Below, in pieces: positions 1-64,000 of a stretch of DNA of 64,000 nt (positions are counted from its first letter, which is position 1; each line of letters opens with the position of its first letter). Both the position numbers and the translations under genes were made by a program. The stretch lies in the IMG/VR virus record IMGVR_UViG_3300023177_000002, one strand, 5' to 3'. The stretch comes from a virus. The notes beneath the pieces were generated by a model. It had not been told where the DNA came from, did not search any database, and worked only from the letters and a program-made list of their open reading frames with translations.

Positions 1-417
1 CATGATCTATCGACATCTCAGCGGGAGCGAGTTTCCTTCCGGTGTATTGATCAGTAAATTCATCTCGTTCTTGGATCTGACGTGTGGTAGGATAAGTACC
101 ATATGCAATAATAGGCATGGCGTCAAAATGTCTTGCTATAAGAACCGTTGGTGCCCGCACAGTAATACTTGGTGAATGCAGTGGTATGTCCCATGGTCGT
201 ACGGGTAATTGTATCCAATTATCCCATGTAACAGGATTCATACTTATAGGCTTATCGAGATCTGGTTGACCTTCAACAAGTTCATATTGAATGTCAAGTG
301 CATAACAGTTTATGTCAGCACATAAATCTACAACAGCCTTAGCGATCGTAGAAAATCCTACGGGCATCCAAGATCTATTTAACTTTAATACTAAAATTTT
401 GTCCATTATTGACATAT
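1..417 (-). CDS. HNH endonuclease (partial, runs off window start)
   Basis: manual translation from ATG (RC of 415-417) gives MSIMDKILVLKLNRSWMPV...EMSIDH, an HNH-type ...SIDH motif; absent from ORF track because no stop in window. Confidence 0.5.
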
Positions 418-431
418 GATTTCTCCTTTCG

Positions 432-513
432 TAGAGGTAGAGGGACTTGAACCCTCAAGGCTTTCGCGGCAGATTATGATTCTGCTGGGATGCCCAGTTA
501 CCCACATACCTCT
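432..513 (-). tRNA. tRNA anticodon CAT with 12-nt variable region (Leu-like scaffold), Met/Ile2-type decoding
   Basis: acceptor AGAGGTA/TACCTCT perfect, stem GCAGA/TCTGC, loop ATCATAA, variable CGCGAAAGCCTT shared with tRNA-Leu(CAA), T-arm GAGGGTTCAAGTCCCTC. Confidence 0.55.
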
Positions 514-527
514 AATAAATATATAAA

Positions 528-1166
528 CTATAGATTGTAAGTAACAATAACACTGCTTTCTTCGGCAGTTGGATTAACATAATATGTAACAACAAGTTTT
601 TTATATTGATGGCTCATTCCAACATTTATAACATGCAATCCTTTTTCAGTATTATAGAAAAAGGCTTTTCCTATGGCGGCACCTATAAAGAAGGATAATT
701 GGCCGGATTCGGCAGGTAATCGGATAATTCGGTTGATTTGTAAGTATTTGCTGTGTGTAGTGTCGTTGTAAACATTACCTGTCGCCATAAATTCAAACCC
801 CGCATAATTGTACCTTCCTCCGATTTCAATAAAATGTGCGCCCAGATTTTTATTGGCAAAGTTCCCATATTTATTGGCGGGATACGGATAGTAATAGTCG
901 CAAAGCCAAATTGACCCGTCATTGACCAAACTCCAAGCGAATGTAACAGTATTTTCGGAGAAGCGTTCAGATATACTTGCATCTGCGGTAATATTGGCGA
1001 TAAAGTTTTTGGTAGAATATTCAAGATAGCCTCCAATTGTAGGTGTTGCACACAGCTGTATACCTTTTATTACATACTGTGATTTGAAACAAGCACCAGA
1101 ATTAAATTGCGCTTGTCCGATAGATATAAATAACAATAAAAATAAAAAAATAAATATGCGTTTCAT
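528..1166 (-). CDS. secreted beta-rich protein with N-terminal signal peptide, function unknown
   Basis: MKRIFIFLFLLLFISIGQAQ signal-like N-terminus, alternating aromatic/polar pattern. Confidence 0.45.
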   Translation of the reverse strand: MKRIFIFLFLLLFISIGQAQFNSGACFKSQYVIKGIQLCATPTIGGYLEYSTKNFIANITADASISERFSENTVTFAWSLVNDGSIWLCDYYYPYPANKYGNFANKNLGAHFIEIGGRYNYAGFEFMATGNVYNDTTHSKYLQINRIIRLPAESGQLSFFIGAAIGKAFFYNTEKGLHVINVGMSHQYKKLVVTYYVNPTAEESSVIVTYNL

Positions 1167-1202
1167 ATTGTTCCTTATATAATGATTATTGTTCGCTATT
1201 TA

Positions 1203-2030
1203 TTAAAGTGTTTTAAATTGTTCTTTTATCATCTTCGCAAATGACGTGAATACTGGCGAAGATGATAAATCTGTTTGCCAGGCCAACCCATTTTCTACAA
1301 GATCATAAGTATGTTTAATATAAGCTCCTGGTATTGCTTTGTTGTTTTCATCACGATCGCGCCCCATTAACCACAGAATATCGGAGACTTTAATAGCTGC
1401 CCGATGATCGTGTGTGATTACTATAATGGTATTTAATTCATGTAGGTTTGCGACTTCGGTTATTAATGTACAGATTTCATCTATCATTAAAGGATCAAGT
1501 CCAGAAAAGGGTTCATCCATCAATAAAAAATGTTCGCTACATAGTAATTGTTGTATGATGGCTATTCGTTGCCGCTGTCCTCCAGATAACTGTGATGGGT
1601 ATAAATGTGTCTGTGCTTTTAAATCAAACCGCTCCAGAAATATACGTGCTTTTTCAGGAGTATCCTTTCTATTTCGCCCAGCCAACAGTAAATTGGAAAT
1701 AACTGTGCGATGTGCGAAGAGAGGATAGTTCTGAGCTACGACGCCAACACTGCCGGGGGTTACTTCTATATTTTTCTCAGTGATACGAACTGTTCCTGTC
1801 GTGGGCTTCTGCAGACCAGATAGTATACGAAATAGTTGAGTTTTGCCTATTCCTGATGGGCCCAATAATCCTACAACTTGCCCATGTCCGACGTTATTTT
1901 TAATTTCGCCGTTTACATTTTTGAGAATCTGTCGATTGCCGTATGTTAAAGAAACGTTTTCTATACGAAGCAAAGTTTCTTTTGTTATCCGTTTCATGTT
2001 CTTTCCCTCGTAATAAATGCGTATGGACAA
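1203..2030 (-). CDS. ABC transporter ATP-binding protein (nitrate/sulfonate/taurine-type)
   Basis: Walker A GPSGIGKT, signature LSGGQRQRIAI, Walker B LLMDEPFSGLD. Confidence 0.85.
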   Translation of the reverse strand: MSIRIYYEGKNMKRITKETLLRIENVSLTYGNRQILKNVNGEIKNNVGHGQVVGLLGPSGIGKTQLFRILSGLQKPTTGTVRITEKNIEVTPGSVGVVAQNYPLFAHRTVISNLLLAGRNRKDTPEKARIFLERFDLKAQTHLYPSQLSGGQRQRIAIIQQLLCSEHFLLMDEPFSGLDPLMIDEICTLITEVANLHELNTIIVITHDHRAAIKVSDILWLMGRDRDENNKAIPGAYIKHTYDLVENGLAWQTDLSSSPVFTSFAKMIKEQFKTL

Positions 2031-2779
2031 ATAGTTTTATTTAGAGCACCGATAGCATAATCAATAAATAAACCTAATACAAAGATAGTTATTTGAATAG
2101 CAAAAATATCTGCTAATTCAAAATGTTTGTTACTATCAAGTAAAAATTTACCTACACCGCCCTCGGATCTAGCAACTCCTTCAACCATAGTAAGCATCAT
2201 CCATCCCATAGCAAAGTTTTGTTGTAATACCTCGATTGCATCGCTAGCGCGCCCCAAAACAATGATTTCAAATACTGCGCGCCATTCGTTCATTTGTAAT
2301 GTACGTGCATAGTCGAACTCACTTTTTGGAATTGCTTCTATAACCGCCATCATTGAAGTGACGAAAAACACGGACATACCAAATACTTCCAACATCAATT
2401 TAAGTTGGTGCCCACCACTAGCGATTAACGTAAATAAAAATGTAAAACCAACTAGTCCTAAAAAACGACCTTTTGTCACAAACATTGCTATAGGTCTGAA
2501 AAAAGGCATTACTGTTGCATATGTCAATCCTAATGAAACGATCAATGTAATACCTATCGCTTGCAAACATAAAATAAAACTTGTGATAAGTTCTTGCCCG
2601 AAACCATTGTACCATATCTTGCTAAAGCTAGCTAAAACTTCTAATGGTTTAGGAACCACGTATGAGGGCCAAATCCACCATACTGCAACAGCTATGGCAA
2701 GTTGAATTGCTGCCATAGAAGTCATAATTGATTTGGACATAACCTTGTTTGGTGAAAACATTTCCAATGTAAGGTTCAT
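1994..2779 (-). CDS. ABC transporter permease
   Basis: multiple hydrophobic TM segments, overlaps ATPase gene in operon arrangement. Confidence 0.7.
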   Translation of the reverse strand: MNLTLEMFSPNKVMSKSIMTSMAAIQLAIAVAVWWIWPSYVVPKPLEVLASFSKIWYNGFGQELITSFILCLQAIGITLIVSLGLTYATVMPFFRPIAMFVTKGRFLGLVGFTFLFTLIASGGHQLKLMLEVFGMSVFFVTSMMAVIEAIPKSEFDYARTLQMNEWRAVFEIIVLGRASDAIEVLQQNFAMGWMMLTMVEGVARSEGGVGKFLLDSNKHFELADIFAIQITIFVLGLFIDYAIGALNKTICPYAFITRERT

Positions 2780-2848
2780 TTTATTCCTTGAATTAGAGCA
2801 ACCGCCAGGATTACTGACGGTTGCCCGAAATTTTTGATTACTTGTGAA

Positions 2849-4639
2849 TTACTCTGTGCCAGTTACTATTTCGACACGTCTGTTTTTGGCACGTCCTGTC
2901 TCTGTATCATTGTCAGCCACTGGCCGGGTTTGACCGTGTGCAACAATATTTAATCGACCTTCCGGGAATAAATCTTGGTATTTCCCTTCAAGCCAATACT
3001 GTACAGCTTGTGCGCGATCTGCCGATAAACGCATATTTCCTTCAGGAGTACCAGTATTATCAGTATGTCCATGAATTACAGCTTTCAATGACAAGCTGAC
3101 CGCAAGCTCATCTTTTAATGCTTCGAGAGTGTTCTCTTGGCCTGCACGTATAGCTGATCTACCGATTTCGAATTGAATACTATATTTACGTTTGCCGACA
3201 ACTTCTTTTAAGGTACTTCCCTTTTTGAACGTAAAACGATCTGCCGTAGAGGTATTTGTGTTGGTTTCTTTTGCAACAGCTAATACATACGAACCATCGA
3301 TAGCGATTTCTGGCGCTGGTACGCTTGGTACAAGTTTTGGATATTGCTGAATTACAACATTACCAAATGCGACGTAGGTAGATTTAAATAATCCCGAAGG
3401 ACCAAACAAAAGTACCATATCTGCAATATTGTTTGGTTTTGAACCGCCTAATTGCACTACTGAACCGTGTTTATTTAGTTCTTCTGTACCATCATGATAT
3501 CGTAACCAGTATTCAGCATCCTTCTCCTTATATACACTGGCCGAGATTTCTGCTGCGCGTTGTTTTGCGGCATCGTATCTTTTTATTTGATCTCCGGCTT
3601 CGCCAATAGCTCGAAGCATTCCTTCAACCATTTTACGATTGTCTTTGCACCACACATCGATCCCAATAATAGCATTTGGCATTTGCCCCGCATATTCACG
3701 TGTGCTTACGATATTTATGATATCTTGGTCGCATTGTTCGACGACATTCACATCACCAGGAGTCCAAGTAACTGTACCTTGAACTTTGATACGTTGTGTT
3801 TTTCCAGTTTTCTTGCCATTAATAACTACTGGACGATCTTCTTCATATCCCGCAATTAATTTAGCTGGCGCATCTAAAAAGTCATTAGCAGCAACCCAAT
3901 TTACAGCATTAGGATCGTAAGTGGTTTCATCAGGATTATTTGGAATGCCGTTGTCACCAGTATATTTCATTGCAATATTCCAGTCGCCATCTCGTAGATA
4001 ACCGGATATGACACAACCGCGCATAGACCCAGGATTCTTTTTCCACTCCGGTGGCCCCATCAATTTATCTTCACCATAAGAATAACCGGCTGAACCTATG
4101 ACTTTAGCACGATATTCAGTGCCGAGTTTTTCTAGTACTGGATTGAGTGCGGCTATAAATTGTGCAGCACCATCTCCCATTACAGCAACAAATGCAGGTT
4201 TTTCTGATGGATATGGATTTCCGTCTTTGAGCTCAGTTGCAAATGCCACTAGGTCTGCCTTCATTTTTTCACAATCATCTTGTCGCTCTAGTGTAATATT
4301 AACCCCGTACTTTTCCATAAGCGACCCCGATGTGGTAACAATACCACCATTGGCAAGCATCAGAGAAAACTGTGAATTCCAGGCCATTATTTCATACTTG
4401 AAAGTTGTGTTTGTAGCAGGTGCTGGGTCTGCCGACGGAAGCGGAAGTTCCGCTGCAATACTTTTTGTATTTGCAATATTTCCCAGATTTACCCTTTTTG
4501 CTACAACTGCCTTGGCGGGTTCTTTGCCGGGAATATATTGGTTAAGAGGTCCAAAAAATAACAAATAGAATAATGTTCCAACTATTGCCATAATAATAAG
4601 CAGCCTTCCGGCTGGGCGTATTCCGGTTCCTTCGTTCAT
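2849..4639 (-). CDS. membrane-anchored substrate-binding protein (NMT1/SsuA/TauA-like) fused to C-terminal OmpA-like peptidoglycan-binding domain
   Basis: N-terminal TM helix; central SBP-like region; C-terminal GHTDNTGTPEGNMRLSADRAQAV OmpA/MotB motif. Confidence 0.6.
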   Translation of the reverse strand: MNEGTGIRPAGRLLIIMAIVGTLFYLLFFGPLNQYIPGKEPAKAVVAKRVNLGNIANTKSIAAELPLPSADPAPATNTTFKYEIMAWNSQFSLMLANGGIVTTSGSLMEKYGVNITLERQDDCEKMKADLVAFATELKDGNPYPSEKPAFVAVMGDGAAQFIAALNPVLEKLGTEYRAKVIGSAGYSYGEDKLMGPPEWKKNPGSMRGCVISGYLRDGDWNIAMKYTGDNGIPNNPDETTYDPNAVNWVAANDFLDAPAKLIAGYEEDRPVVINGKKTGKTQRIKVQGTVTWTPGDVNVVEQCDQDIINIVSTREYAGQMPNAIIGIDVWCKDNRKMVEGMLRAIGEAGDQIKRYDAAKQRAAEISASVYKEKDAEYWLRYHDGTEELNKHGSVVQLGGSKPNNIADMVLLFGPSGLFKSTYVAFGNVVIQQYPKLVPSVPAPEIAIDGSYVLAVAKETNTNTSTADRFTFKKGSTLKEVVGKRKYSIQFEIGRSAIRAGQENTLEALKDELAVSLSLKAVIHGHTDNTGTPEGNMRLSADRAQAVQYWLEGKYQDLFPEGRLNIVAHGQTRPVADNDTETGRAKNRRVEIVTGTE

Positions 4640-5679
4640 GATCGATTCTTTCGTAAATATTTGGATGTTGTGGTTGATTGTGATTTTGATTCTATTGGCA
4701 CTTGTTGCGCCGAGGGTAATTCGTTTAACAAAGGAGCGAGTTCTTCATTACCGACAAGTAATGCTTTTGTGTCGCCTAGCAACAAACTATCTACTTTGCT
4801 TTCCCATAATTCAAGTTCCTTTAATGTGTCTGCTTCAAAGGCCATATTAGCTAGATCAACACCCTCAATAAATGGAGTTGCAACTTCCATGAATTGATCG
4901 ATTTCTCCAAGTTTCTGCCCATAATCATTGAGTAGATTTTCAACTGTTTGATCATATAGCTTTTTATCATCAGATGCATCGCGAATAAAGGACATTGCCG
5001 CAGTCATGGCTTTGTGACCAGTGGTTACTGCCGCGGTTTGTCGCTCGAGAGTATCTACATTTTGTTTGATGTCTTCATACATAAATTCAGAGACTTCTCG
5101 CATCTTGTTCAACATACGCATCAAACTCTCCAGCTTTGTGTAGAGCTGCTGTAACGTGATGTTTGATTCTTTCAACCTTCCAGCACTACGTGCATTTAAT
5201 ACTAATGCCGCTTTTTTACCAGAAGTTTTTGCCGCCTTTGCCATCGAAATAGACCGCTGACGATCTCTCTCGTTGGTGTCAATGGTGACTTTTAATTGCC
5301 CCATCTGACCTCGGAGATTCTTTATTTGTTTTTCAATTAAGACAAGTTTATCAGCTAATTTATCTACATAATTTTTTAATATACCGATCGGATCAATAGT
5401 AATGAAAATCCCAGTGACCCAACGCATAATAAGTTTAAATGAACCAAAAAATAAGGTCCAAAATCGCTTACTTGTTAAGATCGTACCTACAATAACTACA
5501 GTCATAAAAAGAAACGCTGCCGTTAATGTATTTTCTAACAAACCAATAATAAATGGTAATGCTAGATTTAGTCCGTATAAAGCTGCCGCCGCTAATGCTA
5601 CTGCGACAATCATACCAAATGTGCCCTCTTTGCGTTGCCAGAATGACTTCGCGAGACCATCAGATAATCCTGGTGTCAT
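4636..5679 (-). CDS. membrane protein with long coiled-coil region
   Basis: 3 predicted TM segments in first 100 aa then heptad-rich sequence. Confidence 0.4.
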   Translation of the reverse strand: MTPGLSDGLAKSFWQRKEGTFGMIVAVALAAAALYGLNLALPFIIGLLENTLTAAFLFMTVVIVGTILTSKRFWTLFFGSFKLIMRWVTGIFITIDPIGILKNYVDKLADKLVLIEKQIKNLRGQMGQLKVTIDTNERDRQRSISMAKAAKTSGKKAALVLNARSAGRLKESNITLQQLYTKLESLMRMLNKMREVSEFMYEDIKQNVDTLERQTAAVTTGHKAMTAAMSFIRDASDDKKLYDQTVENLLNDYGQKLGEIDQFMEVATPFIEGVDLANMAFEADTLKELELWESKVDSLLLGDTKALLVGNEELAPLLNELPSAQQVPIESKSQSTTTSKYLRKNRS

Positions 5680-6347
5680 TAACGTGCCTTTCTCTTTTGC
5701 GTTGAAGTTGTTTGTGTTGCTAGATATGTTTTTATTTTTGTTTCTTGCTCTCTAATTGCAGTACGTACCGAATCGAGCGTAGCAGTAAATACATCTTTTT
5801 GCGCAGACAATTGTTGCTCCTCTTGTGCGGCACCAACCAATAAATCATTAGCTTGTACTTTTAGCTTCTCGATTTGATCATTTAATTCTGCAATGGTATC
5901 ATCGATCTTTGCCGCTTGATGTCTTTTTGTATCAATACCTTTTTGCGATTCGGACAATTCAGCATCAAATTGCTCCGATGCCGCATCTACAGCACTGAAT
6001 TTTGCGGTAATAGCATTTAATAAAATTTCTACACTTGCTTTTCCTTGTTTTTGCAAAGCAATAAAAGCAGATTTAAATCTAGCAGACTCATCGGCAATAG
6101 CTTCCGATAATGACTCGACAAGACCATAAAAATCCGACAGGACTGATGGCGTTGCTTTATCAACATCTGCAACTATTTGTTGCAGAATTTCTTCATCAAC
6201 TGTCTGACGTCCAGGCTTAATACTTTTTTGTGCGGGCGTTGCCATTTTTTCGGGCGTGGCCAGCTGCTCATCAGCAGAAGGGGTTTCTTGCCCAGAATCT
6301 GGAGCAAAATTCCAGAACGGGGATAGCGCCTTCTTTAGTACATTCAT
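5679..6347 (-). CDS. coiled-coil protein, unknown function
   Basis: ORF with AGGAGA RBS upstream of ATG at 6347; coiled-coil composition. Confidence 0.4.
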   Translation of the reverse strand: MNVLKKALSPFWNFAPDSGQETPSADEQLATPEKMATPAQKSIKPGRQTVDEEILQQIVADVDKATPSVLSDFYGLVESLSEAIADESARFKSAFIALQKQGKASVEILLNAITAKFSAVDAASEQFDAELSESQKGIDTKRHQAAKIDDTIAELNDQIEKLKVQANDLLVGAAQEEQQLSAQKDVFTATLDSVRTAIREQETKIKTYLATQTTSTQKRKAR

Positions 6348-6512
6348 TATATCTCCTGATATAAAGTTTTTTGTAATCGTGGCGGAGCCATATATAATGC
6401 AAAAGTCCTATCAAATGGCTCCGGTGCTCATTGAGCGGAATTGTTTATGACAGGACTGATAATCTCCCCATATTTATTAGGCGTCGAGAGAATAATACGC
6501 CGTCCGGATAAA

Positions 6513-6846
6513 AATTTATCCCTCTGGCAGGACTCAAACCTGCAGCATTACTTTTAGTCTACTGACAGTCAGTTCCGTTTGTAAGCGTTCGACAGGGAGT
6601 AGTAAAGATCCCATTCTAATTTTCAATTGAATATTCAGCCGCTACGCAACTAAACGTTCGTCGCATGACAATTGGTTTAATCGCTTCATCCTAGTTATTC
6701 TTCCAATACACTTGCTCTGAACTTGACCATAAAGAACAGTCTATACTGGTAACTCGATGCTGTCACCTACTAATTCAATCTAGTGACTTAGTAATGTATA
6801 TTAATACGTAACAAATATACATCTCTTTTCATTTCACCACAGAGGA
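6513..6846 (-). ncRNA. candidate tmRNA(ssrA)-like RNA inside structured noncoding region
   Basis: 3' end GCAGGTTTGAGTCCTGC CAGAGGG A resembles tmRNA T-arm plus acceptor; 5' TCCTCTG at 6840-6846 can pair with the acceptor 3' strand; internal frame GAC GAA CGT TTA GTT GCG TAG (..DERLVA stop) resembles ssrA tag region; lacks G3:U70. Confidence 0.3.
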
Positions 6847-6851
6847 ATAAG

Positions 6852-6925
6852 TGTCTGCGACGGGGAACGACCCCGTGTAACTAGTTTTAGAGACTAGTGC
6901 TTATTTCGTTCTCGGCCACGCAGAC
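6852..6925 (-). ncRNA. tRNA-like element with anticodon-like loop CUCUAAA (CUA)
   Basis: GTCTGCG...TCGCAGAC perfect 7-bp acceptor-like closure, 6-bp ACTAGT stem with 7-nt loop CTCTAAA, CGGGG/CCCCG arm with short loop; D-arm poor. Confidence 0.3.
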
Positions 6926-7210
6926 AATAGTTAATTTCGATCGAGCTTACCTTTTGGATCGACCCTGGGTCTAACCCATAATTAGACAGGCTCACCTACG
7001 ACGGGTAAGTATGCGTAGGACTCCCCTGTTCCAGGGGCTTTCGCAATTAACCTAAATCATTCTGGAATGCAGTTCTGGCGAACAGTACTATGATTGTTCA
7101 TAGCTAACCAATAAGGTTAATGGGCAACACGCCAGCCCAAAGGAGGTTAACGAGGCTATGGATCCCCGGCCCATTTGGTGGTTTTAACTGCATAGTTTCA
7201 TTTTTTACTG

Positions 7211-7543
7211 TCACAATAATTTTACATTTTTAAATATATTACCATCGCTCAATACAGCGACGGCAGTTGCCTGATTCATTAAATCAGGTTCTCTAAATAA
7301 AGCATACGGAATACCTCTGACAATTAATTTGTCACGCCATTCTATAAGCTTATCCTCATTCTTTATCCGCAAATATATAAGTGTAGTATTACACCATATA
7401 CCTGGGAATTCTAACATAAATTTTGCTACTGCATGTCCAGCTTGAACTCCAGCGTATGTAAGATTTAAGTCTTCACGCACTAACACATACAGTCTGTTCA
7501 ACTGTTTCATACTGCTCCACAAGTTTTTTGATGTAATTTTCAT
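7211..7543 (-). CDS. peptidyl-tRNA hydrolase, PTH2 family
   Basis: LYVLVREDLNLTYAGVQAGHAV ... LSDG matches PTH2 conserved pattern (VVRxDLxMxxGKxAAQCxHA); start codon uncertain. Confidence 0.6.
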   Translation of the reverse strand: MKITSKNLWSSMKQLNRLYVLVREDLNLTYAGVQAGHAVAKFMLEFPGIWCNTTLIYLRIKNEDKLIEWRDKLIVRGIPYALFREPDLMNQATAVAVLSDGNIFKNVKLL

Positions 7544-7823
7544 CGGGTTCGTTACCTTGTCTTGGTCTTTCGATTTGTTCACGTTTTTTACCACGTTGTA
7601 AAGACATAAATATGTGTTTATGTCTATACTCATAGTGAGCTCTCCAAGGACTTATATTTAATTCCTTAAATTGCTTTTCTAATTGTTCTGGTATTTCTTT
7701 TGGTTTCTTTTTGCCACCGGCATTTTGTGATTGGTAGGCACGTGAATTATAGTTGTCGTAATGAAGAAATTGAGCTAAGATTTTAAGCTCGGATTTTAGT
7801 TGATTGTATTGTTCTTTTGTCAT
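7473..7823 (-). CDS. hypothetical basic protein
   Basis: ORF, partly overlaps PTH2 ORF in other frame. Confidence 0.35.
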   Translation of the reverse strand: MTKEQYNQLKSELKILAQFLHYDNYNSRAYQSQNAGGKKKPKEIPEQLEKQFKELNISPWRAHYEYRHKHIFMSLQRGKKREQIERPRQGNEPDENYIKKLVEQYETVEQTVCVSA

Positions 7824-8217
7824 TGTAAACTCCAGTTTTAGTAAAAATATATAGCGACTTATTGTCGCGGTTATTAATATTATAAACTGGTGAGTTTACG
7901 AGGTATTGATATAGCCCTATTTCATATCTTGTTCCTTTAATTGTCCGCCATCACACATAGTGAGTGTTGGATCATGTAAATAAATCTCTGGCTTTGTTTT
8001 TAATGATTTATGTTTACGATGTGCTTGAACAGCCAGATCAATAAGCACTGAAACAATTATAGTGAAAATAACGAATAACGCAGTCATTTATTTTCCTTAA
8101 AAATAGATCGGCAATGTTGTGAGACTGAGTGCGTCCATTGCGCTTTCTCCCAAATTTTTTCTTGGCGGGAGAAATAGAAGTCGAATCTATGATAACAATC
8201 TCGATCCGGCCGATTTG

Positions 8218-8292
8218 TAGCGGGGACAGGACTTGAACCTGCATGCAGAGCTTATGAGACTCTCGTGGGGACCATTTCCAACGTACCCCGCA
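8218..8292 (-). tRNA. tRNA anticodon CAT (Met/fMet/Ile2-type), atypical D-arm, 1:72 mismatch
   Basis: T-arm GCAGGTTCAAGTCCTGT, anticodon loop CTCATAA, acceptor TGCGGGG/CCCCGCT. Confidence 0.55.
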
Positions 8293-8434
8293 GTCTTGGT
8301 ACGTTTTCCTTTATTTATTTTGAACGGAGGAAGTATAACGTACTACGAAAAGAAACCTCCTTGGTGGACTCGCGGGGCAGTAACTCTAAAATTTTCATTT
8401 TAGACTTGACTATTCCCTTATCTTTTAGTATATT

Positions 8435-8881
8435 TTGGATATAGGAGAAAAGATTACCATGTCCAAAAAGACTACGAAGATAGAAAGCATTTATAGTTGG
8501 ACCGCCGGCATCGTCGATGGTGAGGGTTCAGTTACATTAACACATAATCACTCCGGAGAGTACAGATCACCTGTGTTATCTGTAGCTAATACGTGTTTAG
8601 AAATTTTATTACCGTTACAACGATATTTTGGCGGAATTATTTGTAATCATGGCCGTCAAAAGCGAAATTACATGATTGCATATAGTTGGAAAATAACTCG
8701 TGCTGATGCAATAGACGTAATGCATAAATTATTGCCTTATATTAGACATCCAAAGAAATCACGTCGGATGAAATTCATTATAAGATATTATGCTAAATTG
8801 ACTGTTCGCAACGGTAAATACACCAAAGAACAAATACGACGAAAAAAACAATTTGAAAAAGAATTTTTCCAACTATCCTAG
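8435..8881 (+). CDS. LAGLIDADG homing endonuclease (single motif)
   Basis: WTAGIVDGEGSVTL LAGLIDADG-type motif; only plus-strand gene in the first 52 kb. Confidence 0.7.
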   Translation: MDIGEKITMSKKTTKIESIYSWTAGIVDGEGSVTLTHNHSGEYRSPVLSVANTCLEILLPLQRYFGGIICNHGRQKRNYMIAYSWKITRADAIDVMHKLLPYIRHPKKSRRMKFIIRYYAKLTVRNGKYTKEQIRRKKQFEKEFFQLS

Positions 8882-9446
8882 TAACTCATAGTTTTTATAC
8901 TTTAGAGTTCTATAAGTCGATAGCGAGCTGTTAAATTTCTTTACATACCCGACGGTGTTACCTCGCTATTAGCAGGGGTTTCGCCGTTTGAGCTTTCTTT
9001 TGTCATATATATTTCTATATAAGCGACCTAATACTAAGTCGAACCCCGGTCTTGCATGGATTTAATAAAAATTCATTCACATAGTTAGTTGTATTTTTAG
9101 TCGGTCGTCTGCTACAACTACATACTTAGGACTTACTTGTATTCGGACAAGTGGCCTACATCCCCGTTTATCGCACTCATAGCAATTGGGGCCTTGCTAT
9201 CGAGTTCTCTTGTCAGCGATTAGGCCATTACGGCTACAGGTACTTCGACTAGTGCCAAAGCCTGTTCAAAAGTCATGTCAGATTTTTCTTCTGCACTTAT
9301 TGTTTAAACGGATTTTACGTCATCGGTTCACTGACGCTATGCATTTATACTACATCTCATTCAATCGATTCCTGTCGAGCCCAAATTAATATACTAAATT
9401 AATACATTAAACGCAAGTGCGGTAGAGTCGCCTCTGCCACATAATC

Positions 9447-9779
9447 TTATACCGGAATTTCTTCTATTTCAACATCATTTAAAAAGTCAAATGTTGAACT
9501 TGGATCATTCGAAGGATCTCGAACATATCCACATAATTTTTCATATAGTTTATCACTAGAGGATAATATACGAATCTTCACATATTCCTGTTTATTGCTC
9601 CAAGTAGTGATTTTTATTATATCTTTCGCATGTAAGTAAAAAGGATCAGTGTGAAATGTCTCTTGAAATCCACGCGTCTGCATTTTCTTTCGACTATCAC
9701 TATCAAGACCCACTAATTCTATTTCAATATCTCGCATAATACGATAAGGTATGTTTTCTTTTGGTATGTGGAATTTCAT
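9447..9779 (-). CDS. hypothetical protein
   Basis: ORF. Confidence 0.4.
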   Translation of the reverse strand: MKFHIPKENIPYRIMRDIEIELVGLDSDSRKKMQTRGFQETFHTDPFYLHAKDIIKITTWSNKQEYVKIRILSSSDKLYEKLCGYVRDPSNDPSSTFDFLNDVEIEEIPV

Positions 9780-9783
9780 AACG

Positions 9784-9856
9784 AGCCAACTAAGAGAGTC
9801 GAACTCTTGACCTTTGCTTTACGAAAGCACTGCTCCACCAATTGAGCTAAGCTGGC
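9784..9856 (-). tRNA. tRNA-Thr (anticodon CGT)
   Basis: acceptor GCCAGCT/AGTTGGC, D-arm GCTCAATTGGTGGAGC, loop TTCGTAA, T-arm AAGAGTTCGACTCTCTT. Confidence 0.7.
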
Positions 9857-9878
9857 TATACAATTGTATATTTTTCTG

Positions 9879-9950
9879 AGCCGACTGAGGGATTTGAACC
9901 CCCGACCTGAGCATTACAGGTGCCCTGCTCTACCGCTGAGCTAAGCCGGC
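9879..9950 (-). tRNA. tRNA-Thr (anticodon TGT)
   Basis: acceptor GCCGGCT/AGTCGGC, loop CCTGTAA (C33), T-arm GGGGGTTCAAATCCCTC. Confidence 0.65.
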
Positions 9951-10181
9951 ACACATAGTCACGGATTTCCGATGTCACCGTGAAAAGGTTTTCTCCTCCC
10001 TATTGGCCTGTCAATTGTAATTATAACCATTATCTAATTACAGCCTAACTGGACTCAGGTATGCATTGCATTTAGGGCTTTGACCGCGACCCCAGATTCC
10101 GTGTATATCTGGGCGTTATGGAGTGACTCTACGCTACGAGAAATTTTCCAGTTCGTCTATACTCGTATTCTATGTATTGTA

Positions 10182-10469
10182 TTATATAATTAACTCTGAA
10201 AGTAATTCCTGCAATAATTTTACGATAAGATCTTGTTGACTAATACGATCTTGTAGTATATTTTGTATTTTTGAAGTATTTATACCTTTATTGCATCCCA
10301 TATCCAATATAGCTTCCTTCGGCAATTGTTGCCGAATTGACTCGGTTTTTTCTGCGATCGTGTTAATTATTGCCTGTGTTTCATCTTGTAATGTCTGCAG
10401 TTTATACAAACTACCTTCCATTATGTTTGTAGCCTTTGCTTCGCCGCAGGATTGTTTAGTGTTTATCAT
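10182..10469 (-). CDS. hypothetical protein
   Basis: ORF. Confidence 0.4.
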   Translation of the reverse strand: MINTKQSCGEAKATNIMEGSLYKLQTLQDETQAIINTIAEKTESIRQQLPKEAILDMGCNKGINTSKIQNILQDRISQQDLIVKLLQELLSELII

Positions 10470-10708
10470 ATACTAATTCCATTTCTCTTATTATTGTTGT
10501 ATCACCATTTTCCCATCTTACTTGTACATAAGTATAATTATCACGGTCTTCAGAAGCATAACGCATAACAATGCCTTTCTGACCGTCTAATATATCTACA
10601 ACCTTATCACCACGTTTAAAATTATACATGAAGCAAAAGGTAGGTTTTGAATCTACTATTTAGCGGATGTACTCCGCTGTCTTATTCATATTAGACGATC
10701 TTTTGCAA

Positions 10709-10996
10709 TTACCAAAATACGTTTATTAAATAATTTCCTGGCGCCAGTACACCGAGTTTTACCAAATACATTAATATATAACGCGTATATCGATCTTCTC
10801 CTAATAGGATTTTACGCTCAATATCTAAATATGACTTGTCATCTTTAGGCATTTCAACATTAAAAGTATATGCTGCATAATTATTTGCTTCATGACAGGC
10901 CACAAATTCGTAATCACCTTTAAACGCTGGAATATGTTTATTAACTAATTTATCAAATTCCATGTAGTCCATTTCATAATATAAAATTTGTTTCAT
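10709..10996 (-). CDS. hypothetical protein (start trimmed to avoid tRNA-Gln)
   Basis: ORF; internal Met MKQILYY used as start. Confidence 0.4.
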   Translation of the reverse strand: MKQILYYEMDYMEFDKLVNKHIPAFKGDYEFVACHEANNYAAYTFNVEMPKDDKSYLDIERKILLGEDRYTRYILMYLVKLGVLAPGNYLINVFW

Positions 10997-10999
10997 ACG

Positions 11000-11072
11000 C
11001 TGGGATGAAAGGACTCGAACCTTTATCATTCAGTTCCAGAGACTGACGTTCCACCAATTGAACTACATCCCA
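11000..11072 (-). tRNA. tRNA-Gln (anticodon CTG)
   Basis: acceptor TGGGATG/CATCCCA (U1-A72 as in bacterial tRNA-Gln), loop CTCTGGA. Confidence 0.75.
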
Positions 11073-11079
11073 AAAAATG

Positions 11080-11153
11080 CAGAGCTACAGAGATTCGAAC
11101 TCCGATTCCAAGATCCAAAGTCTTGTGTACTAAACCAATTGTACGATAGCTCT
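11080..11153 (-). tRNA. tRNA-Gln (anticodon TTG)
   Basis: acceptor AGAGCTA/TAGCTCT, loop CTTTGGA, T-arm CGGAGTTCGAATCTCTG. Confidence 0.7.
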
Positions 11154-11157
11154 ATAA

Positions 11158-11724
11158 TTATAGATACAGCTTACGTTCGATTATATATTCACGCACCGAA
11201 TCAACTACTAATCCTTTTATTGTCAAATGATTTTTTATTCGATTACGAATATCCGTTGAACTCACTTGTATGTAGGGCATAGGTAGCGACCGAAACTTAT
11301 GTGCCATCAGAGGTGCAGTACTTCGTTCAGCCACTAAAATATGTTCGTGCCCGATAATCTCTACAAGTTCATTAGGGTCCTTCCAACGGTAAAAATCTAA
11401 TAATGAATCACCACCTAACAGCAAATATAAATCATCTTCTGGATAATGATCTTTAAATAATTTTACAGTGTCTATAGTATATGATACCTTATCACGGCAA
11501 ATCTCTGTTGTATCACAATAAGTACTTTCGCATTCGAACGCCGTTAATCGTGTCATAGCGACTATATGATGAGCTTCTGTATGTTTATGATCCTTTAATG
11601 GAGAAAGCGCATTAGGCACCATAGCTATACTATCCAAATGATATAATTCCTGAGCACTTCTACACAACCATAAATGTCCAGCGTGCGGCGGATCAAAACT
11701 GCCACCAAATATTCCTAGTTTCAT
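11158..11724 (-). CDS. nicotinamide/nicotinate mononucleotide adenylyltransferase (NMNAT/NadD family)
   Basis: N-terminal GGSFDPPHAGH nucleotidyltransferase (H/T)xGH motif. Confidence 0.75.
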   Translation of the reverse strand: MKLGIFGGSFDPPHAGHLWLCRSAQELYHLDSIAMVPNALSPLKDHKHTEAHHIVAMTRLTAFECESTYCDTTEICRDKVSYTIDTVKLFKDHYPEDDLYLLLGGDSLLDFYRWKDPNELVEIIGHEHILVAERSTAPLMAHKFRSLPMPYIQVSSTDIRNRIKNHLTIKGLVVDSVREYIIERKLYL

Positions 11725-12434
11725 GGGCGTGCTCGTAAAGTTGGTTCAAGCCACAAAGGTTTGTCATCAGAAAGTAATACGTCGCGCATTGATGGGTATC
11801 GATCAAACAATTCAAAAGTTCGTGTTGTACTTGTTTTGAACATTTTAAACAATTCGTCTTTTTTACGTTCCCAAGAAATACGATTATTCAATTTGTTTAA
11901 TAACTCACGATTACCAAAACATGCTTCTACTGATAAGTCGATCTGCATTTTTTTGGTTACGGCAAATCTTAACGCGCGTAGCATGCGTAAAGCATCTTCA
12001 TTGAAGCGATCTTCGGGCTTACCAACACATTTAATGAGATTATTTTGTATGTCAATCAACCCACCATGCGGGTCAATAAAAGGACGCTTTGGATCTTGCA
12101 TGTCGATCGCAATAGCATTCATTGTGAAATCACGTCTGGCTAGATCGTCATACAATGTGCCCAACTCAACAGTATCAGGTCTACGACCGTCTGAATAGTT
12201 ACCATCCTTTCGACATAACACAAAATCAGCATCACCAAAACCATCTATATGAGCACGGATAGTGAAGTATTCTGGGGTCTCGAGATATATTTTGCCTTTG
12301 GCAAGAATATAATTTCTCATTTCTTCCCAAGAAACTGCTACTACTGCATAATCAATATCTTTTGACTTAACGCGTAATATTAAATCTCTAACACTACCAC
12401 CAACTTGAAATATTCTGATCATTTGTTGTGCCAT
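11721..12434 (-). CDS. tRNA nucleotidyltransferase (CCA-adding enzyme family) head domain
   Basis: VGGSVRDLIL (GGxVRD) and RRDFTMNA motifs of polyA polymerase/CCA family; only 237 aa. Confidence 0.7.
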   Translation of the reverse strand: MAQQMIRIFQVGGSVRDLILRVKSKDIDYAVVAVSWEEMRNYILAKGKIYLETPEYFTIRAHIDGFGDADFVLCRKDGNYSDGRRPDTVELGTLYDDLARRDFTMNAIAIDMQDPKRPFIDPHGGLIDIQNNLIKCVGKPEDRFNEDALRMLRALRFAVTKKMQIDLSVEACFGNRELLNKLNNRISWERKKDELFKMFKTSTTRTFELFDRYPSMRDVLLSDDKPLWLEPTLRARP

Positions 12435-12958
12435 GCATAAGTTAAACAGATAGCAAAATCTTTATTAGGTAATTCAATCGTACAAAGTACTAGTGTATGG
12501 GAACCATCGCTGGGAAGTGTTGCAGACGTATAACCATGCCCTATAAATGATAATTCTACAAGGTTTGGAATAAGTAATTTCTTAACATCGCCGCCATTCA
12601 TACTGAGATGAAATTCGGTGTCTAATTGATAATCCGTTAATAAGTCTTTATAATTGTTTTTATTAAATGTTGCCACTGCTATCGGTAATGTACCGAAATA
12701 CGTATTTTCAGTCCAAGGACAAGTATACATTGAAGCCTGTTTTAATTTATCCAGAAAATCTTTTGGGATATTCATTTTGGCCAATGCGTTAAACGCGGAT
12801 GTTGAAATTATCATTGTTGGTATAATATCTAGTTTCAACACCTCTGGTGTGAGTTCCTTTATATCCAAACCAACTGCAAATATAAAATCACTGTAATCCC
12901 GAATATCGTTGATAGATGTTTCTATTTCACGTTGAAATAACAATCTTTTGCTTTCCAT
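12419..12958 (-). CDS. hypothetical protein
   Basis: ORF. Confidence 0.4.
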   Translation of the reverse strand: MESKRLLFQREIETSINDIRDYSDFIFAVGLDIKELTPEVLKLDIIPTMIISTSAFNALAKMNIPKDFLDKLKQASMYTCPWTENTYFGTLPIAVATFNKNNYKDLLTDYQLDTEFHLSMNGGDVKKLLIPNLVELSFIGHGYTSATLPSDGSHTLVLCTIELPNKDFAICLTYAWHNK

Positions 12959-12987
12959 AATATACCTTTTTATTTAGTTTATGATTG

Positions 12988-13069
12988 TGCGCAAAAAGGG
13001 ACTCGAACCCTTATGGATTTCTCCGCCACCCCCTCAAGATGGTGTGTCTGCCAGTTCCACCATTTGCGC
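12988..13069 (-). tRNA. tRNA-Leu (anticodon GAG), type II
   Basis: acceptor GCGCAAA/TTTGCGC, D-loop GAACTGGCAGA, loop TTGAGGG, long variable arm, T-arm AAGGGTTCGAGTCCCTT. Confidence 0.7.
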
Positions 13070-13076
13070 TTTTATT

Positions 13077-13289
13077 TTAAGGTTGCAGTTTAACTTCTAT
13101 GCTATCCATCCACAAATTCATATTATGAAATACTACTAAATATGAAGTATAAATATTTAATGTACCATTTTTGTCGGTGCCCGTTTCTGTTTGTATTGCA
13201 ATCACTTTTGCAGATTCTTCGTCCTGGAATTTTGGATTTATCGCCCGACAATTTATTGGTTTATGAAATGTAGCCAACAATGTACTCAT
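13077..13289 (-). CDS. hypothetical small protein
   Basis: ORF. Confidence 0.3.
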   Translation of the reverse strand: MSTLLATFHKPINCRAINPKFQDEESAKVIAIQTETGTDKNGTLNIYTSYLVVFHNMNLWMDSIEVKLQP

Positions 13290-13531
13290 TTTACATGCTG
13301 TCCTTTTAAAACAGTTATTAGTAGCTTTTCTGTATCTTTCCGATTTCGTACTTTATCAAAAACTCGTCCTAATATGTCTTTAGGTGTAACTACTACACAA
13401 TAATCTTCTGATACGAGTGCATGTTGTTCTTTAGTTATAACTTTATTTTCTAATAGATTGTTAACAAGCACTTCCTTTACTTGGTTTGCAAACTCAGTCA
13501 TGTTTTCTGTCGTCATGCTGTATATGTTCAT
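13286..13531 (-). CDS. hypothetical small protein
   Basis: ORF. Confidence 0.35.
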   Translation of the reverse strand: MNIYSMTTENMTEFANQVKEVLVNNLLENKVITKEQHALVSEDYCVVVTPKDILGRVFDKVRNRKDTEKLLITVLKGQHVK

Positions 13532-13808
13532 TTTTTATCTCCATTAATTTTACGTCATAATCAAACGACAATATTAAATATTGTTTTAGCTTTTTCAAAA
13601 AGTCGGCGTCTTTTGGTGATGCATTAATAGTTATCAATTTAGTTTTCGTGACGAATCTTCTTTTATGTAGACCATGTTTAATAGTCTCTTCCAACGCAAT
13701 TCTTAAATTATTAGTATATGCAAATACTACACGTAATACATTATTTTCCGAGGCTACTATTGCCACTATACCATTTGTTTTAGTTTTTATAATAAGATAT
13801 TGTCTCAT
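13494..13808 (-). CDS. hypothetical protein
   Basis: ORF. Confidence 0.35.
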   Translation of the reverse strand: MRQYLIIKTKTNGIVAIVASENNVLRVVFAYTNNLRIALEETIKHGLHKRRFVTKTKLITINASPKDADFLKKLKQYLILSFDYDVKLMEIKNEHIQHDDRKHD

Positions 13809-13809
13809 G

Positions 13810-13898
13810 CGGAAAGTAGGAGATTCGAACTCCTATGGCGCACTACACGCCTACTGGTTTTCGAGACCAGGCCCCGCACCAATGAGGTCAGACTTTCC
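13810..13898 (-). tRNA. tRNA-Ser (anticodon CGA), type II
   Basis: acceptor GGAAAGT/ACTTTCC, loop CTCGAAA, long variable arm, T-arm AGGAGTTCGAATCTCCT. Confidence 0.7.
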
Positions 13899-13902
13899 TA
13901 TG

Positions 13903-13989
13903 CGGAGAGTTAGGGATTCGAACCCCAGACGGACATAATGCCGCGCGCAATTTTCAAGATTGGTTCCTCGACCAAACCGGACACTCTCC
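13903..13989 (-). tRNA. tRNA-Ser (anticodon TGA), type II
   Basis: acceptor GGAGAGT/ACTCTCC, loop CTTGAAA, long variable arm, T-arm TGGGGTTCGAATCCCTA. Confidence 0.7.
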
Positions 13990-14149
13990 AAGAAAGCCAA
14001 TTATTTGGCTTTCAATAGTTGATACACTTTTCTTGTGCAAGTGGGTTTCATTACTAATGGAACTGATTTTTTATCGTAATATTCTACCCAAGGCGCATCT
14101 TTTGTTATTTTATAGGCTTTCTTACGCAAAGCCTTAGCTCGTTTTCCAT

Positions 14150-15364
14150 TCATTCTTCAACCACGCATTCTGTGTGTATTTTATCTGGTCGTAGTCGCTG
14201 AATTATTCCAAACTGTAATTTTCCAGAATCTTGAATATCCTGATATTCGGCTTCGATTACAAAGTTCTTTTTTACTTTACCAGAATTTAGATCCTTTGTA
14301 AGTTGTGCTAGTTCATCGTGAGTTAGTTTACCAGGGCCGACATATCCACGATCGATAATGGTGCCTTTGGAGTCGTATTGTGCCACAGCAAACTTCGCAT
14401 AAAAATTGGCGTGTTTTCCGGATTTTCCCTTAAGCCATTCTGTGACAAAAAAGTCATCAGTTTTGAGAAATTTGTATTTATAACTTCCCGCTCGATGTGC
14501 TTCTCCATCCATTGTATAAGAGATATATGATTTCTCACCTGGCACACGAAGGACAAAACCCTCCCAATTTTCTTCTTCGGCAAATTGAAGTAGCTCCTTC
14601 CAATCTGTGTATATGGGGGGCACGTTGATATTGATAGATTTGAGTAATTCGAATCGTTTAGTATATTCTCTATTTCCGACAAAATCTCCTTTGAAGAATA
14701 GGACATCGAAGGGGATACAGTTGAATTGTCCATCTTTTGATAACTCGTTATAACGCGATATAGCCTCCGCAGCATCATCTTTACGAACAACCTGCGCTAC
14801 ATGTCTAGGCGATTCACGTTTTGTTGTGTTGTTATAATATATAAATTCGGTTAATAAAAACGTTTCACTTGGTAGTATAGCCAATAATTTTTTTATAGGC
14901 GGTAACTGTATTAATACGTCTGTACGATCTTCCATACGACGTGAAAATACTTTTTCGGTAGTTTTGCCTTTAACCAAGAATAAGCAATGCCCATCGAATT
15001 TTCTTTGTCCATACGTATTTTTACCATCAATAATTGATTGTGGTGTTTTAGATATAGGTTTATTAGGACAAAATGCTTCTGGTATATTATCCAGATCAAT
15101 AACAGTTTGCACTATTGATGAGGTAACTGAAGGCATCTTTGTATCGTAACCTTCTTTTTTCTTAATTACGATCTTGGCTTCCATCTCTGCCAATGCCTGC
15201 TCTGCAGGTGTAGTTTCATTAGCTTTACCGATATTCATTCCCACACATACCTTCACAGTTTCTTGCTGTTTACCGTTTAATTGCCCCCAACGAGTATAGA
15301 ATTTTTCTTTTACAGTCCAGAATTCTAATACTTTAATTTTTCCTGTTTTGCTTTTTTGGTACAA
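14150..15364 (-). CDS. ATP-dependent DNA/RNA ligase (nucleotidyltransferase superfamily)
   Basis: motif I QRKFDGHCLF (KxDG), motif III-like LLTEFIYY, motif IV-like EGFVLRV, motif V-like YKYKFLK. Confidence 0.6.
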   Translation of the reverse strand: MYQKSKTGKIKVLEFWTVKEKFYTRWGQLNGKQQETVKVCVGMNIGKANETTPAEQALAEMEAKIVIKKKEGYDTKMPSVTSSIVQTVIDLDNIPEAFCPNKPISKTPQSIIDGKNTYGQRKFDGHCLFLVKGKTTEKVFSRRMEDRTDVLIQLPPIKKLLAILPSETFLLTEFIYYNNTTKRESPRHVAQVVRKDDAAEAISRYNELSKDGQFNCIPFDVLFFKGDFVGNREYTKRFELLKSININVPPIYTDWKELLQFAEEENWEGFVLRVPGEKSYISYTMDGEAHRAGSYKYKFLKTDDFFVTEWLKGKSGKHANFYAKFAVAQYDSKGTIIDRGYVGPGKLTHDELAQLTKDLNSGKVKKNFVIEAEYQDIQDSGKLQFGIIQRLRPDKIHTECVVEE

Positions 15365-15366
15365 AG

Positions 15367-15549
15367 TTAATTTTTTAATCCGAGCACCTTATTAGTTAGA
15401 TTTGTCATACAAATTGAACAAATATTACAATAAACAGGTATATAAGCATCATTAGTGCAAAGTACAAATTTTTCATTTTTTATTATCTTTGCTTGACATT
15501 TATGACAATGTCTGGTATTATCTGCTTTTTCTACTGTTATTTTTCTCAT
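15367..15549 (-). CDS. small zinc-ribbon protein
   Basis: CHKCQ...CNICSIC cysteine pairs. Confidence 0.35.
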   Translation of the reverse strand: MRKITVEKADNTRHCHKCQAKIIKNEKFVLCTNDAYIPVYCNICSICMTNLTNKVLGLKN

Positions 15550-15902
15550 TCTTTAATTCCCAAATTAGTATGTAATTTGCTTTTTACGGCGGCCATTGAA
15601 TTGAGTAACTGTGTTAATAATAATTTTCGGTAATCTTCTAAATCCATTTCTAGCGCCAACGCCCTCAGTTTAACATGTATGGCGTCCGGTTTAATAGCAA
15701 GTTCTATATCTTTGGACAACGTCCTTAACAATTCTACACATTTGTCTGTTGTAGCATTGTGTATAAAATTTTCTATATCTGTTATATGTTGTTCCATAGG
15801 TTTGATTGTGAAAGTGAGAGTTGAGTAATCGTCAAAGAATAATTTTTTTATAGCAGCGGTAGTAATAACTGCTAATTCTATTTGTTCATATGCCTTAAAC
15901 AT
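15546..15902 (-). CDS. hypothetical protein
   Basis: ORF. Confidence 0.4.
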   Translation of the reverse strand: MFKAYEQIELAVITTAAIKKLFFDDYSTLTFTIKPMEQHITDIENFIHNATTDKCVELLRTLSKDIELAIKPDAIHVKLRALALEMDLEDYRKLLLTQLLNSMAAVKSKLHTNLGIKE

Positions 15903-15976
15903 GTACCCCCAGCAGGACTCGAACCCGCACTATTCGCGTCCGAAGCGCGACGTTTTATCCAATTAGACTATAGGGG
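15903..15976 (-). tRNA. tRNA-Arg (anticodon TCG)
   Basis: acceptor ACCCCTA/TGGGGGT, stem TCGCG/CGCGA, loop CTTCGGA, T-arm GCGGGTTCGAGTCCTGC. Confidence 0.65.
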
Positions 15977-15986
15977 TATAATTATC

Positions 15987-16550
15987 TTATACCAAACTTA
16001 TTATAGCAATAACTAATATCCAAGCAATAATTCCACCTTTATATAATTCAACGGTATCACCAACCTCTCCGCCGAAAAATTTCATCCAATAACTAGGTAT
16101 TTTTAACTTTCCGATTTGGCGCGTTCTTGGTAACCAAGGCATATATTTTGGTAAACGAAATCCTAGAATGTGAATAACTTCTCGAGAGCGCCACCAACTT
16201 TCCGGTAATTTTATCCAACGAGAAAACAAAAAGAACATTAAGTCTTCAACCCCCGCATAGAATAAAAATACCGTACATAGAAACATTACAAGCGATACAA
16301 ATGTATAACCACTCCAGAATATTAACATTAATGCGACTTCAGCAAACCAAAATATAAATTGGCCCACAGATATATTCTCTGATGCAGTGTTTTTTAGTAT
16401 TAATGTATCTTCTTCAACGTCGGGAGGTAAAAACGGTAATGTATCCATTATTGCTTCCCAATATAATAATTCTTTTTTAGCCATTTGCCACAAGTCAAAA
16501 AGTGAAATAGCTATAAACTGTAGTATTTGAAATAGTAATTGTGCTATCAT
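15987..16550 (-). CDS. membrane protein
   Basis: several hydrophobic segments. Confidence 0.45.
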   Translation of the reverse strand: MIAQLLFQILQFIAISLFDLWQMAKKELLYWEAIMDTLPFLPPDVEEDTLILKNTASENISVGQFIFWFAEVALMLIFWSGYTFVSLVMFLCTVFLFYAGVEDLMFFLFSRWIKLPESWWRSREVIHILGFRLPKYMPWLPRTRQIGKLKIPSYWMKFFGGEVGDTVELYKGGIIAWILVIAIISLV

Positions 16551-16552
16551 AG

Positions 16553-16626
16553 TACTCCTAATAGGACTTGAACCTACAACCTCTTCGTTCGTAGCGAAGC
16601 GCTCTATCCAATTGAGCTATAGGAGC
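16553..16626 (-). tRNA. tRNA-Arg (anticodon ACG)
   Basis: acceptor GCTCCTA/TAGGAGT, D-arm GCTCAATTGGATAGAGC, loop CTACGAA. Confidence 0.7.
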
Positions 16627-16629
16627 ATG

Positions 16630-16704
16630 TACCCTCGATGGGAGTCGAACCCACACACAAGTCCTTAGGAGGGACTGACTCTATTCCATTTAAGTTACGA
16701 GGGT
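16630..16704 (-). tRNA. tRNA-Arg (anticodon CCT)
   Basis: acceptor ACCCTCG/CGAGGGT perfect, loop CTCCTAA, T-arm GTGGGTTCGACTCCCAT. Confidence 0.7.
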
Positions 16705-17148
16705 GGAGGTGTTACATCGTGGACTACATTTTGGGCATGGGCAACTTATACCGTGTACACAGGGAGTCCCATCTAGTTTCATACCAGTACCATGACATTC
16801 TGTACATTGGTCGTGCATGCATGGCTGCCAATGTGTATGTTTTTGAATATTTTCCAAATGTTGTTTTTGGATTCGTCTTAAGTTTTCTTCGTATTGTTCT
16901 TTATTCATATCGATCCTTAGTTGTAGTAGGGATCCTAGCCAATCCCCCACACAGGCGGGAATTAATAGCCAAGGGTCACTTACATATGATATAACAATTA
17001 CCGCGCCAAGCAAATATAATACTGAACCGGAGCTTGCCGCTTGTAGTTGTTTTTTTAAAGTTTGCGCATGTGCTGTGCGTCGTATATAATATGAATATAA
17101 AAAGCCGAGCACAAATGCTGCGAGAAATACATATATTATTTGAACCAT
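16690..17148 (-). CDS. membrane protein with C-terminal DnaJ-type zinc finger
   Basis: TM segments; CTECHGTGMKLDGTPCVHGISCPCPKC CxxCxGxG-like repeats; start trimmed to MVQIIYV to avoid tRNA-Gly; 3' end overlaps tRNA-Arg by ~15 nt. Confidence 0.4.
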   Translation of the reverse strand: MVQIIYVFLAAFVLGFLYSYYIRRTAHAQTLKKQLQAASSGSVLYLLGAVIVISYVSDPWLLIPACVGDWLGSLLQLRIDMNKEQYEENLRRIQKQHLENIQKHTHWQPCMHDQCTECHGTGMKLDGTPCVHGISCPCPKCSPRCNTSTLVT

Positions 17149-17150
17149 AG

Positions 17151-17224
17151 AGCGGTTGATGGGATTCGAACCCACGAGATTCTGCATGGCAAGCAGACGC
17201 ACTAGGCCTCTATGCGACAACCGC
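17151..17224 (-). tRNA. tRNA-Gly (anticodon GCC)
   Basis: acceptor GCGGTTG/CAACCGC perfect, loop TTGCCAT, T-arm GTGGGTTCGAATCCCAT. Confidence 0.7.
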
Positions 17225-17231
17225 CTAATTA

Positions 17232-17588
17232 TTACTTTTCTATCATAAAGATTCCGATAAGATCGAAAGCGTTATTTACGAAAAATTCATGACAGATAGG
17301 TTTTTCAAAAGTATCAAGTATCTTTTTAAAGTTACTCTCCAGCTCAGCCAAACTGTTGGTTGATATATTTCCGATAGTATGTTGAATTATTTCTATCGAT
17401 GTGGGATCGTCTTCTTCTCTGTATCCCAAACTGATAATTAGTTGATCAAGGGGTTCTACATATTCCACACCTAAGCTATGTGCCGAAATATTTTGAGTAG
17501 CTGCAAATTCAGTTACTTCTTTTAATATTTTTTCCGGGCTGTCAGAATTACTTTTAAATAATTTGATCTTATTAAAATATGTTTTCAT
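17232..17588 (-). CDS. hypothetical protein
   Basis: ORF. Confidence 0.4.
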   Translation of the reverse strand: MKTYFNKIKLFKSNSDSPEKILKEVTEFAATQNISAHSLGVEYVEPLDQLIISLGYREEDDPTSIEIIQHTIGNISTNSLAELESNFKKILDTFEKPICHEFFVNNAFDLIGIFMIEK

Positions 17589-17617
17589 ATATGTGATCCT
17601 TTATAAAAGTTGAAAAT

Positions 17618-17989
17618 TTAGTGAGATTGTCCATCTATAACTGGAAACAAATCAAATATACGCATACCATGTGATTCGAAAGGTATATTAAAATCTTTAC
17701 AAGCAAGTCGTATTCGTTCTACTCCAAGTGGATTCCACGAAATACAACAAACTTTTTGTATTGACTTACCTGCTTTGCCATATTCGGTTATTAAATGAGA
17801 ACCATCATGACAACTATCTCCAAGATCATGATCCATGTAAATAATGTCATATACATTTTTCTGAATTAATTTCAACGCATCTTCAAATGTTGTGGCTACA
17901 TGAATATTGGTGCGGTTTAAATCAAACCACTCCGGTTGTTTTTCATCATCAACAAATAAAATCATTTTTTCGTATAACCCATGGATCAC
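17618..17989 (-). CDS. stand-alone response-regulator receiver (CheY-like REC) domain protein
   Basis: MILFVDDE ... IIYMDHDLGD pattern of REC acidic pocket and phospho-acceptor Asp. Confidence 0.5.
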   Translation of the reverse strand: MIHGLYEKMILFVDDEKQPEWFDLNRTNIHVATTFEDALKLIQKNVYDIIYMDHDLGDSCHDGSHLITEYGKAGKSIQKVCCISWNPLGVERIRLACKDFNIPFESHGMRIFDLFPVIDGQSH

Positions 17990-18452
17990 TCCCTGGATAA
18001 GCCCAATAGGGATTTGCTTGTTTTGATGCGTGGTTTGTATCAGTTAATACTACTTCATCCATAAATTGATCCTTTAGTTTATACAAACGCTTTTCCAACC
18101 CATTAATCATCTGTGAAGGATGCTCATGATAATGTACGGAGTTTTCATCCCAATTAGGATGAAATCTTTTAATGTCACTATATATAATATATGCTCGTAA
18201 TGGAGCAGGATTCACTAATTGACATTTTAAAGCCCATTCATAATTAAGTTGTAAAATATAAATACCGACTGAGGCCGCCTTATCAGAAAATTCCATTGAA
18301 ATATTTATTTGACCGATTTGGTGCGCCTTATGCGCAGGTTGTTCAGGATAATTATATCCGCAACACGACCAAAGTGTTTTGATACCTAATAAGTTTAAAT
18401 AAGCAATGGTTTTTACCAATGGTAAATCGATATCGTCTTTTAAGTTTGACAA
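17949..18452 (-). CDS. hypothetical protein
   Basis: ORF. Confidence 0.4.
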   Translation of the reverse strand: MSNLKDDIDLPLVKTIAYLNLLGIKTLWSCCGYNYPEQPAHKAHQIGQINISMEFSDKAASVGIYILQLNYEWALKCQLVNPAPLRAYIIYSDIKRFHPNWDENSVHYHEHPSQMINGLEKRLYKLKDQFMDEVVLTDTNHASKQANPYWAYPGSDPWVIRKNDFIC

Positions 18453-18886
18453 ATTTGTACTCCTAGTTCGTCTCTAAGTAAAAAGTTCTTTGCAGTTATT
18501 AACTCATTGGGCACAGAATATTTATTTTGTAAATATTCCCGTTCTAGCATTTTATATCTATGCAATAGTTCCATAGCATCGCTATGACGTTTTCGCGCGT
18601 CCTTTATTGAAGACAGAGAATCTTGCACAAGAATAAACGCGTGTAGTTTAGTAACTAGTTCTTTTTCGTTTAGAGAATATGTTATTCTTTTTCCAAAACA
18701 CTTTTTATCACATTCTTGCCAATTTATCGGTGCTGTTGGATATCGTTCTTCCACTCCTATACGTATAAATCCTGCAGGTAAATGTATTTCAATATTAAAT
18801 GGTTTTAAACTCAAATGAAGTCCTAAACTGATAAAATACCATTTTGTATACCGAAAATAACAAACAAATTCTAATTTTTTATCCAT
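18440..18886 (-). CDS. hypothetical protein
   Basis: ORF. Confidence 0.4.
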   Translation of the reverse strand: MDKKLEFVCYFRYTKWYFISLGLHLSLKPFNIEIHLPAGFIRIGVEERYPTAPINWQECDKKCFGKRITYSLNEKELVTKLHAFILVQDSLSSIKDARKRHSDAMELLHRYKMLEREYLQNKYSVPNELITAKNFLLRDELGVQICQT

Positions 18887-19098
18887 TTGTTCTTCTCATA
18901 GTGCCAGTTTGCAATAACATTATCATCAATACCTATTGCCTGAATCAAACAACCTTCTTGTATTATCAGGTGCGGATCTAATTGTTCAAATTCTTGTTGT
19001 GTGCGACATTTGTAATACAAACCCCAATCACATTTTAATTCATATCTGATTGCATTATATGGTAATTCAGTTGGAAAATGAAAAACGATGGATCTCAT
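18871..19098 (-). CDS. hypothetical small protein
   Basis: ORF. Confidence 0.3.
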   Translation of the reverse strand: MRSIVFHFPTELPYNAIRYELKCDWGLYYKCRTQQEFEQLDPHLIIQEGCLIQAIGIDDNVIANWHYEKNKWIKN

Positions 19099-19370
19099 CT
19101 TTGTCCTGGTCTAGAATCATCACATACCGAAATTACATATTTCGACCCATGATATAATTCTTGTACTTTATGTATAACAACAGTCACATTGTTTGCATAT
19201 AATTTTCTCGCAATCTCGAATGGATCTTCGTCAGTCTGGAATTCTGTGCGTACGGGATAACCGCTGCGATTTAACACTGATTCCTCTTCCTGGGAACCAT
19301 ACCACCAATTTAAATATATTGTGTAGGTCATACTGGAAATTGTCCTTGTATTTGTCCACAATTTAGACAA
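19095..19370 (-). CDS. hypothetical small protein
   Basis: ORF. Confidence 0.3.
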   Translation of the reverse strand: MSKLWTNTRTISSMTYTIYLNWWYGSQEEESVLNRSGYPVRTEFQTDEDPFEIARKLYANNVTVVIHKVQELYHGSKYVISVCDDSRPGQR

Positions 19371-19579
19371 TAAATAAATGTTACGTTATCACCATCCCCC
19401 ATTAAACCTACATCCCTTGGTGGGTAACTTTCAAAACTACTAAACTCGTTTACAGTTTCGTAAGAGTCTTGATACGTAATAAAGAAACACATGTCTTTAC
19501 ATCTTGCCGAAATATATGCAAGTTTAACCTCATTACATCGTTTGCATGGCTGCTGCAATGCTTTTTTTATTGTTTCCAT
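19328..19579 (-). CDS. hypothetical Cys-rich small protein
   Basis: CKRCNEV...CLNCGQ; start trimmed to METIKK to avoid tRNA-Gly. Confidence 0.3.
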   Translation of the reverse strand: METIKKALQQPCKRCNEVKLAYISARCKDMCFFITYQDSYETVNEFSSFESYPPRDVGLMGDGDNVTFIYCLNCGQIQGQFPV

Positions 19580-19581
19580 AG

Positions 19582-19655
19582 AGCGGGTAACCGGTCTCGA
19601 ACCGGCCTTATTCCACGTTGGAAGCGTGGTGCCATACCGACTAGGCGATACCCGC
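19582..19655 (-). tRNA. tRNA-Gly (anticodon TCC)
   Basis: acceptor GCGGGTA/TACCCGC perfect, stem CCACG/CGTGG, loop CTTCCAA, T-loop TTCGAGA. Confidence 0.75.
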
Positions 19656-19664
19656 ATTTGGACA

Positions 19665-20255
19665 TTATGAATCTTTGTCCAAACGATAATTACTTGTAGA
19701 GATATTCATTGACTTATAACTCTTCTGAAAACCATCTGTGTTTGCTGCAAAACACAATACGTTTTTGCTATCAAATCCATATGAACGTGTAGCATCATTT
19801 ATAGCATCCATATTTGCTGAGAAGAAATCGAATTTCCATCCAAGCGCTGTTTTTGCCGTAATGATATCTTTAATTTGATCTTTCGAAAACCTCACGCTTG
19901 AGTTTTCTTGCCCATCGGTTATGATTACCATAATCACGTGATCAGTTTTTTGATCGTCCGGAAGTTTTGCTTGACGATCCTCAACGCGTTTCACGGCATC
20001 ACCAATGGCATCTAACAATGCAGTATTGCCTCTTGGCACATAAGATATACGTGAAAGTGGTACAGCTTTTTGCAATTCTACACCATCTTCAAATACATCA
20101 TATTCAGTGTCAAATAAAACAGTAGTTATTTTTGCATCGCCAGGGAGTTTTTTCTGCTCATCAATAAATGTGTTATAACCACCTATTGTGTCAGCCACAA
20201 ATCCAGACATCGATCCCGAGCGATCGATTACAACAATTATTTCAGTAGGTTTCAT
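19665..20255 (-). CDS. von Willebrand factor type A (vWA) domain protein
   Basis: IVVIDRSGSMSG MIDAS DxSxS motif. Confidence 0.65.
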   Translation of the reverse strand: MKPTEIIVVIDRSGSMSGFVADTIGGYNTFIDEQKKLPGDAKITTVLFDTEYDVFEDGVELQKAVPLSRISYVPRGNTALLDAIGDAVKRVEDRQAKLPDDQKTDHVIMVIITDGQENSSVRFSKDQIKDIITAKTALGWKFDFFSANMDAINDATRSYGFDSKNVLCFAANTDGFQKSYKSMNISTSNYRLDKDS

Positions 20256-20262
20256 TTTATCC

Positions 20263-21363
20263 TTAATAAATTAGTTTATACTGATCAATCCATTTGTACA
20301 AAATATTTCTTTCTCCGTTGGTCGCCCTACGGTTTAATTTTCCACGGACCTGTCTGACCATTTTATCTTGTGGAGACACTTCTATGGTAAGATGCTTTCG
20401 TTCGTCGCCTATCCCATCGATACTATGCAAAGTGAATATTCTGCTTTGTCCACGCACGCATGCCTGAGAATACGACCATACACAATGGTGTTGTATCTTA
20501 CTTTCATATGCAAGATCTTTTCCGGTCAATAACTGATGAATCTTCCAATGTATCTTCGTGACCTTATCATAATATTCCCATGTCGGGATATTCATTGGCA
20601 TCCATGTGCCTTCAATAATTGACTTGCCGGTTAATCTACGACCCATATGCCAACGATTAGAAAATCGTATAAGGGACGATAATGTACGTCCCTCAATTTG
20701 AAAATTTTCGTAGTCATGGGCATATTTTATAAAATCCAACAGTTCAGATAACATATCCGAGTCCAACTCTTCCAAATAGTTTGTAAAGAATTGTATTATT
20801 TTGTCCCAATAAGCAACTTCTTTCCAATCATGTATAGGAAATGGACCTAACCGGTTGGCAAACGAATTAATTAGATTAGTAGGCCAATGACGCGCCCTAC
20901 ATTTTGCATACCAACTGTTGTAGAACACGTTATTTTTAGGCCCGTTTAAAAACCAATGCAGCTCTTTTGCCGTAAATATTCCCTTCACTCGATCTTTTAT
21001 AGAGCGCCCTTGGCCGAGATCTATCGCCCAATAGAATAGTTCTTGAACGAACGTATTTATTTCTTTTGGGGTAGTTAAGAAAGCATTGATAAACATATCA
21101 TGTACCGGATATTTAAAAAGCAAAAATCGTATGAGACTGGTTTTCTGCCGATCTGTATTATATGATGGACATTTCCATAAAGAAAGATTATTTATGAAAA
21201 ATTTCGAATAATTTGTCAAAGCTGGCATCAATTTATATACTTCTTCACCAGTGAGTTTTTTACTTTTTGCTGGTTTGACCGATTTATATGTTTTTAGCGT
21301 GTTATCGAATGAAGCTAGCCTACGCATTTTTTCTTGCAGTCGGCTAATAGTTTTTCGTCCCAT
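20263..21363 (-). CDS. hypothetical protein (366 aa)
   Basis: ORF adjacent to vWA gene. Confidence 0.45.
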   Translation of the reverse strand: MGRKTISRLQEKMRRLASFDNTLKTYKSVKPAKSKKLTGEEVYKLMPALTNYSKFFINNLSLWKCPSYNTDRQKTSLIRFLLFKYPVHDMFINAFLTTPKEINTFVQELFYWAIDLGQGRSIKDRVKGIFTAKELHWFLNGPKNNVFYNSWYAKCRARHWPTNLINSFANRLGPFPIHDWKEVAYWDKIIQFFTNYLEELDSDMLSELLDFIKYAHDYENFQIEGRTLSSLIRFSNRWHMGRRLTGKSIIEGTWMPMNIPTWEYYDKVTKIHWKIHQLLTGKDLAYESKIQHHCVWSYSQACVRGQSRIFTLHSIDGIGDERKHLTIEVSPQDKMVRQVRGKLNRRATNGERNILYKWIDQYKLIY

Positions 21364-21391
21364 AAAATCATGTCCTAATTAGTTTTACATG

Positions 21392-21464
21392 AGTCAAGTG
21401 TCGGATTCGAACCGACGCATATAGGTTTTGCAGACCTATGCCTTAACCACTCGGCCAACTTGAC
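21392..21464 (-). tRNA. tRNA-Cys (anticodon GCA)
   Basis: acceptor GTCAAGT/ACTTGAC, stem TAGGT/ACCTA, loop CTGCAAA, T-arm GTCGGTTCGAATCCGAC. Confidence 0.7.
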
Positions 21465-21628
21465 ATCTTTTCTTTTTGTTAATGTGAATTTACGTACTGC
21501 TAAAGTAATATAAGTATCTGAAAGAGTTAAAATTTTACGACAATTACAACAAATGTTGGCACTTAATTTCCGTATGACTGTTGTTCCACAACACACAGTT
21601 TTTTCTTCATATAAGTGATATTTCATAG

Positions 21629-21700
21629 CAGGGCGTACAGGACTTGAACCCGTAGTCACGGTTTTGGAGACCGTTGGTTTACCAATTAACCGAACGCCCT
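21629..21700 (-). tRNA. tRNA-Trp (anticodon CCA)
   Basis: acceptor AGGGCGT/ACGCCCT perfect, loop CTCCAAA, T-arm ACGGGTTCAAGTCCTGT. Confidence 0.75.
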
Positions 21701-21735
21701 GAAATAACTCATTCCATATGCGTGCTTTGATTTAA

Positions 21736-21753
21736 CATAGATAGCTATCTATG
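21736..21753. repeat. perfect 18-nt palindrome CATAGATAGCTATCTATG
   Basis: read directly; lies between split-tRNA trailer and tRNA-Trp. Confidence 0.8.
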
Positions 21754-21832
21754 GCTGAAGCGTGCTCGTTACAGCTTACCTTAGAGAATGAGCCATAATA
21801 AAATTAAATTACGAGCAAATGGTCATATACCA

Positions 21833-21870
21833 TCTTTATACTGTTGCTCTACCGACTGAGCTATCTCTCC
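21833..21870 (-). tRNA. 5' half of split/permuted Phe-like tRNA (acceptor 5' strand, D-arm, anticodon 5' strand)
   Basis: GGAGAGA TA GCTCAGTCGGTAGAGC A ACAGT ATAAAGA; D-arm identical to the tRNA-Phe at 35291-35364. Confidence 0.5.
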
Positions 21871-21972
21871 CAACCAGAAAGATAGTTATAGGAGGCTTCT
21901 TTTATATTGTCATGTCCTATACCATAAAATGAATTTAATCATTCAACAAAAGGGACCAACTATCTTTCAGGG

Positions 21973-22012
21973 TGGAGAGAGTAGGATTCGGACCTACGAC
22001 ACACAGTTCTTT
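21973..22012 (-). tRNA. 3' half of split/permuted Phe-like tRNA (anticodon 3' strand, T-arm, acceptor 3' strand), located UPSTREAM of its 5' half
   Basis: AAAGA ACTGT GTGTC GTAGG TCCGAAT CCTAC TCTCTCC A; ACTGT pairs with ACAGT and TCTCTCC pairs with GGAGAGA of the 5' half. Confidence 0.5.
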
Positions 22013-22040
22013 GATAACGATATACTTCGGCTCGTAAAAT

Positions 22041-23438
22041 TTATTTTCTAAGTGCGGCAATCATATCTGTTTTATGCTTAAGTAATATATCACTTACACC
22101 TACTTTATAGATATGTGGGTTTTCAAATCTAGTGAATTCTTTTCCTAAGCTCTGCAGACGACTTTCCGCATAAAGTCTTGATGTACGTACGATAGGATTA
22201 GTTATTACAACCTTTCCATTTTCCACGCACTTTATTAAAAGCGCTTCGTTTTTTAGATCTCCAACATCTGATAATCTATCTGGATAAACAGGATCATACA
22301 ACTTCTTCGGTGGAGGCATTCCTGCGCAAGTAATACCGTCGCCATAAAAAGTGCCGTCGTTATTATAATAACGATACAGATCTTTTGGTCCGGGTAATGT
22401 AGCTTTTTCAGGATTATCTGAAAATTTCATTTTCGGCTGTCCTTGAATCGATGATAGTTTATATACACCATCATGAGCTCCAGCGCCAGCACCGATAATT
22501 AAATTTGTGCCTACACCATAAATATCAATAGGAGCGTCCTGTTCTTCTAGACTACGAATTACATATTCATCTAATTGATTAGATGCAACTATTTTTACAT
22601 AAGACAAATTGGCCTCATCAAGAAGATTTCTTGCTTTTTTGCTTAGGTACGCAAAGTCGCCGCTATCTAATCGGATACCATGTAATTTACATCCGTTGGC
22701 TTCAAGTTCTTTAGCTACGATTATTGCATTCGGCACACCACTTTTTAATGTATCATAAGTATCAACTAGCAACACTGTGTTGTGCGGATATTCTTTAGCA
22801 AACGCACGAAATGCAGTTAACTCGTTTTCAAAACCAAGTATCCAGGCATGAGCCATTGTACCTACCGCTAAGAGATCGTATTTCTTTGCGGCATAAACAT
22901 TAGAAGTTGAAGTTGCACCACCAATAATAGCGGCTTTACTCGCCAAAATACCTCCCAACCCCTGTGCACGTCGTAATCCCATATCAATTATAGGTCGTTC
23001 GTTTACAACTTGTTTTATACGTGCTGCTTTAGTTGCGATCAATGTACTGAAGTTGATAATGTTGAGCAACAGAGTTTCTAATAATTGACACTCTAGCCAA
23101 CCACCTTCAATTCGCAGTATAGGTTCATTTGGAAAAACAACTTCGCCCTCACGCACAGAATAGATATCGCCTTTGAATTGAAAGTCACGTAAATAACTCA
23201 AAAAGCCTGCGTGAAAAATTCCTTGATGAAATAAATACGTTGTATCTTCTTCGGTAAATTTCCAATTCTTTAAGATATCTAACAACTCACTTAATCCGGC
23301 AAATAATGCATAACCGCCGCCGTATGGGTTACGTCGATAAAAATAATCATACGTGGCTCGGTCATTATGGCGGCTCATCTGGAAATATCCTTGTGCCATA
23401 ACAAGTTGATACATATCTGTGTATAACCCGTAGTTCAT
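22041..23438 (-). CDS. nadV: nicotinamide phosphoribosyltransferase (NAMPT/NadV)
   Basis: 465-aa protein with NAMPT-like sequence throughout (MNYGLYTDMYQLVMAQGYF..., GTMAHAWI..). Confidence 0.75.
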   Translation of the reverse strand: MNYGLYTDMYQLVMAQGYFQMSRHNDRATYDYFYRRNPYGGGYALFAGLSELLDILKNWKFTEEDTTYLFHQGIFHAGFLSYLRDFQFKGDIYSVREGEVVFPNEPILRIEGGWLECQLLETLLLNIINFSTLIATKAARIKQVVNERPIIDMGLRRAQGLGGILASKAAIIGGATSTSNVYAAKKYDLLAVGTMAHAWILGFENELTAFRAFAKEYPHNTVLLVDTYDTLKSGVPNAIIVAKELEANGCKLHGIRLDSGDFAYLSKKARNLLDEANLSYVKIVASNQLDEYVIRSLEEQDAPIDIYGVGTNLIIGAGAGAHDGVYKLSSIQGQPKMKFSDNPEKATLPGPKDLYRYYNNDGTFYGDGITCAGMPPPKKLYDPVYPDRLSDVGDLKNEALLIKCVENGKVVITNPIVRTSRLYAESRLQSLGKEFTRFENPHIYKVGVSDILLKHKTDMIAALRK

Positions 23439-23668
23439 ATTTTTATCCTTATTATTTGTGTATTATATAACCAATTATGCTCAATAATGGCATTACTCTT
23501 ACACACTTCACCATCACTGTCTACGGTGGTGCCACGTATGAAAGCTTTTACATTACCCTTGTGTGTGATATGAAAAGGAGCGTCGAAGTTGTGGTGTTCG
23601 TATCCCGTGGGGCGCACCATGGACTTATAGCAGTCAGTGAATTTATCATTATCCAAACAATAAGTCAT
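23435..23668 (-). CDS. hypothetical small protein
   Basis: ORF. Confidence 0.3.
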   Translation of the reverse strand: MTYCLDNDKFTDCYKSMVRPTGYEHHNFDAPFHITHKGNVKAFIRGTTVDSDGEVCKSNAIIEHNWLYNTQIIRIKI

Positions 23669-24540
23669 TTTTTACCTTTTGTTTTAGGTTTTTTATACAA
23701 CGCTAATTTCTTCAACGCCTCGTCAAACTCCGCCTGTACTGTATCGGAAACTATTGCCTCATCTTTTTCAAAATGCTTTAATAATTCTAGAGCTTGTGCA
23801 CTGTCACCGAATTTCACTTGCTCTTCCACACGCCGTGTCATAGCCTGCAACGCAGTGATACGTTCATAATGTTGATTTATAACTTTAATGATAGCTTCCG
23901 ATATTCCAGGAATACCTGCATATAGTCGTTTAGAAATAGTAACATCTAATTCTTGCAAAGCACGTCCTTCCCGTGAAAGCTGAGCCAATAATGAAGCACG
24001 ATCAGCTTCGATCTTTTTGACATATTTTCTGAAAGCACCGATTGTCATGTTTTGATCTAGCTCATTCATATCTATTGTACCAGACAATTCATCCAACGTA
24101 TCTTTCTTTTCTTGTAGGGATTTTTGATCTCTATCATATTGCTCCAATAGTTTGAATGTTTCTGCATCAACTACTTTAATGGCATTTTTTAAGATCGGTA
24201 GTTTTTTTAGCACGGTATTGGCACGTTCTTCGGCAATTTTTTGTAACTCATCCCAATTTCTACCGTGCAAAGAACCGCAGTTACTATTAGTAATAACTGC
24301 ACTCACACATTGTATATTTCTTGTATGTTTGTTACTTATAAATTTGCGATCAATCGCTTTATCTATAATTACGTGCGCTGTATGTTCCAATAACCACGCT
24401 GCCACTTCAACACGTTCTTTAAACGTTTTTAAGAATTCGTTCTTTTTGTTATCGGCCCAAAAAGCTATAGGTCTGGTATCGGCCATGTTAATCAATGACG
24501 TGTTAGAAGTATCTAACAACGCATCTTGTTGATTTTCCAC
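23665..24540 (-). CDS. hypothetical protein, coiled-coil rich
   Basis: ORF. Confidence 0.45.
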   Translation of the reverse strand: MENQQDALLDTSNTSLINMADTRPIAFWADNKKNEFLKTFKERVEVAAWLLEHTAHVIIDKAIDRKFISNKHTRNIQCVSAVITNSNCGSLHGRNWDELQKIAEERANTVLKKLPILKNAIKVVDAETFKLLEQYDRDQKSLQEKKDTLDELSGTIDMNELDQNMTIGAFRKYVKKIEADRASLLAQLSREGRALQELDVTISKRLYAGIPGISEAIIKVINQHYERITALQAMTRRVEEQVKFGDSAQALELLKHFEKDEAIVSDTVQAEFDEALKKLALYKKPKTKGKK

Positions 24541-24581
24541 TGAGTTATTCCTTTTATATTTTTTGAAAATTGTGAGTTAGG

Positions 24582-24654
24582 TGCATCCGACAGGACTTGA
24601 ACCTGTAACTTCCGGTTTAAGAGACCGGCACTCTACCAATTAAGTTACGGATGC
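24582..24654 (-). tRNA. tRNA-Lys (anticodon CTT)
   Basis: acceptor GCATCCG/CGGATGC perfect, stem CCGGT/ACCGG, loop CTCTTAA, T-arm ACAGGTTCAAGTCCTGT. Confidence 0.75.
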
Positions 24655-24858
24655 TTAATTATCTGGAATTAATATTCCATTATTATCTTTAAACTTTTCT
24701 AGGGCTTGATGTATATTATATATTTCAACATGCCTAACTTCTCCACCAAGTTCTATATCAATAAATTTACCTAATACCGCCCATGTATCAGGAAGCAAAC
24801 ACTGATGTAGTACAGCTCTGCCATTACCAGCAGGTAAACGTAAATCAACACGTATCAT
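24655..24858 (-). CDS. hypothetical small protein
   Basis: ORF. Confidence 0.3.
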   Translation of the reverse strand: MIRVDLRLPAGNGRAVLHQCLLPDTWAVLGKFIDIELGGEVRHVEIYNIHQALEKFKDNNGILIPDN

Positions 24859-24921
24859 TAGATTTCCTTATTACTATATGATTGGAATTAGTTGGTATAT
24901 ATGAAACTTATTTTTTTCATG

Positions 24922-24993
24922 AGCCAGAGATGGGACTTGAACCCATGACCTCCTGCTTACCATGCAGGTACTCTACCGCTGAGTTACTCCGGC
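24922..24993 (-). tRNA. tRNA-Thr (anticodon GGT)
   Basis: acceptor GCCGGAG/CTCTGGC, stem CCTGC/GCAGG, loop ATGGTAA, T-arm ATGGGTTCAAGTCCCAT. Confidence 0.7.
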
Positions 24994-25000
24994 CATATAT

Positions 25001-25147
25001 TCATTTGTGTGACTTATAATAAAGGAATATACCTAACCCTAAAAGTGTCACGCCGATTATCACACCGGTTATAATTTGTTTATTAGATATTTCGAGTGAA
25101 TTAAAATCCATATCAAAACATCCGTAGGTATCTATTGATTGGTTCAT
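25001..25147 (-). CDS. small membrane protein (48 aa), not in ORF track
   Basis: manual translation MNQSIDTYGCFDMDFNSLEISNKQIITGVIIGVTLLGLGIFLYYKSHK; one TM helix. Confidence 0.3.
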   Translation of the reverse strand: MNQSIDTYGCFDMDFNSLEISNKQIITGVIIGVTLLGLGIFLYYKSHK

Positions 25148-25148
25148 A

Positions 25149-25631
25149 TTATGTCCACATGTAAGATCGATATTGAATTATTAAATGTAAAATTTCTTGG
25201 TCTTTAGCTTCATAAAATCTTTCTGCTTTATGCACAGATTCTGCATCTTTTTTGCTTATTTTATCTAGTTCCTCCCACGAAATACTGCCAAAAACATTGT
25301 GTAGTAATGTCTCGTATTTTTCTACTGCTTTGGGACGTTCCTCTTTTATCCATTTATATGCTTTTAATAAAGCCTTTGCAGCTTCTTGATGTTTTGGATC
25401 ACTGTCCCAATCAACACGATTCATTGCAAACTCATCCTCAATGAAACGTACGAGATATTCAAATACTGCTAAACGAATAAGTTCGTCCTTATCGCACCAT
25501 GTTGGTGGTCGATTTAAAATCAGTATATTATGGGGGTGTCTCCAAGCAATAAACCAGTACCACCATTCATATAATTTACCTCGCCAGGACATGCCTTTAG
25601 TCTCTGGCCATATATTTTTTATTTTTTTCAT
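25149..25631 (-). CDS. hypothetical protein
   Basis: ORF. Confidence 0.45.
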   Translation of the reverse strand: MKKIKNIWPETKGMSWRGKLYEWWYWFIAWRHPHNILILNRPPTWCDKDELIRLAVFEYLVRFIEDEFAMNRVDWDSDPKHQEAAKALLKAYKWIKEERPKAVEKYETLLHNVFGSISWEELDKISKKDAESVHKAERFYEAKDQEILHLIIQYRSYMWT

Positions 25632-25635
25632 AGTG

Positions 25636-25715
25636 TAGCCTCTAAGGGACTCGAACCCTTACTCCGAAGAATACGGTCCTAAGCCGTACGCGGCTGCCAA
25701 TTACGCCAAGAGGCT
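25636..25715 (-). tRNA. tRNA-Leu (anticodon TAG), type II
   Basis: acceptor AGCCTCT/AGAGGCT perfect, stem TACGG/CCGTA, loop CTTAGGA, variable arm TTCTTCGGAGTA. Confidence 0.7.
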
Positions 25716-26033
25716 AGAAATTCCAATTTACACATTTGCCTTTAAAACCGACAATTATATTATTTATAGCAACACCTATAGCTAATATTAATAAACAAGT
25801 ACCTAACCATATCCAAAAATCTGACATAATGAATTGTAATAGTTCTAACATTTTACATCCTTTCTTAAAAATTTTAGACATATACAGAGATCACACCCTA
25901 TTGGTTTTCGACGGTCTGCACTACAAATTATCATATGGTCATATTGTTTTTCTTCGCCATAGAGTTTTTTATGTAAAGGAGTTTGCGAATACTTATTTAA
26001 CCATTTTGGTTTTAGATTTATTTGTTTCATAGT

Positions 26034-26113
26034 GACCTTGAAGAGACTCGAACTCTTATGCTTTCGCGACAGATCTTGAATCTGTTGTGTCTGCCAGTTT
26101 CACCACAAGGCCT
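26034..26113 (-). tRNA. tRNA-Leu (anticodon CAA), type II
   Basis: acceptor GGCCTTG/CAAGGTC, D-loop AAACTGGCAGA, stem ACAGA/TCTGT, loop TTCAAGA, variable CGCGAAAGCAT. Confidence 0.7.
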
Positions 26114-26118
26114 TAACA

Positions 26119-26562
26119 CTATATAACATAAATCGGTATTTTTGCTTCATTCAACATTATTAACGCCGCTTTAAAATTTTCGCCCCAACGCTCGTTAGCT
26201 TCGGGGTTATCTTCACATCGTGTATTATCGATATAAACTTCACAGATACCTGATTGAATTATAGCTCTGGCACATTCTGCACATGGATACCAACTTAAGT
26301 AAATACGTGCACCATCTAGAGATACGCCACGACGTGCTGCTAAGTAAATTGCATTCCTTTCGGCGTGTTCTGTGTACATATACTTAGCCGGGCGTTCGAA
26401 TCGTTCTGGAGATTCATTTACTAATCTAGGAATACCATTAAAACCCGTAGATATAATTTCATTATACGGCCCAACTATAACACATCCAACCTTTGTAGAG
26501 GGATCCTTGGACTTTGTTTTAATAACAGTTACTAAATCAAAAAAATATTTAGACCATTCCAT
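26119..26562 (-). CDS. dCMP/cytidine deaminase
   Basis: HAERNAI ... YPCAECARAI zinc-binding CDA motifs (HxE, PCxxC). Confidence 0.75.
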   Translation of the reverse strand: MEWSKYFFDLVTVIKTKSKDPSTKVGCVIVGPYNEIISTGFNGIPRLVNESPERFERPAKYMYTEHAERNAIYLAARRGVSLDGARIYLSWYPCAECARAIIQSGICEVYIDNTRCEDNPEANERWGENFKAALIMLNEAKIPIYVI

Positions 26563-26564
26563 AG

Positions 26565-26645
26565 TCGTCTCTGAGAGACTCGAACTCTCATGCTATTCGC
26601 GACGCGTTCTGGACGCGTTGTGTCTACCAATTCCACCAAGAGACG
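26565..26645 (-). tRNA. tRNA-Leu (anticodon CAG), type II
   Basis: acceptor CGTCTCT/AGAGACG perfect, stem ACGCG/CGCGT, loop TCCAGAA, variable CGCGAATAGCAT. Confidence 0.65.
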
Positions 26646-26669
26646 AGGTGGGATTACTCCCACCAGTCG

Positions 26670-26918
26670 TTACGAAGTTGCTTTTGTAACATTTTTCGCT
26701 TGGAGACCTTTCTCTCCTTGCTCGACGTCGAAATTAACCGCTTCGCCGTCTTTTAGTGATTTATAACCATCACCCGTGATTGCCTTGTAATGTACAAAAA
26801 CATCTTCACCGGTGGCACGGGTTATGAAACCATAACCTTTGGCATTATTGAACCACTTGACTGTGCCTTGTTCCATGTTGCTTTGATCCTTTATGTTGTT
26901 TTGTTGCATTAGGTGCAC
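26670..26918 (-). CDS. cold-shock protein (CspA family)
   Basis: [15 protein letters not shown] ... VFVHY RNP motifs. Confidence 0.85.
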
Positions 26919-26939
26919 TTATTGTGCAACTCCTAATAG

Positions 26940-27020
26940 TCGGGAGAGAGGGATTCGAACCCTCATGCTGTTCGCGTGGCCTTTTAAGGACCATGTGGCT
27001 GCCAATTTCACCATCCCCCG
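26940..27020 (-). tRNA. tRNA-Leu (anticodon TAA), type II
   Basis: acceptor CGGGGGA/TCTCCCG, D-loop AAATTGGCAGC, stem TGGTC/GGCCA, loop CTTAAAA, variable CGCGAACAGCAT. Confidence 0.7.
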
Positions 27021-27250
27021 GATAATTCTACTTCTGCATATATTTTTTTAATATCTATGTTATTAAGATTCAATAATGCTTCCATACCTTTTAGATAAGC
27101 ATTTTTTTCAAGGAGTATTAAATAATCTCTTGGACTTAATTCGAACTGATCGAATTCAAGTTTTGATGCTGGATTCCAGCCATATGAAACTTTTAAATTA
27201 TAGCACCAAGTTAAATACTTGCGCACCTCTTGTTTATATTGTTCTAGCAT
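27008..27250 (-). CDS. hypothetical small protein (3' end overlaps tRNA-Leu by ~13 nt)
   Basis: ORF. Confidence 0.3.
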   Translation of the reverse strand: MLEQYKQEVRKYLTWCYNLKVSYGWNPASKLEFDQFELSPRDYLILLEKNAYLKGMEALLNLNNIDIKKIYAEVELSGGW

Positions 27251-27400
27251 AATTTATAATTTATTACGGCGCTCAAATATGGATCGGGGGTAGTGAAAGT
27301 CATTATCCCTTATGAGCTTTGAGCAGTCTGCTTGCGTTACCTTTCACCCACTTCAGACCTTCGGCACTCTATCTCGCTCCTTTGTCGCCGTAATAATTTG

Positions 27401-27474
27401 TGCACCCGAGAGGACTCGAACCTCCACCTAACGGATTAAAAGTCCGCTGCATTATCCAGTTTTGCTACGAGTGC
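27401..27474 (-). tRNA. tRNA-Lys (anticodon TTT)
   Basis: acceptor GCACTCG/CGGGTGC, stem GCGGA/TCCGT, loop CTTTTAA, T-arm GGAGGTTCGAGTCCTCT. Confidence 0.75.
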
Positions 27475-27670
27475 TGCTTTTCAAGAATTCTTGTAAAGAG
27501 GTTGTTCTGTAACTTAATTTAAATACTAATGGATTTGTTTTGTAATATTCTCGTGTAATTATGTTAACAAAGGCTTTGTCTATTTCGTCCGTAATATTTT
27601 TTGCGGACCTGTCTACAAATTTGTCGAGATCTTTATAAACGTCCATACTCCATGTGATTTTTGCTTTCAT
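27452..27670 (-). CDS. hypothetical small protein (overlaps tRNA-Lys at 3' end)
   Basis: ORF squeezed between two tRNAs. Confidence 0.25.
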   Translation of the reverse strand: MKAKITWSMDVYKDLDKFVDRSAKNITDEIDKAFVNIITREYYKTNPLVFKLSYRTTSLQEFLKSSTRSKTG

Positions 27671-27672
27671 CG

Positions 27673-27746
27673 TCGGCACCCTGGGGGTTGAACCCAGAAC
27701 CTTTGGCTTATCAGACCAATGCTCTAACCAGTTGAGCTAGATGCCG
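27673..27746 (-). tRNA. tRNA-Ile (anticodon GAT)
   Basis: acceptor CGGCATC/GGTGCCG, D-arm GCTCAACTGGTTAGAGC, loop CTGATAA. Confidence 0.7.
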
Positions 27747-27768
27747 TTTAATATTATTCACAATCCTT

Positions 27769-28257
27769 TCATGCCAAATCCAATTGCAAAAATACTCTAG
27801 TTGTCATTAATAACGTACCCAGAATATTATACTTGTATTGAGTTTTGCAGTAATCACACGTACATGCTCCCCAGTAATTATCATGCCAAGTATTACCTTC
27901 TTCAAGAAAAAGATTACCCGTCGCTATTAACTTTTTTCGTAATTCGGGGTAATTAGTGAACTTGGCCGCCAACAACTGGGCCATAACAGTTTGTTTTATA
28001 AGTTCCCAATCAGGACGACGATCAACTATTCGTCCTAACTGTTTTGCTTTACCCGGAGTCGGTGCAACTCGAATTTCTTCGCGCTGCGCAGGATTCAATG
28101 TTTTGGCCGCCTGAAAAGCATGTTCAACCGTAGGATATTCAGCGCCATCATATGTGATGGGGGCTGGATAGAAATTTGATAAGAATTCCCACTCGTCCTT
28201 AAAACTTGTTATCGAATACAAATTTTGTTGCTCCTTCGTGTCCATGTATTTGCTCAC
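27769..28257 (-). CDS. NADAR / YbiA-like N-glycosidase domain protein
   Basis: FLSNFYPAP ... YPTVEHAFQAAK ... conserved YbiA/DUF1768 pattern. Confidence 0.6.
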   Translation of the reverse strand: MSKYMDTKEQQNLYSITSFKDEWEFLSNFYPAPITYDGAEYPTVEHAFQAAKTLNPAQREEIRVAPTPGKAKQLGRIVDRRPDWELIKQTVMAQLLAAKFTNYPELRKKLIATGNLFLEEGNTWHDNYWGACTCDYCKTQYKYNILGTLLMTTRVFLQLDLA

Positions 28258-28915
28258 AATCCTCGAATGTGTTATAAACAGTGACTGATGCTATTTTTCC
28301 ATACCATGTTACTACGCATTTACCGTTTGTAAATATAACTCCTTCTCCTACTATACCTTTTCCAGAAACACCGCTAACATCTTTTTCACGACTCAATTTG
28401 AATGTCCGTGGAATCACACTTTTCATTAAAGCGTCTAATGTTTCCCACATTTTTTCGTTACCATCGTTCGCAAAGAATAAGCGAGCTTTAAATTCTGGAT
28501 ACTCCTTCATATACATTGTCAGCTGCGGAGACTTTTCAGCCTTGGAATACCGCATGTTTGCTATACGGTCAGCTAATTTTAAACGTGTGAATCGCAAATG
28601 ACCCGCCGTTTTATTGTACATTGCTTCTTTGCGTTCCTTACGATTCTTACCTTCTCCATCAGTAACCGCTAAAACCAATGCAGTAGTTATCATACCAAAT
28701 TCTTCTTGCAGTTCCTCTTGCGAAGTTTTTGTGTCTTCTAATATATCATGTAAGAATCCTGCCGCTAACATCGATGGGTCGGTTTCGCCAAATTCCATTA
28801 AAACATGATAAACGTTATCAAGATGTACTATAATATCCACTGGCAATGTACCATATTTATGTCCTGCATGTCGTTTCTCTGCAAAGCTTCGTGCCTTTTT
28901 TACTAGTTCGTGCAT
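28199..28915 (-). CDS. HD-domain (p)ppGpp hydrolase (small alarmone hydrolase, SpoT/Mesh1-like) with extra C-terminal domain
   Basis: RHAGHKYGTLPY..H ... LHDILEDT HD motifs of RelA/SpoT hydrolase domain; start placed at MHELVKK. Confidence 0.6.
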   Translation of the reverse strand: MHELVKKARSFAEKRHAGHKYGTLPVDIIVHLDNVYHVLMEFGETDPSMLAAGFLHDILEDTKTSQEELQEEFGMITTALVLAVTDGEGKNRKERKEAMYNKTAGHLRFTRLKLADRIANMRYSKAEKSPQLTMYMKEYPEFKARLFFANDGNEKMWETLDALMKSVIPRTFKLSREKDVSGVSGKGIVGEGVIFTNGKCVVTWYGKIASVTVYNTFEDCEQIHGHEGATKFVFDNKF

Positions 28916-28917
28916 TG

Positions 28918-29529
28918 TTAAACCTCTATTGTTGTGTATTGTGCCTTTCCTAAACACTGAAAGGCAGTTTTGTGAATTATAAATTTTCGTGTATGATGGA
29001 AATGACCGAAACACCAATAAGATGGATTATGAAGTTCAAACATGGCTTGCAATAATTGATTTGTTCTGGAAGGTTGATTATACGCATGTTTTCCGTATAA
29101 ATATATCAGCATACTTATCTTTGCTATTTCCGGACAATCATGTGAAAGCACTATTCGTGGTTTTGACACCTCGTATAATTTTAAGGCTTCATAACATTGT
29201 CGCATTGACAGTTCCTCATCATACCACCAAGATACACCAGGAATTCTACTGTCCCAATCTGTCGACCAACCACCCCCTAGATAGAATATATCCCATTCTT
29301 CGATATATCCAAATTCTCCAAGATAATTAGGATGTGTTTTACATAGTTCTGGATTATCATGATTACCGCGGATAAATTTATGTTGAGACGGCAACTCAGG
29401 TAAAAATGTATTTGGGAATCCATGGGCCATATCGCCTAATTGAATTGAAGGTCCATCAATCTTCTTGATCATAGGCAAATATATTTCTGTGTATAATCCA
29501 TGTATATCACCAATTATATGTATTGTCAT
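28918..29529 (-). CDS. calcineurin-like metallophosphoesterase (Ser/Thr phosphatase or ApaH-like)
   Basis: GDIHG, GDMAHG, GNHDNPE motifs. Confidence 0.7.
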   Translation of the reverse strand: MTIHIIGDIHGLYTEIYLPMIKKIDGPSIQLGDMAHGFPNTFLPELPSQHKFIRGNHDNPELCKTHPNYLGEFGYIEEWDIFYLGGGWSTDWDSRIPGVSWWYDEELSMRQCYEALKLYEVSKPRIVLSHDCPEIAKISMLIYLYGKHAYNQPSRTNQLLQAMFELHNPSYWCFGHFHHTRKFIIHKTAFQCLGKAQYTTIEV

Positions 29530-29552
29530 AAAGTGATGCCCCTTGAGCGTAG

Positions 29553-30044
29553 TTAGCTAATAGTTATTTCTTTTTTGTCGATGCTTGGACTTGTTTTTGG
29601 AAGTTCGATAGTAAGAACTCCACTATCCATATTAGTTTTGATGGCATCTACATCTACATCGGCTGGAAGCGCCCAGGAACGATGAAACGAGGAAAAATGT
29701 ACTTCTTGAGCAAGATAACGTGTATCTTTCTTAGAAGCCTTCCCAGATTTCTCACCTTTTACAGTAAGAAACTTTCTTCCTTTATCATTTGTAACTTCTA
29801 ATTTAATTTGATCTTTTCCATAACCAGGCAAAGCCGCTTCTATGACAAATTCCTTGTCTGTTTCGGAAATGTTTACTTTTGGAAATGCTCGACCAATAGG
29901 TTCAAAACATAGTTCCAAATTTGCTGCCTCCTCAAAGGCTTTTCTAATATCATTAAGCCAATATTCTATATCAGAGGCAAAGTCTCTTTTTAAAATAGGT
30001 AGCATATATTTTCTCCTTATGAATGAAAATACGCTAAGGGGCAT
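29553..30044 (-). CDS. small heat-shock protein (Hsp20/alpha-crystallin)
   Basis: alpha-crystallin core FVIEAALPGYGKDQIKLEV ... TVKGEK; start trimmed to avoid tRNA-Arg. Confidence 0.7.
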   Translation of the reverse strand: MPLSVFSFIRRKYMLPILKRDFASDIEYWLNDIRKAFEEAANLELCFEPIGRAFPKVNISETDKEFVIEAALPGYGKDQIKLEVTNDKGRKFLTVKGEKSGKASKKDTRYLAQEVHFSSFHRSWALPADVDVDAIKTNMDSGVLTIELPKTSPSIDKKEITIS

Positions 30045-30048
30045 CTTG

Positions 30049-30122
30049 TACTCTCGGCGAGACTCGAACTCGCAACGCTCACGCTTAGAAGGCGCAGCTC
30101 TGTCCAATTGATGTACGAGAGC
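30049..30122 (-). tRNA. tRNA-Arg (anticodon TCT)
   Basis: acceptor GCTCTCG/CGAGAGT, loop CTTCTAA, T-arm GCGAGTTCGAGTCTCGC. Confidence 0.65.
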
Positions 30123-30130
30123 ATAATTTA

Positions 30131-30616
30131 TTAACAGGCTAAGTTTATATTCAGATACTCAGAGTCGCCAGTTACATATAAAAAACTGCCGAAGCGCCCC
30201 AATTCAGTGTCTGAGTAATTATCTGCTTCCTCTTCCGTAGCAAACTCTATTTCTCCAGTGATCAATGGCCATTTCCTCGAATGTTGATATACATCTAATT
30301 CTAATATAAGACCAGATTCCAGTGGAAAGTGATAACGTGTTTTGTAAACACGTCGACCAATTGTTAAGGGCCAAATTGCAATAAACACATTTTCATCTAT
30401 TTGACATTGTGCTTCGTCCCGAACTACACCCATTCCTAATTTATAATTTATTTTATAATCTTTTGTATTATCTTCATGTACTCGTTGAGTAAACCTAATC
30501 CCATCTATTGTATAACCCTGCATTAATTTTATTGATTTACTAGCTTGAGCCAGCTGTGGAAGCACAACATTCTCATCAAAGAACAAAAATTTATATTCAA
30601 TTTCTTTTGGTATCAT
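30131..30616 (-). CDS. hypothetical protein
   Basis: ORF. Confidence 0.4.
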   Translation of the reverse strand: MIPKEIEYKFLFFDENVVLPQLAQASKSIKLMQGYTIDGIRFTQRVHEDNTKDYKINYKLGMGVVRDEAQCQIDENVFIAIWPLTIGRRVYKTRYHFPLESGLILELDVYQHSRKWPLITGEIEFATEEEADNYSDTELGRFGSFLYVTGDSEYLNINLAC

Positions 30617-31173
30617 CCAAATTCAGCCCCTTCTTCATAACCTCGTTGTTCATTTTTTCCTATATTGAATATTTGATCTTTTCCTGCACGTACTCGTTTG
30701 GCATATCTATCATATAAAGTAAGATAAACAGCCGCTGCCAAGTTTGTGCAATGTTTCGTGGGTATAGTGACAATTCGATGGCAGTGTTGCATATGTACTC
30801 GTTCAATACCACCATCTTCTGGACCAAAAACATACACTGCATTATATGGATGTTCAAAGTCTAATAAGTTTTCAGAGTTTTCTCGCACTTCAATTGCAAT
30901 AGGAATTGCTTTTTCAAACATATCAAACGGATAATCAAATTGTGTGAGTGTAACTTCTTTATAACCCTTCATCCGTTCTTCTCTTGGTAAACGATAATCT
31001 TTTGTTGGTGTCATTGATACACGATTGCCGGTGTACCAAACCTGGGCTATACCAAAACAAGATGCAGCACGTATTATTGCGCCAACGTTTCTTGGATATT
31101 TAGGATTAATTAGTACGATCGAAGGAGTTACCCCGATCTTCTTATGGTTTTTACCGCAGATTAGTTGTTCCAT
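30613..31173 (-). CDS. SpoU-class RNA 2'-O-methyltransferase (TrmH/TrmL-like, likely tRNA)
   Basis: NVGAIIRAASCFG ... VFGPEDGGI ... IPT...NLAAAVYLTLYDRY SPOUT motifs. Confidence 0.65.
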   Translation of the reverse strand: MEQLICGKNHKKIGVTPSIVLINPKYPRNVGAIIRAASCFGIAQVWYTGNRVSMTPTKDYRLPREERMKGYKEVTLTQFDYPFDMFEKAIPIAIEVRENSENLLDFEHPYNAVYVFGPEDGGIERVHMQHCHRIVTIPTKHCTNLAAAVYLTLYDRYAKRVRAGKDQIFNIGKNEQRGYEEGAEFG

Positions 31174-31781
31174 TAACTATTTATTATCTTATCTGCTAGA
31201 TTATCTGAATATAAAGCATGTACTTTATTTAACCACTGCAATGTCTTAGCTTTTGCCATATTGTAGTGCGTCCCCTCCCCATCTTTGCCGACGACTCCTT
31301 CAAAAGTGATTCCTTCTATTTCATTATAATAGATCTTAGTGGTAAATTCTTTATTCCAGCGATAATATCCAAGATATTTTGGTATCAGTACTTTACCGTC
31401 AAATAATTTTATGAACATCTTAGGAGATACGAATCCTTTTTTATCTAAGGCCACATCAAACACCGTCAGTGTCTTCACATCATCTTTTTCATGTTGTCCA
31501 GCAAAACTTCTTTTCCCAGCAAATTCTGCAAACACTACCGCATGTTCAAATCGGTTATCAATCATAATTTGGGTAAGCGGGAATAACAACGTTTCGTGAA
31601 ATAAAGGAACTGCTGATCCAAATACGTCATCTGATTGGTCAAATAATCTTGTGCGCGTACCGAATTTAAACCAACCACGTTTTTTGCTGTATTCAAAACG
31701 TAAGTTACTACCATCTATTTTATCGAACACGTGTGCATTAAAAGATGGCACATCTTTAGGAATTTCTGGATATTGTTTCAT
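31173..31781 (-). CDS. hypothetical protein
   Basis: ORF. Confidence 0.4.
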   Translation of the reverse strand: MKQYPEIPKDVPSFNAHVFDKIDGSNLRFEYSKKRGWFKFGTRTRLFDQSDDVFGSAVPLFHETLLFPLTQIMIDNRFEHAVVFAEFAGKRSFAGQHEKDDVKTLTVFDVALDKKGFVSPKMFIKLFDGKVLIPKYLGYYRWNKEFTTKIYYNEIEGITFEGVVGKDGEGTHYNMAKAKTLQWLNKVHALYSDNLADKIINS

Positions 31782-31987
31782 ATATCGGTTGCTTTCCGTA
31801 ACGGAAATTTTTGATTTATTTCAATAAGATCTTCAGTCAAACGAATGTCCATATAGATTATTAATACTCTAGCATATTTATCATCTACTATAATTCGGCG
31901 ATGCTTGTGTGCAAATTCTTCAGGTATCCAACATATTTCAAATGCACCATCATCATATTGTATTTTTACTTGTTTATAATAATTCAT
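31778..31987 (-). CDS. hypothetical small protein
   Basis: ORF. Confidence 0.3.
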   Translation of the reverse strand: MNYYKQVKIQYDDGAFEICWIPEEFAHKHRRIIVDDKYARVLIIYMDIRLTEDLIEINQKFPLRKATDI

Positions 31988-32196
31988 TTATACATACAAA
32001 TTTTACAGGGGCGATAACTACATTGTAATGCATCTAGTTCTGTAAGAAAAAATACTCGATTCTTTTTTTTCATACGTTTGCCGCTATAACAATCTAATGT
32101 TCCGTAAATTTTTAATTTCCTATTTCCCGCAAGTATGCCTTTTCTAAACGATAAATGTATACCTCGGCTTGTCAATATCTTGTATTGTTTTGGCAT
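31984..32196 (-). CDS. hypothetical small protein (start trimmed to avoid tRNA-Pro)
   Basis: ORF. Confidence 0.25.
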   Translation of the reverse strand: MPKQYKILTSRGIHLSFRKGILAGNRKLKIYGTLDCYSGKRMKKKNRVFFLTELDALQCSYRPCKICMYK

Positions 32197-32199
32197 TTG

Positions 32200-32274
32200 T
32201 CGGAATAGTGGGGCTTGAACCCACACGATGTCCAGTTCCCGAAACTGGTGGCCTACCAATTGGCCCATATTCCG
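32200..32274 (-). tRNA. tRNA-Pro (anticodon CGG)
   Basis: acceptor CGGAATA/TATTCCG perfect, stem CCAGT/ACTGG, loop TTCGGGA, T-arm GTGGGTTCAAGCCCCAC. Confidence 0.75.
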
Positions 32275-32281
32275 TTTAATT

Positions 32282-33124
32282 TTAAAACAGCCCCTGTTCT
32301 TTTAATTGGACTAATGCACGAATCATTTCATCAGCATGAAAATTGAAATATCCTTCTCCGCTAGCGATTATTAATTTTCCGTCCTCACTTTTTTTAGCAT
32401 CAAATCCTTTTCGTATGAATGGGGATTCAATACCTGTGAATTTTAATATTAATTCAAGATCTGGATATATTCTTTCCAGCGAATCACATAATTCGGCATC
32501 CATAAGAAGTTCTGGTGCTGATATAATTTTTTTTGGTGTATCAGTAATAATAAGCATCTTGGTCTTTACATATTTTTCTTTCGCTAAAATTACGGATTCT
32601 TCGTGAGGATGCTTATCAAACCATTCAGGTGCAACACGTTTTCGATCTTCTAATGTGTAAAGACCACGTTTATTTGCAGCCGCTGAAAGTGGTCGTCTAA
32701 ATGCATGATTATCATCAATCGCCTTTATTATATCTGCTATAGAATAACAATGAATTGTTTGACAGAAGTAAGTTTCCGGAATACCGGGAATTTCGTACCT
32801 GTAATTTATTTTTTGATCTGACCTGTATAAACATCTAGCTGCAAAAACACACGTTCTTAAAAAATTAGCCTGACTAAATTGAAAATTATCCTCACCTGAT
32901 TCTACATCATACGTAGCTGCTCCACTAATGTGTCGAAATATTCCTAACAATAATGTATGTCCCAAAACTGTTCCATAATATTCAAAATAAGTTCCAACCT
33001 CTAATAACGACGGAATTAATTCTTTTGTGACATGATACCTATGTGCATTTAATGTAGATATAAAAATTTCTGCTACCTTAAAACGTCTTTCTAAATCATG
33101 AACGGTTTTCTTATAAGTTGTCAA
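32282..33124 (-). CDS. hypothetical protein (280 aa)
   Basis: ORF; no confident motif. Confidence 0.45.
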   Translation of the reverse strand: MTTYKKTVHDLERRFKVAEIFISTLNAHRYHVTKELIPSLLEVGTYFEYYGTVLGHTLLLGIFRHISGAATYDVESGEDNFQFSQANFLRTCVFAARCLYRSDQKINYRYEIPGIPETYFCQTIHCYSIADIIKAIDDNHAFRRPLSAAANKRGLYTLEDRKRVAPEWFDKHPHEESVILAKEKYVKTKMLIITDTPKKIISAPELLMDAELCDSLERIYPDLELILKFTGIESPFIRKGFDAKKSEDGKLIIASGEGYFNFHADEMIRALVQLKEQGLF

Positions 33125-33164
33125 ATTAAACCAAGAAATTGTTTAACATTAGTTATTTATAGTG

Positions 33165-33238
33165 TCGGAGTGACTGGACTCGAACCAGCGATCCCATGCG
33201 CCCAGGGCATGTGCGTTAGCCAACTACGCTACACTCCG
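33165..33238 (-). tRNA. tRNA-Pro (anticodon TGG)
   Basis: acceptor CGGAGTG/CACTCCG perfect, stem CATGC/GCATG, loop CCTGGGC (C33), T-arm GCTGGTTCGAGTCCAGT. Confidence 0.65.
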
Positions 33239-33272
33239 GTAAGACAACATCAATGATGTTGTCGGTTGTTAT

Positions 33273-33755
33273 TTAAAACTTTTTTGCAATGAACTCTTTT
33301 AGAAGCTTTAATAATGATTTTCCGCTTCCACCAAAAAATAATTTATCCTCAATACGGGCTATTTCCTTCTCGACGGCATTTTCACGTTTTGCACATTCAG
33401 CTAATGCCGCCTTATGTTTAAGTAGTAACTGCTTTCCTTGTTTACTTATTTTTGCCGATGCCGTGGAACCGAAAAGATCGAGGATATCGATACTTGGAGA
33501 ATAAATTTCATCTATGGCTTCTTTTAAAGGATTGATTAGTTTGGATATATCTATATCCGCAACCGTAATTTCTTTGCTTAGGATTAATGGTAATAAAGCA
33601 GCCGTGTCCCGTTCATCCTTATAATCGTACATGTGTTTGTCGAGATCGCCGTACTCTTGCTTTATGGAAGCAAGTTTTTTATTAGCAGCCTCTCGAAGAC
33701 GCCTGCTAAAATGTTTGCGCATATCGACAGTGATTGTATTGTCTGTCTTTTCCAT
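33273..33755 (-). CDS. hypothetical protein
   Basis: ORF. Confidence 0.4.
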   Translation of the reverse strand: MEKTDNTITVDMRKHFSRRLREAANKKLASIKQEYGDLDKHMYDYKDERDTAALLPLILSKEITVADIDISKLINPLKEAIDEIYSPSIDILDLFGSTASAKISKQGKQLLLKHKAALAECAKRENAVEKEIARIEDKLFFGGSGKSLLKLLKEFIAKKF

Positions 33756-33760
33756 ATGTG

Positions 33761-33835
33761 TGGGAGATCACGGGATCGAACCGTGGACCTTCGGTTTGTA
33801 GGACCGACGCTCTAAACCAGCTGAGCTAATCTCCC
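33761..33835 (-). tRNA. tRNA-Val (anticodon TAC)
   Basis: acceptor GGGAGAT/ATCTCCC perfect, stem TCGGT/ACCGA, loop CCTACAA, T-arm CACGGTTCGATCCCGTG. Confidence 0.75.
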
Positions 33836-34090
33836 ATAACTATAATAGCTGTGACTCTGCGGTTACTCTTAATGGAACGTTTCATTTCCAGGCATAAAAT
33901 ACTTCAATTAAAGCCGCAGTCCATTAATTATATTTTTATGCGTATGCACGAGTAGCTATTATAGCTTTGTACCTTTTACGACAATGTATATTGCTGGGCA
34001 AACCATGCGCAACATTGATTCAAACATATTTGGTACTCTATTTTCAAAGATCGTAACGTAGATATAATGTCTGTCATTATGTCTATGCTA

Positions 34091-34757
34091 TTACCATTTA
34101 CCCTTTATCCACGCTTTCAGATCGCGTCGCTCGTTTGTTCTATGGTCAATCCATAAATTATGTTTTACCATATAAGTACGAATTTTTTCTGCTCGATGTC
34201 CCGACCCCATCTGCAATCGTTTATTTTGGGCCGCTTGTTTTTGATGATTATATTTAGCGATACGTTGTAACTTAGAATATAATATTTCAAAAGCAAGTTG
34301 TTTGTTTTGGTACTGGGATCTTTCGGAACCGCAACGAACAGTTAACCCTGATTTATGTTTTAATACAACAACTGTTTCAACTTTATTACGATTCTGTCCT
34401 CCAGGACCGCTTCCTTTAGTGGTTGTAACTTCAACGTCATTAAAATTTATACTGACCTCGGGAAGTTCTATAAGATCCAACACTGCAACTGTTACAACAG
34501 AGGTATGTGTTCGTCCTCGGTTTTCTGTAGGAGGAACTCTGTGCCATTGGTGCGCACCACCCTCGTTTTCAAATAATTCCTTTGCTCTTTGTCCGATAAC
34601 CTGAACTGAAGCAAACCCATCACTAACATATATTGGAATTGCCTCAAAGTCCGTGTTTATACGCGACTTTTAAATAAATACTTAATTGATCCTCGACGAG
34701 GAGTTTTGCATCCGCTCCACCCTCGCCAGCTTGTAATTCCAATAAAATGTTACTCAT
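34091..34757 (-). CDS. class I peptide chain release factor homolog (RF1-like, GGQ and PxT-type motifs, lacks domain 1) requiring +1 frameshift at 34644-34649
   Basis: upstream segment LELQAGEGGADAKLLVEDQLSIY (RF domain 2) ends at CUU UGA; +1 frame continues EAIPIYVSDGF...HQWHRVPPTENRGRTHTSVV...SGPGGQNRNKVETVV...IRTYMV matching RF1 domains 2-4. Confidence 0.7.
34644..34649 (-). other. candidate programmed +1 ribosomal frameshift site CUU UGA (G), identical core to prfB site
   Basis: minus-strand CTT TGA GGC; reading CTTT|GAG GCA restores RF-like frame. Confidence 0.55.
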
Positions 34758-34814
34758 GATGTTTTTCCTTTCTACCCAAGGTTTGAATTTCTTCAGGGAC
34801 ACAAGGGGAATGTA

Positions 34815-34889
34815 GGTGACCGATGGGATTCGAACCCATAACGTACAGGGCCACAACCTGTCGGACTAAGCCAATTGTCCTACGGCCAC
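34815..34889 (-). tRNA. tRNA-His (anticodon GTG)
   Basis: acceptor GTGGCCG/CGGTCAC, stem ACAGG/CCTGT, loop TTGTGGC, T-arm ATGGGTTCGAATCCCAT. Confidence 0.75.
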
Positions 34890-34891
34890 AG

Positions 34892-34974
34892 TGTATCTGG
34901 AGGGATTCGAACCCCCACGCCCAAAGGGGACCTGATCTACAGTCAGGCGAGCCAGCCAGTTGCTCAACAGATAC
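34892..34974 (-). tRNA. tRNA-Tyr (anticodon GTA), type II
   Basis: acceptor GTATCTG/CAGATAC perfect, stem CCTGA/TCAGG, loop CTGTAGA, long variable arm. Confidence 0.75.
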
Positions 34975-35039
34975 ATATCGCGGGTAATTTAAGCGACGTC
35001 AGTGTTTTTAATTTAGCTACTACGTATTTTCATACGCGC

Positions 35040-35112
35040 TAGGACTTGAACCTAGAGTGTTATATTTTTGAGATATATGCTTTAACCGATAACTAACATC
35101 TATCGACCCGCT
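35040..35112 (-). pseudogene. degenerate tRNA-like element (T-arm and CAA anticodon-like hairpin but no acceptor pairing)
   Basis: CTAGGTTCAAGTCCTAG T-arm, TATAT/ATATA stem with loop CTCAAAA; 5'/3' ends do not pair. Confidence 0.3.
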
Positions 35113-35118
35113 AGCTCA

Positions 35119-35190
35119 GCAGGAAGGGCTCGAACCTTCAACATCCTGGTTAACAGCCAGGCACTCTACCGTTGAGTTACTGCTGAATTT
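35119..35190 (-). tRNA. tRNA-Asn (anticodon GTT)
   Basis: acceptor TCAGCAG/CTGCTGA perfect, stem CCTGG/CCAGG, loop CTGTTAA, T-arm GAAGGTTCGAGCCCTTC. Confidence 0.75.
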
Positions 35191-35208
35191 ATTGTATTTT
35201 TTAGTCGA

Positions 35209-35283
35209 CGCGGTAGGACTTGAACCCACATATCTTCCGTGTATAAGGCGGCTGCCGTCACCAATTTAGCTACGCGTCGTTTA
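35209..35283 (-). tRNA. tRNA-like gene with good acceptor/T-arm but defective anticodon stem (possible anticodon TAT; likely degenerate)
   Basis: acceptor CGACGCG/CGCGTCG perfect, T-arm GTGGGTTCAAGTCCTAC, anticodon region GCCGC CTTATAC ACGGA pairs only 3 bp. Confidence 0.4.
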
Positions 35284-35290
35284 TTGTGGA

Positions 35291-35364
35291 GACAACCGGA
35301 ATCGAACCAGTGCATACCCAGGTCTTCAGCCTAGAGCTCTACCGACTGAGCTATGTCTCCATGT
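35291..35364 (-). tRNA. tRNA-Phe (anticodon GAA)
   Basis: acceptor GGAGACA/TGTCTCC perfect, D-arm GCTCAGTCGGTAGAGC, loop CTGAAGA, T-arm ACTGGTTCGATTCCGGT. Confidence 0.8.
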
Positions 35365-35584
35365 CATTTAATTGTTCATTAATGACTTTTTTATCTTTTC
35401 TGCGTTGTATAGTATGTTCGCGATATTTGATAGCTTGTTCATATTTACACATACTACAACTATCTTTCAACCAATGATTTTTAAACAACCTATTCGTTTG
35501 ATTATTATACCACCACTTAAATCTATCCCAAACTCTTTTACGTTTTAAAACCTTTAATTCATCTTTGTCTCTGTTGTGTTTCAT
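35351..35584 (-). CDS. hypothetical small basic protein (3' end overlaps tRNA-Phe)
   Basis: ORF trimmed to MKHNRD start. Confidence 0.25.
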   Translation of the reverse strand: MKHNRDKDELKVLKRKRVWDRFKWWYNNQTNRLFKNHWLKDSCSMCKYEQAIKYREHTIQRRKDKKVINEQLNDMET

Positions 35585-35658
35585 GCGGGGCGTACGGAAC
35601 TCGAATCCGTACTCTTCTGCGTGACAGGCAGGCGTGTTAACCAATTACACTAACGCCC
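35585..35658 (-). tRNA. tRNA-Asp (anticodon GTC)
   Basis: acceptor GGGGCGT/ACGCCCC perfect, stem CCTGC/GCAGA, loop CTGTCAC, T-arm ACGGATTCGAGTTCCGT. Confidence 0.75.
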
Positions 35659-35941
35659 CAATTGCACCATGTACCAAACATGGAAATAATTTATTATAAT
35701 GACAAATTTGTACGCCCGTACAGGTTAAAATACGATAATAATATTGTCTAGGATCCATTAATAAAGAATAAAGATGTGCAACATCAACCCGCGCCTCGCT
35801 GGCATATCCTATCGTACTTACATAGCAATTCCAATGTTTTTTATGTATAATTTGTAATAAATCGATTTCACTTATTGAGTCAAAAGCAAGCCCTGTTTTT
35901 TGTGAAATCCATTTTTGAAGTTCTTCATCTTGTAAATACAT
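35645..35941 (-). CDS. hypothetical protein
   Basis: ORF. Confidence 0.35.
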   Translation of the reverse strand: MYLQDEELQKWISQKTGLAFDSISEIDLLQIIHKKHWNCYVSTIGYASEARVDVAHLYSLLMDPRQYYYRILTCTGVQICHYNKLFPCLVHGAIGALV

Positions 35942-35946
35942 TAATA

Positions 35947-36162
35947 TTATTCTTCTATAACACCTGTCAAAAGATTAATACCATTTTCATAATCATTTCC
36001 AGATTCTTCGCAGGTTACTATCCACTTTATTCCACAAACCGGACATTTATAAATATATGTATATGCAGTATTAAAGAATGCTTCGGGGTCTGTTGCTTTT
36101 AATTTTTGTCCGCAAGTACATTTAAACTTCGGAGCTATGAAATTCGGTTCTTTCTGTTTCAT
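35947..36162 (-). CDS. small zinc-ribbon protein (start trimmed to avoid tRNA-Glu)
   Basis: CTCGQKL ... CPVCGIKW. Confidence 0.35.
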   Translation of the reverse strand: MKQKEPNFIAPKFKCTCGQKLKATDPEAFFNTAYTYIYKCPVCGIKWIVTCEESGNDYENGINLLTGVIEE

Positions 36163-36165
36163 TAG

Positions 36166-36239
36166 TAGCGCTAGCCGGGATTGAACCGGCCTTTTGACCT
36201 TGAAAGAGTCGTGTCCTAACCAACTAGACGATAGCGCCA
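36166..36239 (-). tRNA. tRNA-Glu (anticodon TTC)
   Basis: acceptor GGCGCTA/TAGCGCT, stem CGACT/GGTCA, loop CTTTCAA, T-arm GCCGGTTCAATCCCGGC. Confidence 0.75.
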
Positions 36240-36514
36240 TTTATTACCGAGCTTACCCAGCTTTTTGTTTTATCCCGTCATTTCTCTATTGGCCTCTACC
36301 CGACCGTTATTAGACAAGAAGCGTGCCGTCCTGGGTCTGTTTGAGTTGCATACTTGCTGGTGGTGCGAACGAATAATGTGATGGCTTTGAATTACGTTCG
36401 GAAAGATAGCCACAAACTTCCTCAGTATATCTTGGTCACATTCTTCTCCCACTCGCTTCTTTGTATGAGCTGAAGTTCCTCACCGTGGTGTAACGGGTTC
36501 TCTTGTAATTTTTG

Positions 36515-36587
36515 TACCGCTAACGAGATTCGAACTCGTGTATTAAGATTGAGAATCTTATATCCTGGGCCACTAGATGATAGCGGC
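36515..36587 (-). tRNA. tRNA-Glu (anticodon CTC)
   Basis: acceptor GCCGCTA/TAGCGGT, stem TAAGA/TCTTA, loop TTCTCAA, T-arm ACGAGTTCGAATCTCGT. Confidence 0.7.
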
Positions 36588-36745
36588 GGTTTAGTTCACG
36601 GACCTTGTCAGTACGCCCCATAGATGGGGTCTGGATGGTGAACATAAATACCACCCACAGGGCATGACAGATGGGTTATCAAGTCCTACAATAAATGTGC
36701 GATATTTTTGTTCGAAGAATTGCATGTATTAATATACGTAATTTT

Positions 36746-37027
36746 TTATTTAGTGTCAAGCAAAATCGACATCAAACCATATAAACACATTAACTCCTGA
36801 TTCGGCCCATGGTATCCTCCGGATACATGATATGATGGAACAGGCGAAAGTGTTGTACGATTATTTTTAACGATTGCAGTAAATGGTTCAATATATATAA
36901 TCCCGCCCATGTTTTGGTAACAAGTAATTACTTCATGATCAAGAAGTTTATGTTTGTCAAGAAAGGTATAAAACATTTTTCTCAACTCTTCATCGGGAAT
37001 CAACGTAATAGCTTTTTGTATAGTCAT
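36746..37027 (-). CDS. hypothetical protein
   Basis: ORF. Confidence 0.35.
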   Translation of the reverse strand: MTIQKAITLIPDEELRKMFYTFLDKHKLLDHEVITCYQNMGGIIYIEPFTAIVKNNRTTLSPVPSYHVSGGYHGPNQELMCLYGLMSILLDTK

Positions 37028-37048
37028 TTTTTTTGGTGGTGCCTGTTG

Positions 37049-37390
37049 TCAGGCACCTATTTTTACACAAAGAAATCCATTATTTTTTGGTTTCACTGTT
37101 ATAACTTTGCCGATTAATTCGCCAATTGAACTAATATCCAAAGAAGCAAGTAATCGAGCCAAGTCGCTTGTAGCAAAAATTTGACCGTCTTGGTCAAAAT
37201 CCATCCATAAGCCTTGTGTAGGTTTGTTATCATCTTTACACCATATTTCGTTTACAGTGAATGAGCGCTGCCCATCAGTTACTTTAAGATATAACTTATT
37301 TCGCCCCATAGGGCGGCGTATTTCTAGGTTTTCAATTGTTACTTTTTTTAATGGACAACCTATTTTAAGGTTGTAATAATTCTGTATCAT
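37049..37390 (-). CDS. hypothetical protein
   Basis: ORF. Confidence 0.35.
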   Translation of the reverse strand: MIQNYYNLKIGCPLKKVTIENLEIRRPMGRNKLYLKVTDGQRSFTVNEIWCKDDNKPTQGLWMDFDQDGQIFATSDLARLLASLDISSIGELIGKVITVKPKNNGFLCVKIGA

Positions 37391-37637
37391 CCGTCTTTTT
37401 TTCGACTTTAACGTAACCTAGCTGCTCAAGCGTTTTTATACGTTTTTCTAATTCTATATTAGCTTGTTCAAAGGTTCCACGAAACTCGGCAGCCGGTTGG
37501 TTCCTAATTAATTCTGTTTTAGAAGGATCTACGATACCGTTTGACTGAATTAGTATCCACTCGTTATTTAATCCGGGTAGTAAATCCAATTCATGCCATT
37601 TTACAGGAATATCATCCCGTACACATTCATATCTCAC
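37365..37637 (-). CDS. hypothetical protein
   Basis: ORF. Confidence 0.35.
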   Translation of the reverse strand: MRYECVRDDIPVKWHELDLLPGLNNEWILIQSNGIVDPSKTELIRNQPAAEFRGTFEQANIELEKRIKTLEQLGYVKVEKKTDDTELLQP

Positions 37638-37640
37638 TAA

Positions 37641-39764
37641 TCATCCGTTACTTAAAATTGGTAATTCACATTGTCCGCCTGCGCATACTAATTCTTGCTG
37701 TAATGTAGTACTATCCTCTTCTTCTTTTAGTGTCTTGTAATTTACAGATTTGAACGAAGTTATAATAGTATCCCACAATTGTTTATCTTGCTCTGTTATC
37801 ACAGCTTCAAGTGGCGGTTGTTTGAAATCTTTATCACCTGTTTGTGCCAACAATGCTACAGCGGCGAAATTATTTTTGTTATTAAATAAATACTCACGCA
37901 CCTTGTCCCATTCATCAGCTTTTACTATGACTGTACATGATACGTTATGCGTAACATTTTTTCTATTAGCAACACTGGTTCCTGGTAATACCCAGTTTTG
38001 TTGTGTTGATTTAATGAGGTCTAAATGCGCTATGGCATCTAGATCTTTTTTTACTATCGCCCCTTCCGGAACCTCTATAGGAAAGGTGATTACATCGTCT
38101 GTTTTATTTGCGCTCCAAACCGACTCTTCGCTCATGTGCGGATTTGCGATTTTGAAGTGCATATATACCGGATCAAGTTTATTTACTTGCACCCGTCGAA
38201 AATATTTTTTTGCATGATGTGCATGTATACCAGACGCACTTCCCAATACTAAACTTGCGGTTCCTTCTGGTTTTATACACGTCACGCGGGCAGCTTGTTT
38301 TATATAAAGTTTCTCTGCCCACACTTTATTTGTTGCAACTGCTAATTGCGCAGCTTGTTTTTGATACGCAGGATTCAATAATATTTGAGGATTATCCATC
38401 ATACCGGTCATTGATACACCCAGCAATGCTTCATCTTCAGTTAGTTTTTTTGCGGCCGGTGATAAATAAGGAAAATATGTGTAGCCGGCCTGTAGTGTCC
38501 CAATGATTGTGGCAGCTTTTACACAAGTTAAATAATCATCTAGTGTATGTATTTCTGCACCATTAATGGAAGTTAAATTACAAAATTGTACGCCACAAAC
38601 ACCATCATCAGTTACCGGAATAAAGCCGATCTCTGCACATGGATTAGTACTCATCCATGGATGGTTACCAAATATAAACCCGGGTTCACCGAAATTTTTT
38701 GTTCGTTCGAATATTTCTTTAAACTCTTCTGAAGTTAACTGGTCTCGAAGTAACAAAACACTATTATTACTTCTTGCTCTATGTTTATAAACATCAAACC
38801 AACTTATACGTTGATTCTGTTGCAAATCAGATAAAGCCCAGTCATCTAGTTCTACCTCGATTTTTTGTTTGCCTGGGTATGCAGGATCTTCTAGTATTAC
38901 ATAACCTTCGTGTTTATTTGTTTTCGCGTTTAGCTCAAAACGACCTTTTTTATGTACAGTAAAGAATGCTTTTGCATTTATCATATCAATATCGTTTTTA
39001 TCGAATAATACTAACGTAGCACTTCGACGAATACCTCCACTTATTACTGCGTCGGCTACATGCATTAATATATCATATGCATTGATAGATTTTAAATTTA
39101 ATTGATGCAAATCCTCGATAATATGGTCTAATAAAAGTTTTATTTTTTTATGAGCATTCTTTAGACCTCTATATCCGGGAGCACGGCCACCACCCGTTTT
39201 TAACGGAGTGCCGGCAGAACGTATTTTACTGTAATCAAACACAATCTTTCTACCTGTGTATGCAGTATTTTTAAAATAACAGTTCAACAACGCTTCTAAA
39301 CTGTCGGCCCATCCTTCGATGGTATCTTCTACTGCGTAAGTAATGATTGTGCCTGTTTTGTCTTTTTCAGTTACTAAATTAGGTAATCGGCTAAGAAACA
39401 TATTTGATAAACCAATTCCTACGCCATTACCACATAATAACAAATAAAATATCTCCGAAAACGCACGAAGAGAATCAACATGGCGACAAGCACAATTGAA
39501 AATACGTGATTGATGTGCTTCAATCGCTTTGCCACCAAATTGTATTGATCTCATTGACGGTACTACACGTTTTACACGCACAAGGTCAAAAGCCCATTCG
39601 ATTTCTTTTTTATCTTCATCAGATAGAAATGAATAGTGTTTTTTGTGCATGGATTCAAGTCGTTTTATAGCCTCTTCCCAAGACTCTCTACGACCAGCTT
39701 TTTCATTGTAACGAGCATATTTGCTCGTAAAAATAAAATTGGATAATTCCTCTAAATAATTCAT
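37641..39764 (-). CDS. ribonucleotide reductase, probably class II (adenosylcobalamin-dependent, NrdJ-like)
   Basis: NPCAEIGF (NPCGEI-type active-site motif), 707 aa, C-terminal Cys pair CAGGQC, no small subunit gene nearby. Confidence 0.75.
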   Translation of the reverse strand: MNYLEELSNFIFTSKYARYNEKAGRRESWEEAIKRLESMHKKHYSFLSDEDKKEIEWAFDLVRVKRVVPSMRSIQFGGKAIEAHQSRIFNCACRHVDSLRAFSEIFYLLLCGNGVGIGLSNMFLSRLPNLVTEKDKTGTIITYAVEDTIEGWADSLEALLNCYFKNTAYTGRKIVFDYSKIRSAGTPLKTGGGRAPGYRGLKNAHKKIKLLLDHIIEDLHQLNLKSINAYDILMHVADAVISGGIRRSATLVLFDKNDIDMINAKAFFTVHKKGRFELNAKTNKHEGYVILEDPAYPGKQKIEVELDDWALSDLQQNQRISWFDVYKHRARSNNSVLLLRDQLTSEEFKEIFERTKNFGEPGFIFGNHPWMSTNPCAEIGFIPVTDDGVCGVQFCNLTSINGAEIHTLDDYLTCVKAATIIGTLQAGYTYFPYLSPAAKKLTEDEALLGVSMTGMMDNPQILLNPAYQKQAAQLAVATNKVWAEKLYIKQAARVTCIKPEGTASLVLGSASGIHAHHAKKYFRRVQVNKLDPVYMHFKIANPHMSEESVWSANKTDDVITFPIEVPEGAIVKKDLDAIAHLDLIKSTQQNWVLPGTSVANRKNVTHNVSCTVIVKADEWDKVREYLFNNKNNFAAVALLAQTGDKDFKQPPLEAVITEQDKQLWDTIITSFKSVNYKTLKEEEDSTTLQQELVCAGGQCELPILSNG

Positions 39765-40225
39765 TGATCGCTGCTACCAAATCCTTTATCACCACGTGCG
39801 GTGATTTTAAATTCATCTACCTTAACTAATTCGATGTCAGGTACCGCATGAAACGCAATTTGCGCCAATTTTGTACCAGCATCGATCATTTCTGGATAAT
39901 CACCGTGATTGTGTACGATCACCTTTACTTCACCGGTGTATCCAGCATCTATAACCCCAGCTTTCACTGTTATAGGACGTTGTAACGATACTCCACTGCG
40001 TTCATATATTTTGCCAAAATATCCTTTTGGAATATTGAACGCGATCCCAGTCTGAACGGCATCAAAGCCATTCGCAGCTAGTCTGATTTGCTTTACAGAA
40101 TACAAATCGTAGCATGCGTCTGTATCATGTGTTTTAGTTGGTAATATAGCTTTATCCGATAGCACTTTTACCGGGACTGTTATCGTCGAAGATACTTTTT
40201 GTTTCTTGTTTGAGTTTTTCTGCAT
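39761..40225 (-). CDS. dut: dUTP diphosphatase (dUTPase)
   Basis: GVIDAGYTGEVKVIVHN motif 3, trimeric dUTPase pattern. Confidence 0.8.
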   Translation of the reverse strand: MQKNSNKKQKVSSTITVPVKVLSDKAILPTKTHDTDACYDLYSVKQIRLAANGFDAVQTGIAFNIPKGYFGKIYERSGVSLQRPITVKAGVIDAGYTGEVKVIVHNHGDYPEMIDAGTKLAQIAFHAVPDIELVKVDEFKITARGDKGFGSSDQ

Positions 40226-40425
40226 ATTTTATATGTTTAATTAATTTTATTTTGTCTAAGCGTATATAAAGATCGGAATCAACACAGGCCCATTCTTTCG
40301 ATAGTGGATTAGTTGTTGGAATCGGAGATAATTTTCCCCATTCTACATCTATAGCCATAAACATACCAATAGACATGTGTGGCCAATCTTGTATAACAAT
40401 ACCTAAACATTCATTGTTAAAAGTG

Positions 40426-40938
40426 TCAAATGTCATTAAAATACTTTAAATAATTATCGATTTCCGTAAGCCATTTCTGGTCGAATTCAGCATAAGGAAG
40501 GCTTCGGCGTGAGGATTCATCATACCAATATTTTTTGACAAAAGCAAGTGGCGTGACAAACGCATGATCGACATGTAGTTTCTTAAAATGTATCAGAAAA
40601 AAGGCTGTTCCTCCACAGTCTTCAAAATACTCCAAAAATATTAATTGATGCTGTTTAATATTATTTAGAGGAAACGAAGTTTTACTTAACGTTTCTTTTG
40701 CATCAAAGGCTATACCTTGCCCTACAACGATTTCGTCATAATCAATGGAAGAGTACTTATTATGTTCTTTCATTGATCTTTTATAAATACCTGTGAAATC
40801 TACTGTACTTTGTTTTGGTATGAGCCCTTGGTTGGTAAGGAGAATAGGAACTTCAACCTTATTGATTACCGCAACTTTATTTTTGCGGTACTTAAGATTG
40901 GCTTGTTGTATCCTCTTCTCTAGTTGATTCATTGACAT
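40426..40938 (-). CDS. hypothetical protein
   Basis: ORF. Confidence 0.4.
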   Translation of the reverse strand: MSMNQLEKRIQQANLKYRKNKVAVINKVEVPILLTNQGLIPKQSTVDFTGIYKRSMKEHNKYSSIDYDEIVVGQGIAFDAKETLSKTSFPLNNIKQHQLIFLEYFEDCGGTAFFLIHFKKLHVDHAFVTPLAFVKKYWYDESSRRSLPYAEFDQKWLTEIDNYLKYFNDI

Positions 40939-41067
40939 CGATTGATACTACGATTCCTCTATCTTGGAATATTTTATATAATATATCCAAGAGTTTCTTT
41001 TGTGTATTAGGATTAGTGACAAAGTCAGCGGCGTCCTCTATAACTTTAATTTGGATCAGTAAGTCGT

Positions 41068-41763
41068 TCATCTTTTTCCTCGGACTTTATTTTTTCTGCT
41101 ATTTTTACTCCTGTGTCCACCAGTTCCAGAATTTTTTCCTTTTGGCTGTGCAATGAGTTTACTATTGCTTCGATCGACTCCACTATTTGTGTTACTATTT
41201 CCATTTTCTAATTCCTTTATTCTTTTTAATTCTTTTTCTACTTCTTCCGTAGTTAAAACATTTGTTGCTGAAGGAGCTAATGATACAGCACGGCGAGTTA
41301 TGGAGAACTCTCGTTCTTTATCTGTAAGTTTATCTTTTATTTTTACTTTTTTCTTTAATACCGGTTGCGCGCGAGCGCAGGATTCCGATACTGATATTAT
41401 TTTATACAGTTCATTATTTAACTTTGTATAGTCACCAATCTTAAATAATTTTTCTGCAGCTTTTGGTTTGATGTCGTTATTTATTTTGTATGTTCCAGGT
41501 ACTATCATGCCGATCGAAGCTAAATCATCTGTTTCTAATGATTTTATATTTTCATCTAAAACCATGTCTCTATGTATGACATTTTCAGAAGCTTCGTCTA
41601 CTACCTCTACATGAATTATACCTCTGTCTGAAATGGAAAGAGCAGCTTTTCGGGCTGCTCTTATCGCACTATCCTTTGTATCACGGCTACCCCTGTGGTT
41701 GCCGTTTATCTTGTACTGAAATTTCATGCTTTTTTCGTTTTTGATCAGCCAGGAATTCTTCAA
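41068..41763 (-). CDS. hypothetical protein with highly basic Gly/Lys/Arg-rich C-terminus
   Basis: C-terminal KGKNSGTGGHRSKNSRKNKVRGKR. Confidence 0.4.
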   Translation of the reverse strand: MKNSWLIKNEKSMKFQYKINGNHRGSRDTKDSAIRAARKAALSISDRGIIHVEVVDEASENVIHRDMVLDENIKSLETDDLASIGMIVPGTYKINNDIKPKAAEKLFKIGDYTKLNNELYKIISVSESCARAQPVLKKKVKIKDKLTDKEREFSITRRAVSLAPSATNVLTTEEVEKELKRIKELENGNSNTNSGVDRSNSKLIAQPKGKNSGTGGHRSKNSRKNKVRGKR

Positions 41764-41923
41764 AAGCTAATACATTCCTAAGTTCTGTATAATTACCTAG
41801 TATTTTATGATATTTTGTCAGAGTGATCTCTCCCTCTGCGTGACATGTACCACATCGTCTTCGTAATGCTTTTATTTTTCCTGTACCGTTACATCCGCCC
41901 GGGCATGGCATCGTGAGCTTCAT
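41687..41923 (-). CDS. small zinc-finger protein
   Basis: CPGGCNGTG...CGTCHAEG CxxCxGxG-like. Confidence 0.3.
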   Translation of the reverse strand: MKLTMPCPGGCNGTGKIKALRRRCGTCHAEGEITLTKYHKILGNYTELRNVLAFEEFLADQKRKKHEISVQDKRQPQG

Positions 41924-41929
41924 ATTACC

Positions 41930-42652
41930 TCATGAAATTAGTTGACGATTCTTATGTAATTGTTTTTTAATATACGAAAGATTGTACTTTGTAAATAAAT
42001 TTCGTATCTCTTCGTTTTTAATCTTATGTAACGTATTAGCATCTAACCACCGCATCAAATTAGTCGGTCTAAATTTTGCAAATGTGGGTGTCTGTAAAAT
42101 ACTACGTGCTACGAATCCATTTTTATCACTATGAACAGTGTAGCGTTTTATCCAGTTCATTGCTTCCCAGAAATTATTATCGTTGATGATCATTGCCAAG
42201 TTAAAGCTATATATGACTTCGTTCTTGTAATCGAACTGGTAATCATCGGCAAAGAAGCAAGCCAATATTTCGCTGGTTCCTTCGTACATTGTTTGCCACG
42301 ACCCAAAATTTCCGGCGGAATACTGGTAAAAGTGTATACATTCATGTAAGATTGTGGCCATAGGTATTATGAAATGCGGTACCGCAAGACCTTGAACGTA
42401 AGAAAATCCTTGAAATACCGCCGTATTCGTTCCATGATCAAATATTGCCGGTAACGTAGGTACAGCTGAATTTATTTCCTCTACCGTCGTTTGGCCCGGC
42501 TCTGTTCCATGCAACTTTGCGAATTGTTCTGGAGTCTTAGCAAAAATTATAGTAAACTTTTGCGGCGGCGTATACCCTAAATGATACGACAAAAATTGTA
42601 GTATCTCATTTATTTGTGAACGTGTTAAAGCTCTTTGTATGAATTTATCCAT
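41930..42652 (-). CDS. putative zinc metallopeptidase-like protein
   Basis: HECIH (HExxH) motif. Confidence 0.4.
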   Translation of the reverse strand: MDKFIQRALTRSQINEILQFLSYHLGYTPPQKFTIIFAKTPEQFAKLHGTEPGQTTVEEINSAVPTLPAIFDHGTNTAVFQGFSYVQGLAVPHFIIPMATILHECIHFYQYSAGNFGSWQTMYEGTSEILACFFADDYQFDYKNEVIYSFNLAMIINDNNFWEAMNWIKRYTVHSDKNGFVARSILQTPTFAKFRPTNLMRWLDANTLHKIKNEEIRNLFTKYNLSYIKKQLHKNRQLIS

Positions 42653-42694
42653 AATACATGAAGGCCTCGATATTTACCGAGGCCAATAAAGCTA

Positions 42695-43117
42695 TTAAGC
42701 TAAAAGACTGTTCTTTTTGCTTGCAACCGTTTCTTCGGTTATTTTGGCGTAGTTTTTTACTGTATTTGATGTTTGATCGTTTGGACCAATACGAATTTCT
42801 AACCAAGCATTCACCTTTGCACCTTGTAATGCATTGGCTATATCTTGTTCAGTAGCATTTACAGATTCAGCAATATTACTACCAATTGCTTCTAGAATTC
42901 CCTTTAACTTCCACAGGGATTTATCTGTTAATACAAAATTATCCCATACTAAACGACCTTTAAAGTCTCCATCGAGAATCTTCAAAGTCGCTTTGATCAT
43001 AGGATTACCACTATCTTTTGCAGTTGTTAACTCTGCTTTATCCACCGTTAGGTTATAACGGCCTTCTGGAATAGGATCAAAACTCGATCCCTTAACATCG
43101 CGTAAGTTATAGCTCAT
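42695..43117 (-). CDS. hypothetical protein
   Basis: ORF. Confidence 0.4.
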   Translation of the reverse strand: MSYNLRDVKGSSFDPIPEGRYNLTVDKAELTTAKDSGNPMIKATLKILDGDFKGRLVWDNFVLTDKSLWKLKGILEAIGSNIAESVNATEQDIANALQGAKVNAWLEIRIGPNDQTSNTVKNYAKITEETVASKKNSLLA

Positions 43118-43542
43118 TAATTATTAATACCTAGTTTTGCTTGTAGATCAGTAAGGAACTGCTTTGCCTCGTCTTCTTTCAGATCGAGTAGAGAACCAAC
43201 ATAATAGTCCTCCTGTAATTTATCTTTTAATTCCCGTTCCTCAAAATGTGGAATAATGTCACGAAGTTTTGTGAAAGTTTCTACTGTTATACCGCCGGTC
43301 ATCACGGTTTGACCATCTAGTGTTATAGCAACGGTACGGTTAGAAACTTGATTCAAGCGTTGTACCGCACGGAGTGCAACAGGTTCACGCTCTAGTTCTT
43401 TCATATCCAAGTACTTCGTTAACTCTTGATATGTGTATTCAAACTCTTTTGGTAATGTGTTAGTACGATCTTTTATAACTTTTGCTATTCTGGTATCATT
43501 TGGACCAAACATAAGTTCAAGGACTATGTCAAATAAATCCAT
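43117..43542 (-). CDS. hypothetical protein
   Basis: ORF. Confidence 0.4.
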   Translation of the reverse strand: MDLFDIVLELMFGPNDTRIAKVIKDRTNTLPKEFEYTYQELTKYLDMKELEREPVALRAVQRLNQVSNRTVAITLDGQTVMTGGITVETFTKLRDIIPHFEERELKDKLQEDYYVGSLLDLKEDEAKQFLTDLQAKLGINN

Positions 43543-43795
43543 GTGTTAGCTATAGTTTTATATATATCTATAGAGCAGACTGTATCATCTTCATACTTGA
43601 AGTCGGTTGTCAGTCGTTCGAGCGTTTCCGCTACGGAATTGTCCTTACTGGTTAAGGAGTTTCTCCGTTATTCCCGATTTTCCTATAAGATTTCTCTACA
43701 TAGGCCGCTATTTTATCCAATATTCGTGTTTTTATCTGTAATTTCAAGATAAACATATTTATTTTAAAAACGAATTGGACCAGTATATTTTCTTT

Positions 43796-44317
43796 TCATG
43801 TCAACGGTACTTCCTTTGGACCGTCTGGTTTTTTACCAATTATTTTCATGAATTCACTGCTCTCTGCAGAATATTCATTTTTTGATTTAGCTGTTACAAT
43901 GATATTAAGATCTAATGCTAACAACTTGTTTATAAAGGATTTTAAATCAGCCTGAAGCAACCGATAATCCATCGGTTGAAATGTATAATCAGGCTTTGCC
44001 TTTTTCACCCTTAGACGTTTTAGGTGTTTGTCTTGCAACAAGTCCCAGTATGCGGTCATACTGTCCAAAACAAATGTTTTTATTCCTGTGGGATCTTCGA
44101 TTAACTCATCGACGGCTCGATTTATTTCATCTATATCCGTTGTAAGTAATCGCGTCATTTCAAATTTGTCGACATAAAAATGTGTGCCACCTTCGATGTC
44201 GACTACGGCAGGAGATGGAAAGTATAGCGAAGTTAGCGTTTTCCCAACACCGCTTTCGCCGAATACATACATCTTTAACCGTCTATCGTCTTTAGTTGGT
44301 TTTTTAAATAAGCTCAT
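43796..44317 (-). CDS. small RecA-like P-loop ATPase (Sak4-like recombination protein)
   Basis: Walker A GESGVGKT in ~170-aa protein, next to exonuclease and MBL nuclease. Confidence 0.5.
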   Translation of the reverse strand: MSLFKKPTKDDRRLKMYVFGESGVGKTLTSLYFPSPAVVDIEGGTHFYVDKFEMTRLLTTDIDEINRAVDELIEDPTGIKTFVLDSMTAYWDLLQDKHLKRLRVKKAKPDYTFQPMDYRLLQADLKSFINKLLALDLNIIVTAKSKNEYSAESSEFMKIIGKKPDGPKEVPLT

Positions 44318-44320
44318 TAA

Positions 44321-44989
44321 TTATTTTACTATATAATCGATTATAATTTCGTATAACTTGTGAGTAGCCACAACATCGCCTAAACAATACTCGGCGATCT
44401 CTTTTATTTTTCCTTCATTATATGCTTGTTCGACATTTTCTGCGTGTATCTTGCCGTTTTTTGGTGATGGAATACCGAATGCCGCGCATGCATTTTTTAA
44501 ACTTAAAAATCCGTCTCGTCCAGACAATTGAAGCATTACATCAAAATGAGGAGGAAATGGATCAAAGCGTGTATATTGCAGAAAAGACGAATTCGTAGGT
44601 ATTATCCTATGTAACATACTTCGTCTAATAATAAAGGGGACATCGAATCTAACTGAGTTAAACCCAACGAAAACACCATTAAATACACTAATTGCTTTCC
44701 AAAATTTTTCTAAAATAACTTTTTCAGAAGAATCGGTGAGTGCCACTTTTGTGTCACTTGTAGAGTAATACATACCTATACAAATAATTTGTCCTAACAA
44801 AGGATCAGTAGCCATAATTTTACGGCGTTCGCTTGTAACATTGAGCAGTGGATTTGACTTCTGTGCCCTTTCTATCTTACGTGTTATCAGTTCTTCTAGT
44901 TCATCGGGCACAACATCCCGCGTAGGGATGGTTTCGATGTCGAAGGCTAATTGTTTATTAAAAACAGTTGTATCTTTTTGAAAAACCAT
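44321..44989 (-). CDS. DEDD-family 3'-5' exonuclease
   Basis: Exo I FDIETIP, Exo II FNSVRFDVPF, Exo III YCLGDV. Confidence 0.65.
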   Translation of the reverse strand: MVFQKDTTVFNKQLAFDIETIPTRDVVPDELEELITRKIERAQKSNPLLNVTSERRKIMATDPLLGQIICIGMYYSTSDTKVALTDSSEKVILEKFWKAISVFNGVFVGFNSVRFDVPFIIRRSMLHRIIPTNSSFLQYTRFDPFPPHFDVMLQLSGRDGFLSLKNACAAFGIPSPKNGKIHAENVEQAYNEGKIKEIAEYCLGDVVATHKLYEIIIDYIVK

Positions 44990-44996
44990 TTATACC

Positions 44997-45326
44997 TTAT
45001 ATTAAAATATCTTGAAATCCTAAATACTCATTTATTTTTAAAACTACCTGATCCACCATCTGAAGGTTCTGCAAGTTTTCACAGAATTCCAACTTCACTG
45101 GTTTCTTGTGGGTTAATGCAACGCTTATTAAGTTCTTTAATACCGGCGCCTGAACATCTTTACCAACTGCTATATGAAGATAGGTATTGCCAAGATGCAC
45201 AATAATGGTGTCTGACGATGATGTATATTCGTATACTTTGCCGACACGTTTGCCAATCAACTTTTTGTAGTCGTCGGAATGTTGCCCAAGTGAATAAACC
45301 GATTTAAAGAATGTTTTATATATCAT
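44997..45326 (-). CDS. hypothetical protein
   Basis: ORF. Confidence 0.35.
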   Translation of the reverse strand: MIYKTFFKSVYSLGQHSDDYKKLIGKRVGKVYEYTSSSDTIIVHLGNTYLHIAVGKDVQAPVLKNLISVALTHKKPVKLEFCENLQNLQMVDQVVLKINEYLGFQDILI

Positions 45327-46072
45327 GTCAATTCTAAGGGGGCATCAAATGGAGCAATATGAAATTTATTTTCAAGTGTTGCAAATTTCTTCATAAAATG
45401 CTCCTTAACTTTTTCGGGCGAATTAGTCCTTGGACTTATATGACCAATAACTATTCCCTTTGTCTTAGTCAAATCAAACTCAGATAAAAATTCTAAAGCC
45501 TGTGATGTACTAAGGTGACCAAAGTTGGAGCTAATACGATCCTTTAATAATTGGTCGTATCCGTCGTAAGTTGCCAATAATTCATCGTCATAATCGCATT
45601 CGATGAAAAAGGCGTTACAATGTTTTGTACGTTCTCGCATAGTTTTGCTGATGCTGCCAGTATCGGTTAAATAGCAGAGAAACGTATTTGTAGCGGGCTC
45701 TTCAATTATAAAACCCAGTGCAAACTTTGCGTCGTGTTTTGTTGAAAAAGGTTTAACTATCAAAGATTTAATTTGCAGTACAGATGTCTCATTTATATAT
45801 TTGATTTCACAATCATTTAAATCTGTTTCTTTTGCTTTGAAAACAGCTTCATGAATATATATAGGAACTTTGGTTTTACGCCCAACAGGGCCTGCGCCAA
45901 CAATATGATCGCTATGTTCGTGAGAAATAAACAGGGCGCTGAATTCCTTGTGCCCTGTTTTCTCAAAAACCCTTTTTGCCGATATACCGCAATCGATTAA
46001 GATGCGTGTATTATCGTTATAAATTAATGTGCAGTTCCCGGAACTCGAGGAACCCACAGGTAATATTTTCAT
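45323..46072 (-). CDS. metallo-beta-lactamase-fold hydrolase/nuclease
   Basis: ISHEHSDHIVG HxHxDH motif. Confidence 0.65.
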   Translation of the reverse strand: MKILPVGSSSSGNCTLIYNDNTRILIDCGISAKRVFEKTGHKEFSALFISHEHSDHIVGAGPVGRKTKVPIYIHEAVFKAKETDLNDCEIKYINETSVLQIKSLIVKPFSTKHDAKFALGFIIEEPATNTFLCYLTDTGSISKTMRERTKHCNAFFIECDYDDELLATYDGYDQLLKDRISSNFGHLSTSQALEFLSEFDLTKTKGIVIGHISPRTNSPEKVKEHFMKKFATLENKFHIAPFDAPLELT

Positions 46073-46081
46073 TACTTAATC

Positions 46082-46522
46082 CTATTTACTAAAATGTATT
46101 TTTACGGGTAATACCCGCCAGTCGGAAATATGCCATCTTCGTATTTGACCTATTTGCCTGGCGCTTAATCCTATTCGTATCAAGCGGTGTATTACAGGAG
46201 ACGGTGTATTTCCTAGTGTACGCAATGTATCAAGAACGGTAGTTCGTGAAAAATCAGTGAAAATCGGATATGCAACATGACCGCTTTTGGTATACGATAA
46301 TTCTTGTGTGCGCACACCATAGTAATTATCGATACCTCTTTCAACAACTTTTAATGTAAAGCCGGTATGATCAAATTTTTTATTTGCGTCTGATTCGACG
46401 TTTTCCGTGGTTACCATTATCAAAAAAGTTTGTACCTGGACTGAATGATATTTGCGTTTTAGGCGTGTGTATGGTTTTAAGGCTGTTTTTGTGATGTTCT
46501 GACTAGATCTTTTTCGATCCAT
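46082..46522 (-). CDS. hypothetical protein
   Basis: ORF. Confidence 0.35.
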   Translation of the reverse strand: MDRKRSSQNITKTALKPYTRLKRKYHSVQVQTFLIMVTTENVESDANKKFDHTGFTLKVVERGIDNYYGVRTQELSYTKSGHVAYPIFTDFSRTTVLDTLRTLGNTPSPVIHRLIRIGLSARQIGQIRRWHISDWRVLPVKIHFSK

Positions 46523-46770
46523 TCTTTGCTATTCCTCAAGAAAAGTGTTATGTCTTCTTCGATTTGCCACATTGTTTGCAGCCAAATAACATAGTCTTCA
46601 TCCCGCAAATCATCTTCTTTCAAACTGCGTACGCATACATACTTATCGTTATATTTAACTATTTTTATATCGTATTGTTCGCTTTTTAATGATTTTAATT
46701 CTTGGGGAGATGTGGTGTAGTTTGTCACTAAAACTATATATTTGTCGAAGTATTTACTAAAGTCTGTCAT
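46477..46770 (-). CDS. hypothetical protein
   Basis: ORF. Confidence 0.35.
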   Translation of the reverse strand: MTDFSKYFDKYIVLVTNYTTSPQELKSLKSEQYDIKIVKYNDKYVCVRSLKEDDLRDEDYVIWLQTMWQIEEDITLFLRNSKEWIEKDLVRTSQKQP

Positions 46771-46812
46771 TGCTTAAATATACTAAATTTGTGTATTAAA
46801 AGCAAATTAAAC

Positions 46813-47235
46813 TTATAATTCTACTCCTGCTCTTTTTAATAAGTCAAAGCTATGTTTTTGGTCGTCTTTAGGATACATAGAATTCGAAGTTAATCGTAAT
46901 TCTTCCCATCTAACCTTACCATCATCAATTAATTTTTTTATGTTGCGTTGTGTACGATTTAGTCCTGACGCTCCAGTTTTAATTTCTAAAAATATTATTG
47001 CATTATCGTCAAATACAATATAATCTACAGGCATCCCTAAAAAATGAGCTCTTTTTGGATCATATTGAAAATGTTTCAGATACGGAACCAAATGTTCGGC
47101 TATTTGTCCCAGGCGGACTTCTGATGCTTTCTTTTGTCGATATATCTTTAAATATTGCACCCTGTAAAAGAATGCCGTATAAATTAAGGCAATAATTAAC
47201 GTTGTAACAATAATTATGATATAGGTGTTAAACAT
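46813..47235 (-). CDS. membrane-anchored putative PD-(D/E)xK-like nuclease
   Basis: N-terminal TM; VDYIVFDD...IFLEIKTG D..ExK-like pattern. Confidence 0.35.
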   Translation of the reverse strand: MFNTYIIIIVTTLIIALIYTAFFYRVQYLKIYRQKKASEVRLGQIAEHLVPYLKHFQYDPKRAHFLGMPVDYIVFDDNAIIFLEIKTGASGLNRTQRNIKKLIDDGKVRWEELRLTSNSMYPKDDQKHSFDLLKRAGVEL

Positions 47236-48295
47236 TTGATAATTCTTTTTCGATTTTGGTTTTTAACAATTCTATCTTATCATTTGACGGTGGAACCATG
47301 GTACCACGTCTATCCGCTTCTCGCACTTTTATAAGTTGATATATGTTTTCTTTGCCGACTCTTTTAATTAGACGACGCACGCCCTTTACGGTTAACTTCG
47401 GGTCCGCGTCAAACATATGATTCTCTATTAATATCTTTACAGTTTGTATTAGAGACGGCGGTAATTTATATTTTGTCATGTATGTTACAGCGAGCTCGGC
47501 GCCTACAAATTCGTGTTTGAAAAAATGCATTTTACCATCGGAAGTAATATCCATAGTAGTTGGTTTTGCCATATCATGAAATAACATAGTCCATCTGATT
47601 TCTTCTTCAAGTGCTGCCGCATTTATAGCCAACAATATGTGTTCAAATACATTGATGCCTTCGCCCCGACGTGTTTGACGAATATTGTTACAACGTGCTA
47701 ACTCTGGAAAAATATATTGTAGTACGTTGGTCTCTAACATCAAACGAAAACCATGCCCCGGATTTTTTGACATAATTATTTGTTGCAATTGTTTTCCAAT
47801 ATATGCTGGGTTGCTCTTTACTACATTCTTGATCAATCGTGAATGTTCGTACATTGTTACCCACGTTGGGACATCTACGGCAAAAGAGGTTTGCGCAGCA
47901 ATGCGACATATCCGTAATAACTCTTCGGGGTAATCGAGAAATGTGGAGGTATTGGCACGAATGAGTTTATTCTTTAAATCATCGGCGCGAAATACCTTGC
48001 CATCCAGACTGAGAATAGCATTGTTTATCGATATAGGATCAAATGGTACACTATCTATACTATTCAAAAAATACAATTCATATGTTGTGTCACCGTCACT
48101 TATCTGCAGTGTTGGTTTTGTTCTGTGCAATGTATAGTTATCTAACAATGGAATTACCTGTTCGCGGGTTACTCCAATTATAGCTAACTTATAATACTGC
48201 ACTTTTATTTTTAATGCTGTTGCCCAAACACATTCACCAAATAAGTAGATCGTGGCCCCTAGTTTTTCAATAGCAAAGATTAAGTTGTTATCCAT
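47228..48295 (-). CDS. CCA-adding enzyme/polyA polymerase family protein with HD domain and degenerate nucleotidyltransferase motif
   Basis: YLFGECVWATAL in place of GGxVRD; RLMLETNVLQYIFPEL neck motif; FHDMAKP HD motif. Confidence 0.5.
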   Translation of the reverse strand: MDNNLIFAIEKLGATIYLFGECVWATALKIKVQYYKLAIIGVTREQVIPLLDNYTLHRTKPTLQISDGDTTYELYFLNSIDSVPFDPISINNAILSLDGKVFRADDLKNKLIRANTSTFLDYPEELLRICRIAAQTSFAVDVPTWVTMYEHSRLIKNVVKSNPAYIGKQLQQIIMSKNPGHGFRLMLETNVLQYIFPELARCNNIRQTRRGEGINVFEHILLAINAAALEEEIRWTMLFHDMAKPTTMDITSDGKMHFFKHEFVGAELAVTYMTKYKLPPSLIQTVKILIENHMFDADPKLTVKGVRRLIKRVGKENIYQLIKVREADRRGTMVPPSNDKIELLKTKIEKELSNV

Positions 48296-48723
48296 AAACC
48301 GGTTCTTAAGTCTTCTCGCATAGTTTCATATGTCGGTGCTTTCATAAACATATCTGGTTGCATACTTATAGAATTAAATAATCGTCGTGAATTCAATCCA
48401 ATATGGCCCTCTATAATTCCTATGACATTGATAGACTGTGGTCTTGTGTAATGTACACGCATACGTATTCTTGATAAAAATACATGTGCGAGCGATGAAA
48501 CTACATTTGTAATAATCATATGATGCGTATCATCATGCTGTGTACTTGGTAAGAATAACCAAAAATTATTTAAATGTACAACGGAGAAAGGCACGGAGAT
48601 TTTACTGGAGTCCAATGCTGTAGCAATCTCGAGTTGTTTCGCTACATAATCAAATTTATCTCTGAATGCAAACTGAAAGCAGTCATAGTTGTCTGTCATC
48701 TGGAATGGCTGCATTGAAATCAT
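48280..48723 (-). CDS. hypothetical protein
   Basis: ORF. Confidence 0.35.
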   Translation of the reverse strand: MISMQPFQMTDNYDCFQFAFRDKFDYVAKQLEIATALDSSKISVPFSVVHLNNFWLFLPSTQHDDTHHMIITNVVSSLAHVFLSRIRMRVHYTRPQSINVIGIIEGHIGLNSRRLFNSISMQPDMFMKAPTYETMREDLRTGLWITT

Positions 48724-48940
48724 GGTGTATCCTATGTATAGTCACGCTGTGATTTTTAAAAACATGCGCATCACAAGTACAAATTAGATGCGTCGGTCGC
48801 TTTGGAGCTGTCGGGTTAGCTAGTGTTTCTAGTCGACATGTGCCGTGTGAAACAGTTACTTTTCTATAATATAAACAATTGCCACACGCTCTAGCGACCT
48901 GATACCCTGGCGGCGTATAATCAGTGTTTGGTAGAGACAT
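48683..48940 (-). CDS. hypothetical small protein
   Basis: ORF. Confidence 0.3.
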   Translation of the reverse strand: MSLPNTDYTPPGYQVARACGNCLYYRKVTVSHGTCRLETLANPTAPKRPTHLICTCDAHVFKNHSVTIHRIHHDFNAAIPDDRQL

Positions 48941-49160
48941 GTTTAAATCCTTTATTAGTACAATATTTTTTTAGTTCTTCAATAGTACTTTGCATACTAC
49001 TAAACGAATCTCGCTTTAAAAATTCTTGGTGAAACTGAAAATCTGTCTCATCTTTTACGCTGCCGTAACTAAAATAAACGGCAAACAACTTATCTACCTG
49101 TTTGCCGGTTATCTCGTAATAAAAAACAATTCCACTTGTTAGCTTTTGTTCGTAGCGCAT
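48921..49160 (-). CDS. hypothetical small protein
   Basis: ORF. Confidence 0.3.
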   Translation of the reverse strand: MRYEQKLTSGIVFYYEITGKQVDKLFAVYFSYGSVKDETDFQFHQEFLKRDSFSSMQSTIEELKKYCTNKGFKHVSTKH

Positions 49161-49507
49161 GATTCTAGTTCTGATGTGGCTTCGGCAGCTGTGGCTATTA
49201 ATTCCGACAATGCTTCGGAAAGTCCTAATAAATTCTGTCCGTTATTATAATATTTACAGACTTGTACTAGTTCCTCATAAAGAACCTTTATAGCGTCTAA
49301 TTGATTTGCATTCTCTAGTTGTTGCGCCACCTGTTTGAAAACATATAACATTTGTTGCGTAAATACTGCTTTTGGTATATTGCTTTTGTCTTGTAATAAC
49401 TCGTCAAATCTTGCTTCGATCTTATCCGCTATTTCTTCGATAGTGCTCTCTGACGCTAAATTTGCAGTCGGATATTTTCTTAATACTTCTTTTATAATTT
49501 CAGTCAT
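49139..49507 (-). CDS. hypothetical protein
   Basis: ORF. Confidence 0.35.
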   Translation of the reverse strand: MTEIIKEVLRKYPTANLASESTIEEIADKIEARFDELLQDKSNIPKAVFTQQMLYVFKQVAQQLENANQLDAIKVLYEELVQVCKYYNNGQNLLGLSEALSELIATAAEATSELESCATNKS

Positions 49508-49515
49508 TTAAGTCC

Positions 49516-49959
49516 TTAAATTAATTTTCCGGTCATATGATCCAACTCATGTTGTATAATAATTGCCGGCATACCGACAAATTTATCAACGTGTGGAGTA
49601 CCTTCCTCATCCATATATGATACGGTAACGATTTCTCGACGAATACATCTTTTCTTATACCCGGGTTTTGACATACATCCTTCTTCAAACGAGAAGTATT
49701 TACCCGATCTTTTTGCCGTTGCATTTATAAATACTTTCCAATTATCAGAAATATTTACTACAAATACATGCGGTATGGGCTCATTTTCTTTTGTCCAGAT
49801 TTGATTACTTGCCAGCCCCATACATATTTCATAGTTCTTAGCGGTGTCTATTAAATCTACTGCCAACAAGGCCGCTGGGCCCACTTCACCACGAGTAGCT
49901 GGTGTTCGTAATATCCGCAATTGTGCCTCGTTATCTGCTTTATTTATCGACACAACCAT
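49516..49959 (-). CDS. def: peptide deformylase
   Basis: GLASNQIW (GxGxAAxQ), EGCMS (EGCLS), QHELDHMTG (QHExDH) motifs. Confidence 0.8.
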   Translation of the reverse strand: MVVSINKADNEAQLRILRTPATRGEVGPAALLAVDLIDTAKNYEICMGLASNQIWTKENEPIPHVFVVNISDNWKVFINATAKRSGKYFSFEEGCMSKPGYKKRCIRREIVTVSYMDEEGTPHVDKFVGMPAIIIQHELDHMTGKLI

Positions 49960-50188
49960 ATTTTAACCTTTCATGATATTTACATAAATAATCATACGCA
50001 TTTTCAGCGTCCAATAACGTGTTATATGTTTCTTTTATAGTAGTAATTTTTATTCCAAGAAAGTAAAGAATATATATTAATAAACAGTGTGATTCTTCTG
50101 GTTTCAATATTATTTTGCATGTTGTAAAATTGCGTCTGTACTTGGTCATAATCATAGTTGTGTAAATACTCTCTTTCTTGCATACCAT
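49940..50188 (-). CDS. hypothetical small protein
   Basis: ORF. Confidence 0.3.
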   Translation of the reverse strand: MVCKKESIYTTMIMTKYRRNFTTCKIILKPEESHCLLIYILYFLGIKITTIKETYNTLLDAENAYDYLCKYHERLKYGCVDK

Positions 50189-50718
50189 TGGAATTTTAGT
50201 AAATCTATATTTACATCCGCAAAATCAATAATGACTGGATTCTTTTTTATCTTATTTGAAACTCGCATTAGTCTGCCGGCGCTTTGTTTTAACCACACTT
50301 TACTTCGTGTTGGTGCGCATATAAATAAGATCTCAAGCTCCTTCAGATCGATGCCTTTATGAAACAATTGCCAGGTAGTAACAACAATACGCTTTTTACC
50401 GCTTTCAAGTTGCTGCATAATAGCGGCGCGATCTTTTTTCTTTACACTGGATAATAAAACTACGGAGTCCGGTAGTAACGCACCCAGTCTCTGAGCATGT
50501 TCTTGTCTATGACACAATAGAACACATTGTTGTGTTTTATATTTATTTACGGTGTCAACTATTAATTTATTTCTTATGTCATTAGTACCCATATCCGTTA
50601 TCATGATACCATATTCTGACGTATCAAATAATGGATACGTATATGAAGTTTTTATATACTCATATACAGGTTTTACAATTCTATCTGCAACAGCGGCATC
50701 TGGAACCTGATGTACCAA
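50152..50718 (-). CDS. helicase C-terminal domain segment (split gene, second part)
   Basis: motif VI QSAGRLMR, helicase C-domain pattern; N-terminal partner at 51827-52474. Confidence 0.6.
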   Translation of the reverse strand: MVHQVPDAAVADRIVKPVYEYIKTSYTYPLFDTSEYGIMITDMGTNDIRNKLIVDTVNKYKTQQCVLLCHRQEHAQRLGALLPDSVVLLSSVKKKDRAAIMQQLESGKKRIVVTTWQLFHKGIDLKELEILFICAPTRSKVWLKQSAGRLMRVSNKIKKNPVIIDFADVNIDLLKFQWYARKRVFTQL

Positions 50719-50959
50719 TGGGCCGGTTAACCAGAATATTACTTTAGTAAGACCATCAGCTCGTTCTGGTGTGGCTGATAATCCATATTTATATTTTGCT
50801 GGTATCTTTGAAATAACTTCAGCGTATGTTTTTGCTGGTACGATGTGTCATTTTGTTATCATTGAGGTTGTTATCTCAATTTCTACAAATTACTTTGTAG
50901 CTCGGCATATATTTTCATCCTATAAGGATGTCAAGGACTCTTGGGAATATTATATTTAT

Positions 50960-51820
50960 TCAATTCCTATGCTCTACACTGCGCAGGGCCTGTTTGCTAT
51001 CCTTGCGTTTAGCACGGTATTGCCCATCACGGGTTTTTACCGTTTTTCCTTGATTTACACCTTTGATCTTACGATCAAGTGCGGCACAAGCTTTTTCAAA
51101 TAATGCTTTTTTTCTCTTTAGAAAAATTGTACTGTCTTTATATAAATAATTAAATATTCTAACAACTTCAATTAAATTAGTCGTCTCTAATCTAAATATT
51201 GAGCGGTGTTTTGTTATCTTAGTATAAAGTTTTAATCTTTTATGGCACCAAGAAACAACATCGATATTGCCAGATATGTCAAAACAGTATCTAAGATGAG
51301 GAACTTTTCTTATATATATCGAACCATCACCATCAAATATACCCCTAATAAAATGATGTGTGTATTTTATAGGAATATTTTTGGGTTTTCCACCTCGTAG
51401 AGATTTTTGTGGCAAGCACCCTTTAGCTATGACGTCTAATCTCATTTGTTTATTATTTATATAATACACCGCTAAAGGTTGTTTTGATATTTGAATCTTT
51501 GCCTTGGTTCCTAAAATATCTTTAATCCGTCGCAACATGTACAGATCATTCGGATGTAGTGCTAAGGTCATGCCTGGGCGATTTTTTCTAACACAACCGT
51601 CGGCGAATATTAATCCAAGTATATACGCTTTTTCTTCTGTATCTATATTTTTAAAATAACGACTATTCAAACCAGGGTGTCTGCATTCTTCGTAGTCCCT
51701 AGTTAATTTTTCTTCATGTATAACATTGTATACTAATTCTTTTGAAGCAATGTGTAGTTTTTGCATTATTTGATAAGCCGACAACCCACTTTTATATAAT
51801 ATCTTAATTTTATTTTTCAT
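50960..51820 (-). CDS. LAGLIDADG homing endonuclease (double motif) inserted within helicase gene
   Basis: LGLIFADGCV and IRGIFDGDGSI motifs; own ATG 6 nt after stop of upstream helicase segment. Confidence 0.75.
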   Translation of the reverse strand: MKNKIKILYKSGLSAYQIMQKLHIASKELVYNVIHEEKLTRDYEECRHPGLNSRYFKNIDTEEKAYILGLIFADGCVRKNRPGMTLALHPNDLYMLRRIKDILGTKAKIQISKQPLAVYYINNKQMRLDVIAKGCLPQKSLRGGKPKNIPIKYTHHFIRGIFDGDGSIYIRKVPHLRYCFDISGNIDVVSWCHKRLKLYTKITKHRSIFRLETTNLIEVVRIFNYLYKDSTIFLKRKKALFEKACAALDRKIKGVNQGKTVKTRDGQYRAKRKDSKQALRSVEHRN

Positions 51821-51826
51821 AAGTTA

Positions 51827-52474
51827 TTATACGTAATATGTGGACCTTGTCAATACCTCATCGCATATTATCATTCCGAATTTATTTAATTCTGATTGAT
51901 CAATTTTTTTTACGCTTTGTAATAGCCCTACAGTTATTGGTTTTATTTTTCTTTCGCCCGCGCCGATTTTTCCTATATTCTTTACTGAGGTGAACTGTTT
52001 TAATCGCGCAATAAATTGATGCGCAAGTTCTATAGTATCTACCAGTATCAATGTAGGTTGTTTTAGTTTTGCAAGTAACGCACAGGCTATAACGGTTTTT
52101 CCTGAAGCCGTGATAGAGCATAAAACCCCGTTTGTTGTATTACTTAATACATCTACTGCAGTTTTTTGATAATCTCGTAACTCCCCGGTAAATTCTATTT
52201 GTATAGGAGTTTTGCTATAATAGCGATTATCATCAATCTGTAAATTAGGATTTATTATCTTCAATGACGAAAGGAAACCAACGGGGGCGGTTATTGTATT
52301 GTTTGCTTCTGTGTAAAATCGAAGCTTTGGTTCGATCCCCCACAGACTTTTGTTCATACTCATAGCCGTTACCCAGGTTGGATTTTCGGTCACAAGGCTC
52401 GCTTTTATCTGGTGTGCCTCGTCTTCTGTGTAATCGGTTATGGTTAATTCACCACTTATATTTACATTCATCAA
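51827..52474 (-). CDS. helicase N-terminal ATPase segment (split gene, first part)
   Basis: Walker A ITASGKT, motif II ICDEV; ORF stops ~10 aa after motif II. Confidence 0.6.
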   Translation of the reverse strand: MMNVNISGELTITDYTEDEAHQIKASLVTENPTWVTAMSMNKSLWGIEPKLRFYTEANNTITAPVGFLSSLKIINPNLQIDDNRYYSKTPIQIEFTGELRDYQKTAVDVLSNTTNGVLCSITASGKTVIACALLAKLKQPTLILVDTIELAHQFIARLKQFTSVKNIGKIGAGERKIKPITVGLLQSVKKIDQSELNKFGMIICDEVLTRSTYYV

Positions 52475-52536
52475 TTCTTTTCATTAATTATAATAATAAA
52501 ACACCTGAAACTCAATAATCTTATACCATAATAGTC

Positions 52537-52565
52537 TTGCATTTGATTATAAAAAACAGTATAAT
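52537..52565 (+). promoter_or_regulatory. sigma70-like promoter (TTGCAT -17 nt- TATAAT) with AGGAGA RBS for tail module
   Basis: TTGCAT at 52537-52542, TATAAT at 52560-52565, AGGAGA 52575-52580, ATG 52585. Confidence 0.5.
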
Positions 52566-52584
52566 CATATCATAAGGAGAATAC

Positions 52585-53025
52585 ATGACACAATTAACAG
52601 AAAAACAACAAAAGTGGTTAGAAGATCTTGTTATAAACGGTCAAACAACTACTACCGAAGAAATAATTCGCGGTTTAGCCAAGATAACTATCGCCTCATT
52701 AGTAGGTGGAACACAGCTGGCAATTGAACAAGCTATACCGGCTGAAGGTGCTTCGGTGTATGTTTTGCATTCTTTTGCGATTCAAACGTTGGCACAGGTA
52801 TTAAAAGCTTATGAAACAAAGGATAAAAAGACCGTCTTCGACAGTACAGCAGTAGCATTGGAGTTTGTAAAAAACCGCCCTACTGCAGTTATCGATGAAA
52901 TGATACAAGTGCAAACTAAATTCGAAAAAGAATTGAAGCAATTAATTACCCCGGAGACATTACAGGAAAATTTTACTACGACCCCAGGAACAGGCGCAGA
53001 CTCCAACTCTACATCAAAGGTATAA
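52585..53025 (+). CDS. putative tail assembly chaperone (short form)
   Basis: 146-aa ORF immediately upstream of tape-measure-like gene, carries slippery heptamer near its 3' end. Confidence 0.45.
   Translation: MTQLTEKQQKWLEDLVINGQTTTTEEIIRGLAKITIASLVGGTQLAIEQAIPAEGASVYVLHSFAIQTLAQVLKAYETKDKKTVFDSTAVALEFVKNRPTAVIDEMIQVQTKFEKELKQLITPETLQENFTTTPGTGADSNSTSKV
52968..52974 (+). other. candidate -1 programmed frameshift slippery heptamer A AAT TTT; -1 frame open to 53324 giving extended chaperone
   Basis: AAATTTT in X XXY YYZ register of the 52585 ORF; -1 frame has no stop for ~117 codons and no in-frame ATG. Confidence 0.5.
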
Positions 53026-53310
53026 ATCCTGGGGGCAAAGGATCAGTACGGGAATATGTACTGTTAAATGAATTACAACGACAAGATCTATTAGCGTATA
53101 TACATAGTTCGCTGCAAAAATATGCGGCAATAGTAGATCGTGAAAATGCGGCTGAAGTAAAAAATCTAAATGAGATACAACAACACTTGGATGAGCTGAC
53201 ATTTCCCGAACGATACCAAAAAACGAAGTTACCCAAGCAGGAATTTGAAGATAAAATAAAAAAATTATCCGCGCTTGAAAAGAAGTTTCCTAAAAACTAT
53301 GTAAAACGCA

Positions 53311-56082
53311 ATGGCAGATCAAGATCTTGAATATAGACTAAAAATAGACACAAGTGATTTAGCTTCTCAACTACAACAGGTACGCGCACAAATCGACCAG
53401 GCCCTCGGTGCGCAAGTATTTAATACAATTACTCCTTCAACACAACCCGCAGCTTTTGCTTTCCCAATGCAGCAAGCGCTGGCAAATGCACAAATATCGC
53501 TAGGGCAAGATATAAATAATACAATAAGCGCGGCACAGAATGCGCAGAACGATGTACATCGTGCAATGCAATCCATGCGTCTTGGATTTCAGAAATTTAA
53601 TAACGATGTAATGACATCTTATTTATCACAGGTTGATGTACCCATGTTTGCATCTGCACAAGGTGCGCCAATACCGTCATTTCATAACCGCGGTGTTTTT
53701 CAAAACTTAACCGCCAATGTTATTGGTTTGGGATATGACCCATCAATGTCACTTACGCCAGGAGAGTTCCGACGACGCGCAGGCTATGAATTTGCTAATC
53801 AATCAGGCAGGTTAACATTTGGAATAGGCGGTTCAATGCTTGGTGGTATAGCAGGAAGCCTAACTCCAATACCTTTTGGAAGTGTTATTGGAACTGTACT
53901 CGGAGGTATGGTAGGTGATATGGCATATGATGTCGCAGGAACTACCATATTACGAGATTACGAACAAGCAAGCGCAATCCGTGATTTTGCATATAATACT
54001 TCTTGGCGTACATTTGCTGGAAGATTCACAAGACAGCAAGCTTTACAGATTGGCCAGGATTTATCAACTGTAGCAAGAAGCGAGGCATTGGTTGGATATG
54101 GTGTTACAAATACTGATGTACAACGTGTAATGCAGGAATATACCGCTATTGGTGGGTTCGATACTGTAAGATCAGCAGAAGAATATCGAACTCGTGCAAA
54201 AGATATGATTGAGAATCATCGCAAAGTAATGCAGATATTACGTCTTACTGAAGAAGACGCTTTACAGTATATGAATACCATGCAAATGTATGGACGACCT
54301 ATAACCGGTAATTCAGCAATAGGTACAGCTACAATGGCATATGCTGCTGGTTATACACCAAAAGAATTTATGTCATTTGCACAACAAGCTGCGGAGATGG
54401 TACGTGGTACCGGGATAAATTTAGGGTCAGCGTTTGCGGGAGGAATGGATGCATTATTACGTACTAAATCATTTGTCGAAGCAGGCACCGTTCCGATGGA
54501 ACTAATACAACAGTATGGTGGAATACAACAATATACATTAAATACAACTCGTATGGGATACGAATGGGCTAATAGTATGAATGGCTTTACTCGTTTTGCT
54601 GCGGGTATGACATCGGGCGGATTAATGGGTACCGTTGGTATGAGTCCACAAGAAGCGATTGGTACCGCAGTTGCAAATCTTAGTGCCGGGGGAATCGAAG
54701 GCATATTGGGAATGCAGGGTCGTATGGGTAAATTAATCAGTAATGAAAATCCCACAGTCCTTGCGGCTATGCGCGGATTAGATATAGCATCAGTTATGAA
54801 GATGTTAAATATAAATCCTACAATGGAAAATTTTATGGGATTTGCGCAGACAACACTAGGGGTGTCGTTACCAGATGCCGAATCATCATATCGAATGGCT
54901 ACAGGAGGTGCAACGGTTAATATAGCTAAACTACGTAATACCGGCTATCAAACAGCGGTTGATATGGCTCCATCGACACTTGCCCAGATGTCTGATCGTT
55001 TTACAAATGTCATTAGTAATACAATGGCTGCTACAGGAAACTTTCTAGGATTACCTACGGCTTTGCGAGGATTAGAACAATACGCTGAAAAAGTACTTGG
55101 TAACGCAACATTGAGAGAGCCTGATTATATAACACGTACACGCACTTCTGCTATAAACGCCCTGTTCACTGGAATAGATCACGAACGTTTCGATGATTTA
55201 CAAAAAGTTCTTGGATCTGAAAAAGCGGTGGTCGACTTAATATATGCTTCTGAAAATGAACGAAAAAATATACTTGAAAGTGTGTCTGACGCAAATGACA
55301 AACAAACAACTCTTGCACGAGAATATTTTATAAATCGAAATTTAAATAAATTACGTCAAGTTGATTCAAAAACCACGGCGGCGGAGAAGACGCTGCAAGA
55401 ACGACTTGCCGAGCCAATGACACAAGAAAAAATGCAACTTCTTATAAATGAAAAGTTGGTGTCAAATATAAAAGATTTTGCTAAACCCGGGATGACTAAG
55501 GGGGAAGCAACTAGAATAACACAATTGTATAACAAAACTACTGCGGCACAAGAAGAGCAAACAGTAAGTGATATATTAGCAGGCCCGCAAGTTTCTTTTT
55601 TACGAGGAATAGCGCGGGGGCTAGATGAATGGGGGCTAGAACGTGAAGATATTGCATCGCGTGTTGAAGTTAGTAAGACATTTCGAGCAAATAAATGGCT
55701 GACAGCCACATTAAACCGCGCTGGCGCTGTGGTCGCTCGTGGCGCCGCCGAGCTTATCGGACGAGGTACTGGTGCCGATACTTTCAATTCTCAAACCAGT
55801 GATCTATTACAAGAATCAGGAATTAGTGCCGAGAAAGCAAAAGTAGACGATCAGCTGAAAGATCAAAAAAAGGTAAATGACCAACTGGATCTAATAGCAA
55901 AACAAATGAAACAGTTCGGCGCAATAGGTATGACTGGAGGACTAAGTCCTGAAGCAACGATGCAAGCACAAAGTAACGCTGCGCAGGCAGCGGCATTGAA
56001 AGAAATTATTACAAACACAGCTACGCTGAAAAAAGCTGCTGATCAAGCCACTGGTTATATAAATGTTAAAGTACATTGGTAA
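53311..56082 (+). CDS. putative tail tape measure protein (923 aa)
   Basis: very long ORF after chaperone-frameshift pair, Q/A-rich helical sequence with internal Gly-rich hydrophobic segment. Confidence 0.45.
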   Translation: MADQDLEYRLKIDTSDLASQLQQVRAQIDQALGAQVFNTITPSTQPAAFAFPMQQALANAQISLGQDINNTISAAQNAQNDVHRAMQSMRLGFQKFNNDVMTSYLSQVDVPMFASAQGAPIPSFHNRGVFQNLTANVIGLGYDPSMSLTPGEFRRRAGYEFANQSGRLTFGIGGSMLGGIAGSLTPIPFGSVIGTVLGGMVGDMAYDVAGTTILRDYEQASAIRDFAYNTSWRTFAGRFTRQQALQIGQDLSTVARSEALVGYGVTNTDVQRVMQEYTAIGGFDTVRSAEEYRTRAKDMIENHRKVMQILRLTEEDALQYMNTMQMYGRPITGNSAIGTATMAYAAGYTPKEFMSFAQQAAEMVRGTGINLGSAFAGGMDALLRTKSFVEAGTVPMELIQQYGGIQQYTLNTTRMGYEWANSMNGFTRFAAGMTSGGLMGTVGMSPQEAIGTAVANLSAGGIEGILGMQGRMGKLISNENPTVLAAMRGLDIASVMKMLNINPTMENFMGFAQTTLGVSLPDAESSYRMATGGATVNIAKLRNTGYQTAVDMAPSTLAQMSDRFTNVISNTMAATGNFLGLPTALRGLEQYAEKVLGNATLREPDYITRTRTSAINALFTGIDHERFDDLQKVLGSEKAVVDLIYASENERKNILESVSDANDKQTTLAREYFINRNLNKLRQVDSKTTAAEKTLQERLAEPMTQEKMQLLINEKLVSNIKDFAKPGMTKGEATRITQLYNKTTAAQEEQTVSDILAGPQVSFLRGIARGLDEWGLEREDIASRVEVSKTFRANKWLTATLNRAGAVVARGAAELIGRGTGADTFNSQTSDLLQESGISAEKAKVDDQLKDQKKVNDQLDLIAKQMKQFGAIGMTGGLSPEATMQAQSNAAQAAALKEIITNTATLKKAADQATGYINVKVHW

Positions 56083-56091
56083 CGAGGATAT

Positions 56092-58464
56092 ATGCTATCA
56101 GCATCAAAAATAAAATGTCATGTATATCTTGAAAATGTAGAAATTGATTTTTCAAATATACATATAATCGAACAAATCGGAACACCACCAACCGCTATCA
56201 TAAATGTGGTTCCTATAAAAAATATCTTTAATATTTTACCGAAGACTATTTGTGTTATAACCTTGGAAGAAATTAAAAGTTATAAAGATGGAATACCTGT
56301 ATATGAAGAAGTGGTTATATTTTTTGGTGAATACACTGATAACGGGCTGAATCGTACAGCGACCTCATCCGAAGTGCAGTTAACATTTACTGGATTTACA
56401 GGTAATTGGGATACAAATCCGATAGTACCGATAGATGCTACTATCCCAACGGCAGCTGAATCCGTTATGCTCGGTATAAATTATTTTACTAATACTGGGG
56501 CAGATGGAAAGGGGATATATTATAGTAAGTTTCCTTCACTATTACTTAGTCTTGTGAACTTTATGGATACAACCAAAGACGACAAAACTATAAAAGATTA
56601 TGAACAAGTTTTAGGCTCGACAAATAGTCGTAATAAATTAATGGCAGGTTTAAAAGCATATTGGAAAAATAATCCGCCGGAGGGGCCGGATTTTAAATTT
56701 CACCGCGGTACAAAATTGCGTGCAAGAATTGCACTAGTTATAAATCACTTTTTGTTTAAGTATGGCCCGTTTTTAAATGGCTTGATGCAAAGTTTATTAT
56801 TTGATTCAATGATAAATTATATCGGGTCTGGCACTATGGAAAATCTTGCAAAGAGTACTGCCGTGCTAGCATATCTAAAAGAACGTATACGTGGTATCGC
56901 AAGTTCAGGATCAATGCCTGTTTCATCAGCTATCCGAAAAATTTTAGAGCCGTTTAAATATACTTTTCAGGAATTTGCGGCGCCGGTTCTAACAATCGAT
57001 GCTTTAAGCGACATTGCTGAATTAACTTTGTCTAAAGTTATTGTTGCACCAGAATGTAATCTGTTGGCGCCCATATCCAATAATGTATTTTTCGATGATG
57101 ACGTCGAAACAATACAAATGAATCGTTCTTGGAGAAATGAACCAACTAGATTGATTTATACTTCCAATACAATTCCAACCAAAGACGAAAGCGGCAACAT
57201 CATTATAAATGCTATGTTGGCTATTATTGTGCCAGCAAAAATACTGGTCAGTGATGTAATAAATAAACTTTCAAAGTTAACTGCGTCTTCAAGAAAAGCG
57301 TTGCGAGAAGGCGCCGTGAAATCTGAAGAATCCGAACGTTGGGTTGTGGATACATTTGACAAATATATAAAATCTTTTAAAAACCAGAAAACTATTGGAT
57401 TAGCGAGCACTGAAAATGAGCAAATTAAAACTTTGTCACAAAATAAAACTATATCTAATGATAATGCCGTATTAAATAAAGATGTTATTGATATATTAAA
57501 ATACACCAATGAAGAGGCAATGCGTGGTGTCGTGTCATTGGTGGAAAAAGATGATAGCGCTTTAGAACAAGCATTCCTATTGAATGCGGTAAAAGATTCG
57601 TTATCTACCGAAGTTGAATCTCCTGCAGCAATTTCTTCTGATAAAAATTTCGAAAAGATAGATACAGATAAAAAATTATTTGATCGCATGAATATGGGTA
57701 ATGGTTCTGAAGCATTAATGAATTATAAAATGCAACTTGCTGAAACTATTTACGTAGAGAAGCGTCGTATAGGCAGAACCGCTGCTTTGCGTGTTACTTT
57801 TTCGCCATATCGAGTGTGTGGTGCACAATCGTTATTATTGTTAAAAGACTTTGGTCCACTCACTGGTGTAATTACTACAAATATTATAAATATCAGTGCG
57901 CAAGGAGAAGCAGTACAAAATATAAATTTATCACACGTATCTTGTGTTGATACATCTCTACCGACAGAAAGTTACGCCGATTTCCTTGATCCATATAAAG
58001 ACATATTGCCACCGACATTATCTGAATTTAATGTTAAAGAAGTTGGTGGAAGGTTATACGTGTATTTGACTGGACGCTCAGATAGTTCAGTTTATGATTA
58101 TTGTGTTAATAATTTACAATTAAACGCTAGGGGCGAAGATATAGATCCACTTTCTACAAGTAAATGCGCCGCAAAATTACAAGAAAAATACAATGTTATA
58201 AAAGATACGGCGACCCTAAAAAAGTTCACAGATGATTTGACATATCGACGATTAGCTACGTTAAAAGAATTAATGTCTGGATTATCAAATGCAGTAGATA
58301 AACTAACCGCTAGATCACTATGTGACTCCGCAGGAAAACCTTACTTCGTAGGGCAAGTTGACATGGATTCTCCTAGACCTTTTATACGAGAACGACAAAA
58401 CATGATATTAAATATTTTTAAAGCTACAAACCCGGCCGTAGCTGTTTGGAAAGGATTAGAATAA
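56092..58464 (+). CDS. putative tail/baseplate structural protein (790 aa)
   Basis: position in structural module. Confidence 0.35.
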   Translation: MLSASKIKCHVYLENVEIDFSNIHIIEQIGTPPTAIINVVPIKNIFNILPKTICVITLEEIKSYKDGIPVYEEVVIFFGEYTDNGLNRTATSSEVQLTFTGFTGNWDTNPIVPIDATIPTAAESVMLGINYFTNTGADGKGIYYSKFPSLLLSLVNFMDTTKDDKTIKDYEQVLGSTNSRNKLMAGLKAYWKNNPPEGPDFKFHRGTKLRARIALVINHFLFKYGPFLNGLMQSLLFDSMINYIGSGTMENLAKSTAVLAYLKERIRGIASSGSMPVSSAIRKILEPFKYTFQEFAAPVLTIDALSDIAELTLSKVIVAPECNLLAPISNNVFFDDDVETIQMNRSWRNEPTRLIYTSNTIPTKDESGNIIINAMLAIIVPAKILVSDVINKLSKLTASSRKALREGAVKSEESERWVVDTFDKYIKSFKNQKTIGLASTENEQIKTLSQNKTISNDNAVLNKDVIDILKYTNEEAMRGVVSLVEKDDSALEQAFLLNAVKDSLSTEVESPAAISSDKNFEKIDTDKKLFDRMNMGNGSEALMNYKMQLAETIYVEKRRIGRTAALRVTFSPYRVCGAQSLLLLKDFGPLTGVITTNIINISAQGEAVQNINLSHVSCVDTSLPTESYADFLDPYKDILPPTLSEFNVKEVGGRLYVYLTGRSDSSVYDYCVNNLQLNARGEDIDPLSTSKCAAKLQEKYNVIKDTATLKKFTDDLTYRRLATLKELMSGLSNAVDKLTARSLCDSAGKPYFVGQVDMDSPRPFIRERQNMILNIFKATNPAVAVWKGLE

Positions 58465-59432
58465 TGCCATTATTTTATATACCTGCGGTAATTAGTAATA
58501 CTTATTCAAAAGTTACTGCTACCGGTGGTTCACTTAATAGTATAATGACTGTACCCGAAAAAAGTCAGGTTACTCCAGATGCAGACGATGCTTTAACGAT
58601 TTCAACAGAACAAAATGAAAAATCTCATACAATAAATTTATCGGAGATAAAACAACCGGCAGTTATATCAATATTTAATGCTACTGATCGTCGTATTAAA
58701 TATATGACTAAAAATTTCTTTCTGCAAAGTATAACAAAACCTAAATTGGAGCGATTTCAAATAATTGAGACATTTCGAGAATCGAAATTATTTTTCTTCG
58801 GCGAGCGTACTAAGGTATATACAATTCAAGGTATGCTTATTGAGGCATTAGACTCAAGTTATACAAATGACAACATATACGGTGAATTAATGGCGGTCGA
58901 ATTGGGCTTGGCCGATGTCGACAGAATGTTTTCTTTGCGTACTCGCGATCAGTATCGTTGGTCTACCTCATTTCAAATGTTTTACGATGAGCAGTTGCGC
59001 GGTACAAAACTAGTGGAACAGAATAATATAGCAGGCTTGTTTTTTGAACGGTCATCAATTATTGGTTATCCGGTACAATTACAATTAACTAGAGATACCA
59101 ATAATCAGTATTTGGTACAGTTTCAAATGACTTGGGCTGTAATGGAAGAAAACTTTTATAACGCTTATGTTCGTAATCAGTATACTCCAGGAATAGCAAC
59201 ATCGAAGACTTTAAAAACAACTTTGAATAATTTATTAAAGATATACAATGATTTAGTTGCTCAGGTAACGGAAGCCGAAGCTAAACTAATTACTGAAAAG
59301 CGCGAGGCAGCGATAGGCATCGAAGCAGGAACAGGTATGACAGATGATAAACTAGATAAGTTGAAGAAAGACCGGGATGCAGCATATTCTGCATATTTGA
59401 ATGAATATAGAAAAGCACTAAAAAATGAGTAA
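58446..59432 (+). CDS. putative structural protein (328 aa)
   Basis: position in structural module. Confidence 0.35.
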   Translation: MERIRIMPLFYIPAVISNTYSKVTATGGSLNSIMTVPEKSQVTPDADDALTISTEQNEKSHTINLSEIKQPAVISIFNATDRRIKYMTKNFFLQSITKPKLERFQIIETFRESKLFFFGERTKVYTIQGMLIEALDSSYTNDNIYGELMAVELGLADVDRMFSLRTRDQYRWSTSFQMFYDEQLRGTKLVEQNNIAGLFFERSSIIGYPVQLQLTRDTNNQYLVQFQMTWAVMEENFYNAYVRNQYTPGIATSKTLKTTLNNLLKIYNDLVAQVTEAEAKLITEKREAAIGIEAGTGMTDDKLDKLKKDRDAAYSAYLNEYRKALKNE

Positions 59433-60135
59433 TAATTTAAAACAAAACGAGATAGCAATTTGGAAGCGATGGAAGCATACAGGTGATCCTCAATTCGCCA
59501 ATCAGTTGTTGCGTTCAATGGATCCATTTTTACAATCATATGTAAATAAATATACTGGTGCGCCGTTACCTAGACCCGCAATTGAAAGCCAGGCACGTAT
59601 TTTGGCTTTAAAGGCGTTTAGCACCTTTAAGCCGACGATGGGTACGCAATTAAATACGCATGTTGGTCATGAGTTAAAGCATTTACATAGATATGTGCTT
59701 GAGTATCAAAACGTTGGAAAAATACCCGAAAACCGAGGTATAGCCATAAGTAAATTTAAAAATATAAAGGCCAACTTAACCGAATCACTAAATCGTGAGC
59801 CAACAGTAATAGAACTGGCCGATGAACTACAGTGGTCGCCTGCAGAAGTAGAACGTATGCAGGCTGAATTACGCGCCGACTTAAACGTCATACAAGGTAA
59901 GGAAGAGGCGTTCTTTGATAGTCAATTGAATATGACAGATTCAAGTAGAGACCTCGTAGAATTTGTATATTGGAGTAGTACCCCCGAAGAACAAAAAGTC
60001 ATAGAGTATTGGTTTGGAATAGGTGGGGCCCCGAAGTTAAACTTACAACAAATATCACGTAAGTTACATAAAACTGAAGAAGAGATTAGAACAATAAGCA
60101 AAAGAATAGCACAACGTGTTAAGGAAAGTATGTAA
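59425..60135 (+). CDS. sigma-70 family sigma factor-like protein
   Basis: region 2-like QLLRSMDPFLQSYVNKY and region 4 HTH-like LNLQQISRKLHKTEEEIRTISKRIAQRV. Confidence 0.45.
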   Translation: MSNNLKQNEIAIWKRWKHTGDPQFANQLLRSMDPFLQSYVNKYTGAPLPRPAIESQARILALKAFSTFKPTMGTQLNTHVGHELKHLHRYVLEYQNVGKIPENRGIAISKFKNIKANLTESLNREPTVIELADELQWSPAEVERMQAELRADLNVIQGKEEAFFDSQLNMTDSSRDLVEFVYWSSTPEEQKVIEYWFGIGGAPKLNLQQISRKLHKTEEEIRTISKRIAQRVKESM

Positions 60136-62042
60136 TGGCATCATTTGTGTGCCCTCCGACTACTTCGGAGGATATATTAAAGAAAGTAAAAGCCTCAAAG
60201 GAAGCTAGTGTTGCAGGTGCATTTGCTGGCACTGGAATACCTGCACTGGATTCAATTATATCGGGATTATCTGATACTATCGGAGGATTAACTTCCGCAG
60301 GTATACAAACCGCTGTGACACAAATGCAAGAAGCCGCACAAGAAAAATTAGGCGCATTTGCATCTAGTGCTTTGGCCGGCCTAGTTTCTATTTTGAATCT
60401 ATCCGCGGAAGCCGAATCAGTCTCTTTTGGGATGACCTTGGATTCCCTGAAAAGGCAGGTCGCATTACGATTATTATCACTAAATGAAATATTATATCAT
60501 ACGGACGGCGCATTAAATATATTACGAAGATTATCAAAACCATATATAAAATCAGTTAACACTCAATTAAAATACGCTTATCCCTTTATCAAAAAAGCAT
60601 TGGAGGATTTAAACGTAATACAAAAAAGTTTATCTTCAGAAAAACCACGTTTTAATACATCATTACTGAGGCAAGTAATTTATAATATCGACGTAGCTAT
60701 TGGAATTATAACCGGGGATCGATCACGCAAATTAGGACAAAAGTTTTTTAACGATATACTTACAAAAAAGAAAAGTGTCGGACAGGCCTTTAAAGATGTT
60801 ATATTAGAAGGTGTAGTTGCTGAGCATATAATGCTGGCTGAAGCATATATTTGGCATCTAACACAATTAGCAATCATAACCTCTGGCGCAAGTATCCTTG
60901 GTGTTGAAATAAAAGGTATCGATTTAACATTTGGGAAGTCCATCCCCGGCGTTGCAAAAGACCGCAATACAATATTAATACAACGACAACAACAATACAA
61001 CACGTTAAAAACACAATGGAGTAAAGATATACCGAAAGAAAATTCATTTTTGCAAACTTTATCTTGGATCGATACAAATAAGGGATTGGTTGCCACTCAC
61101 GCTGTAATAAAAAAGCAGGTGGAATTAATTAAAAATTGGACGCTCAATTGGTCAACACTAAAGACTTCTGCTAAAGTACTATGGTATTCTTTGAGTCCAG
61201 CCAAGTCAATAATCGAAGAAGTAGAAGCTAGTGTTGCAAAACATCTGAAAGAAGTAGGAGATAGTGCTGCGGCAGGAACACTAACAAACGCCATTGCCAA
61301 ACCAGTTTTATTTAAAGCATGGACAGTTACTAAATTAGAAGGTGCAAAACAATTATTAGCACAACAAACCGAAGCGGGCGAAGCTTTTAACGCGGTGGCC
61401 AGTGATTTCTATATAATAGAAAAAATACAAACATATTTAAATTCCACTGCGTATCAAAAGTATGATGAGGAAGCTATAGATAGCTTGTTAAAGCTCTCAT
61501 TAGTTATTACAGGATTCGCTGTCACTGCACCGTTAAATAAAGCAGTATTACGTAGAGCTGTTGTGTTATTTACTGAAGTGCGGGCATTATTGTTACGCGC
61601 TATCGCCGAAGATACATATCTATTGTCTTTGTTAAAACAATTAAATATATTAAATAATCCGCTGGTTTCTGCGGTTACAAAAGCATTATCACAATTAGCA
61701 CAGCAAAGTCCATTTGGCGCCGCGTTAGTAACTGGTTTGGTATCCGGCCAAACTGCTAATCTGGCAAATACATTAAGTAGCGTTGCAACGGCTATGATTG
61801 AAACGGCGTCCGGTGCAATAAATAATGTAAACAATCTATTTAAAAAAATAACTGGTGATTGTAATCATGCTAATAATAAATCTGGGCTAACAAATGCTAA
61901 AGTTGACGAAGAAGCGAAGATTCAAGGTAAACAAGTTGAACAAACAGCCAAGGCTGACGAAAACAAACCGCCAGATACCGCGCCTTGGTGGGAAGGAACT
62001 GGCGACGCAACATCAGACTTTTTTATGGGGCTGGCTTTATGA
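60135..62042 (+). CDS. hypothetical Ala-rich structural protein (635 aa)
   Basis: ORF in structural module. Confidence 0.35.
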   Translation: MASFVCPPTTSEDILKKVKASKEASVAGAFAGTGIPALDSIISGLSDTIGGLTSAGIQTAVTQMQEAAQEKLGAFASSALAGLVSILNLSAEAESVSFGMTLDSLKRQVALRLLSLNEILYHTDGALNILRRLSKPYIKSVNTQLKYAYPFIKKALEDLNVIQKSLSSEKPRFNTSLLRQVIYNIDVAIGIITGDRSRKLGQKFFNDILTKKKSVGQAFKDVILEGVVAEHIMLAEAYIWHLTQLAIITSGASILGVEIKGIDLTFGKSIPGVAKDRNTILIQRQQQYNTLKTQWSKDIPKENSFLQTLSWIDTNKGLVATHAVIKKQVELIKNWTLNWSTLKTSAKVLWYSLSPAKSIIEEVEASVAKHLKEVGDSAAAGTLTNAIAKPVLFKAWTVTKLEGAKQLLAQQTEAGEAFNAVASDFYIIEKIQTYLNSTAYQKYDEEAIDSLLKLSLVITGFAVTAPLNKAVLRRAVVLFTEVRALLLRAIAEDTYLLSLLKQLNILNNPLVSAVTKALSQLAQQSPFGAALVTGLVSGQTANLANTLSSVATAMIETASGAINNVNNLFKKITGDCNHANNKSGLTNAKVDEEAKIQGKQVEQTAKADENKPPDTAPWWEGTGDATSDFFMGLAL

Positions 62043-62539
62043 GTGCATATAATGAAATTTTTAAATCATCTGACACTGGACTAACTTTTGAATTAACTGA
62101 GAATTTACCAACCTCGACCAAAGGTGTAAGTATGTCCATAGTCAGTGTCGATGAAAATACAGGTGAAATTTCGTTGACTTTTGGTGCGGCACCGAAAAAA
62201 TCTACTGGTGTGCAAGTTTTATTAGATAAAATAACTCTTGCACTACTTACGACTTTTGGGGAAAGCTTATTTAATCCTGGTATGGGCTCTTTAATTACGC
62301 AGATAAAAGTCCAAAATACTTCTGATACATTAGAACTACATGTTCGAGTGACATCAGCGTTAGCATCGGTAAAAAAACAAATATTAGAAGCACAAGCCGG
62401 TCAAACATTAGCAGCTAATCAACTACTAGTAGATTTACAATTAAGTGATATCTATTTAGATCCAACAGATAGTACAACAGTGCTGGTTGAGGTCATTGTG
62501 GTAACAGAAAGTAATGAAGAATATATATTAACGGTGTAA
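62039..62539 (+). CDS. baseplate wedge protein, gp25/GpW-like
   Basis: LLTTFGESLFNPGMG resembles GpW/gp25 GExxxxPxxG signature; start set to MSAYNEIF. Confidence 0.45.
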   Translation: MSAYNEIFKSSDTGLTFELTENLPTSTKGVSMSIVSVDENTGEISLTFGAAPKKSTGVQVLLDKITLALLTTFGESLFNPGMGSLITQIKVQNTSDTLELHVRVTSALASVKKQILEAQAGQTLAANQLLVDLQLSDIYLDPTDSTTVLVEVIVVTESNEEYILTV

Positions 62540-62540
62540 T

Positions 62541-63893
62541 ATGTTAACAACAAGAGAATACATAAAAATAATTTTAAAAGCTAAACTGCCAAATCTAGAT
62601 GTATCAGATAATTCTCCACTGTCTGAATTATTTGTGAATCCAGCTGCGGCCATGATGGACCCGGTACTTACTCAATTAAAATATTTATTAGATAATTTGG
62701 GATTGAAAGACCCAGAGAAGATCAACCCCGACGAACTAGATGCTATCGGCAGTAATTTTTTAGTTTACCGCAGACAAGCGATTCCATCCACTGGTTATGT
62801 AGAAATGTTTTATGATATCGCACAAAACATATCGATCCCAATTGGTACAACTTTTACTGCATTGGATAGTCGTATATATGCAACGACAAAAACATTTACT
62901 ATATCTGAAGGAACCATGAATGCCAATTTATGGCGATTCCCCTTATATTCCACTGGATTGATTCCCGTAGTAGCTACATATGACACATTGGGAACACCAC
63001 TTGATCCAAATTCTATTACATCAACTGATTTTGCTATTGAACCGTCGCAGATAACGAACCCAGTAGCGTTTGCCGCCGGGATATTAGCAGAGACAAATAC
63101 TGAATATGCCGAAAGATTAATAAACGCCGTAATGAACCGAAGTCTTGCCAGCGAACAGAGTTTTAATAATCTTATTACTGAAAATTTTCCGTCAGTATAT
63201 GAAACAGTAGTTATTGGTGCAGGCGATGATCGTATGGTACGTGACTTACATTATTCAGGGGTTGAATCATTGGAAAATTATTATTTGGTTGACTATAGGG
63301 GAAAGATCAGCGTCACAGATTTTTATATTTCTGCCTCTGGAGGATATTACATAAGAACAAGCGGTTTGTTTGATTCGGTACCATCATTTGATGAATATCC
63401 GTATACTCAAAGTAAAGCATATTGGACGTTATTTTATGATGACCCCACCACGTCAGGATTAGTACCCGATATGCCTATACCAGATGAATATATAACACAA
63501 TTTACTACTGCGCAGTATGCAAATATTTATTATTTAAAAGATGCTTATAAGACAACCTTACAGACAACATTATTATTGCAAGATCCTTTTGTTGGCGGAG
63601 CTTTGGATCCGAAGTGGATTGCGGGAGACGCATATGTTGGCACAAGCTCGTTGTGGAATGCTTATGAAATTGCTGCCACTGATGATGGTGTAAGACTTGG
63701 ATACATTCCAGCTGCGGCGGTTTTAGAACAAACTCCTATCCCTGTTAGCAAACGATTTATGACTTTGATAAAAAATGTTATTAATTTGGCACTTACTCAA
63801 AATCCATCTTATGCATCAATGATAGATCAAAACGCATTATCTACCAATTTACTAGATGCGTTGGGAATAGAAAATAAATTCACAGAGGATTAA
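62541..63893 (+). CDS. baseplate J-like protein
   Basis: 450-aa ORF directly after gp25-like gene, conserved order W-J. Confidence 0.4.
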   Translation: MLTTREYIKIILKAKLPNLDVSDNSPLSELFVNPAAAMMDPVLTQLKYLLDNLGLKDPEKINPDELDAIGSNFLVYRRQAIPSTGYVEMFYDIAQNISIPIGTTFTALDSRIYATTKTFTISEGTMNANLWRFPLYSTGLIPVVATYDTLGTPLDPNSITSTDFAIEPSQITNPVAFAAGILAETNTEYAERLINAVMNRSLASEQSFNNLITENFPSVYETVVIGAGDDRMVRDLHYSGVESLENYYLVDYRGKISVTDFYISASGGYYIRTSGLFDSVPSFDEYPYTQSKAYWTLFYDDPTTSGLVPDMPIPDEYITQFTTAQYANIYYLKDAYKTTLQTTLLLQDPFVGGALDPKWIAGDAYVGTSSLWNAYEIAATDDGVRLGYIPAAAVLEQTPIPVSKRFMTLIKNVINLALTQNPSYASMIDQNALSTNLLDALGIENKFTED

Positions 63894-63895
63894 AT

Positions 63896-64000
63896 ATGCA
63901 AGAACAATTACAATTAATACAGGATACAATTTCAAATATTAACACTATGTTAAGTACACCAAAAGCGGAAAATTATTTGCCGATATTACACACGCCGCTA
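63896..64000 (+). CDS. hypothetical protein (partial, continues past window end)
   Basis: ATG 63896 MQEQLQLIQDTISNINTMLS... Confidence 0.3.
   Translation, partial: MQEQLQLIQDTISNINTMLSTPKAENYLPILHTPL

What the first reader, a model, noticed from the sequence alone, without database searches (positions are those of the whole stretch)
21833..22012. Apparent circularly permuted (split) Phe-like tRNA gene with its 3' half upstream of its 5' half
On the minus strand, the T-arm/acceptor half at 22012-21973 is ...AAAGA-ACTGT-GTGTC-GTAGG-TCCGAAT-CCTAC-TCTCTCC-A. It is followed by a 102-nt spacer and then, at 21870-21833, by GGAGAGA-TA-GCTCAGTCGGTAGAGC-A-ACAGT-ATAAAGA.

The two halves complement each other perfectly at the acceptor (7/7) and the anticodon stem (5/5). 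Both carry the same AAAGA at the junction, so they overlay to a 7-nt loop AUAAAGA.

The spacer ends form an 11-bp helix (GAAAGATAGTT / AACTATCTTTC) coaxial with the acceptor stem. The leader TTACGAGC and the trailer GCTCGTAA are complementary, like the leader-trailer helix of permuted pre-tRNAs in red algae and archaea.

The D-arm equals that of the tRNA-Phe at 35291, with anticodon AAA instead of GAA and C55 in the T-loop. To my knowledge permuted tRNA genes are not described in bacteria or phages. This would require a circularisation and re-cleavage pathway. Alternatively it is a rearranged tRNA remnant.
Basis: seen in the sequence. Interest (0 to 1): 0.85.

Follow-up and report, generated by a model that had tools for sequence, protein, structure and literature searches.

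The report
Phage YrlA-like tRNA-mimic RNA, not tRNA
The "back-to-front tRNA" is real and conserved, but it is a phage copy of a known class of tRNA-shaped non-coding RNAs (YrlA-type Y RNAs) rather than a split tRNA gene; what is unusual is that no gene for the usual partner protein, Ro60, lies nearby.

Summary
On the minus strand, 22012-21973 carries the 3' half of a cloverleaf and 21870-21833 the 5' half, with a 102-nt spacer between them.

The interpretation does not hold. Four diverged relatives keep the element at the same place, 3' of a NAPRTase gene and 5' of tRNA-Trp. In them the acceptor stem is closed by a 5-20 nt loop. No anticodon loop is conserved. The leader and trailer form a covarying two-helix rod (P1, P2).

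This is the published architecture of YrlA-type Y RNAs, which the literature already calls "circularly permuted tRNAs with closed acceptor stems".

A covariance model built only from phage elements next to Ro60 genes matches the window's element end to end (61.3 bits, E about 1e-12). The published mycobacteriophage ET08 YrlA scores 63.1 bits.

Three things differ from the published class. No Ro60/TROVE gene lies within the window plus a further 10 kb on its left. The element sits in a tRNA and RNA-repair island. The window's copy has a 102-nt insertion and a 7-bp acceptor followed by A-CC, which suggests RNase P/CCA nicking as in M. smegmatis.

Verdict: a new variant of a known kind, of moderate interest.

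The parts
21809..22037 (-). Whole YrlA-like tRNA-mimic RNA, from the P1 5' strand to the P1 3' strand (229 nt including the 102-nt spacer).
   Evidence: MFE fold z = -4.4. Model R1 hits 22046-21799 at 61.3 bits, E about 1e-12, covering model positions 1-157. 100% identical in 6 strain contigs.
22030..22037 (-). P1 5' strand, UUACGAGC. It starts 3 nt after the NAPRTase stop codon (22043-22041).
   Evidence: Pairs 8/8 with 21816-21809. Among five homologs, P1 is 100% paired and 6 of 7 pairs change on both sides.
21809..21816 (-). P1 3' strand, GCUCGUAA.
22025..22031 (-). GCCGAAG. This matches the published GNCGAAN0-1G / 'CGAA bulge' motif proposed to contact Ro60, and it spans the top of P1 and the P1/P2 internal loop.
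   Evidence: Sequence. Motif as defined in PMC4201824 and PMC12135203. Only the CG is conserved in the four relatives. L129 and L022 share GCCGA(A/C)G-N4-UCNGUUAUC.
22018..22024 (-). P2 5' strand, UAUAUCG.
   Evidence: Pairs with 21832-21826 (UGGUAUA) in the R1 alignment. P2 is 91% paired in the family, and one pair changes from U-A to C-G.
21826..21832 (-). P2 3' strand, UGGUAUA. It is followed by the U-rich 3' loop UGACCAUUU (21825-21817).
   Evidence: The 3' loop resembles GACCUGGUUCUC and AUUUAUUCUC of Ro60-adjacent elements.
22013..22018 (-). GUUAUC box. It contains the YUAY that begins the V region in YrlA RNAs.
   Evidence: Shared as GUUACUUC or GUUAUC with Ro60-adjacent and other viral elements. 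YUAY is described in PMC4201824.
22003..22012 (-). A-rich internal-loop strand AAAGA (22012-22008), then the 3' strand of the short 'anticodon-like' stem, ACUGU (22007-22003).
   Evidence: The stem pairs 5/5 with 21844-21840. The three inner pairs all covary. A-rich strands are present at this spot in all relatives.
21833..21844 (-). 5' strand of the anticodon-like stem, ACAGU (21844-21840), then the A-rich internal-loop strand AUAAAGA (21839-21833).
   Evidence: No U33 or anticodon is conserved in the homologs.
21981..22002 (-). Variable region GUGUC (22002-21998) and T-arm GUAGG-UCCGAAU-CCUAC (21997-21981), with C instead of U at position 55.
   Evidence: The T-stem is 100% paired and 3 of 5 pairs covary. 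C55 is shared with L002/L132 only; L003, L130 and L133 have U55.
21971..21980 (-). Acceptor 3' strand UCUCUCC (21980-21974), then A-C-C (21973-21971), a tRNA-like discriminator plus CC.
   Evidence: All 7 acceptor pairs change on both sides in the family. N-CC(A) after the acceptor strand is enriched among viral elements: 7 of 37 have NCC and 4 of 37 NCCA, against about 2.3 and 0.6 expected.
21871..21972 (-). 102-nt lineage-specific insertion in the acceptor-closing loop. It has 11-bp terminal inverted repeats (21968-21958 and 21887-21877).
   Evidence: It is absent from all four relatives, whose loops are 5-20 nt. There is no other copy in the window or in any fetched locus.
21846..21870 (-). 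Acceptor 5' strand GGAGAGA (21870-21864), U8 A9, and D-arm GCUC-AGUCGGUA-GAGC (21861-21846).
   Evidence: The D-stem changes to GACU/AGUC in L130 and L133, which is 3 compensated pairs.
22041..23438 (-). Context: nicotinate/nicotinamide phosphoribosyltransferase gene. The element begins 3 nt after its stop codon, and this position is syntenic in the relatives.
   Evidence: Pfam NAPRTase_N E = 8e-43. Synteny in L002, L003, L131, L132 and L133; in L130 a GH18 gene is inserted between them.
21628..21700 (-). Context: tRNA-Trp, 108 nt downstream of the element. It is in the same position in the relatives.
   Evidence: ARAGORN.

Best explanation
The locus encodes a non-coding RNA of the YrlA type, a Y-RNA-like tRNA mimic. 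It is not a decoding tRNA.

Structure. The RNA's 5' and 3' ends pair into a rod with these parts:
- helix P1;
- an internal loop that carries GCCGAAG;
- helix P2;
- an A-rich loop;
- a short 5-bp stem.
The rod carries a tRNA-like head made, in this order, of a variable region, a T-arm, an acceptor stem and a D-arm.

Shown here: the architecture, its conservation and covariation, and its statistical membership in the RNA family that lies next to Ro60 genes in other phages.

Inferred from published work on YrlA and Y RNAs:
- The rod docks a Ro60-type or other RNA-binding protein.
- The L-shaped head docks a tRNA-recognising or RNA-degrading and repair factor (PNPase in the characterised cases).
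- The RNA therefore acts as a tether or gate in RNA turnover or repair during infection.

Further inference for this copy:
- It is probably co-transcribed with the NAPRTase mRNA and tRNA-Trp/Cys.
- It has a 7-bp acceptor followed by A-CC. RNase P and 3' trimming/CCA addition therefore probably open the acceptor loop and remove the 102-nt insertion.
- That would leave a two-piece RNA held together by the four helices, as shown for M. smegmatis YrlA.
- The Ro60 partner, if any, must be encoded elsewhere in the roughly 215-kb phage genome or by the host.

The confidence given applies to the identification as a YrlA-class tRNA-mimic RNA rather than a tRNA gene. The Ro60-tether mechanism itself is less certain, at about 0.5.
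For: 1. Four diverged homologs sit at the same site and keep the order T-arm, closed acceptor stem, D-arm, with closing loops of 5-20 nt.

2. Every helix covaries in the five-member family. 96.3% of cells are paired, against 31-46% for slid controls. Pairs with changes on both sides: P1 6 of 7, acceptor 7 of 7, D 3 of 4, T 3 of 5.

3. A viral-contig scan found the same module widely, often closed by GNRA or UUCG tetraloops. It also lies next to bona fide Ro60 (TROVE E = 2e-51 and vWA_Ro60 E = 2e-56) and next to divergent Ro60-like ORFs (hhalign 96.8%; HMM).

4. Model R1 was built only from 13 Ro60-adjacent elements.
- It matches the window's element over all 157 positions at 61.3 bits, E about 1e-12.
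- The window's 35 tRNAs score at most 27 bits.
- tRNA dimers score at most 52 bits.
- The published mycobacteriophage ET08 YrlA scores 63.1 bits.

5. Rfam's own YrlA model (RF02553) hits homolog L003 at 36.1 bits, E = 1.5e-4. That is comparable to ET08 at 37.4 bits and to the Ro60-adjacent L055 and L087 at 34-38 bits.

6. Shared sequence boxes:
- GCCGAAG, which matches GNCGAAN0-1G and the CGAA bulge;
- GUUAUC, which contains YUAY;
- L002's V region CUAAACGAGAGGUC and its GCUAAAA, which are nearly identical to those of the Ro60-adjacent L059 (PMC4201824; PMC12135203).

7. The tertiary-interaction nucleotides of tRNA are present: U8, A14, G15:C48, G18 G19, G53:C61, U54:A58 and C56.

8. There is a precedent for nicking. 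M. smegmatis YrlA has a 7-bp acceptor, is cut by RNase P and receives CCA in vivo. N-CC(A) after the acceptor strand is enriched in the phage elements.
Against: - No Ro60/TROVE ORF was found in any frame of the 64-kb window, even at E <= 10. None was found in the 10 kb beyond its left edge or in +-10 kb around the four relatives. In the 2014 survey nearly all YrlAs lay within 4 kb of Ro60.
- By my mapping of L004, about 150 kb of the roughly 215-kb source contig was not visible, so absence from the genome is not shown.
- Rfam RF02553 gives no hit on the window's copy. No phage element tested reaches Rfam's 69-bit gathering score, the published ET08 YrlA included.
- The GNCGAA motif is not conserved in the relatives. 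Only its CG is.
- U55, the TruB target, is C in this copy.
- Expression, processing and binding partners are all untested.
Confidence: 0.8

Rival explanations
1. Ro60-independent tRNA mimic. The RNA has the same fold, but in this phage lineage it works without Ro60. It could be a scaffold, decoy or regulator for tRNA-binding enzymes of the surrounding tRNA and RNA-repair island (RNA ligase, CCA-adding enzyme, RNase Z-like, SpoU, Thg1-like), or for host tRNA-targeting defences.
For: - No Ro60-like ORF lies near any of the five family members.
- A second tier of R1 hits (57-97 bits) mostly lacks a Ro60-like ORF despite flanks of at least 3-10 kb, and many of them sit among tRNA genes.
- The window's island encodes RNA_ligase, Metallophos, HD, PolyA_pol-type NTase, SpoU and an MBL-fold protein.
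- L003 and L131 add a Thg1-like gene.
- A different 640-750-aa protein unrelated to Ro60 sits directly upstream of elements in 5 loci.
Against: - Widening the Ro60 HMM moved several 'orphans' (L081, L092, L116, L122) into the Ro60-associated group. Divergent or distant Ro60 genes can be missed.
- About 150 kb of the genome is unseen.
- The rod still carries the Ro60-type GCCGAAG/CGAA bulge.
- No alternative partner is conserved near the window's family, except a generic VWA protein of about 200 aa.
Confidence: 0.2
2. Cis-acting processing and stability element. The tRNA-like fold at the very 3' end of the NAPRTase mRNA would be an RNase P/RNase Z entry site. It would separate the mRNA from the downstream tRNA-Trp/Cys and leave a structured, exonuclease-resistant 3' end, as the mascRNA element does for MALAT1.
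For: - The element always begins 0-10 nt after the stop codon of the upstream ORF. That ORF is NAPRTase, or the inserted GH18 gene in L130. In L002 the stop codon lies inside P1.
- tRNA-Trp follows within about 100-140 nt in the window and L002, and within a few nt in L003.
- No promoter or terminator signal lies between them.
Against: - The conserved, covarying P1/P2 rod with its Ro60-type bulge is not needed for an RNase P site.
- Most family members have short closed acceptor loops, which the YrlA literature regards as poor RNase P substrates.
- The same RNA family occurs upstream of Ro60 genes, where it is known to act in trans.
Confidence: 0.1
3. One reading: a genuine circularly permuted tRNA-Phe(AAA) gene. 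Cleavage in the leader and trailer, ligation (for example by the phage RNA ligase), and opening of the acceptor loop by RNase P/Z with CCA addition would together yield a decoding tRNA.
For: - The window's copy is unusually tRNA-like. It has a 7-bp acceptor, A73-CC, a 5-bp stem, and an overlay that gives a 7-nt loop with U33 and G37.
- The phage encodes an RNA ligase and CCA-adding-type enzymes.
- The possibility has been raised in the literature for YrlAs.
Against: - The homologs lack a conserved anticodon loop, U33 and anticodon. L003 and L130 have acceptor loops of 5-7 nt with no NCCA.
- Selection acts on P1/P2, which a spliced-out leader-trailer would need only as a bulge-helix-bulge. Here the junction is a 10 x 8-nt A-rich internal loop, not a 3-4-3 bulge-helix-bulge.
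- No splicing-type endonuclease is known in bacteria.
- Position 55 is C.
- An A34 Phe anticodon is essentially unused in nature (my own knowledge), and a normal tRNA-Phe(GAA) is present.
Confidence: 0.04
4. A non-functional scar: a rearranged or duplicated tRNA remnant, an att-site duplication, or a tRNA disrupted by a small mobile insertion.
For: - The 102-nt spacer has 11-bp terminal inverted repeats and is specific to this lineage.
- The acceptor and D-arm are close to the phage's own tRNA-Phe.
Against: - The permuted order is conserved with compensatory changes in all helices across phages whose NAPRTases are only 62-67% identical.
- The same module is found in many unrelated viral contigs.
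- The spacer has no other copy anywhere in the data.
Confidence: 0.02

Closest known systems
[quoted passage not shown] 2014, PMC4201824; crystal structure in bioRxiv 10.1101/312249. This includes mycobacteriophage ET08 YrlA and M. smegmatis YrlA.
   Same: - The order is T-arm, acceptor stem-loop, D-arm, carried on a stem formed by the RNA's two ends.
- The tRNA tertiary nucleotides are present.
- The GNCGAAN0-1G motif and YUAY box are present.
- A model built from Ro60-adjacent phage elements gives 61.3 bits here and 63.1 bits for ET08.
- Like M. smegmatis YrlA, it has a 7-bp acceptor followed by a tRNA-like 3' end signature.
   Different: - No Ro60/TROVE gene lies within the roughly 74 kb examined, nor within +-10 kb in the relatives.
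- It sits 3' of an NAD-salvage gene inside a tRNA island.
- Position 55 is C.
- A 102-nt insertion lies in the acceptor loop.
- It scores below Rfam's gathering threshold, as do all the phage YrlAs tested here.
Yrl1 and Yrl2 of Thermus phage phiLo, with phiRo60 and host PNPase (PMC12135203)
   Same: It is a phage-encoded Y-like RNA with a 5'-3' stem flanking an internal bulge that carries CGAA.
   Different: The phiLo Yrls lie directly upstream of the phage Ro60 gene and were shown to bind it. Here there is no adjacent Ro60 and no binding data.
Circularly permuted tRNA genes of Cyanidioschyzon merolae and some archaea (Soma et al. 2007, as cited)
   Same: The 3' half lies upstream of the 5' half. 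The acceptor is initially closed. A stem is formed by leader and trailer.
   Different: Those precursors carry a bulge-helix-bulge cut by the splicing endonuclease, are ligated into a circle, and yield a decoding tRNA with a conserved anticodon loop. Here there is no bulge-helix-bulge and no conserved anticodon loop. Most homologs have no NCCA-compatible acceptor loop, and no such endonuclease is known in bacteria.
Two-piece tmRNA from circularly permuted ssrA genes in alpha-proteobacteria and some cyanobacteria (Keiler, Shapiro & Williams 2000; my own knowledge, not checked here)
   Same: It is a bacterial precedent for a permuted tRNA-like gene. Its transcript is cut in the loop that joins the acceptor strands, which leaves a two-piece RNA with a free CCA end.
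   Different: tmRNA carries an mRNA-like tag reading frame and is aminoacylated. Nothing comparable is present here, and ARAGORN reports no tmRNA.
mascRNA / MALAT1-type 3'-terminal tRNA-like structures (cited)
   Same: It is a tRNA-like fold immediately 3' of a longer transcript and a possible RNase P substrate.
   Different: Those have normal, unpermuted tRNA topology and no Y-type rod.

Membership tests
YrlA / Y RNA-like (RF02553; Chen et al. 2014) | A tRNA-like domain in the order variable region, T-arm, acceptor stem(-loop), D-arm, with stems supported by covariation. | tested here: met
   Pairs with double-sided changes: acceptor 7 of 7, T 3 of 5, D 3 of 4.
YrlA / Y RNA-like (RF02553; Chen et al. 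2014) | Conserved tRNA tertiary-interaction nucleotides: U8:A14, the G15:C48 Levitt pair, G18 G19 with positions 55 and 56, U54:A58 and G53:C61. | tested here: met
   All are present by inspection except that U55 is C. L003, L130 and L133 have U55.
YrlA / Y RNA-like (RF02553; Chen et al. 2014) | A long stem formed by the 5' and 3' ends, with an internal bulge carrying GNCGAAN0-1G (CGAA), the proposed Ro60 contact. | tested here: met
   P1 and P2 covary. GCCGAAG lies at 22031-22025. Caveat: the relatives keep only the CG.
YrlA / Y RNA-like (RF02553; Chen et al. 2014) | A YUAY at the start of the V region. | tested here: met
   UUAU lies at 22017-22014, within the GUUAUC box shared with other viral elements.
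YrlA / Y RNA-like (RF02553; Chen et al. 2014) | A significant match to a covariance model of Ro60-linked YrlAs. | tested here: met
   R1 was built from 13 Ro60-adjacent phage elements. It gives 61.3 bits, E about 1e-12, over the full length. The positive control, the published ET08 YrlA, gives 63.1 bits. tRNA dimers give at most 52 bits.
YrlA / Y RNA-like (RF02553; Chen et al. 2014) | Reaches Rfam's gathering score (69 bits) for RF02553. | tested here: not met
   There is no hit on the window. Homolog L003 scores 36.1 bits. The published ET08 YrlA (37.4 bits) and the Ro60-adjacent elements (34-52 bits) also fail, so this criterion does not discriminate for phage YrlAs.
YrlA / Y RNA-like (RF02553; Chen et al. 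2014) | Encoded within about 4 kb of a Ro60 (TROVE) gene on the same strand. | tested here: not met
   No TROVE or Ro60-like ORF was found in the window, in L134 or L135, or in the relatives' +-10 kb. The 366-aa neighbour is PcfJ-like, with an hhalign probability of 0.2% against TROVE. About 150 kb of the genome is unseen.
YrlA / Y RNA-like (RF02553; Chen et al. 2014) | [quoted passage not shown] | not testable with these tools
   This needs immunoprecipitation, Northern blots and in vitro assays.
Circularly permuted tRNA genes (C. merolae type) | The 3' half lies upstream of the 5' half, with complementary acceptor and anticodon-stem strands. | tested here: met
Circularly permuted tRNA genes (C. 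merolae type) | A bulge-helix-bulge motif at the leader-trailer junction for the splicing endonuclease. | tested here: not met
   The fold shows a 10 x 8-nt A-rich internal loop followed by P2 and P1. It does not show 3-nt bulges around a 4-bp helix.
Circularly permuted tRNA genes (C. merolae type) | A reconstructable 7-nt anticodon loop (U33, anticodon, R37) conserved among orthologs. | tested here: not met
   Only the window's copy overlays to AUAAAGA. L003, L130, L132 and L133 do not.
Circularly permuted tRNA genes (C. merolae type) | An intervening sequence between the acceptor strands that can be removed to leave N73 and a CCA end in the orthologs. | tested here: not met
   L003 has the loop CUACG and L130 has AAGAUGU. 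Only the window (A-CC) and L132 (G-CCA) have a tRNA-like 3' end signature.
Circularly permuted tRNA genes (C. merolae type) | A mature joined tRNA and a circular intermediate detected. | not testable with these tools
   This needs RNA-seq or cRT-PCR.
Canonical tRNA (RF00005) | A contiguous cloverleaf detected by tRNA finders. | tested here: not met
   ARAGORN and Rfam tRNA report nothing at 21800-22046. Only the sequence joined in silico is called tRNA-Phe(aaa).

The most novel reading that the evidence does not exclude
In this lineage the YrlA-like RNA has moved further toward a real tRNA. [quoted passage not shown] The phage's own RNA ligase would then join cleaved leader and trailer ends. 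The product would be a functional, aminoacylatable tRNA-Phe-like molecule or a two-piece tRNA. That would be the first permuted tRNA maturation pathway in a bacterial virus.

A less radical version is that the RNA is a Ro60-independent tRNA mimic serving the phage's tRNA and RNA-repair island. I give that version about 0.2-0.3 probability, and it is listed among the rivals.
Probability: 0.04. Interest if true: 0.85.

Novelty: new variant of a known kind. Interest (0 to 1): 0.4.

Why it matters
The finding turns an apparently unprecedented "split tRNA gene" into a recognisable member of the YrlA tRNA-mimic class. That matters for annotation. These elements are invisible to tRNA finders and fall below Rfam's threshold in phages. 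They can also be overwritten by spurious ORFs, as in mycobacteriophage ET08, where the hypothetical CDS gp219 overlaps the YrlA.

It also points to something not covered by the 2014 survey, which searched only genomes containing TROVE. YrlA-like RNAs are common in uncultured large phages. A sizeable subset sits inside tRNA arrays with no Ro60 gene nearby. Some of them, including this one, keep a 7-bp acceptor followed by N-CC(A), which should make them RNase P and CCA-enzyme substrates.

If these RNAs act without Ro60, or with a host Ro60, they would be a route by which phages manipulate host RNA decay, repair or tRNA-directed defences.

Tried and rejected
- **Ro60 identity of the adjacent 366-aa + 196-aa VWA gene pair.** Their sizes sum to roughly that of Ro60. 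Pfam calls the 366-aa protein PcfJ-like, and its few homologs are all PcfJ-like. phmmer against PDB sequences finds nothing. hhalign against the phage TROVE profile gives 0.2%. The single-sequence AlphaFold model was unusable, with pLDDT 36, so I ran no fold search. The VWA protein shows only generic VWA similarity. Rejected.

- **Close relatives in GenBank phages.** The DNA search finds none apart from a tRNA-Trp match. The best NAPRTase hits are only 44% identical.

- **First T-loop/D-arm pattern scan of viral contigs**. It gave one chance hit, L001, which nevertheless turned out to carry an unrelated YrlA-like element.

- **Genome and metagenome scans with a leader pattern**. They returned 93 loci. 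R1 found no element in any of them, so all were chance matches.

- **The spacer as a repeated or mobile element.** There are no other copies. One extra 11-mer at 35458-35468 shares nothing else with the spacer.

- **Promoter or terminator inside or beside the element.** Nothing above background on the minus strand.

- **Many 'closed acceptor' hits of the viral scan** were tandem tRNAs with similar acceptor stems (the L012 family and others). I removed them using ARAGORN overlap and R1 score.

- **The 640-750-aa neighbour of some orphan elements.** It is not Ro60-related (hhalign 0.1%) and has no homolog in the window.

- **The Annual Review on bacterial Ro60** (PMC10870794) is not held in the library.
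Full report
**1. The observation**

On the minus strand, 22012-21973 reads AAAGA-ACTGT-GTGTC-GTAGG-TCCGAAT-CCTAC-TCTCTCC-A. A 102-nt spacer follows. Then 21870-21833 reads GGAGAGA-TA-GCTC-AGTCGGTA-GAGC-A-ACAGT-ATAAAGA.

- The acceptor strands pair 7/7 and the inner stem pairs 5/5.
- The spacer ends are an exact 11-bp inverted repeat.
- The leader TTACGAGC pairs with the trailer GCTCGTAA.
- An unconstrained fold of 22045-21800 returns exactly this permuted cloverleaf, with z = -4.4.
- ARAGORN calls the halves joined in silico tRNA-Phe(aaa). Positions 1-25 match the window's tRNA-Phe(GAA) in 24 of 25 positions, with a compensated acceptor difference.
- ARAGORN and Rfam's tRNA model see nothing at the genomic locus.

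**2. Context**

The window is part of a large phage; strain contigs are about 215 kb. It holds 35 ARAGORN tRNAs on one strand, interspersed with tRNA and RNA-repair-type genes:
- RNA_ligase (PF09414), SpoU methylase, a metallophosphoesterase and HD proteins;
- a PolyA_pol-type (CCA-adding) nucleotidyltransferase;
- an MBL-fold protein and an ATP-dependent ligase;
- NAD-salvage genes.

The element starts 3 nt after the stop codon of a NAPRTase gene (22041-23438) and ends 108 nt before tRNA-Trp.

**3. Homologs decide the question**

Phage NAPRTases that are 62-67% identical led to four further distinct copies of the element at the same position: L002 (the same sequence as in L132 and L131), L003, L130 and L133.

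- All keep the order variable region, T-arm, acceptor stem, D-arm.
- The two acceptor strands are joined by only 5-20 nt. L003 has CUACG and L130 has AAGAUGU. Only L132 reads G-CCA.
- None has a reconstructable anticodon loop. Beyond a short 3-5-bp stem, both strands are A-rich and then pair again as two helices, P2 and P1.
- On a structural alignment of the five sequences, 96.3% of cells are paired, against 31-46% when partners are slid. Double-sided changes occur in 6 of 7 P1 pairs, 7 of 7 acceptor pairs, 3 of 4 D-stem pairs and 3 of 5 T-stem pairs.

Selection therefore maintains a closed rod plus a tRNA-like head, not a tRNA precursor. The 'shared AAAGA' is the A-rich internal loop. The 102-nt spacer exists only in the window's lineage, has no other copy, and is invariant in six strain contigs.

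**4. The class**

A scan of viral contigs for a T-loop followed at short distance by this D-arm returned 120 loci. After removing tandem tRNAs, dozens carried a T-arm, 7-bp closed acceptor and D-arm module, often sealed by GAAA, UUCG, GUAA or GCGA tetraloops.

The most widely recurring neighbour, on the same strand, is Ro60.
- One cluster is bona fide: TROVE E = 2e-51 and vWA_Ro60 E = 2e-56.
- A larger cluster is divergent Ro60: hhalign 96.8%, E = 3e-10.
- HMMs built from these find Ro60-like ORFs in 21 of the loci.

This is the published signature of YrlA Y RNAs: a T-arm, then an acceptor stem-loop, then a D-arm; a GNCGAAN0-1G motif near the 5' end; a YUAY before the V region; and a location within 4 kb of Ro60 (PMC4201824). 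[quoted passage not shown] A 2025 study of Thermus phage phiLo gives the Y-like hallmark as a 5'-3' stem flanking a bulge with CGAA.

**5. Formal membership test**

I aligned 13 Ro60-adjacent elements, none from the window's family, and confirmed a six-helix structure on them. Cells were 85.5% paired, against 38-45% for slid controls. I then built covariance model R1 from that alignment.

| Target | R1 score |
|---|---|
| Window element 22046-21799, all 157 positions, spacer treated as a 101-nt insertion | 61.3 bits, E about 1e-12 |
| Window's genuine tRNAs | at most 27 bits |
| tRNA dimers elsewhere | at most 52 bits |
| Published mycobacteriophage ET08 YrlA (positive control) | 63.1 bits |

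Rfam's RF02553 misses the window's copy. It scores homolog L003 at 36.1 bits, E = 1.5e-4. That is like ET08 at 37.4 bits and the Ro60-adjacent elements at 34-52 bits. All are below its 69-bit gathering score, so that threshold does not discriminate for phage YrlAs.

Sequence boxes also agree. GCCGAAG lies at 22031-22025 and GUUAUC at 22018-22013. L002's V region CUAAACGAGAGGUC ... GCUAAAA is nearly identical to that of the Ro60-adjacent L059.

**6. What does not fit**

No TROVE or Ro60-like ORF exists in any frame of the 64-kb window at E <= 10. None exists in the 10 kb to its left or the short extension to its right, nor within +-10 kb of the four relatives.

The neighbouring 366-aa protein is PcfJ-like, not TROVE. 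The 196-aa VWA protein that follows the element in the window and in L130-L133 shows only generic VWA similarity.

About 150 kb of the genome could not be inspected, so Ro60 elsewhere in the phage, or in the host, remains possible.

Across the viral loci, elements scoring 57-97 bits mostly lack a nearby Ro60-like ORF, and many sit among tRNA genes. Widening the HMM did reassign four of them to divergent Ro60.

**7. Mechanism**

Shown: the fold, its conservation, and its family relationship.

Inferred from the YrlA and Y RNA literature: the rod is a protein-docking module and the L-shaped head docks a second factor. The RNA would thus tether or gate RNA-decay or repair activities during infection.

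Specific to this copy: the 7-bp acceptor followed by A-CC parallels M. smegmatis YrlA, which RNase P cuts and the CCA enzyme extends in vivo. N-CC(A) after the acceptor strand is over-represented in the phage elements: 7 of 37 have NCC and 4 of 37 NCCA. I therefore expect the 102-nt insertion to be removed, leaving a two-piece RNA held together by four helices.

**8. Rivals**

- Ro60-independent action (0.2).
- A cis-acting 3'-end or processing element for the NAPRTase-tRNA transcript (0.1).
- A true permuted tRNA matured by ligation (0.04).
- A non-functional scar (0.02).

**9. Verdict**

The element is a new variant of a known kind: a YrlA-like tRNA mimic in a phage tRNA island without a linked Ro60. 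Interest is moderate.

Noticed in passing
window 6851-6925 (-): A tRNA with anticodon CTA, labelled tRNA-Pyl by ARAGORN, which makes it an amber-suppressor-type tRNA. It may indicate TAG recoding in this phage. If so, ORF calls made with table 11 could be truncated.
   Followed up: no
window 431-36587 (-), with ORFs at 11158-12434, 14150-15364, 28199-31781, 45323-46072 and 47228-48295: A tRNA island of about 36 kb with 35 tRNAs, interleaved with an RNA maturation and repair toolkit: RNA_ligase PF09414, SpoU methylase, Metallophos, HD_4, PolyA_pol head, a separate HD + PolyA_pol_RNAbd protein, an MBL-fold (RNase Z-like) protein and an ATP-dependent ligase. It also carries NAD salvage genes (NAPRTase and an NMNAT-like protein).
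   Followed up: partly
window 35031-35103 (-): Rfam's tRNA model scores 31.1 bits here, just above its gathering score, between tRNA-Tyr and tRNA-Asn. ARAGORN does not report this one. Conversely, Rfam at gathering misses three ARAGORN calls (431-513, 13809-13898 and 26564-26645).
   Followed up: no
window 19665-20255 (-); L130 13533-14132; L131 13936-14532; L132 12935-13516; L133 13959-14582: A standalone VWA protein of about 200 aa with a DxSxS MIDAS motif lies 0.5-2.4 kb downstream of the YrlA-like element in the window and in L130-L133. It is the best, though non-significant, hit of the Ro60 HMMs (E 0.002-0.4), through the vWA part only. It is 38% identical to part of a 357-aa protein in L056, a locus that also has Ro60.
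   Followed up: partly
L026, L028 (4926-7184), L053, L070 and L115 (3710-5947): A 640-750-aa protein with no Pfam hit, unrelated to Ro60 by hhalign, sits directly upstream and on the same strand as YrlA-like elements in five viral loci with four different acceptor sequences. It is a candidate alternative partner protein.
   Followed up: partly
L055 970-1128 and 1370-1539; also L029, L049, L083, L087, L115 and L116: Many viral loci carry two tandem R1-positive elements, most of them next to Ro60. This is reminiscent of the YrlA/YrlB and Yrl1/Yrl2 pairs in the literature.
   Followed up: no
L136 (Mycobacterium phage ET08, NC_013650.1) 3682-3848, compared with CDS gp219 at 3791-3964: The published ET08 YrlA is not annotated in the RefSeq record, and the hypothetical CDS gp219 partly overlaps it.
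   Followed up: no
L001 3240-3847 (-): A full-length ROOL RNA (RF03087, 340.8 bits) lies about 2 kb from a YrlA-like element and several tRNAs on a 130-kb viral contig.
   Followed up: no
L003 5249-5992; L131 13230-13985: Thg1-like (tRNA 3'-5' nucleotidyltransferase family) genes lie close to the element in two relatives. The window's phage has none at the equivalent position.
   Followed up: no
viral loci L001, L030, L092, L116, L122, L123 and L127: A subclass of the elements has a conserved ACAGCAA just after the P1 5' strand instead of a CGAA-type bulge. Four loci carrying YrlA-like elements (L081, L092, L116, L122), three of them in this subclass, lie near a divergent Ro60-like protein family that only an iterated HMM detects.
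   Followed up: partly
window 35458-35468 (-): A third exact copy of the spacer's 11-mer GAAAGATAGTT lies about 100 nt upstream of the genuine tRNA-Phe, inside what looks like a small ORF. No further similarity; probably coincidence.
   Followed up: yes
window 50960-51820 (-): A LAGLIDADG-type homing-endonuclease-like ORF (PF14528, E = 6e-8).
   Followed up: no
NAPRTase 22041-23438 (-): Below the phage clade (62-67% identity), the nearest homologs at 55-58% are from Balneolaceae (Gracilimonas, Balneola, Fodinibius) and other Bacteroidota-group bacteria. This is a weak hint about the host lineage or the gene's origin.
   Followed up: no

Follow-up and report, generated by a model that had tools for sequence, protein, structure and literature searches.

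Programmed +1 frameshifting in release factor (RF) genes is a textbook case of recoding and has been thought to be confined to prfB. A survey of >12,000 bacterial genomes published in 2025 recorded no programmed frameshift in prfA, and UAG occurred in 0 of 8,164 prfB motifs (PMC12421855). A truncated RF1 is active in vitro, where it promotes peptide release, and in vivo (PMC1586002). The decoding region of PrfH is altered in its own way and the gene invariably lies downstream of rtcB (PMC1586002, PMC6514570); PMC1586002 describes no frameshift requirement for it. Among viruses, translation of the class-I RF gene of Mimivirus and Megavirus needs both a frameshift and readthrough (PMC3521657). 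Full-length RF1 and RF2 have been reported in stop-codon-recoded phages (Jade, Lak, Agate; bioRxiv 10.1101/2021.08.26.457843) and in huge phages (PMC7162821). Those reports concern ordinary RF1 and RF2 tied to a code change and mention neither a missing domain 1 nor a frameshift or stop-codon checkpoint. A literature search that took in few subscription journals turned up no earlier report of frameshifting in an RF gene that is RF1-like or comes from a phage.

The stretch of DNA analyzed here, called the window throughout, is 64,000 nucleotides of a jumbo phage genome of about 215 kb (IMG/VR record IMGVR_UViG_3300023177_000002). Its sequence confirmed a two-frame RF gene on the minus strand at 34091-34757, the parts of which are listed in Table 1. 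A preliminary description had read this locus as an RF1-like class-I factor without domain 1 that requires a prfB-style +1 shift at CUU UGA G, and the same layout was found in 49 sequences of our phage set and in 68 bacterial sequences. ORF0 ends in CTT and is followed directly by TGA. Beyond this TGA, frame 0 runs for six more codons to a TAG, and TGA readthrough would add 7 residues only. Once the first T of the TGA is skipped, the +1 frame is stop-free over 184 codons (34645-34094) and reads EAIPIYVSDGF...PPT...GGQ...IKGKW. The fused product, with HGLEAIPIYVSDGFASVQVIGQR as its junction peptide, is 221 aa long and not 220 aa as first given. The first start codon of the +1 frame lies 3' of the PPT loop, so independent initiation in that frame could not yield a decoding-competent protein. 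Since frame 0 also ends after six codons, we see no other route to a functional product.

The Shine-Dalgarno (SD)-like run ahead of ORF0 is replaced by AGGAG or AAGGA at the same place in four clade relatives with distinct upstream sequence, and SD-like 4-mers precede 28 of the 54 window ORFs, where the background rate is 13%. The region upstream of ORF0 contains a tRNA-Tyr gene and, at a distance of 58 nt, a tRNA-His gene. The CTTTGA hexamer is not unusual by itself, with 37 copies in the window where 41.7 are expected. The significance of the site comes from the continuous RF1 alignment across both frames and from the layout conserved in relatives, and not from the hexamer alone.

Table 1. 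Coordinates of the RF gene parts and of other features in the window
Feature	Position	Strand	Basis
ORF0, codons 1-37, ATG to CTT; translation MSNILLELQAGEGGADAKLLVEDQLSIYLKVAYKHGL	34647..34757	-	Translation
Start codon of ORF0, ATG	34757	-	
Shift cassette AAA CAC GGA CTT TGA GGC	34641..34658	-	Window sequence
Predicted slippery P-site codon, CTT	34647..34649	-	
Frame-0 stop, TGA	34644..34646	-	
Predicted skipped base, T	34646	-	
Next frame-0 stop, TAG	34623..34625	-	Frame-0 translation
+1 ORF, codons 38-221 plus TAA stop	34091..34645	-	Translation; Pfam PCRF and RF-1 domains
TAA stop of +1 ORF	34091..34093	-	
Earliest ATG/GTG/TTG of +1 frame, GTG, past PPT loop	34483	-	
SD-like GAAAGGAAA 5' of ORF0 start	34764..34772	-	Read from sequence; function inferred
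PPT tripeptide, residues 75-77, RF1-type PxT 'anticodon' loop in HQWHRVPPTENRGRTHTS	34526..34534	-	T. maritima and T. thermophilus RF1 alignment
GGQ catalytic motif, residues 119-121	34394..34402	-	RF1 alignment; invariant in three family alignments
Phage tRNA-Leu(GAG), isoacceptor reading CUU	12987..13069	-	ARAGORN
Peptide deformylase (PDF) gene	49516..49959		

Judged by its sequence, the predicted product is a class-I release factor of RF1 ancestry with domains 2-4 and is not PrfH, RF2 or canonical RF1. A single HMM alignment to RF1 bridges both frames (model positions 104-329 of 347, E = 1e-51). The comparison with PrfA, PrfB and PrfH, which the preliminary description had proposed as a check, placed RF1 first at 175.7 bits, with RF2 at 120 and PrfH at 75, and sequence matches to solved structures gave 138 bits for RF1 and 83 for RF2. 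The alignment of ORF0 begins at position 104 of the RF1 model and at residue 107 of T. thermophilus RF1. Its codons specify the opening strand of domain 2 and helix alpha-5 with the EGGADA tip, and the +1 ORF encodes the remainder of domain 2 followed by domains 3 and 4. Domain 1 is missing, as the alignment begins at position 104 of 347 and ORF0 has 5 residues ahead of its first domain-2 strand. The truncated RF1 precedent (PMC1586002) indicates that an RF without domain 1 can work. An AlphaFold model of the fused product, for which database homologs served as alignment rows, had a pLDDT of 92.7, with block means of 96-97 for the junction-spanning residues 21-70. In Foldseek comparisons, this model gave TM scores of 0.91-0.92 to ribosome-bound RF1, 0.82-0.85 to RF2 and 0.64 to PrfH. 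The decoding elements HRWQR(V/I)PPTE.RGR.HTS and EGG(D/E)DA (helix tip) are strongly conserved in family alignments and the loop tripeptide is PPT in most members, while the domain-2 hairpin is shortened compared to RF1. The sequence suggests RF1-like stop-codon reading, but this hairpin, in which residues tune the specificity of RF2, is remodelled.

None of the curated families takes in the product. It scores far under the RF1 cut-offs (175.7 against 400 bits for NCBIfam NF001859; 170 against 423 for TIGR00019), and even the best of 24 family representatives against RF1 (E = 1.8e-74) stays far below. With RF2 (TIGR00020), it gives 120 against 370 bits and has PPT rather than SPF. The likeness to PrfH noted in the preliminary description holds for the missing domain 1, but it does not extend to the RF1-type PxT loop, the fold or the score (75.4 bits against the TIGR03072 cut-off of 166.65), and the matches to the PrfH chains of 9MOR and 7SA4 reach 38-40 bits. 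Residues 99-134 alone match ArfB (37 against 100 bits), and the product has complete domains 2 and 4, unlike ArfB/ICT1.

A +1 shift at CTT T(GA/AG) is needed by 49 of the 84 distinct sequences in our family set, these two-frame members being mostly from large phage contigs. In almost every one, the shift site lies 31 codons past the EIRAAEGG motif. Its codon is CTT in 49/49, whereas CTT accounts for 17.5% of the Leu codons elsewhere in these sequences (P about 1e-37). GGAGG stands exactly 3 nt upstream of the shift codon in 27, the frame-0 stop is followed by C in 31 and by G in 13, and UAG takes the place of UGA in 3. Within the window clade, A-C-GGA-CTT-TGA-(C/G)-G-C is invariant in six members (60-79% protein identity) and neighbouring third positions vary. 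A 37-residue ORF is called 5' of the RF ORF in relatives L179, L182, L183, L184 and L187. As far as sequence can tell, the site is a prfB-type 'shifty stop': a P-site codon able to re-pair (CUU to UUU) abuts the frame-0 stop, and the site and both frames are conserved across diverged homologs.

The preliminary description had noted the lack of a strong SD upstream of the shift site. This is correct for the window (AAACACGGA), where AAA CAC GGA precedes the CTT without an SD-like run, and for its whole clade, in which GGAGG is absent; other relatives mostly have GGAGG 3 nt upstream. A search of this clade for a conserved RNA structure that could act as stimulator gave nothing convincing (alifold -4.9 kcal/mol). 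Since the clade has neither an SD-like stimulator nor a conserved downstream structure, though window genes use SD-like starts, frameshift efficiency at the window locus may be low.

Single-frame relatives have Phe codons at the shift position and no SD-like run. They carry in-frame TGA or TAG codons confined to residues 37-52, which suggests that an early stop-codon checkpoint is family-wide. All of their Trp codons outside these residues are TGG. General TGA recoding (code 4) was considered for the in-frame TGAs and was not supported: the gain from reading TGA as sense was no better in the flanks of these relatives, and in 50-kb samples of three huge phages, than in the window, and no tRNA-UCA was seen. 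The family loci number roughly 350 viral and 79 bacterial. Among bacterial loci, mainly from Myxococcota where two-framed, 68 of the 78 that could be classified shift at CTT TGA (46) or CTT TAG (22) and none has TAA. Close relatives swap UGA and UAG at the checkpoint, and an identical HRWQR(V/I)PPTE loop is found with either stop, never with UAA. A correlation between loop tripeptide and checkpoint stop was weakly hinted at in the phage set (SPT in 2/3 UAG members and 2/46 UGA members), but it was contradicted by the bacterial set, where PPT occurs with both stops. A metagenome scan with the family alignment returned mostly cellular RF1 and contributed little. Truncated ORF calls make up 94 of the 120 best database clusters, and one homolog is annotated in RefSeq as two separate genes.

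The surroundings of the gene are rich in RNA enzymes. A PF09414 RNA ligase, whose enzyme family differs from RtcB, lies 2.3 kb downstream, and together with it a SpoU methylase, a metallophosphoesterase and an HD protein are found within 2-6 kb; a cREC_REC protein and a CCA-adding enzyme are more distant in the same tRNA island. The RF gene has an RNA-ligase homolog as its neighbour in L083, L084/85 and L093, Tpt1 in L183 and L187, and a tmRNA in L077. In Novimethylophilus, a Pnkp-like kinase-phosphatase-RNA ligase is directly upstream. The preliminary description had placed the gene with a PDF, a PTH2 and a tmRNA-like RNA in one rescue or termination-control system. Of these, the PDF gene is present, PTH2 was not found among the window ORFs scanned and neither ARAGORN nor Rfam detected a tmRNA in the window. 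A Pfam scan of 61 window ORFs found no RtcB. ARAGORN also reported an amber-suppressor tRNA(CUA) in the window, against which an RF1-type factor would have to compete at UAG. TAG recoding of this phage, suspected from the tRNA-CUA, was rejected for the window, as 83% of it lies in ORFs of 100 aa or longer under the standard code and there is no excess of in-frame TAG joins; TAG is just a rare stop.

We propose, with a probability of roughly 75%, that a prfB-type +1 frameshift makes a stop-codon-dependent, RF3-independent factor and couples its synthesis to poor UGA termination. With peptidyl-tRNA-Leu on CUU (codon 37) and UGA in the A site, the ribosome would slip +1 onto UUU and resume at GAG. 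Full protein would come only from slipping ribosomes, and termination at the UGA would release a dead-end 37-residue peptide. Slow UGA decoding would thus raise output, and synthesis would be inversely tied to RF2-type termination in the infected cell, be it by host RF2 or possibly by the factor itself. Lacking domain 1, the product would not contact RF3 or the L11 stalk and would act on ribosomes as a stop-codon-dependent, RF3-independent peptidyl-tRNA hydrolase, one more part of a jumbo-phage translation toolkit with 35 tRNAs, tRNA repair and maturation enzymes and PDF. The phage tRNA-Leu(GAG) may be the slipping tRNA, going by the prfB mechanism (reviewed in PMC5009743), although the model does not require it. 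The analysis shows the two-frame layout, the homology and predicted fold of the fused product and a shift cassette strongly conserved across the family; we infer that frameshifting occurs in cells and how efficient it might be, as well as which RF would be sensed and which stop codons the product would read. The preliminary suggestion that host RF2 levels, rather than the factor itself, control read-out is plausible. Self-limitation as in prfB is not automatic, since the checkpoint UGA should lie outside the reading range of an RF1-type PxT factor. However, UGA and UAG sites are mixed behind an identical decoding loop, so the factor may possibly regulate itself.

Gene callers and RefSeq call such loci as two ORFs or a truncated RF, which would agree with a decayed pseudogene or an assembly error, that is, a 1-nt indel that broke an intact RF gene and left no functional protein. 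We regard the chance of this as negligible, and the sequence data effectively refute it. The shift region and fused protein are identical, letter for letter, in two independent assemblies (ENA ERZ27250193 k141_197835, 214.5 kb; Logan SRR7616076), both reached via P0002, a cluster 99% identical to the window's 130-aa ORF. This excludes the 1-nt sequencing error that the preliminary description had wanted checked. The 130-aa ORF itself is absent from database records, and no near-identical DNA was found in GenBank phages. Conservation in relatives, which had likewise been named as a check, was also seen. Five distinct relatives at 60-79% identity retain ORF0, ...GGA CTT TGA and the +1 ORF, and the codon of the break and its CTT T(GA/AG) are shared by the 49 distinct, mostly phage-contig sequences and the 68 bacterial loci. 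Both halves are conserved as protein, the reconstructed genes show no other disruptions, and synonymous positions near the shift site are conserved. Divergence of 37-79% among loci excludes origin from one contaminating sequence. It is also very improbable that the locus makes two products, the 37-residue peptide and an internally started GGQ-only, ArfB-like hydrolase, for example from GTG 34483, where public pipelines start the 130-aa ORF (P0001). Such a start would lose the HRWQRVPPTE loop and helix alpha-5, where the family is most conserved, and ORF0 is conserved as a domain-2 strand and helix packed into one confident predicted fold. Transcriptional slippage, a variant of the same idea, could draw on the short T run at the site, but a run of three Ts is too short for a polymerase to slip efficiently, and the strict stop after CTT and GGAGG at 3-nt spacing point to the ribosome.

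Other readings accept the frameshift-made protein and differ on what it does. In one, it would act in ribosome rescue and be coupled to RNA repair, as PrfH is with RtcB, freeing peptides from ribosomes jammed by tRNA or rRNA cleaved in host defence instead of acting in ordinary termination. The missing domain 1, the RNA-repair neighbours in the window, in Novimethylophilus and in the phage relatives listed above, and the tmRNA beside the RF gene of L077 speak for this, but we think it unlikely. PrfH has a remodelled decoding region, whereas this family holds the RF1 PxT loop, HTS motif and acidic helix tip almost unchanged. The PrfH score (75 against a cut-off of 167) and TM of 0.64, compared to 0.92 for RF1, also argue against it, as does the absence of RtcB among the neighbours scanned. 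The link to RNA repair may be mere clustering of translation genes around tRNA arrays, and stop-codon gating suggests that the business of the protein is stop-codon decoding. Another reading, which we offer tentatively and hold to be rather unlikely, is that the early stop is a family autoregulatory checkpoint, passed by +1 shift or readthrough, and that the factor has broadened to UGA, perhaps to all three stops. On similarly tentative grounds, the RF1 scaffold without domain 1 could be a bacterial-type single 'omnipotent' RF of jumbo phages and Myxococcota. Several observations fit omnipotence: the checkpoint is UGA or UAG, never UAA, behind an identical loop; close relatives switch the checkpoint stop; each huge-phage record examined has one RF-like match; amber-suppressor tRNAs co-occur with UGA-gated members; and the RF2-specificity hairpin of domain 2 is remodelled in the family. 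Point mutations in this hairpin of RF2 cause it to read UAG and UGG.

The locus is one member of a large, widely overlooked RF1-derived family without domain 1 that ranges over jumbo and huge phages, Myxococcota and some other bacteria. This family has acquired the same CUU-stop cassette at another protein position than prfB, often with the same SD spacing, sometimes with UAG and sometimes with in-frame stops in place of the shift. It would be a second, independent natural system in which termination efficiency is sensed by recoding. The stop-codon range of a minimal RF, and the reason for phages to carry such a factor, become directly testable with it, and it exposes a systematic mis-annotation of RF loci.

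Among the known systems, the RFs of recoded phages resemble this one in being phage-encoded class-I factors, often near tRNAs, but the window itself shows no recoding. The Mimivirus RF is likewise a viral RF gated by recoding, with members of the present family using one or the other of its two routes. However, it is of the eukaryotic/archaeal eRF1 type in an amoeba-infecting virus and is evolutionarily unrelated to this bacterial RF1-type family of phages and bacteria. PrfH shares the missing domain 1, a similar length, GGQ and, in some relatives, RNA-repair neighbours; the decoding loop here is RF1-like, and tRNA-His and tRNA-Tyr stand upstream in place of an rtcB operon. RF1 (PrfA) is the best match in sequence and fold, with the PxT-type loop, HTS, GGQ and domains 2-4 conserved. 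In contrast to RF1, the product lacks domain 1 (~100 residues, RF3/L11-stalk contact), is ~140 residues shorter, scores far under the cut-off, has a shortened domain-2 hairpin and requires recoding. Also, the window clade has His where T. thermophilus RF1 has a Gln, which we take to be Gln181. As in prfB, CUU lies directly ahead of the frame-0 stop, ORF0 is short, the product is in the +1 frame, C is favoured after the stop, GGAGG stands exactly 3 nt upstream in 27/49 relatives and the gene product is itself a class-I RF (PMC5009743, PMC12421855). The preliminary description was right that the CUU-UGA core is the same, but the two sites are not homologous: the shift-site Leu aligns to RF2 Phe161 in domain 2, whereas the prfB site is codon 26 in domain 1. 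The window clade differs further from prfB in having no SD-like stimulator, and the protein differs from RF2 in being RF1-like, with PPT rather than SPF. Finally, UAG serves as the shift-site stop in 3/49 phage-set and 22/68 bacterial sequences, unlike in prfB.

The release factor (RF) gene lies on the minus strand within a same-strand array of 35 tRNA genes, 58 nt downstream of tRNA-His and upstream of tRNA-Val. Its first frame, ORF0, starts at ATG 34757, preceded by GAAAGGAAA, and comprises 37 codons (MSNILLELQAGEGGADAKLLVEDQLSIYLKVAYKHGL) that end with CTT (34649-34647), followed by TGA (34646-34644). Past this stop, frame 0 has only six more codons before TAG (34625-34623). Reading in the +1 frame from 34645, with the T of TGA skipped, gives 184 codons without a stop, which include HQWHRVPPTENRGRTHTS and GSGPGGQNRNKVE and end at TAA (34093-34091). 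No start codon is available in the +1 frame until GTG 34483, which lies past the PPT loop. The preliminary description of this two-frame gene was accurate in all details except the strand, which was unstated, and the length, which is 221 rather than 220 aa. The CTTTGA hexamer is unremarkable in the window (37 copies compared to 41.7 expected); the layout goes beyond chance because both frames join into one protein, not because of CTTTGA itself.

A sequencing or assembly error, including a 1-nt indel, and a pseudogene were ruled out by independent assemblies and by diverged relatives. The 130-aa ORF called by pipelines at this locus is in a public protein collection (cluster P0001), with contigs up to 215 kb. 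Two independent assemblies, ERZ27250193 (a 214.5-kb contig) and SRR7616076, were reached through a cluster of 99% identity, and their shift region is identical. Five distinct relatives from other samples, with 60-79% protein identity, all have the 37-codon ORF0, the string A-C-GGA-CTT-TGA-(C/G)-G-C and a +1 ORF of 184-185 codons, while nearby third-codon positions vary freely among them.

The fused protein matched the NCBIfam RF1 model in a single stretch (positions 104-329 of 347, 175.7 bits, E = 1e-51) and RF2 (120 bits), PrfH (75 bits) and ArfB (37 bits) more weakly. No NCBIfam model reaches its own cut-off with the short RF protein, and PHROGs has no dedicated family for this form. Pfam found the C-terminal half of PCRF and a complete RF-1 domain. 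Among solved structures, the top sequence matches were RF1 of T. maritima (138 bits) and T. thermophilus (121 bits), followed by RF2 (83 bits) and PrfH (38-40 bits). The AlphaFold2 model had a mean pLDDT of 92.7 and a pTM of 0.77, with block means of 96-97 over residues 21-70, that is, across the frame junction. It superposed on ribosome-bound RF1 with a TM of 0.91-0.92 (1.9-2.0 Å), compared to 0.82-0.85 for RF2 and 0.64 for PrfH. Together with the conservation of the shift cassette across the family, the match and the fold support the core interpretation first proposed, and we put the probability that both frames together encode a single frameshift-dependent release factor at about 0.9.

Collection of the family began with IMG/VR loci and the huge phages published by Al-Shayeb et al.; 91 loci were reconstructed, and with five closer relatives added, the set comprised 84 distinct sequences. 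A +1 shift is needed in 49 of the 84, always at CTT, with TGA (46) or TAG (3) as the next codon, and it aligns to one common residue, 31 codons past the EIRAAEGG motif in nearly all. Since CTT makes up only 17.5% of the remaining Leu codons in these genes, its presence at 49/49 sites would have a chance probability of ~1e-37. The stop is followed by C in 31 sequences and by G in 13. In 27, GGAGG lies exactly 3 nt 5' of CTT, spaced like the stimulator in prfB. At the homologous place, single-frame relatives carry Phe codons and no SD-like run. In a 5.8-billion-sequence collection, 94 of the best 120 protein clusters were N-terminally truncated calls; among the matches listed, these begin in the +1 frame and give '...FD/FE...' over C TTT GAS. 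A neighbour-joining tree places the window clade on a deep branch of the frameshift type; the tree requires at least seven changes between the frameshift and in-frame types, and UAG arose three times within UGA clades. One IMG/VR phage contig has a tmRNA gene (L077:718-1076, tag ANDNATASPALLAA) ~400 nt 5' of its frameshifted RF gene.

The 35 distinct single-frame members hold 35 internal stops (32 TGA, 3 TAG), all at positions equal to window residues 37-52 (among the loci concerned are L003, L013-L016, L019, L021, L024, L025, L027, L029, L034, L037, L040, L042-L046, L056, L062, L068, L081, L086 and L096). In four members, the stop is no more than two aligned residues from the shift site (TGA in L029, L037 and L096, TAG in L024), and 55 of the 56 TGG Trp codons of the single-frame members lie outside residues 37-52. 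Global TGA recoding is disfavoured: the flanks of single-frame members behave as standard-code DNA, as do 50-kb samples from three huge phages, and no tRNA-UCA was seen. Therefore, the in-frame stops look like programmed readthrough sites with the same checkpoint role as the frameshift, and an early stop-codon checkpoint is apparently common to the whole family.

The family is not confined to phages. A degenerate DNA pattern for HRWQR[VI]PPTE matched 79 loci in bacterial genomes (L193-L271), most of them in Myxococcota (Nannocystis, Kofleriaceae, Polyangiaceae and Minicystis rosea, including complete Nannocystis and Minicystis genomes) and some in Betaproteobacteria, where the shift site is 41 codons past the motif. 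Genes neighbouring the RF gene are conserved between Nannocystis species. Of 78 classifiable loci, 68 need a +1 shift, at CTT TGA (46) or CTT TAG (22); none has TAA. An in-frame-TGA member on Variovorax sp. WDL1 plasmid 2 (NZ_LR594690.1; L272:5971-6675) is split by RefSeq into a 56-aa 'hypothetical protein' and a 172-aa 'peptide chain release factor-like protein', and the recoding goes unrecognised in public annotation.

The anatomy of the window-type shift site matches the prfB 'shifty stop' (PMC5009743). Slow decoding of the A-site stop would allow peptidyl-tRNA-Leu on CUU to re-pair with UUU, favoured by a weak stop context (UGA then C or G) and, in most relatives, by SD:anti-SD pairing 3 nt upstream. 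Factor output should rise with poor UGA termination, since termination would yield a useless 37-mer and the slip the full factor. The strong SD already reported missing upstream is absent throughout the window clade, and no conserved RNA structure replacing it was found there; SD-like starts occur in 28/54 window ORFs compared to a 13% background. In this clade, shifting may occur at lower efficiency, or it may rely on the conserved ACGGA context, on GGA as the E-site codon or on tRNA supply. The window phage encodes tRNA-Leu(GAG). Peptide release proceeds without domain 1, which is required only for RF3 interplay (PMC1586002). Because domain 1 is the only part missing from the product, with the RF1 decoding elements and GGQ retained, a stop-codon-dependent, RF3-independent release factor is expected. 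The full mechanism, with such release and inverse coupling to UGA termination, seems probable.

Judging from its sequence, UAA and UAG are the stops expected to be read by the factor, yet the checkpoint stop is usually UGA. It is possible that the gene senses host RF2, as the preliminary description proposed, that the factor recognises UGA as well and is self-regulating, or that the shift site is mainly an attenuator. In the bacterial set, an identical decoding loop accompanies UGA and UAG sites, never UAA, and the close relatives L001 and L048 differ only in the checkpoint stop. Amber-suppressor tRNAs occur in the window and in the UGA-gated loci L034, L035 and L056, where they lie downstream of the RF gene at a distance of ~900 nt. 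At the position of T. thermophilus RF1 Gln181, most members have Gln, the window clade has His and many in-frame members have Val/Ile/Leu, as in RF2. A six-residue hairpin loop, residues 172-177 in Salmonella RF2, has no counterpart in the family, and Tyr occupies the RF2 Glu167 position in the window protein; RF2 substitutions at E167, E170, E172 and K177 lead to reading of UAG and UGG (PMC7530605). From these comparisons, the tripeptide does not reveal the stop-codon specificity.

The main functional rival, a PrfH-like rescue factor tied to RNA repair, draws on the gene's neighbours, which echo the PrfH-RtcB pairing (PMC6514570). The window gene lies within an island of tRNA and RNA-repair genes, four distant phage loci have an RNA-ligase homolog next to the RF gene, and in two loci its neighbour is Tpt1. 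In Novimethylophilus kurashikiensis, a 737-aa kinase-metallophosphatase-T4-type RNA ligase protein (Pnkp-like; L196:1575-3788) is directly upstream on the same strand. However, the family departs from PrfH in score, decoding region, RtcB partner and fold rank; we retain the rescue role as an unlikely alternative.

Features of the window are collected in the table. The tRNAs cover 18/20 amino acids, with none for Ala, and include all five Leu isoacceptors. Despite its tRNA-CUA, the window behaves as standard code, with TAG a rare stop (8/88 ORFs ≥120 aa). The peptide deformylase named earlier was recovered (Pfam, 81.8 bits), but ARAGORN and Rfam found no tmRNA anywhere in the window, and PTH2 was not among 61 ORFs scanned with Pfam. 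A helicase appears split by a LAGLIDADG-domain ORF, which may be an intein or homing-endonuclease insertion. Coding switches strand near 52.6 kb, where GC skew also changes. Three large plus-strand ORFs beyond it (923, 790 and 635 aa) had no Pfam match and are possibly structural genes.

Coordinates of features in the window
Feature	Position	Strand
tRNA array (35 genes)	431-36587	-
tRNA, anticodon CUA (amber suppressor; ARAGORN label Pyl)	6851-6925	-
tRNA repair, maturation and NAD genes interleaved with tRNAs	11158-31781	-
NMNAT-like protein	11158-11724	-
CCA-adding enzyme (CCA-adding-type nucleotidyltransferase)	11721-12434	-
ATP-dependent DNA ligase	14150-15364	-
cREC_REC	17618-17989	-
NAPRTase	22041-23438	-
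Cytidine/tRNA-type deaminase	26119-26562	-
NADAR	27769-28257	-
HD protein (HD_4)	28199-29017	-
Metallophosphoesterase	28918-29529	-
HSP20	29553-30107	-
SpoU methylase	30613-31173	-
RNA ligase	31173-31781	-
tRNA-Val	33760-33835	-
tRNA-His	34815-34889	-
Weak extra tRNA match (Rfam, 31 bits; uncalled by ARAGORN)	35031-35103	
Peptide deformylase	49516-49959	-
Split helicase	50152-52474	-
Helicase_C part	50152-50718	-
LAGLIDADG-domain ORF	50960-51820	
ResIII/DEAD part	51827-52474	-
Three large ORFs	53311-63893	+

Published phage RFs are reported as ordinary RF1 or RF2, and our literature search, with subscription journals mostly beyond its scope, found no paper describing recoding of such an RF gene. 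In a 2025 survey, programmed frameshifting was confined to prfB and absent from prfA, and none of 8,164 prfB motifs had UAG (PMC12421855). The shifty-stop mechanism class is already known; what is new is that it occurs at another position, in an RF1-derived family without domain 1 and with UAG and in-frame-stop variants. The nearest precedent for the family checkpoint is the Mimivirus release-factor gene, which requires both a frameshift and readthrough (PMC3521657).

Follow-up and report, generated by a model that had tools for sequence, protein, structure and literature searches.

The window analysed here, a 64,000-nucleotide stretch of IMG/VR virus record IMGVR_UViG_3300023177_000002 from a virus that looks like a large tRNA-rich phage, contains a helicase gene whose DEVH box is very probably split by a mobile IA-like group I intron that carries a LAGLIDADG homing endonuclease gene (HEG). 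The intervening sequence, judged by its exon junction and its homology to other phage introns, is a group I intron. It is a selfish element of a well-known kind; the gene and the phage are new. Its main features are as follows.

52471-51855, minus strand: helicase exon 1, start ATG 52471, 3' end ...GAT GAG GT
51854-50849, minus strand: group I intron, 1006 nt, placed from the exon junction and ribozyme homology
51826..51853, minus strand: sigma-70-type promoter match TTGACA-16 nt-TATAAT, intron +2..+29
50960..51820, minus strand: predicted LAGLIDADG homing endonuclease ORF, 286 aa, double motif
50862..51056, minus strand: ribozyme core, located by nhmmer, covariance model (CM) and covariation
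50848-50152, minus strand: helicase exon 2, begins A CAC ATC GTA (H-I-V), stop TGA 50154-50152

An interrupted helicase gene

Exon 1 carries the Walker A motif (TASGKT) and the D-E-V of motif II, and homologs aligned to its start begin MNV.... The TTG at 52474 is an in-frame alternative start. Exon 2 holds motif III, the Helicase_C domain and motif VI (QSAGRLMR). The original prediction had recognized both halves, as an N-terminal segment with Walker A and ICDEV that stops soon after and a C-terminal segment with QSAGRLMR, and both were recovered as minus-strand ORFs, the first (52474/52471..51827) closing with TAA TAA 8 codons past DEV and the second ending at 50152. It had also read ITDMGT as motif III-like; the true motif III is the SAT within GLSATPER. 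That the two segments are parts of one protein, and not of unrelated ones, is borne out by the joined product, a 437-aa SF2 helicase that matches 262 homologs, the best of which are uninterrupted 438-443-aa proteins aligned at 70-50% identity (top value 70%) over 100% coverage.

Comparison with uninterrupted homologs, proposed earlier as a way of defining the exon junctions, does define them: the alignment is gapless over DEV/HIVPA (here and below a slash marks the insertion point), and the locus is colinear at the nucleotide level with three syntenic intron-less orthologous loci. The insertion splits the Val codon of the DEVH box (motif II) after its second base, and exon ligation as GAT GAG GT/A CAC ATC restores DEVH, the predicted ligated junction being ...GCGATGAGGT joined to ACACATCGTACC. 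Because A flanks both junctions, their position is ambiguous by 1 nt; this was settled by requiring a U at the exon end and a G at the intron end, with U51855 closing exon 1 and the omega G (G50849) closing the intron.

The spliced product matches the Pfam families ResIII (92.3 bits) and Helicase_C (36.4), both above their cutoffs, and DEAD (47.1), and TASGKT, DEVH, SAT and QSAGRLMR are conserved between it and its homologs. It also shows ~25% identity to phage helicases annotated as 'RNA-DNA + DNA-DNA helicase'. From these matches the host gene is predicted to encode an SF2 DExH helicase of the ResIII type that is UvsW-like, a term that denotes likeness and is set apart from a claim of orthology to T4 UvsW. 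A peptide-pattern scan of IMG/VR for relatives of the spliced helicase confirmed nothing.

Public gene calls list two separate helicase ORFs (214 aa and 188 aa) and drop 43 conserved residues. The exon/intron boundaries first proposed were wrong: exon 2 starts at 50848, and of the 240 nt then regarded as non-coding (50959-50719), 111 nt (50959-50849) are indeed intron while 130 nt (50848-50719) belong to exon 2 and encode HIVPAKTYAEVISKIPAKYKYGLSATPERADGLTKVIFWLTGP, including motif III. The separately called ORFs, together with a promoter-like site belonging to the HEG, would suit the second layout offered originally, in which a free-standing HEG splits the gene and, without RNA splicing, two helicase polypeptides assemble in a T4-like manner. 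We consider this very unlikely. A complete group I ribozyme flanks the HEG, the upstream half would carry 8 foreign residues straight after DEV, and the exon-2 frame, which has an in-frame stop at the 3' splice site, offers no ATG, GTG or TTG from 50848 until TTG 50718, so that a separate C-terminal half would lose the 43 conserved residues, SAT among them.

Homology of the intron

An nhmmer profile built from 19 related phage introns, with the window left out, gave a single match in the 64 kb (51054-50851, E = 7.3e-36), and a covariance model built from 18 related phage introns only gave one match (135.2 bits, E = 5.8e-35) over 157 of its 157 positions. The part matched by both is the last ~205 nt of the intron. 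Every one of the 71 invariant columns of a 20-sequence family alignment is kept in the window. Megablast of the locus against GenBank phages returned only a 36-nt match, and a 44-nt window-specific P3-P5 stretch had no exact match in IMG/VR.

The Rfam group I scan suggested as a check came back empty: RF00028 had no match on the whole window at the gathering threshold nor, even at E <= 10, on 50000-52600, and Rfam searches of the whole window and of the locus at E <= 10 returned tRNAs and noise (rox2, Afu_182, bxd_5) and no intron family. Group I membership of the window follows instead from its homology to relatives that do match RF00028. Among relatives with the same 30-nt P7.1 element these are L067 (50.8 bits), L017 (50.7 bits) and L031 (46.8 bits), the first two only just above the RF00028 cutoff of 50 bits, and the closest ORF-less relative, L042, matches at 44.7 bits (E = 3.5e-8); RF00028 detects 4 of the 30 related loci scanned.

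Group II introns have lately been reported in phages (PMC12350094), and this precedent favours considering a group II intron or another intron class. The group I core refutes that reading: the locus fits the group I model over its full length, gives no Rfam group II match at E <= 10 and contains no reverse-transcriptase ORF, its sole ORF being the LAGLIDADG one. We regard a different intron class as next to impossible.

Ribozyme structure

The elements of the putative group I ribozyme were placed as follows.

51853..51857, minus strand: P1 5' strand GGU/AU; 5' splice site after U51855, from comparison with ORF-less relatives
51083..51090, minus strand: internal guide sequence UGU GUGCC; GUGCC pairs with GGUAU to form P1
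51063..51078, minus strand: P2 hairpin UUGAUC-GUAA-GAUCAA, recovered in the minimum-free-energy fold of the mini-intron
51053-47/50937-31, minus strand: P3
51043-38/51019-14, minus strand: P4
51033-31/51025-23, minus strand: P5
51013-11/50980-78, minus strand: P6
51007-01/50988-82, minus strand: P6a
50974-68/50909-04, minus strand: P7
50967-63/50948-44, minus strand: P7.1
50938..50967, minus strand: P7.1 hairpin and J7.1/3, a 30-mer, GGAATTGAATAAATATAATATTCCCAAGAG
50930-26/50920-16, minus strand: P8
50900-50883, minus strand: P9
50879-50862, minus strand: P9.1
50849..50860, minus strand: conserved 3' terminus GAUAACAAAAUG, last base omega G, 50849

Covariation was evaluated over P3, P4, P6, P6a, P7, P7.1, P8 and P9.1, with P3 drawn as a pseudoknot with P7. 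Across the 20 sequences 98.6% of cells are paired, compared with 33-43% when the partners are slid, compensatory changes occur in 30 of 43 pairs, and the observed values were reached by none of 500 shuffles. The canonical P3-P9 order, including the P3/P7 pseudoknot, is supported by this covariation. The intron is of the IA-like type, with the P7.1 hairpin between P7 and P3'. The 30-mer GGAATTGAATAAATATAATATTCCCAAGAG recurs unchanged in at least 118 viral contigs of IMG/VR and in the crAss-like phage cr6_1.

At the 5' splice site the terminal U of exon 1 lies opposite a G of the guide sequence in a U.G wobble. Within UUGUGCC (51089-51083), the three middle bases, UGU, directly precede GCC and can form P10 with the ACA at the start of exon 2; P1 and P10 are mutually exclusive, since the UGU bases serve both. 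The two pairings are short (5 + 3 bp). Across the family, exon 2 position +2 and the guide show covariation (A-U vs C-G). Core homology, covariation, the relatives that match RF00028, the U.G pair with the terminal G, and the restored DEVH box together strongly support the other layout of the original prediction, a group I intron carrying a HEG.

Two candidate elements were ruled out. ACCUCA (50866-50861), tried as the exon-1 guide, belongs to the conserved P9.1 hairpin as its 3' strand, and UUGACAAGGUC at the intron 5' end is not the 5' strand of P3. That strand is UCAAGGA (51053-51047), which is perfectly paired and in line with the family alignment. The TTGACA near the intron 5' end is the -35 box.

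The same structure bears on decay. P1 is short, and its 5 bp have to close a very large loop of 765 nt; the P6a of the window contains a single A.C mismatch and is out of register with the family alignment by 1 nt; and the window gives no direct Rfam match. These are traits that might be expected of a decayed group I intron that does not splice, with the helicase a pseudogene or working as fragments. However, the family-invariant columns are all retained, the core helices are all intact, with standard pairs in P3, P4, P6, P7, P7.1, P8 and P9.1, both exons are open with every helicase motif kept and 70% identity to intron-less orthologs, and the HEG is identical on 16 contigs, so we judge decay to be unlikely.

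The endonuclease gene and its promoter match

As predicted originally, the LAGLIDADG ORF has its own ATG (51820), 6 nt past the first TAA of the exon-1 frame, and it ends at 50960. Within its 286 aa are two motifs, YILGLIFADGCV (aa 65-76) and FIRGIFDGDGSI (aa 157-168), with conserved acidic residues on a single chain. The product matches PF14528 LAGLIDADG_3 (33.3 bits vs a cutoff of 22.5), PHROG 4645 'endonuclease' (1.3e-47) and the cr6_1 intron endonuclease (29% identity, E = 2e-19), and in a PDB sequence search its second motif aligns to I-MsoI in a weak match (E = 0.002). It is predicted to be a monomeric double-motif LAGLIDADG homing endonuclease. The P1 loop houses the body of the HEG, the final ~42 codons run through P1'-P2-P3-P4-P5-P6-P7, and the P7.1 loop opens with the 3 nt of the HEG stop TGA. 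Because the ORF overlaps the ribozyme (by 128 nt), HEG translation might disturb folding. The relatives L011 and L038 show one and the same intron with a HEG in the P1 loop and without it. Natural alleles of the insertion site are those of L128, L130 and L131, the intron-less L130 allele reading GATGAAGTACATATTGTGCC. A synthetic intron-less site would read ATATGCGATGAGGTACACATCGTACCAG.

The HEG shares the frame of exon 1, parted from it by two TAA, but not that of exon 2; the earlier description of the endonuclease as not in-frame was accurate with regard to exon 2 and wrong with regard to exon 1. LAGLIDADG domains are common in inteins, and the shared frame would accommodate an endonuclease excised at the protein level. 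The reading frames nevertheless refute an intein, since two TAA stand between exon 1 and the HEG ORF and the HEG ends in TGA, followed by 111 nt and a frame change before exon 2. There is, moreover, no Hint/intein Pfam match, and the C-extein would begin with His, not with Cys, Ser or Thr. An intein had been called unlikely from the outset, and we would give it a vanishingly small chance, not quite for the reason then stated but for the stops and the frame change.

The sigma-70-type match is the sole 12/12 promoter site in the 64 kb, where ~0.2 are expected. Its -10 box overlaps the TAA TAA of the exon-1 frame, and the HEG ATG starts 6 nt past that box.

Relation to known introns

The phage T4 td, nrdB and sunY and the Staphylococcus phage Twort group IA2 introns are IA-type self-splicing introns in conserved catalytic regions of protein-coding phage genes, the kind of region interrupted here, and they share with the present intron extra helices between P7 and P3' and stop codons soon after the 5' splice site. 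T4 and Twort introns have two extra helices (P7.1, P7.2), whereas the window intron shows one. The HEGs of T4, which are expressed from intron-internal promoters as is proposed here for the window HEG, are of the GIY-YIG or HNH type and lie in P6a or P9.1, whereas that of the window is a LAGLIDADG gene in the P1 loop.

The crAss-like phage cr6_1 has an intron in a DnaB-like helicase gene (NC_055894.1, ~53.6-54.6 kb; locus L001) that belongs to the same ribozyme family: 36 nt are identical, and the core can be aligned throughout. The two introns carry homologous LAGLIDADG endonuclease genes, each located in the P1 loop directly behind the 5' splice site and extending into the core, and each insertion follows GGT in an NTPase motif. 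In cr6_1, unlike in the window, a replicative helicase gene is the host and the insertion falls in Walker A (GSG/KS) instead of DEVH; the HEG stops before P7 and is without the 50-aa N-terminal extension of the window HEG; and the intron has no sigma-70 consensus promoter and an extra hairpin in the P9 region. An intron at the same site as that of the window, with the same flanks (GATGAGGT before the insertion and ACACATCGT after it), occurs in IMGVR_UViG_3300009431_000015 (L043), in a homologous helicase that is only distantly related to the window helicase. It shares the guide UGUGCC, the P2 position and the core, but is only 443 nt long, has no LAGLIDADG gene in its P1 loop and contains in its P5 region a ~190-nt insertion with a Cys-rich mini-ORF. 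The terminase large-subunit (terL) introns of Staphylococcus/Mammaliicoccus Sextaecvirus phages and of the crAss-like phages cr131_1 and cr7_1 are of the same family (70-75% core nucleotide identity), with compensatory changes in P7.1, P3 and P7. Their host gene is terL, they are ORF-less or have the ORF placed elsewhere, and they come from isolates that infect Gram-positive hosts or from crAss-like phages.

In huge gut 'Jug' phages, many essential genes are split by group I introns with cores of ~206 nt and with HNH, GIY-YIG or LAGLIDADG endonucleases nearby, and splicing was confirmed by metatranscriptomes in 37 of 76 (PMC12880540). The likeness between these introns and that of the window is one of description, and the word 'helicase' has 0 occurrences in PMC12880540.

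Proposed mechanism

The primary transcript would fold into a P1-P10 ribozyme, in which exogenous guanosine would attack after U51855, paired to the G of the guide UGUGCC. The freed 3'-OH of exon 1 would then attack after the terminal G50849, and the exons would be ligated to restore the 437-aa helicase. On unspliced RNA the TAA TAA would halt exon-1 ribosomes ahead of the HEG ORF, and the endonuclease is probably expressed separately, from an almost leaderless mRNA started at the promoter at intron +2..+29. The endonuclease would cut intron-less alleles around GATGAGGT/ACACATCGT, and the intron would be copied into them.

Significance

The case leaves the current understanding of group I introns unchanged; it is an ordinary kind in a new host gene. 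With it, the DEVH box of a UvsW-like helicase would join the catalytic motifs colonized by homing introns, and the locus shows in compact form how a HEG can overlap its ribozyme and carry a consensus promoter. Recognizing the intron turns two called ORFs into one 437-aa enzyme.

We tentatively raise a broader reading, which we hold to be possible but doubtful: that the intron is a member of a distinct, cross-host phage lineage of IA-like group I introns that is largely missed by the Rfam model. The marks of such a lineage would be the invariant 30-nt P7.1 element, a 3' end of GAUAACA...UG, a guide ...GCC targeting GGU/A in NTPase catalytic motifs (Walker A or DExH), and a P1-loop LAGLIDADG gene whose reading frame continues through the ribozyme core; the sigma-70 promoter and leaderless mRNA would, in the window, uncouple the endonuclease from host-gene expression. 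As this case shows, an entire lineage of phage introns can escape the Rfam group I model; its members are easy to find with a short invariant element, the P7.1 30-mer, or with a covariance model specific to the lineage. If this broader reading is true, many of the helicase, terminase and polymerase genes that look 'split' in phage metagenomes would be mis-annotated from the same cause.

Helicase gene and exon junction

The original prediction that a double-motif LAGLIDADG endonuclease interrupts a helicase gene is borne out, as both helicase halves and a 286-aa ORF are present on the minus strand of the window and the joined exons match uninterrupted homologs. The parts are:

TTG 52474 or ATG 52471 to first stop 51829-51827, minus strand: helicase N-terminal ORF, with Walker A (TASGKT) and then ...FGMIICDEV
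ATG 51820 to TGA 50962-50960, minus strand: LAGLIDADG ORF (HEG), 286 aa, with two motifs, YILGLIFADGCV and FIRGIFDGDGSI
Open just after TGA 50851-50849, to stop 50154-50152, minus strand: helicase C-terminal frame, HIVPAKTYAEVISKIPAKYKYGLSATPER... through QSAGRLMR

After DEV, the N-terminal ORF adds eight codons (LTRSTYYV) and ends at TAA TAA. Joining ...GAT GAG GT (to 51855) to A CAC ATC GTA... (from 50848) gives a product of 437 aa (438 aa with the TTG start) that carries the Pfam domains ResIII, DEAD and Helicase_C and has 262 homologs at E <= 1e-10 in a search of 5.8 billion proteins, the best of them uninterrupted, 438–443 aa long and 70–50% identical over 100% coverage. Comparison with uninterrupted homologs had been proposed as a way to define the junction, and it places the exon ends at 51855 and 50848: a 16-sequence alignment has no gap at ...DEV|HIVPA..., with D205 and E206 invariant and H208 nearly invariant. 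The spliced sequence is also colinear at the nucleotide level with three intron-less orthologous loci (L128, L130 and L131). Their gene neighbourhood is that of the window gene: upstream, on the opposite strand, come a ~920-aa protein and a 147-aa ORF, and downstream follow a peptide deformylase and a PolyA_pol/HD protein of 355 aa. This leaves an intervening sequence of 1006 nt (51854-50849), with a 1-base uncertainty in the junction position because an A adjoins both junctions. Directly downstream of the window helicase lies a 147-aa peptide deformylase homolog (49516-49959, minus strand), and the order helicase, deformylase, PolyA_pol/HD (CCA-adding-like) protein is kept in the three intron-less loci.

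Stop codons and a change of frame exclude an intein, which had already been judged unlikely. The assignment of some 241 nt after the HEG to non-coding sequence needs correction: it followed from setting the C-terminal start at TTG 50718, as public gene callers do (188 aa). Of these nucleotides, 130 upstream of TTG 50718 belong to the coding sequence and include SAT, the true motif III, a role that had been given to 'ITDMGT'. Two public contigs with the identical HEG protein and the gene layout of the window (L125 and L126) are annotated in the same way: separate 214-aa and 188-aa genes are called for the helicase, with the HEG between them and the first 43 exon-2 codons unannotated.

A group I intron and its family

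The Rfam search suggested earlier gave no intron match in the window itself; it is the relatives of the intron that match the group I model RF00028. Among GenBank phages, the window intron has a 36-nt perfect match to the crAss-like phage cr6_1, where the matching stretch directly follows a gene that is annotated 'endonuclease; mobile intron protein' and interrupts a DnaB-like helicase. At least 118 IMG/VR contigs contain the central 30-mer, GGAATTGAATAAATATAATATTCCCAAGAG (50967-50938), and a more sensitive search recovered the same ~200-nt element from crAss-like and Staphylococcus phages, there within terminase genes, and from Yersinia, Oenococcus and Leptolyngbya phages. Several ORF-less relatives match RF00028 over the full model length, namely L067 (50.8 bits, E = 6e-10), L017 (50.7 bits), L031 (46.8 bits) and L042 (44.7 bits, E = 3.5e-8), which of the family resembles the window most closely. 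In these alignments, the 30-mer is an extra hairpin that separates the 5' strand of P7 from the 3' strand of P3. This is the P7.1 position, typical of subgroup IA. The 172-kb viral contig L042 carries two group I introns ~170 nt apart (93-371 and 537-762, minus strand), one the close relative of the window intron and the other a different RF00028 match (67.7 bits).

Models built from relatives recover the window intron in turn, which strongly supports the group I reading. An nhmmer profile from 19 relatives, with the window left out of the build, has a single match in 64 kb (51054-50851, E = 7.3e-36, 212/217 positions), and a covariance model from 18 relatives spanning P3 to P7' likewise has one (51056-50900, 135.2 bits, E = 5.8e-35, 157/157 positions), in which the only two non-standard pairs fall in P6a. 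In a 20-sequence alignment, P3 (drawn as a pseudoknot with P7), P4, P6, P6a, P7, P7.1, P8 and P9.1 have standard pairs in 98.6% of cells, versus 33–43% when the 3' partners are slid by 1–3 columns; both sides change in 30 of the 43 pairs, and none of 500 shuffles reaches the observed pairing values. The window pairs correctly in every counted helix except P6a, where a one-base register shift is an alignment artefact. The minimum-free-energy fold of the intron without the ORF body recovers P2, P3, P4, P5, P7.1, P8, P9 and P9.1.

Gut crAss-like, Staphylococcus and other phages of very different sources and annotated hosts share an invariant P7.1 hairpin with a 14-nt loop, UGAAUAAAUAUAAU (window 50938-50967; loci L001-L119); more distant relatives show covariation in the stem (GGAAU/AUUCC, GGAGA/UCUCC, CGAGU/ACUCG, GAAAG/CUUUC). 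Two frames have stop codons within the loop, and the window HEG ends there. Possible explanations for this invariance are a tertiary contact or a translation barrier protecting P3'-P8-P7'.

A gene split by a free-standing HEG into two polypeptides, which had been left as an option, is rejected, as the ribozyme is complete and the first start codon that exon 2 offers is at 50718. The Rfam result and the ORF type speak against a group II intron, which is likewise rejected. A decayed group I intron that no longer splices is unlikely because every invariant position, every helix and both exons are intact.

Splice sites and guide sequence

P1 is unambiguous in ORF-less relatives, such as L009 (GGU|AAUA-AAGAA-UAUUGCC), and the corresponding guide in the window is UGUGCC. 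Its GUGCC (51087-51083) pairs with exon GGU and intron AU, so that the 5' splice site, which follows U51855, has a U.G wobble; the UGU directly 5' of GCC (middle of UUGUGCC, 51089-51083) can form P10 with ACA, the first exon-2 bases; the last intron base is G50849. In the IMG/VR contig IMGVR_UViG_3300009431_000015 (L043), a homologous helicase is interrupted at precisely this position (GATGAGGT|...|ACACATCGT) by a 443-nt intron of the family that has the same guide, whereas members inserted at GGT|AAA or GGT|AAG of Walker A motifs have AUUGCC or UUUGCC, a difference that fits P10 covariation. The P1 helix is short, and the case made here is weaker than that for the core.

Members with readable junctions sit after GGT and before A in NTPase catalytic motifs, either G-x-G|K-S/T (Walker A; L001 in cr6_1, L038/L011, L009, L024) or DEV|H (window, L043), and all their guides end in GCC. 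The L043 intron (reverse-complement coordinates 6118-6560) is without a LAGLIDADG gene and has a ~190-nt insertion in the P5 region with an open frame for a Cys-rich peptide (..CKRCKQK...CQRCQ..), possibly a remnant or else a small endonuclease of another type.

The homing endonuclease gene and its predicted expression

The HEG matches Pfam LAGLIDADG_3 (33.3 bits, cutoff 22.5) and PHROG 4645 'endonuclease' (1.3e-47). It starts 34 nt past the 5' splice site, fills the P1 loop (51852-51088, 765 nt) and continues through the guide sequence, P2, P3, P4-P6 and P7 to a stop formed by the first three bases of the P7.1 loop, so that the ribozyme sequence fixes its final ~42 codons. Alignment with the cr6_1 intron endonuclease (29% identity, E = 2e-19) shows that the two proteins are homologous, and it stops exactly at the Cys codon overlapping the guide. 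In the relatives L011 and L038, identical intron flanks occur with and without the HEG in the P1 loop.

As predicted, the HEG ATG (51820) lies 6 nt downstream of the N-terminal segment's stop (first TAA, 51829-51827). The only perfect TTGACA-N16-TATAAT in the window, where ~0.2 are expected in 64 kb on both strands, is at 51853-51826 (intron +2 to +29); its -10 box overlaps TAA TAA, and the ATG begins 6 nt after it. Judging from this arrangement, the HEG would be transcribed from its own predicted promoter as a (nearly) leaderless mRNA, and ribosomes arriving from exon 1 on unspliced RNA would be halted before the ORF. No terminator-like site was found on the minus strand within the intron.

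An 11/12 sigma-70-type match (TTGACA-17-TATATT, 36731-36759, minus strand) just upstream of the first tRNA-array gene, which ends at 36587, could be the array's promoter and suggests that consensus sigma-70 promoters are in use in this phage. ARAGORN finds 35 tRNA genes (431-36587, all minus strand) covering most amino acids; the one at 6851-6925 has anticodon CTA and thus would read TAG, and may point to amber suppression or TAG recoding in part of the genome.

The host genome is probably that of a very large phage, as seven of the 16 public contigs encoding the identical HEG protein are 0.2–1 Mb long. No close relative was found among GenBank phages, and pattern scans of IMG/VR with peptide words of the helicase and with an exact 44-nt stretch gave no match for the window phage.

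Significance

It is a classical finding that group I introns with homing endonucleases occupy conserved catalytic motifs of phage genes (T4 td, nrdB, sunY; Twort), and such introns are abundant in crAss-like phages. They also abound in huge gut phages (PMC12880540). The window intron belongs to this kind. A UvsW-like helicase is new as its host gene, and the DEVH box is new as its site; the intron is further marked by a P1-loop LAGLIDADG gene that overlaps the ribozyme and has a consensus promoter match. The main value lies in the corrected annotation and in the demonstration that this intron lineage escapes the curated Rfam model.
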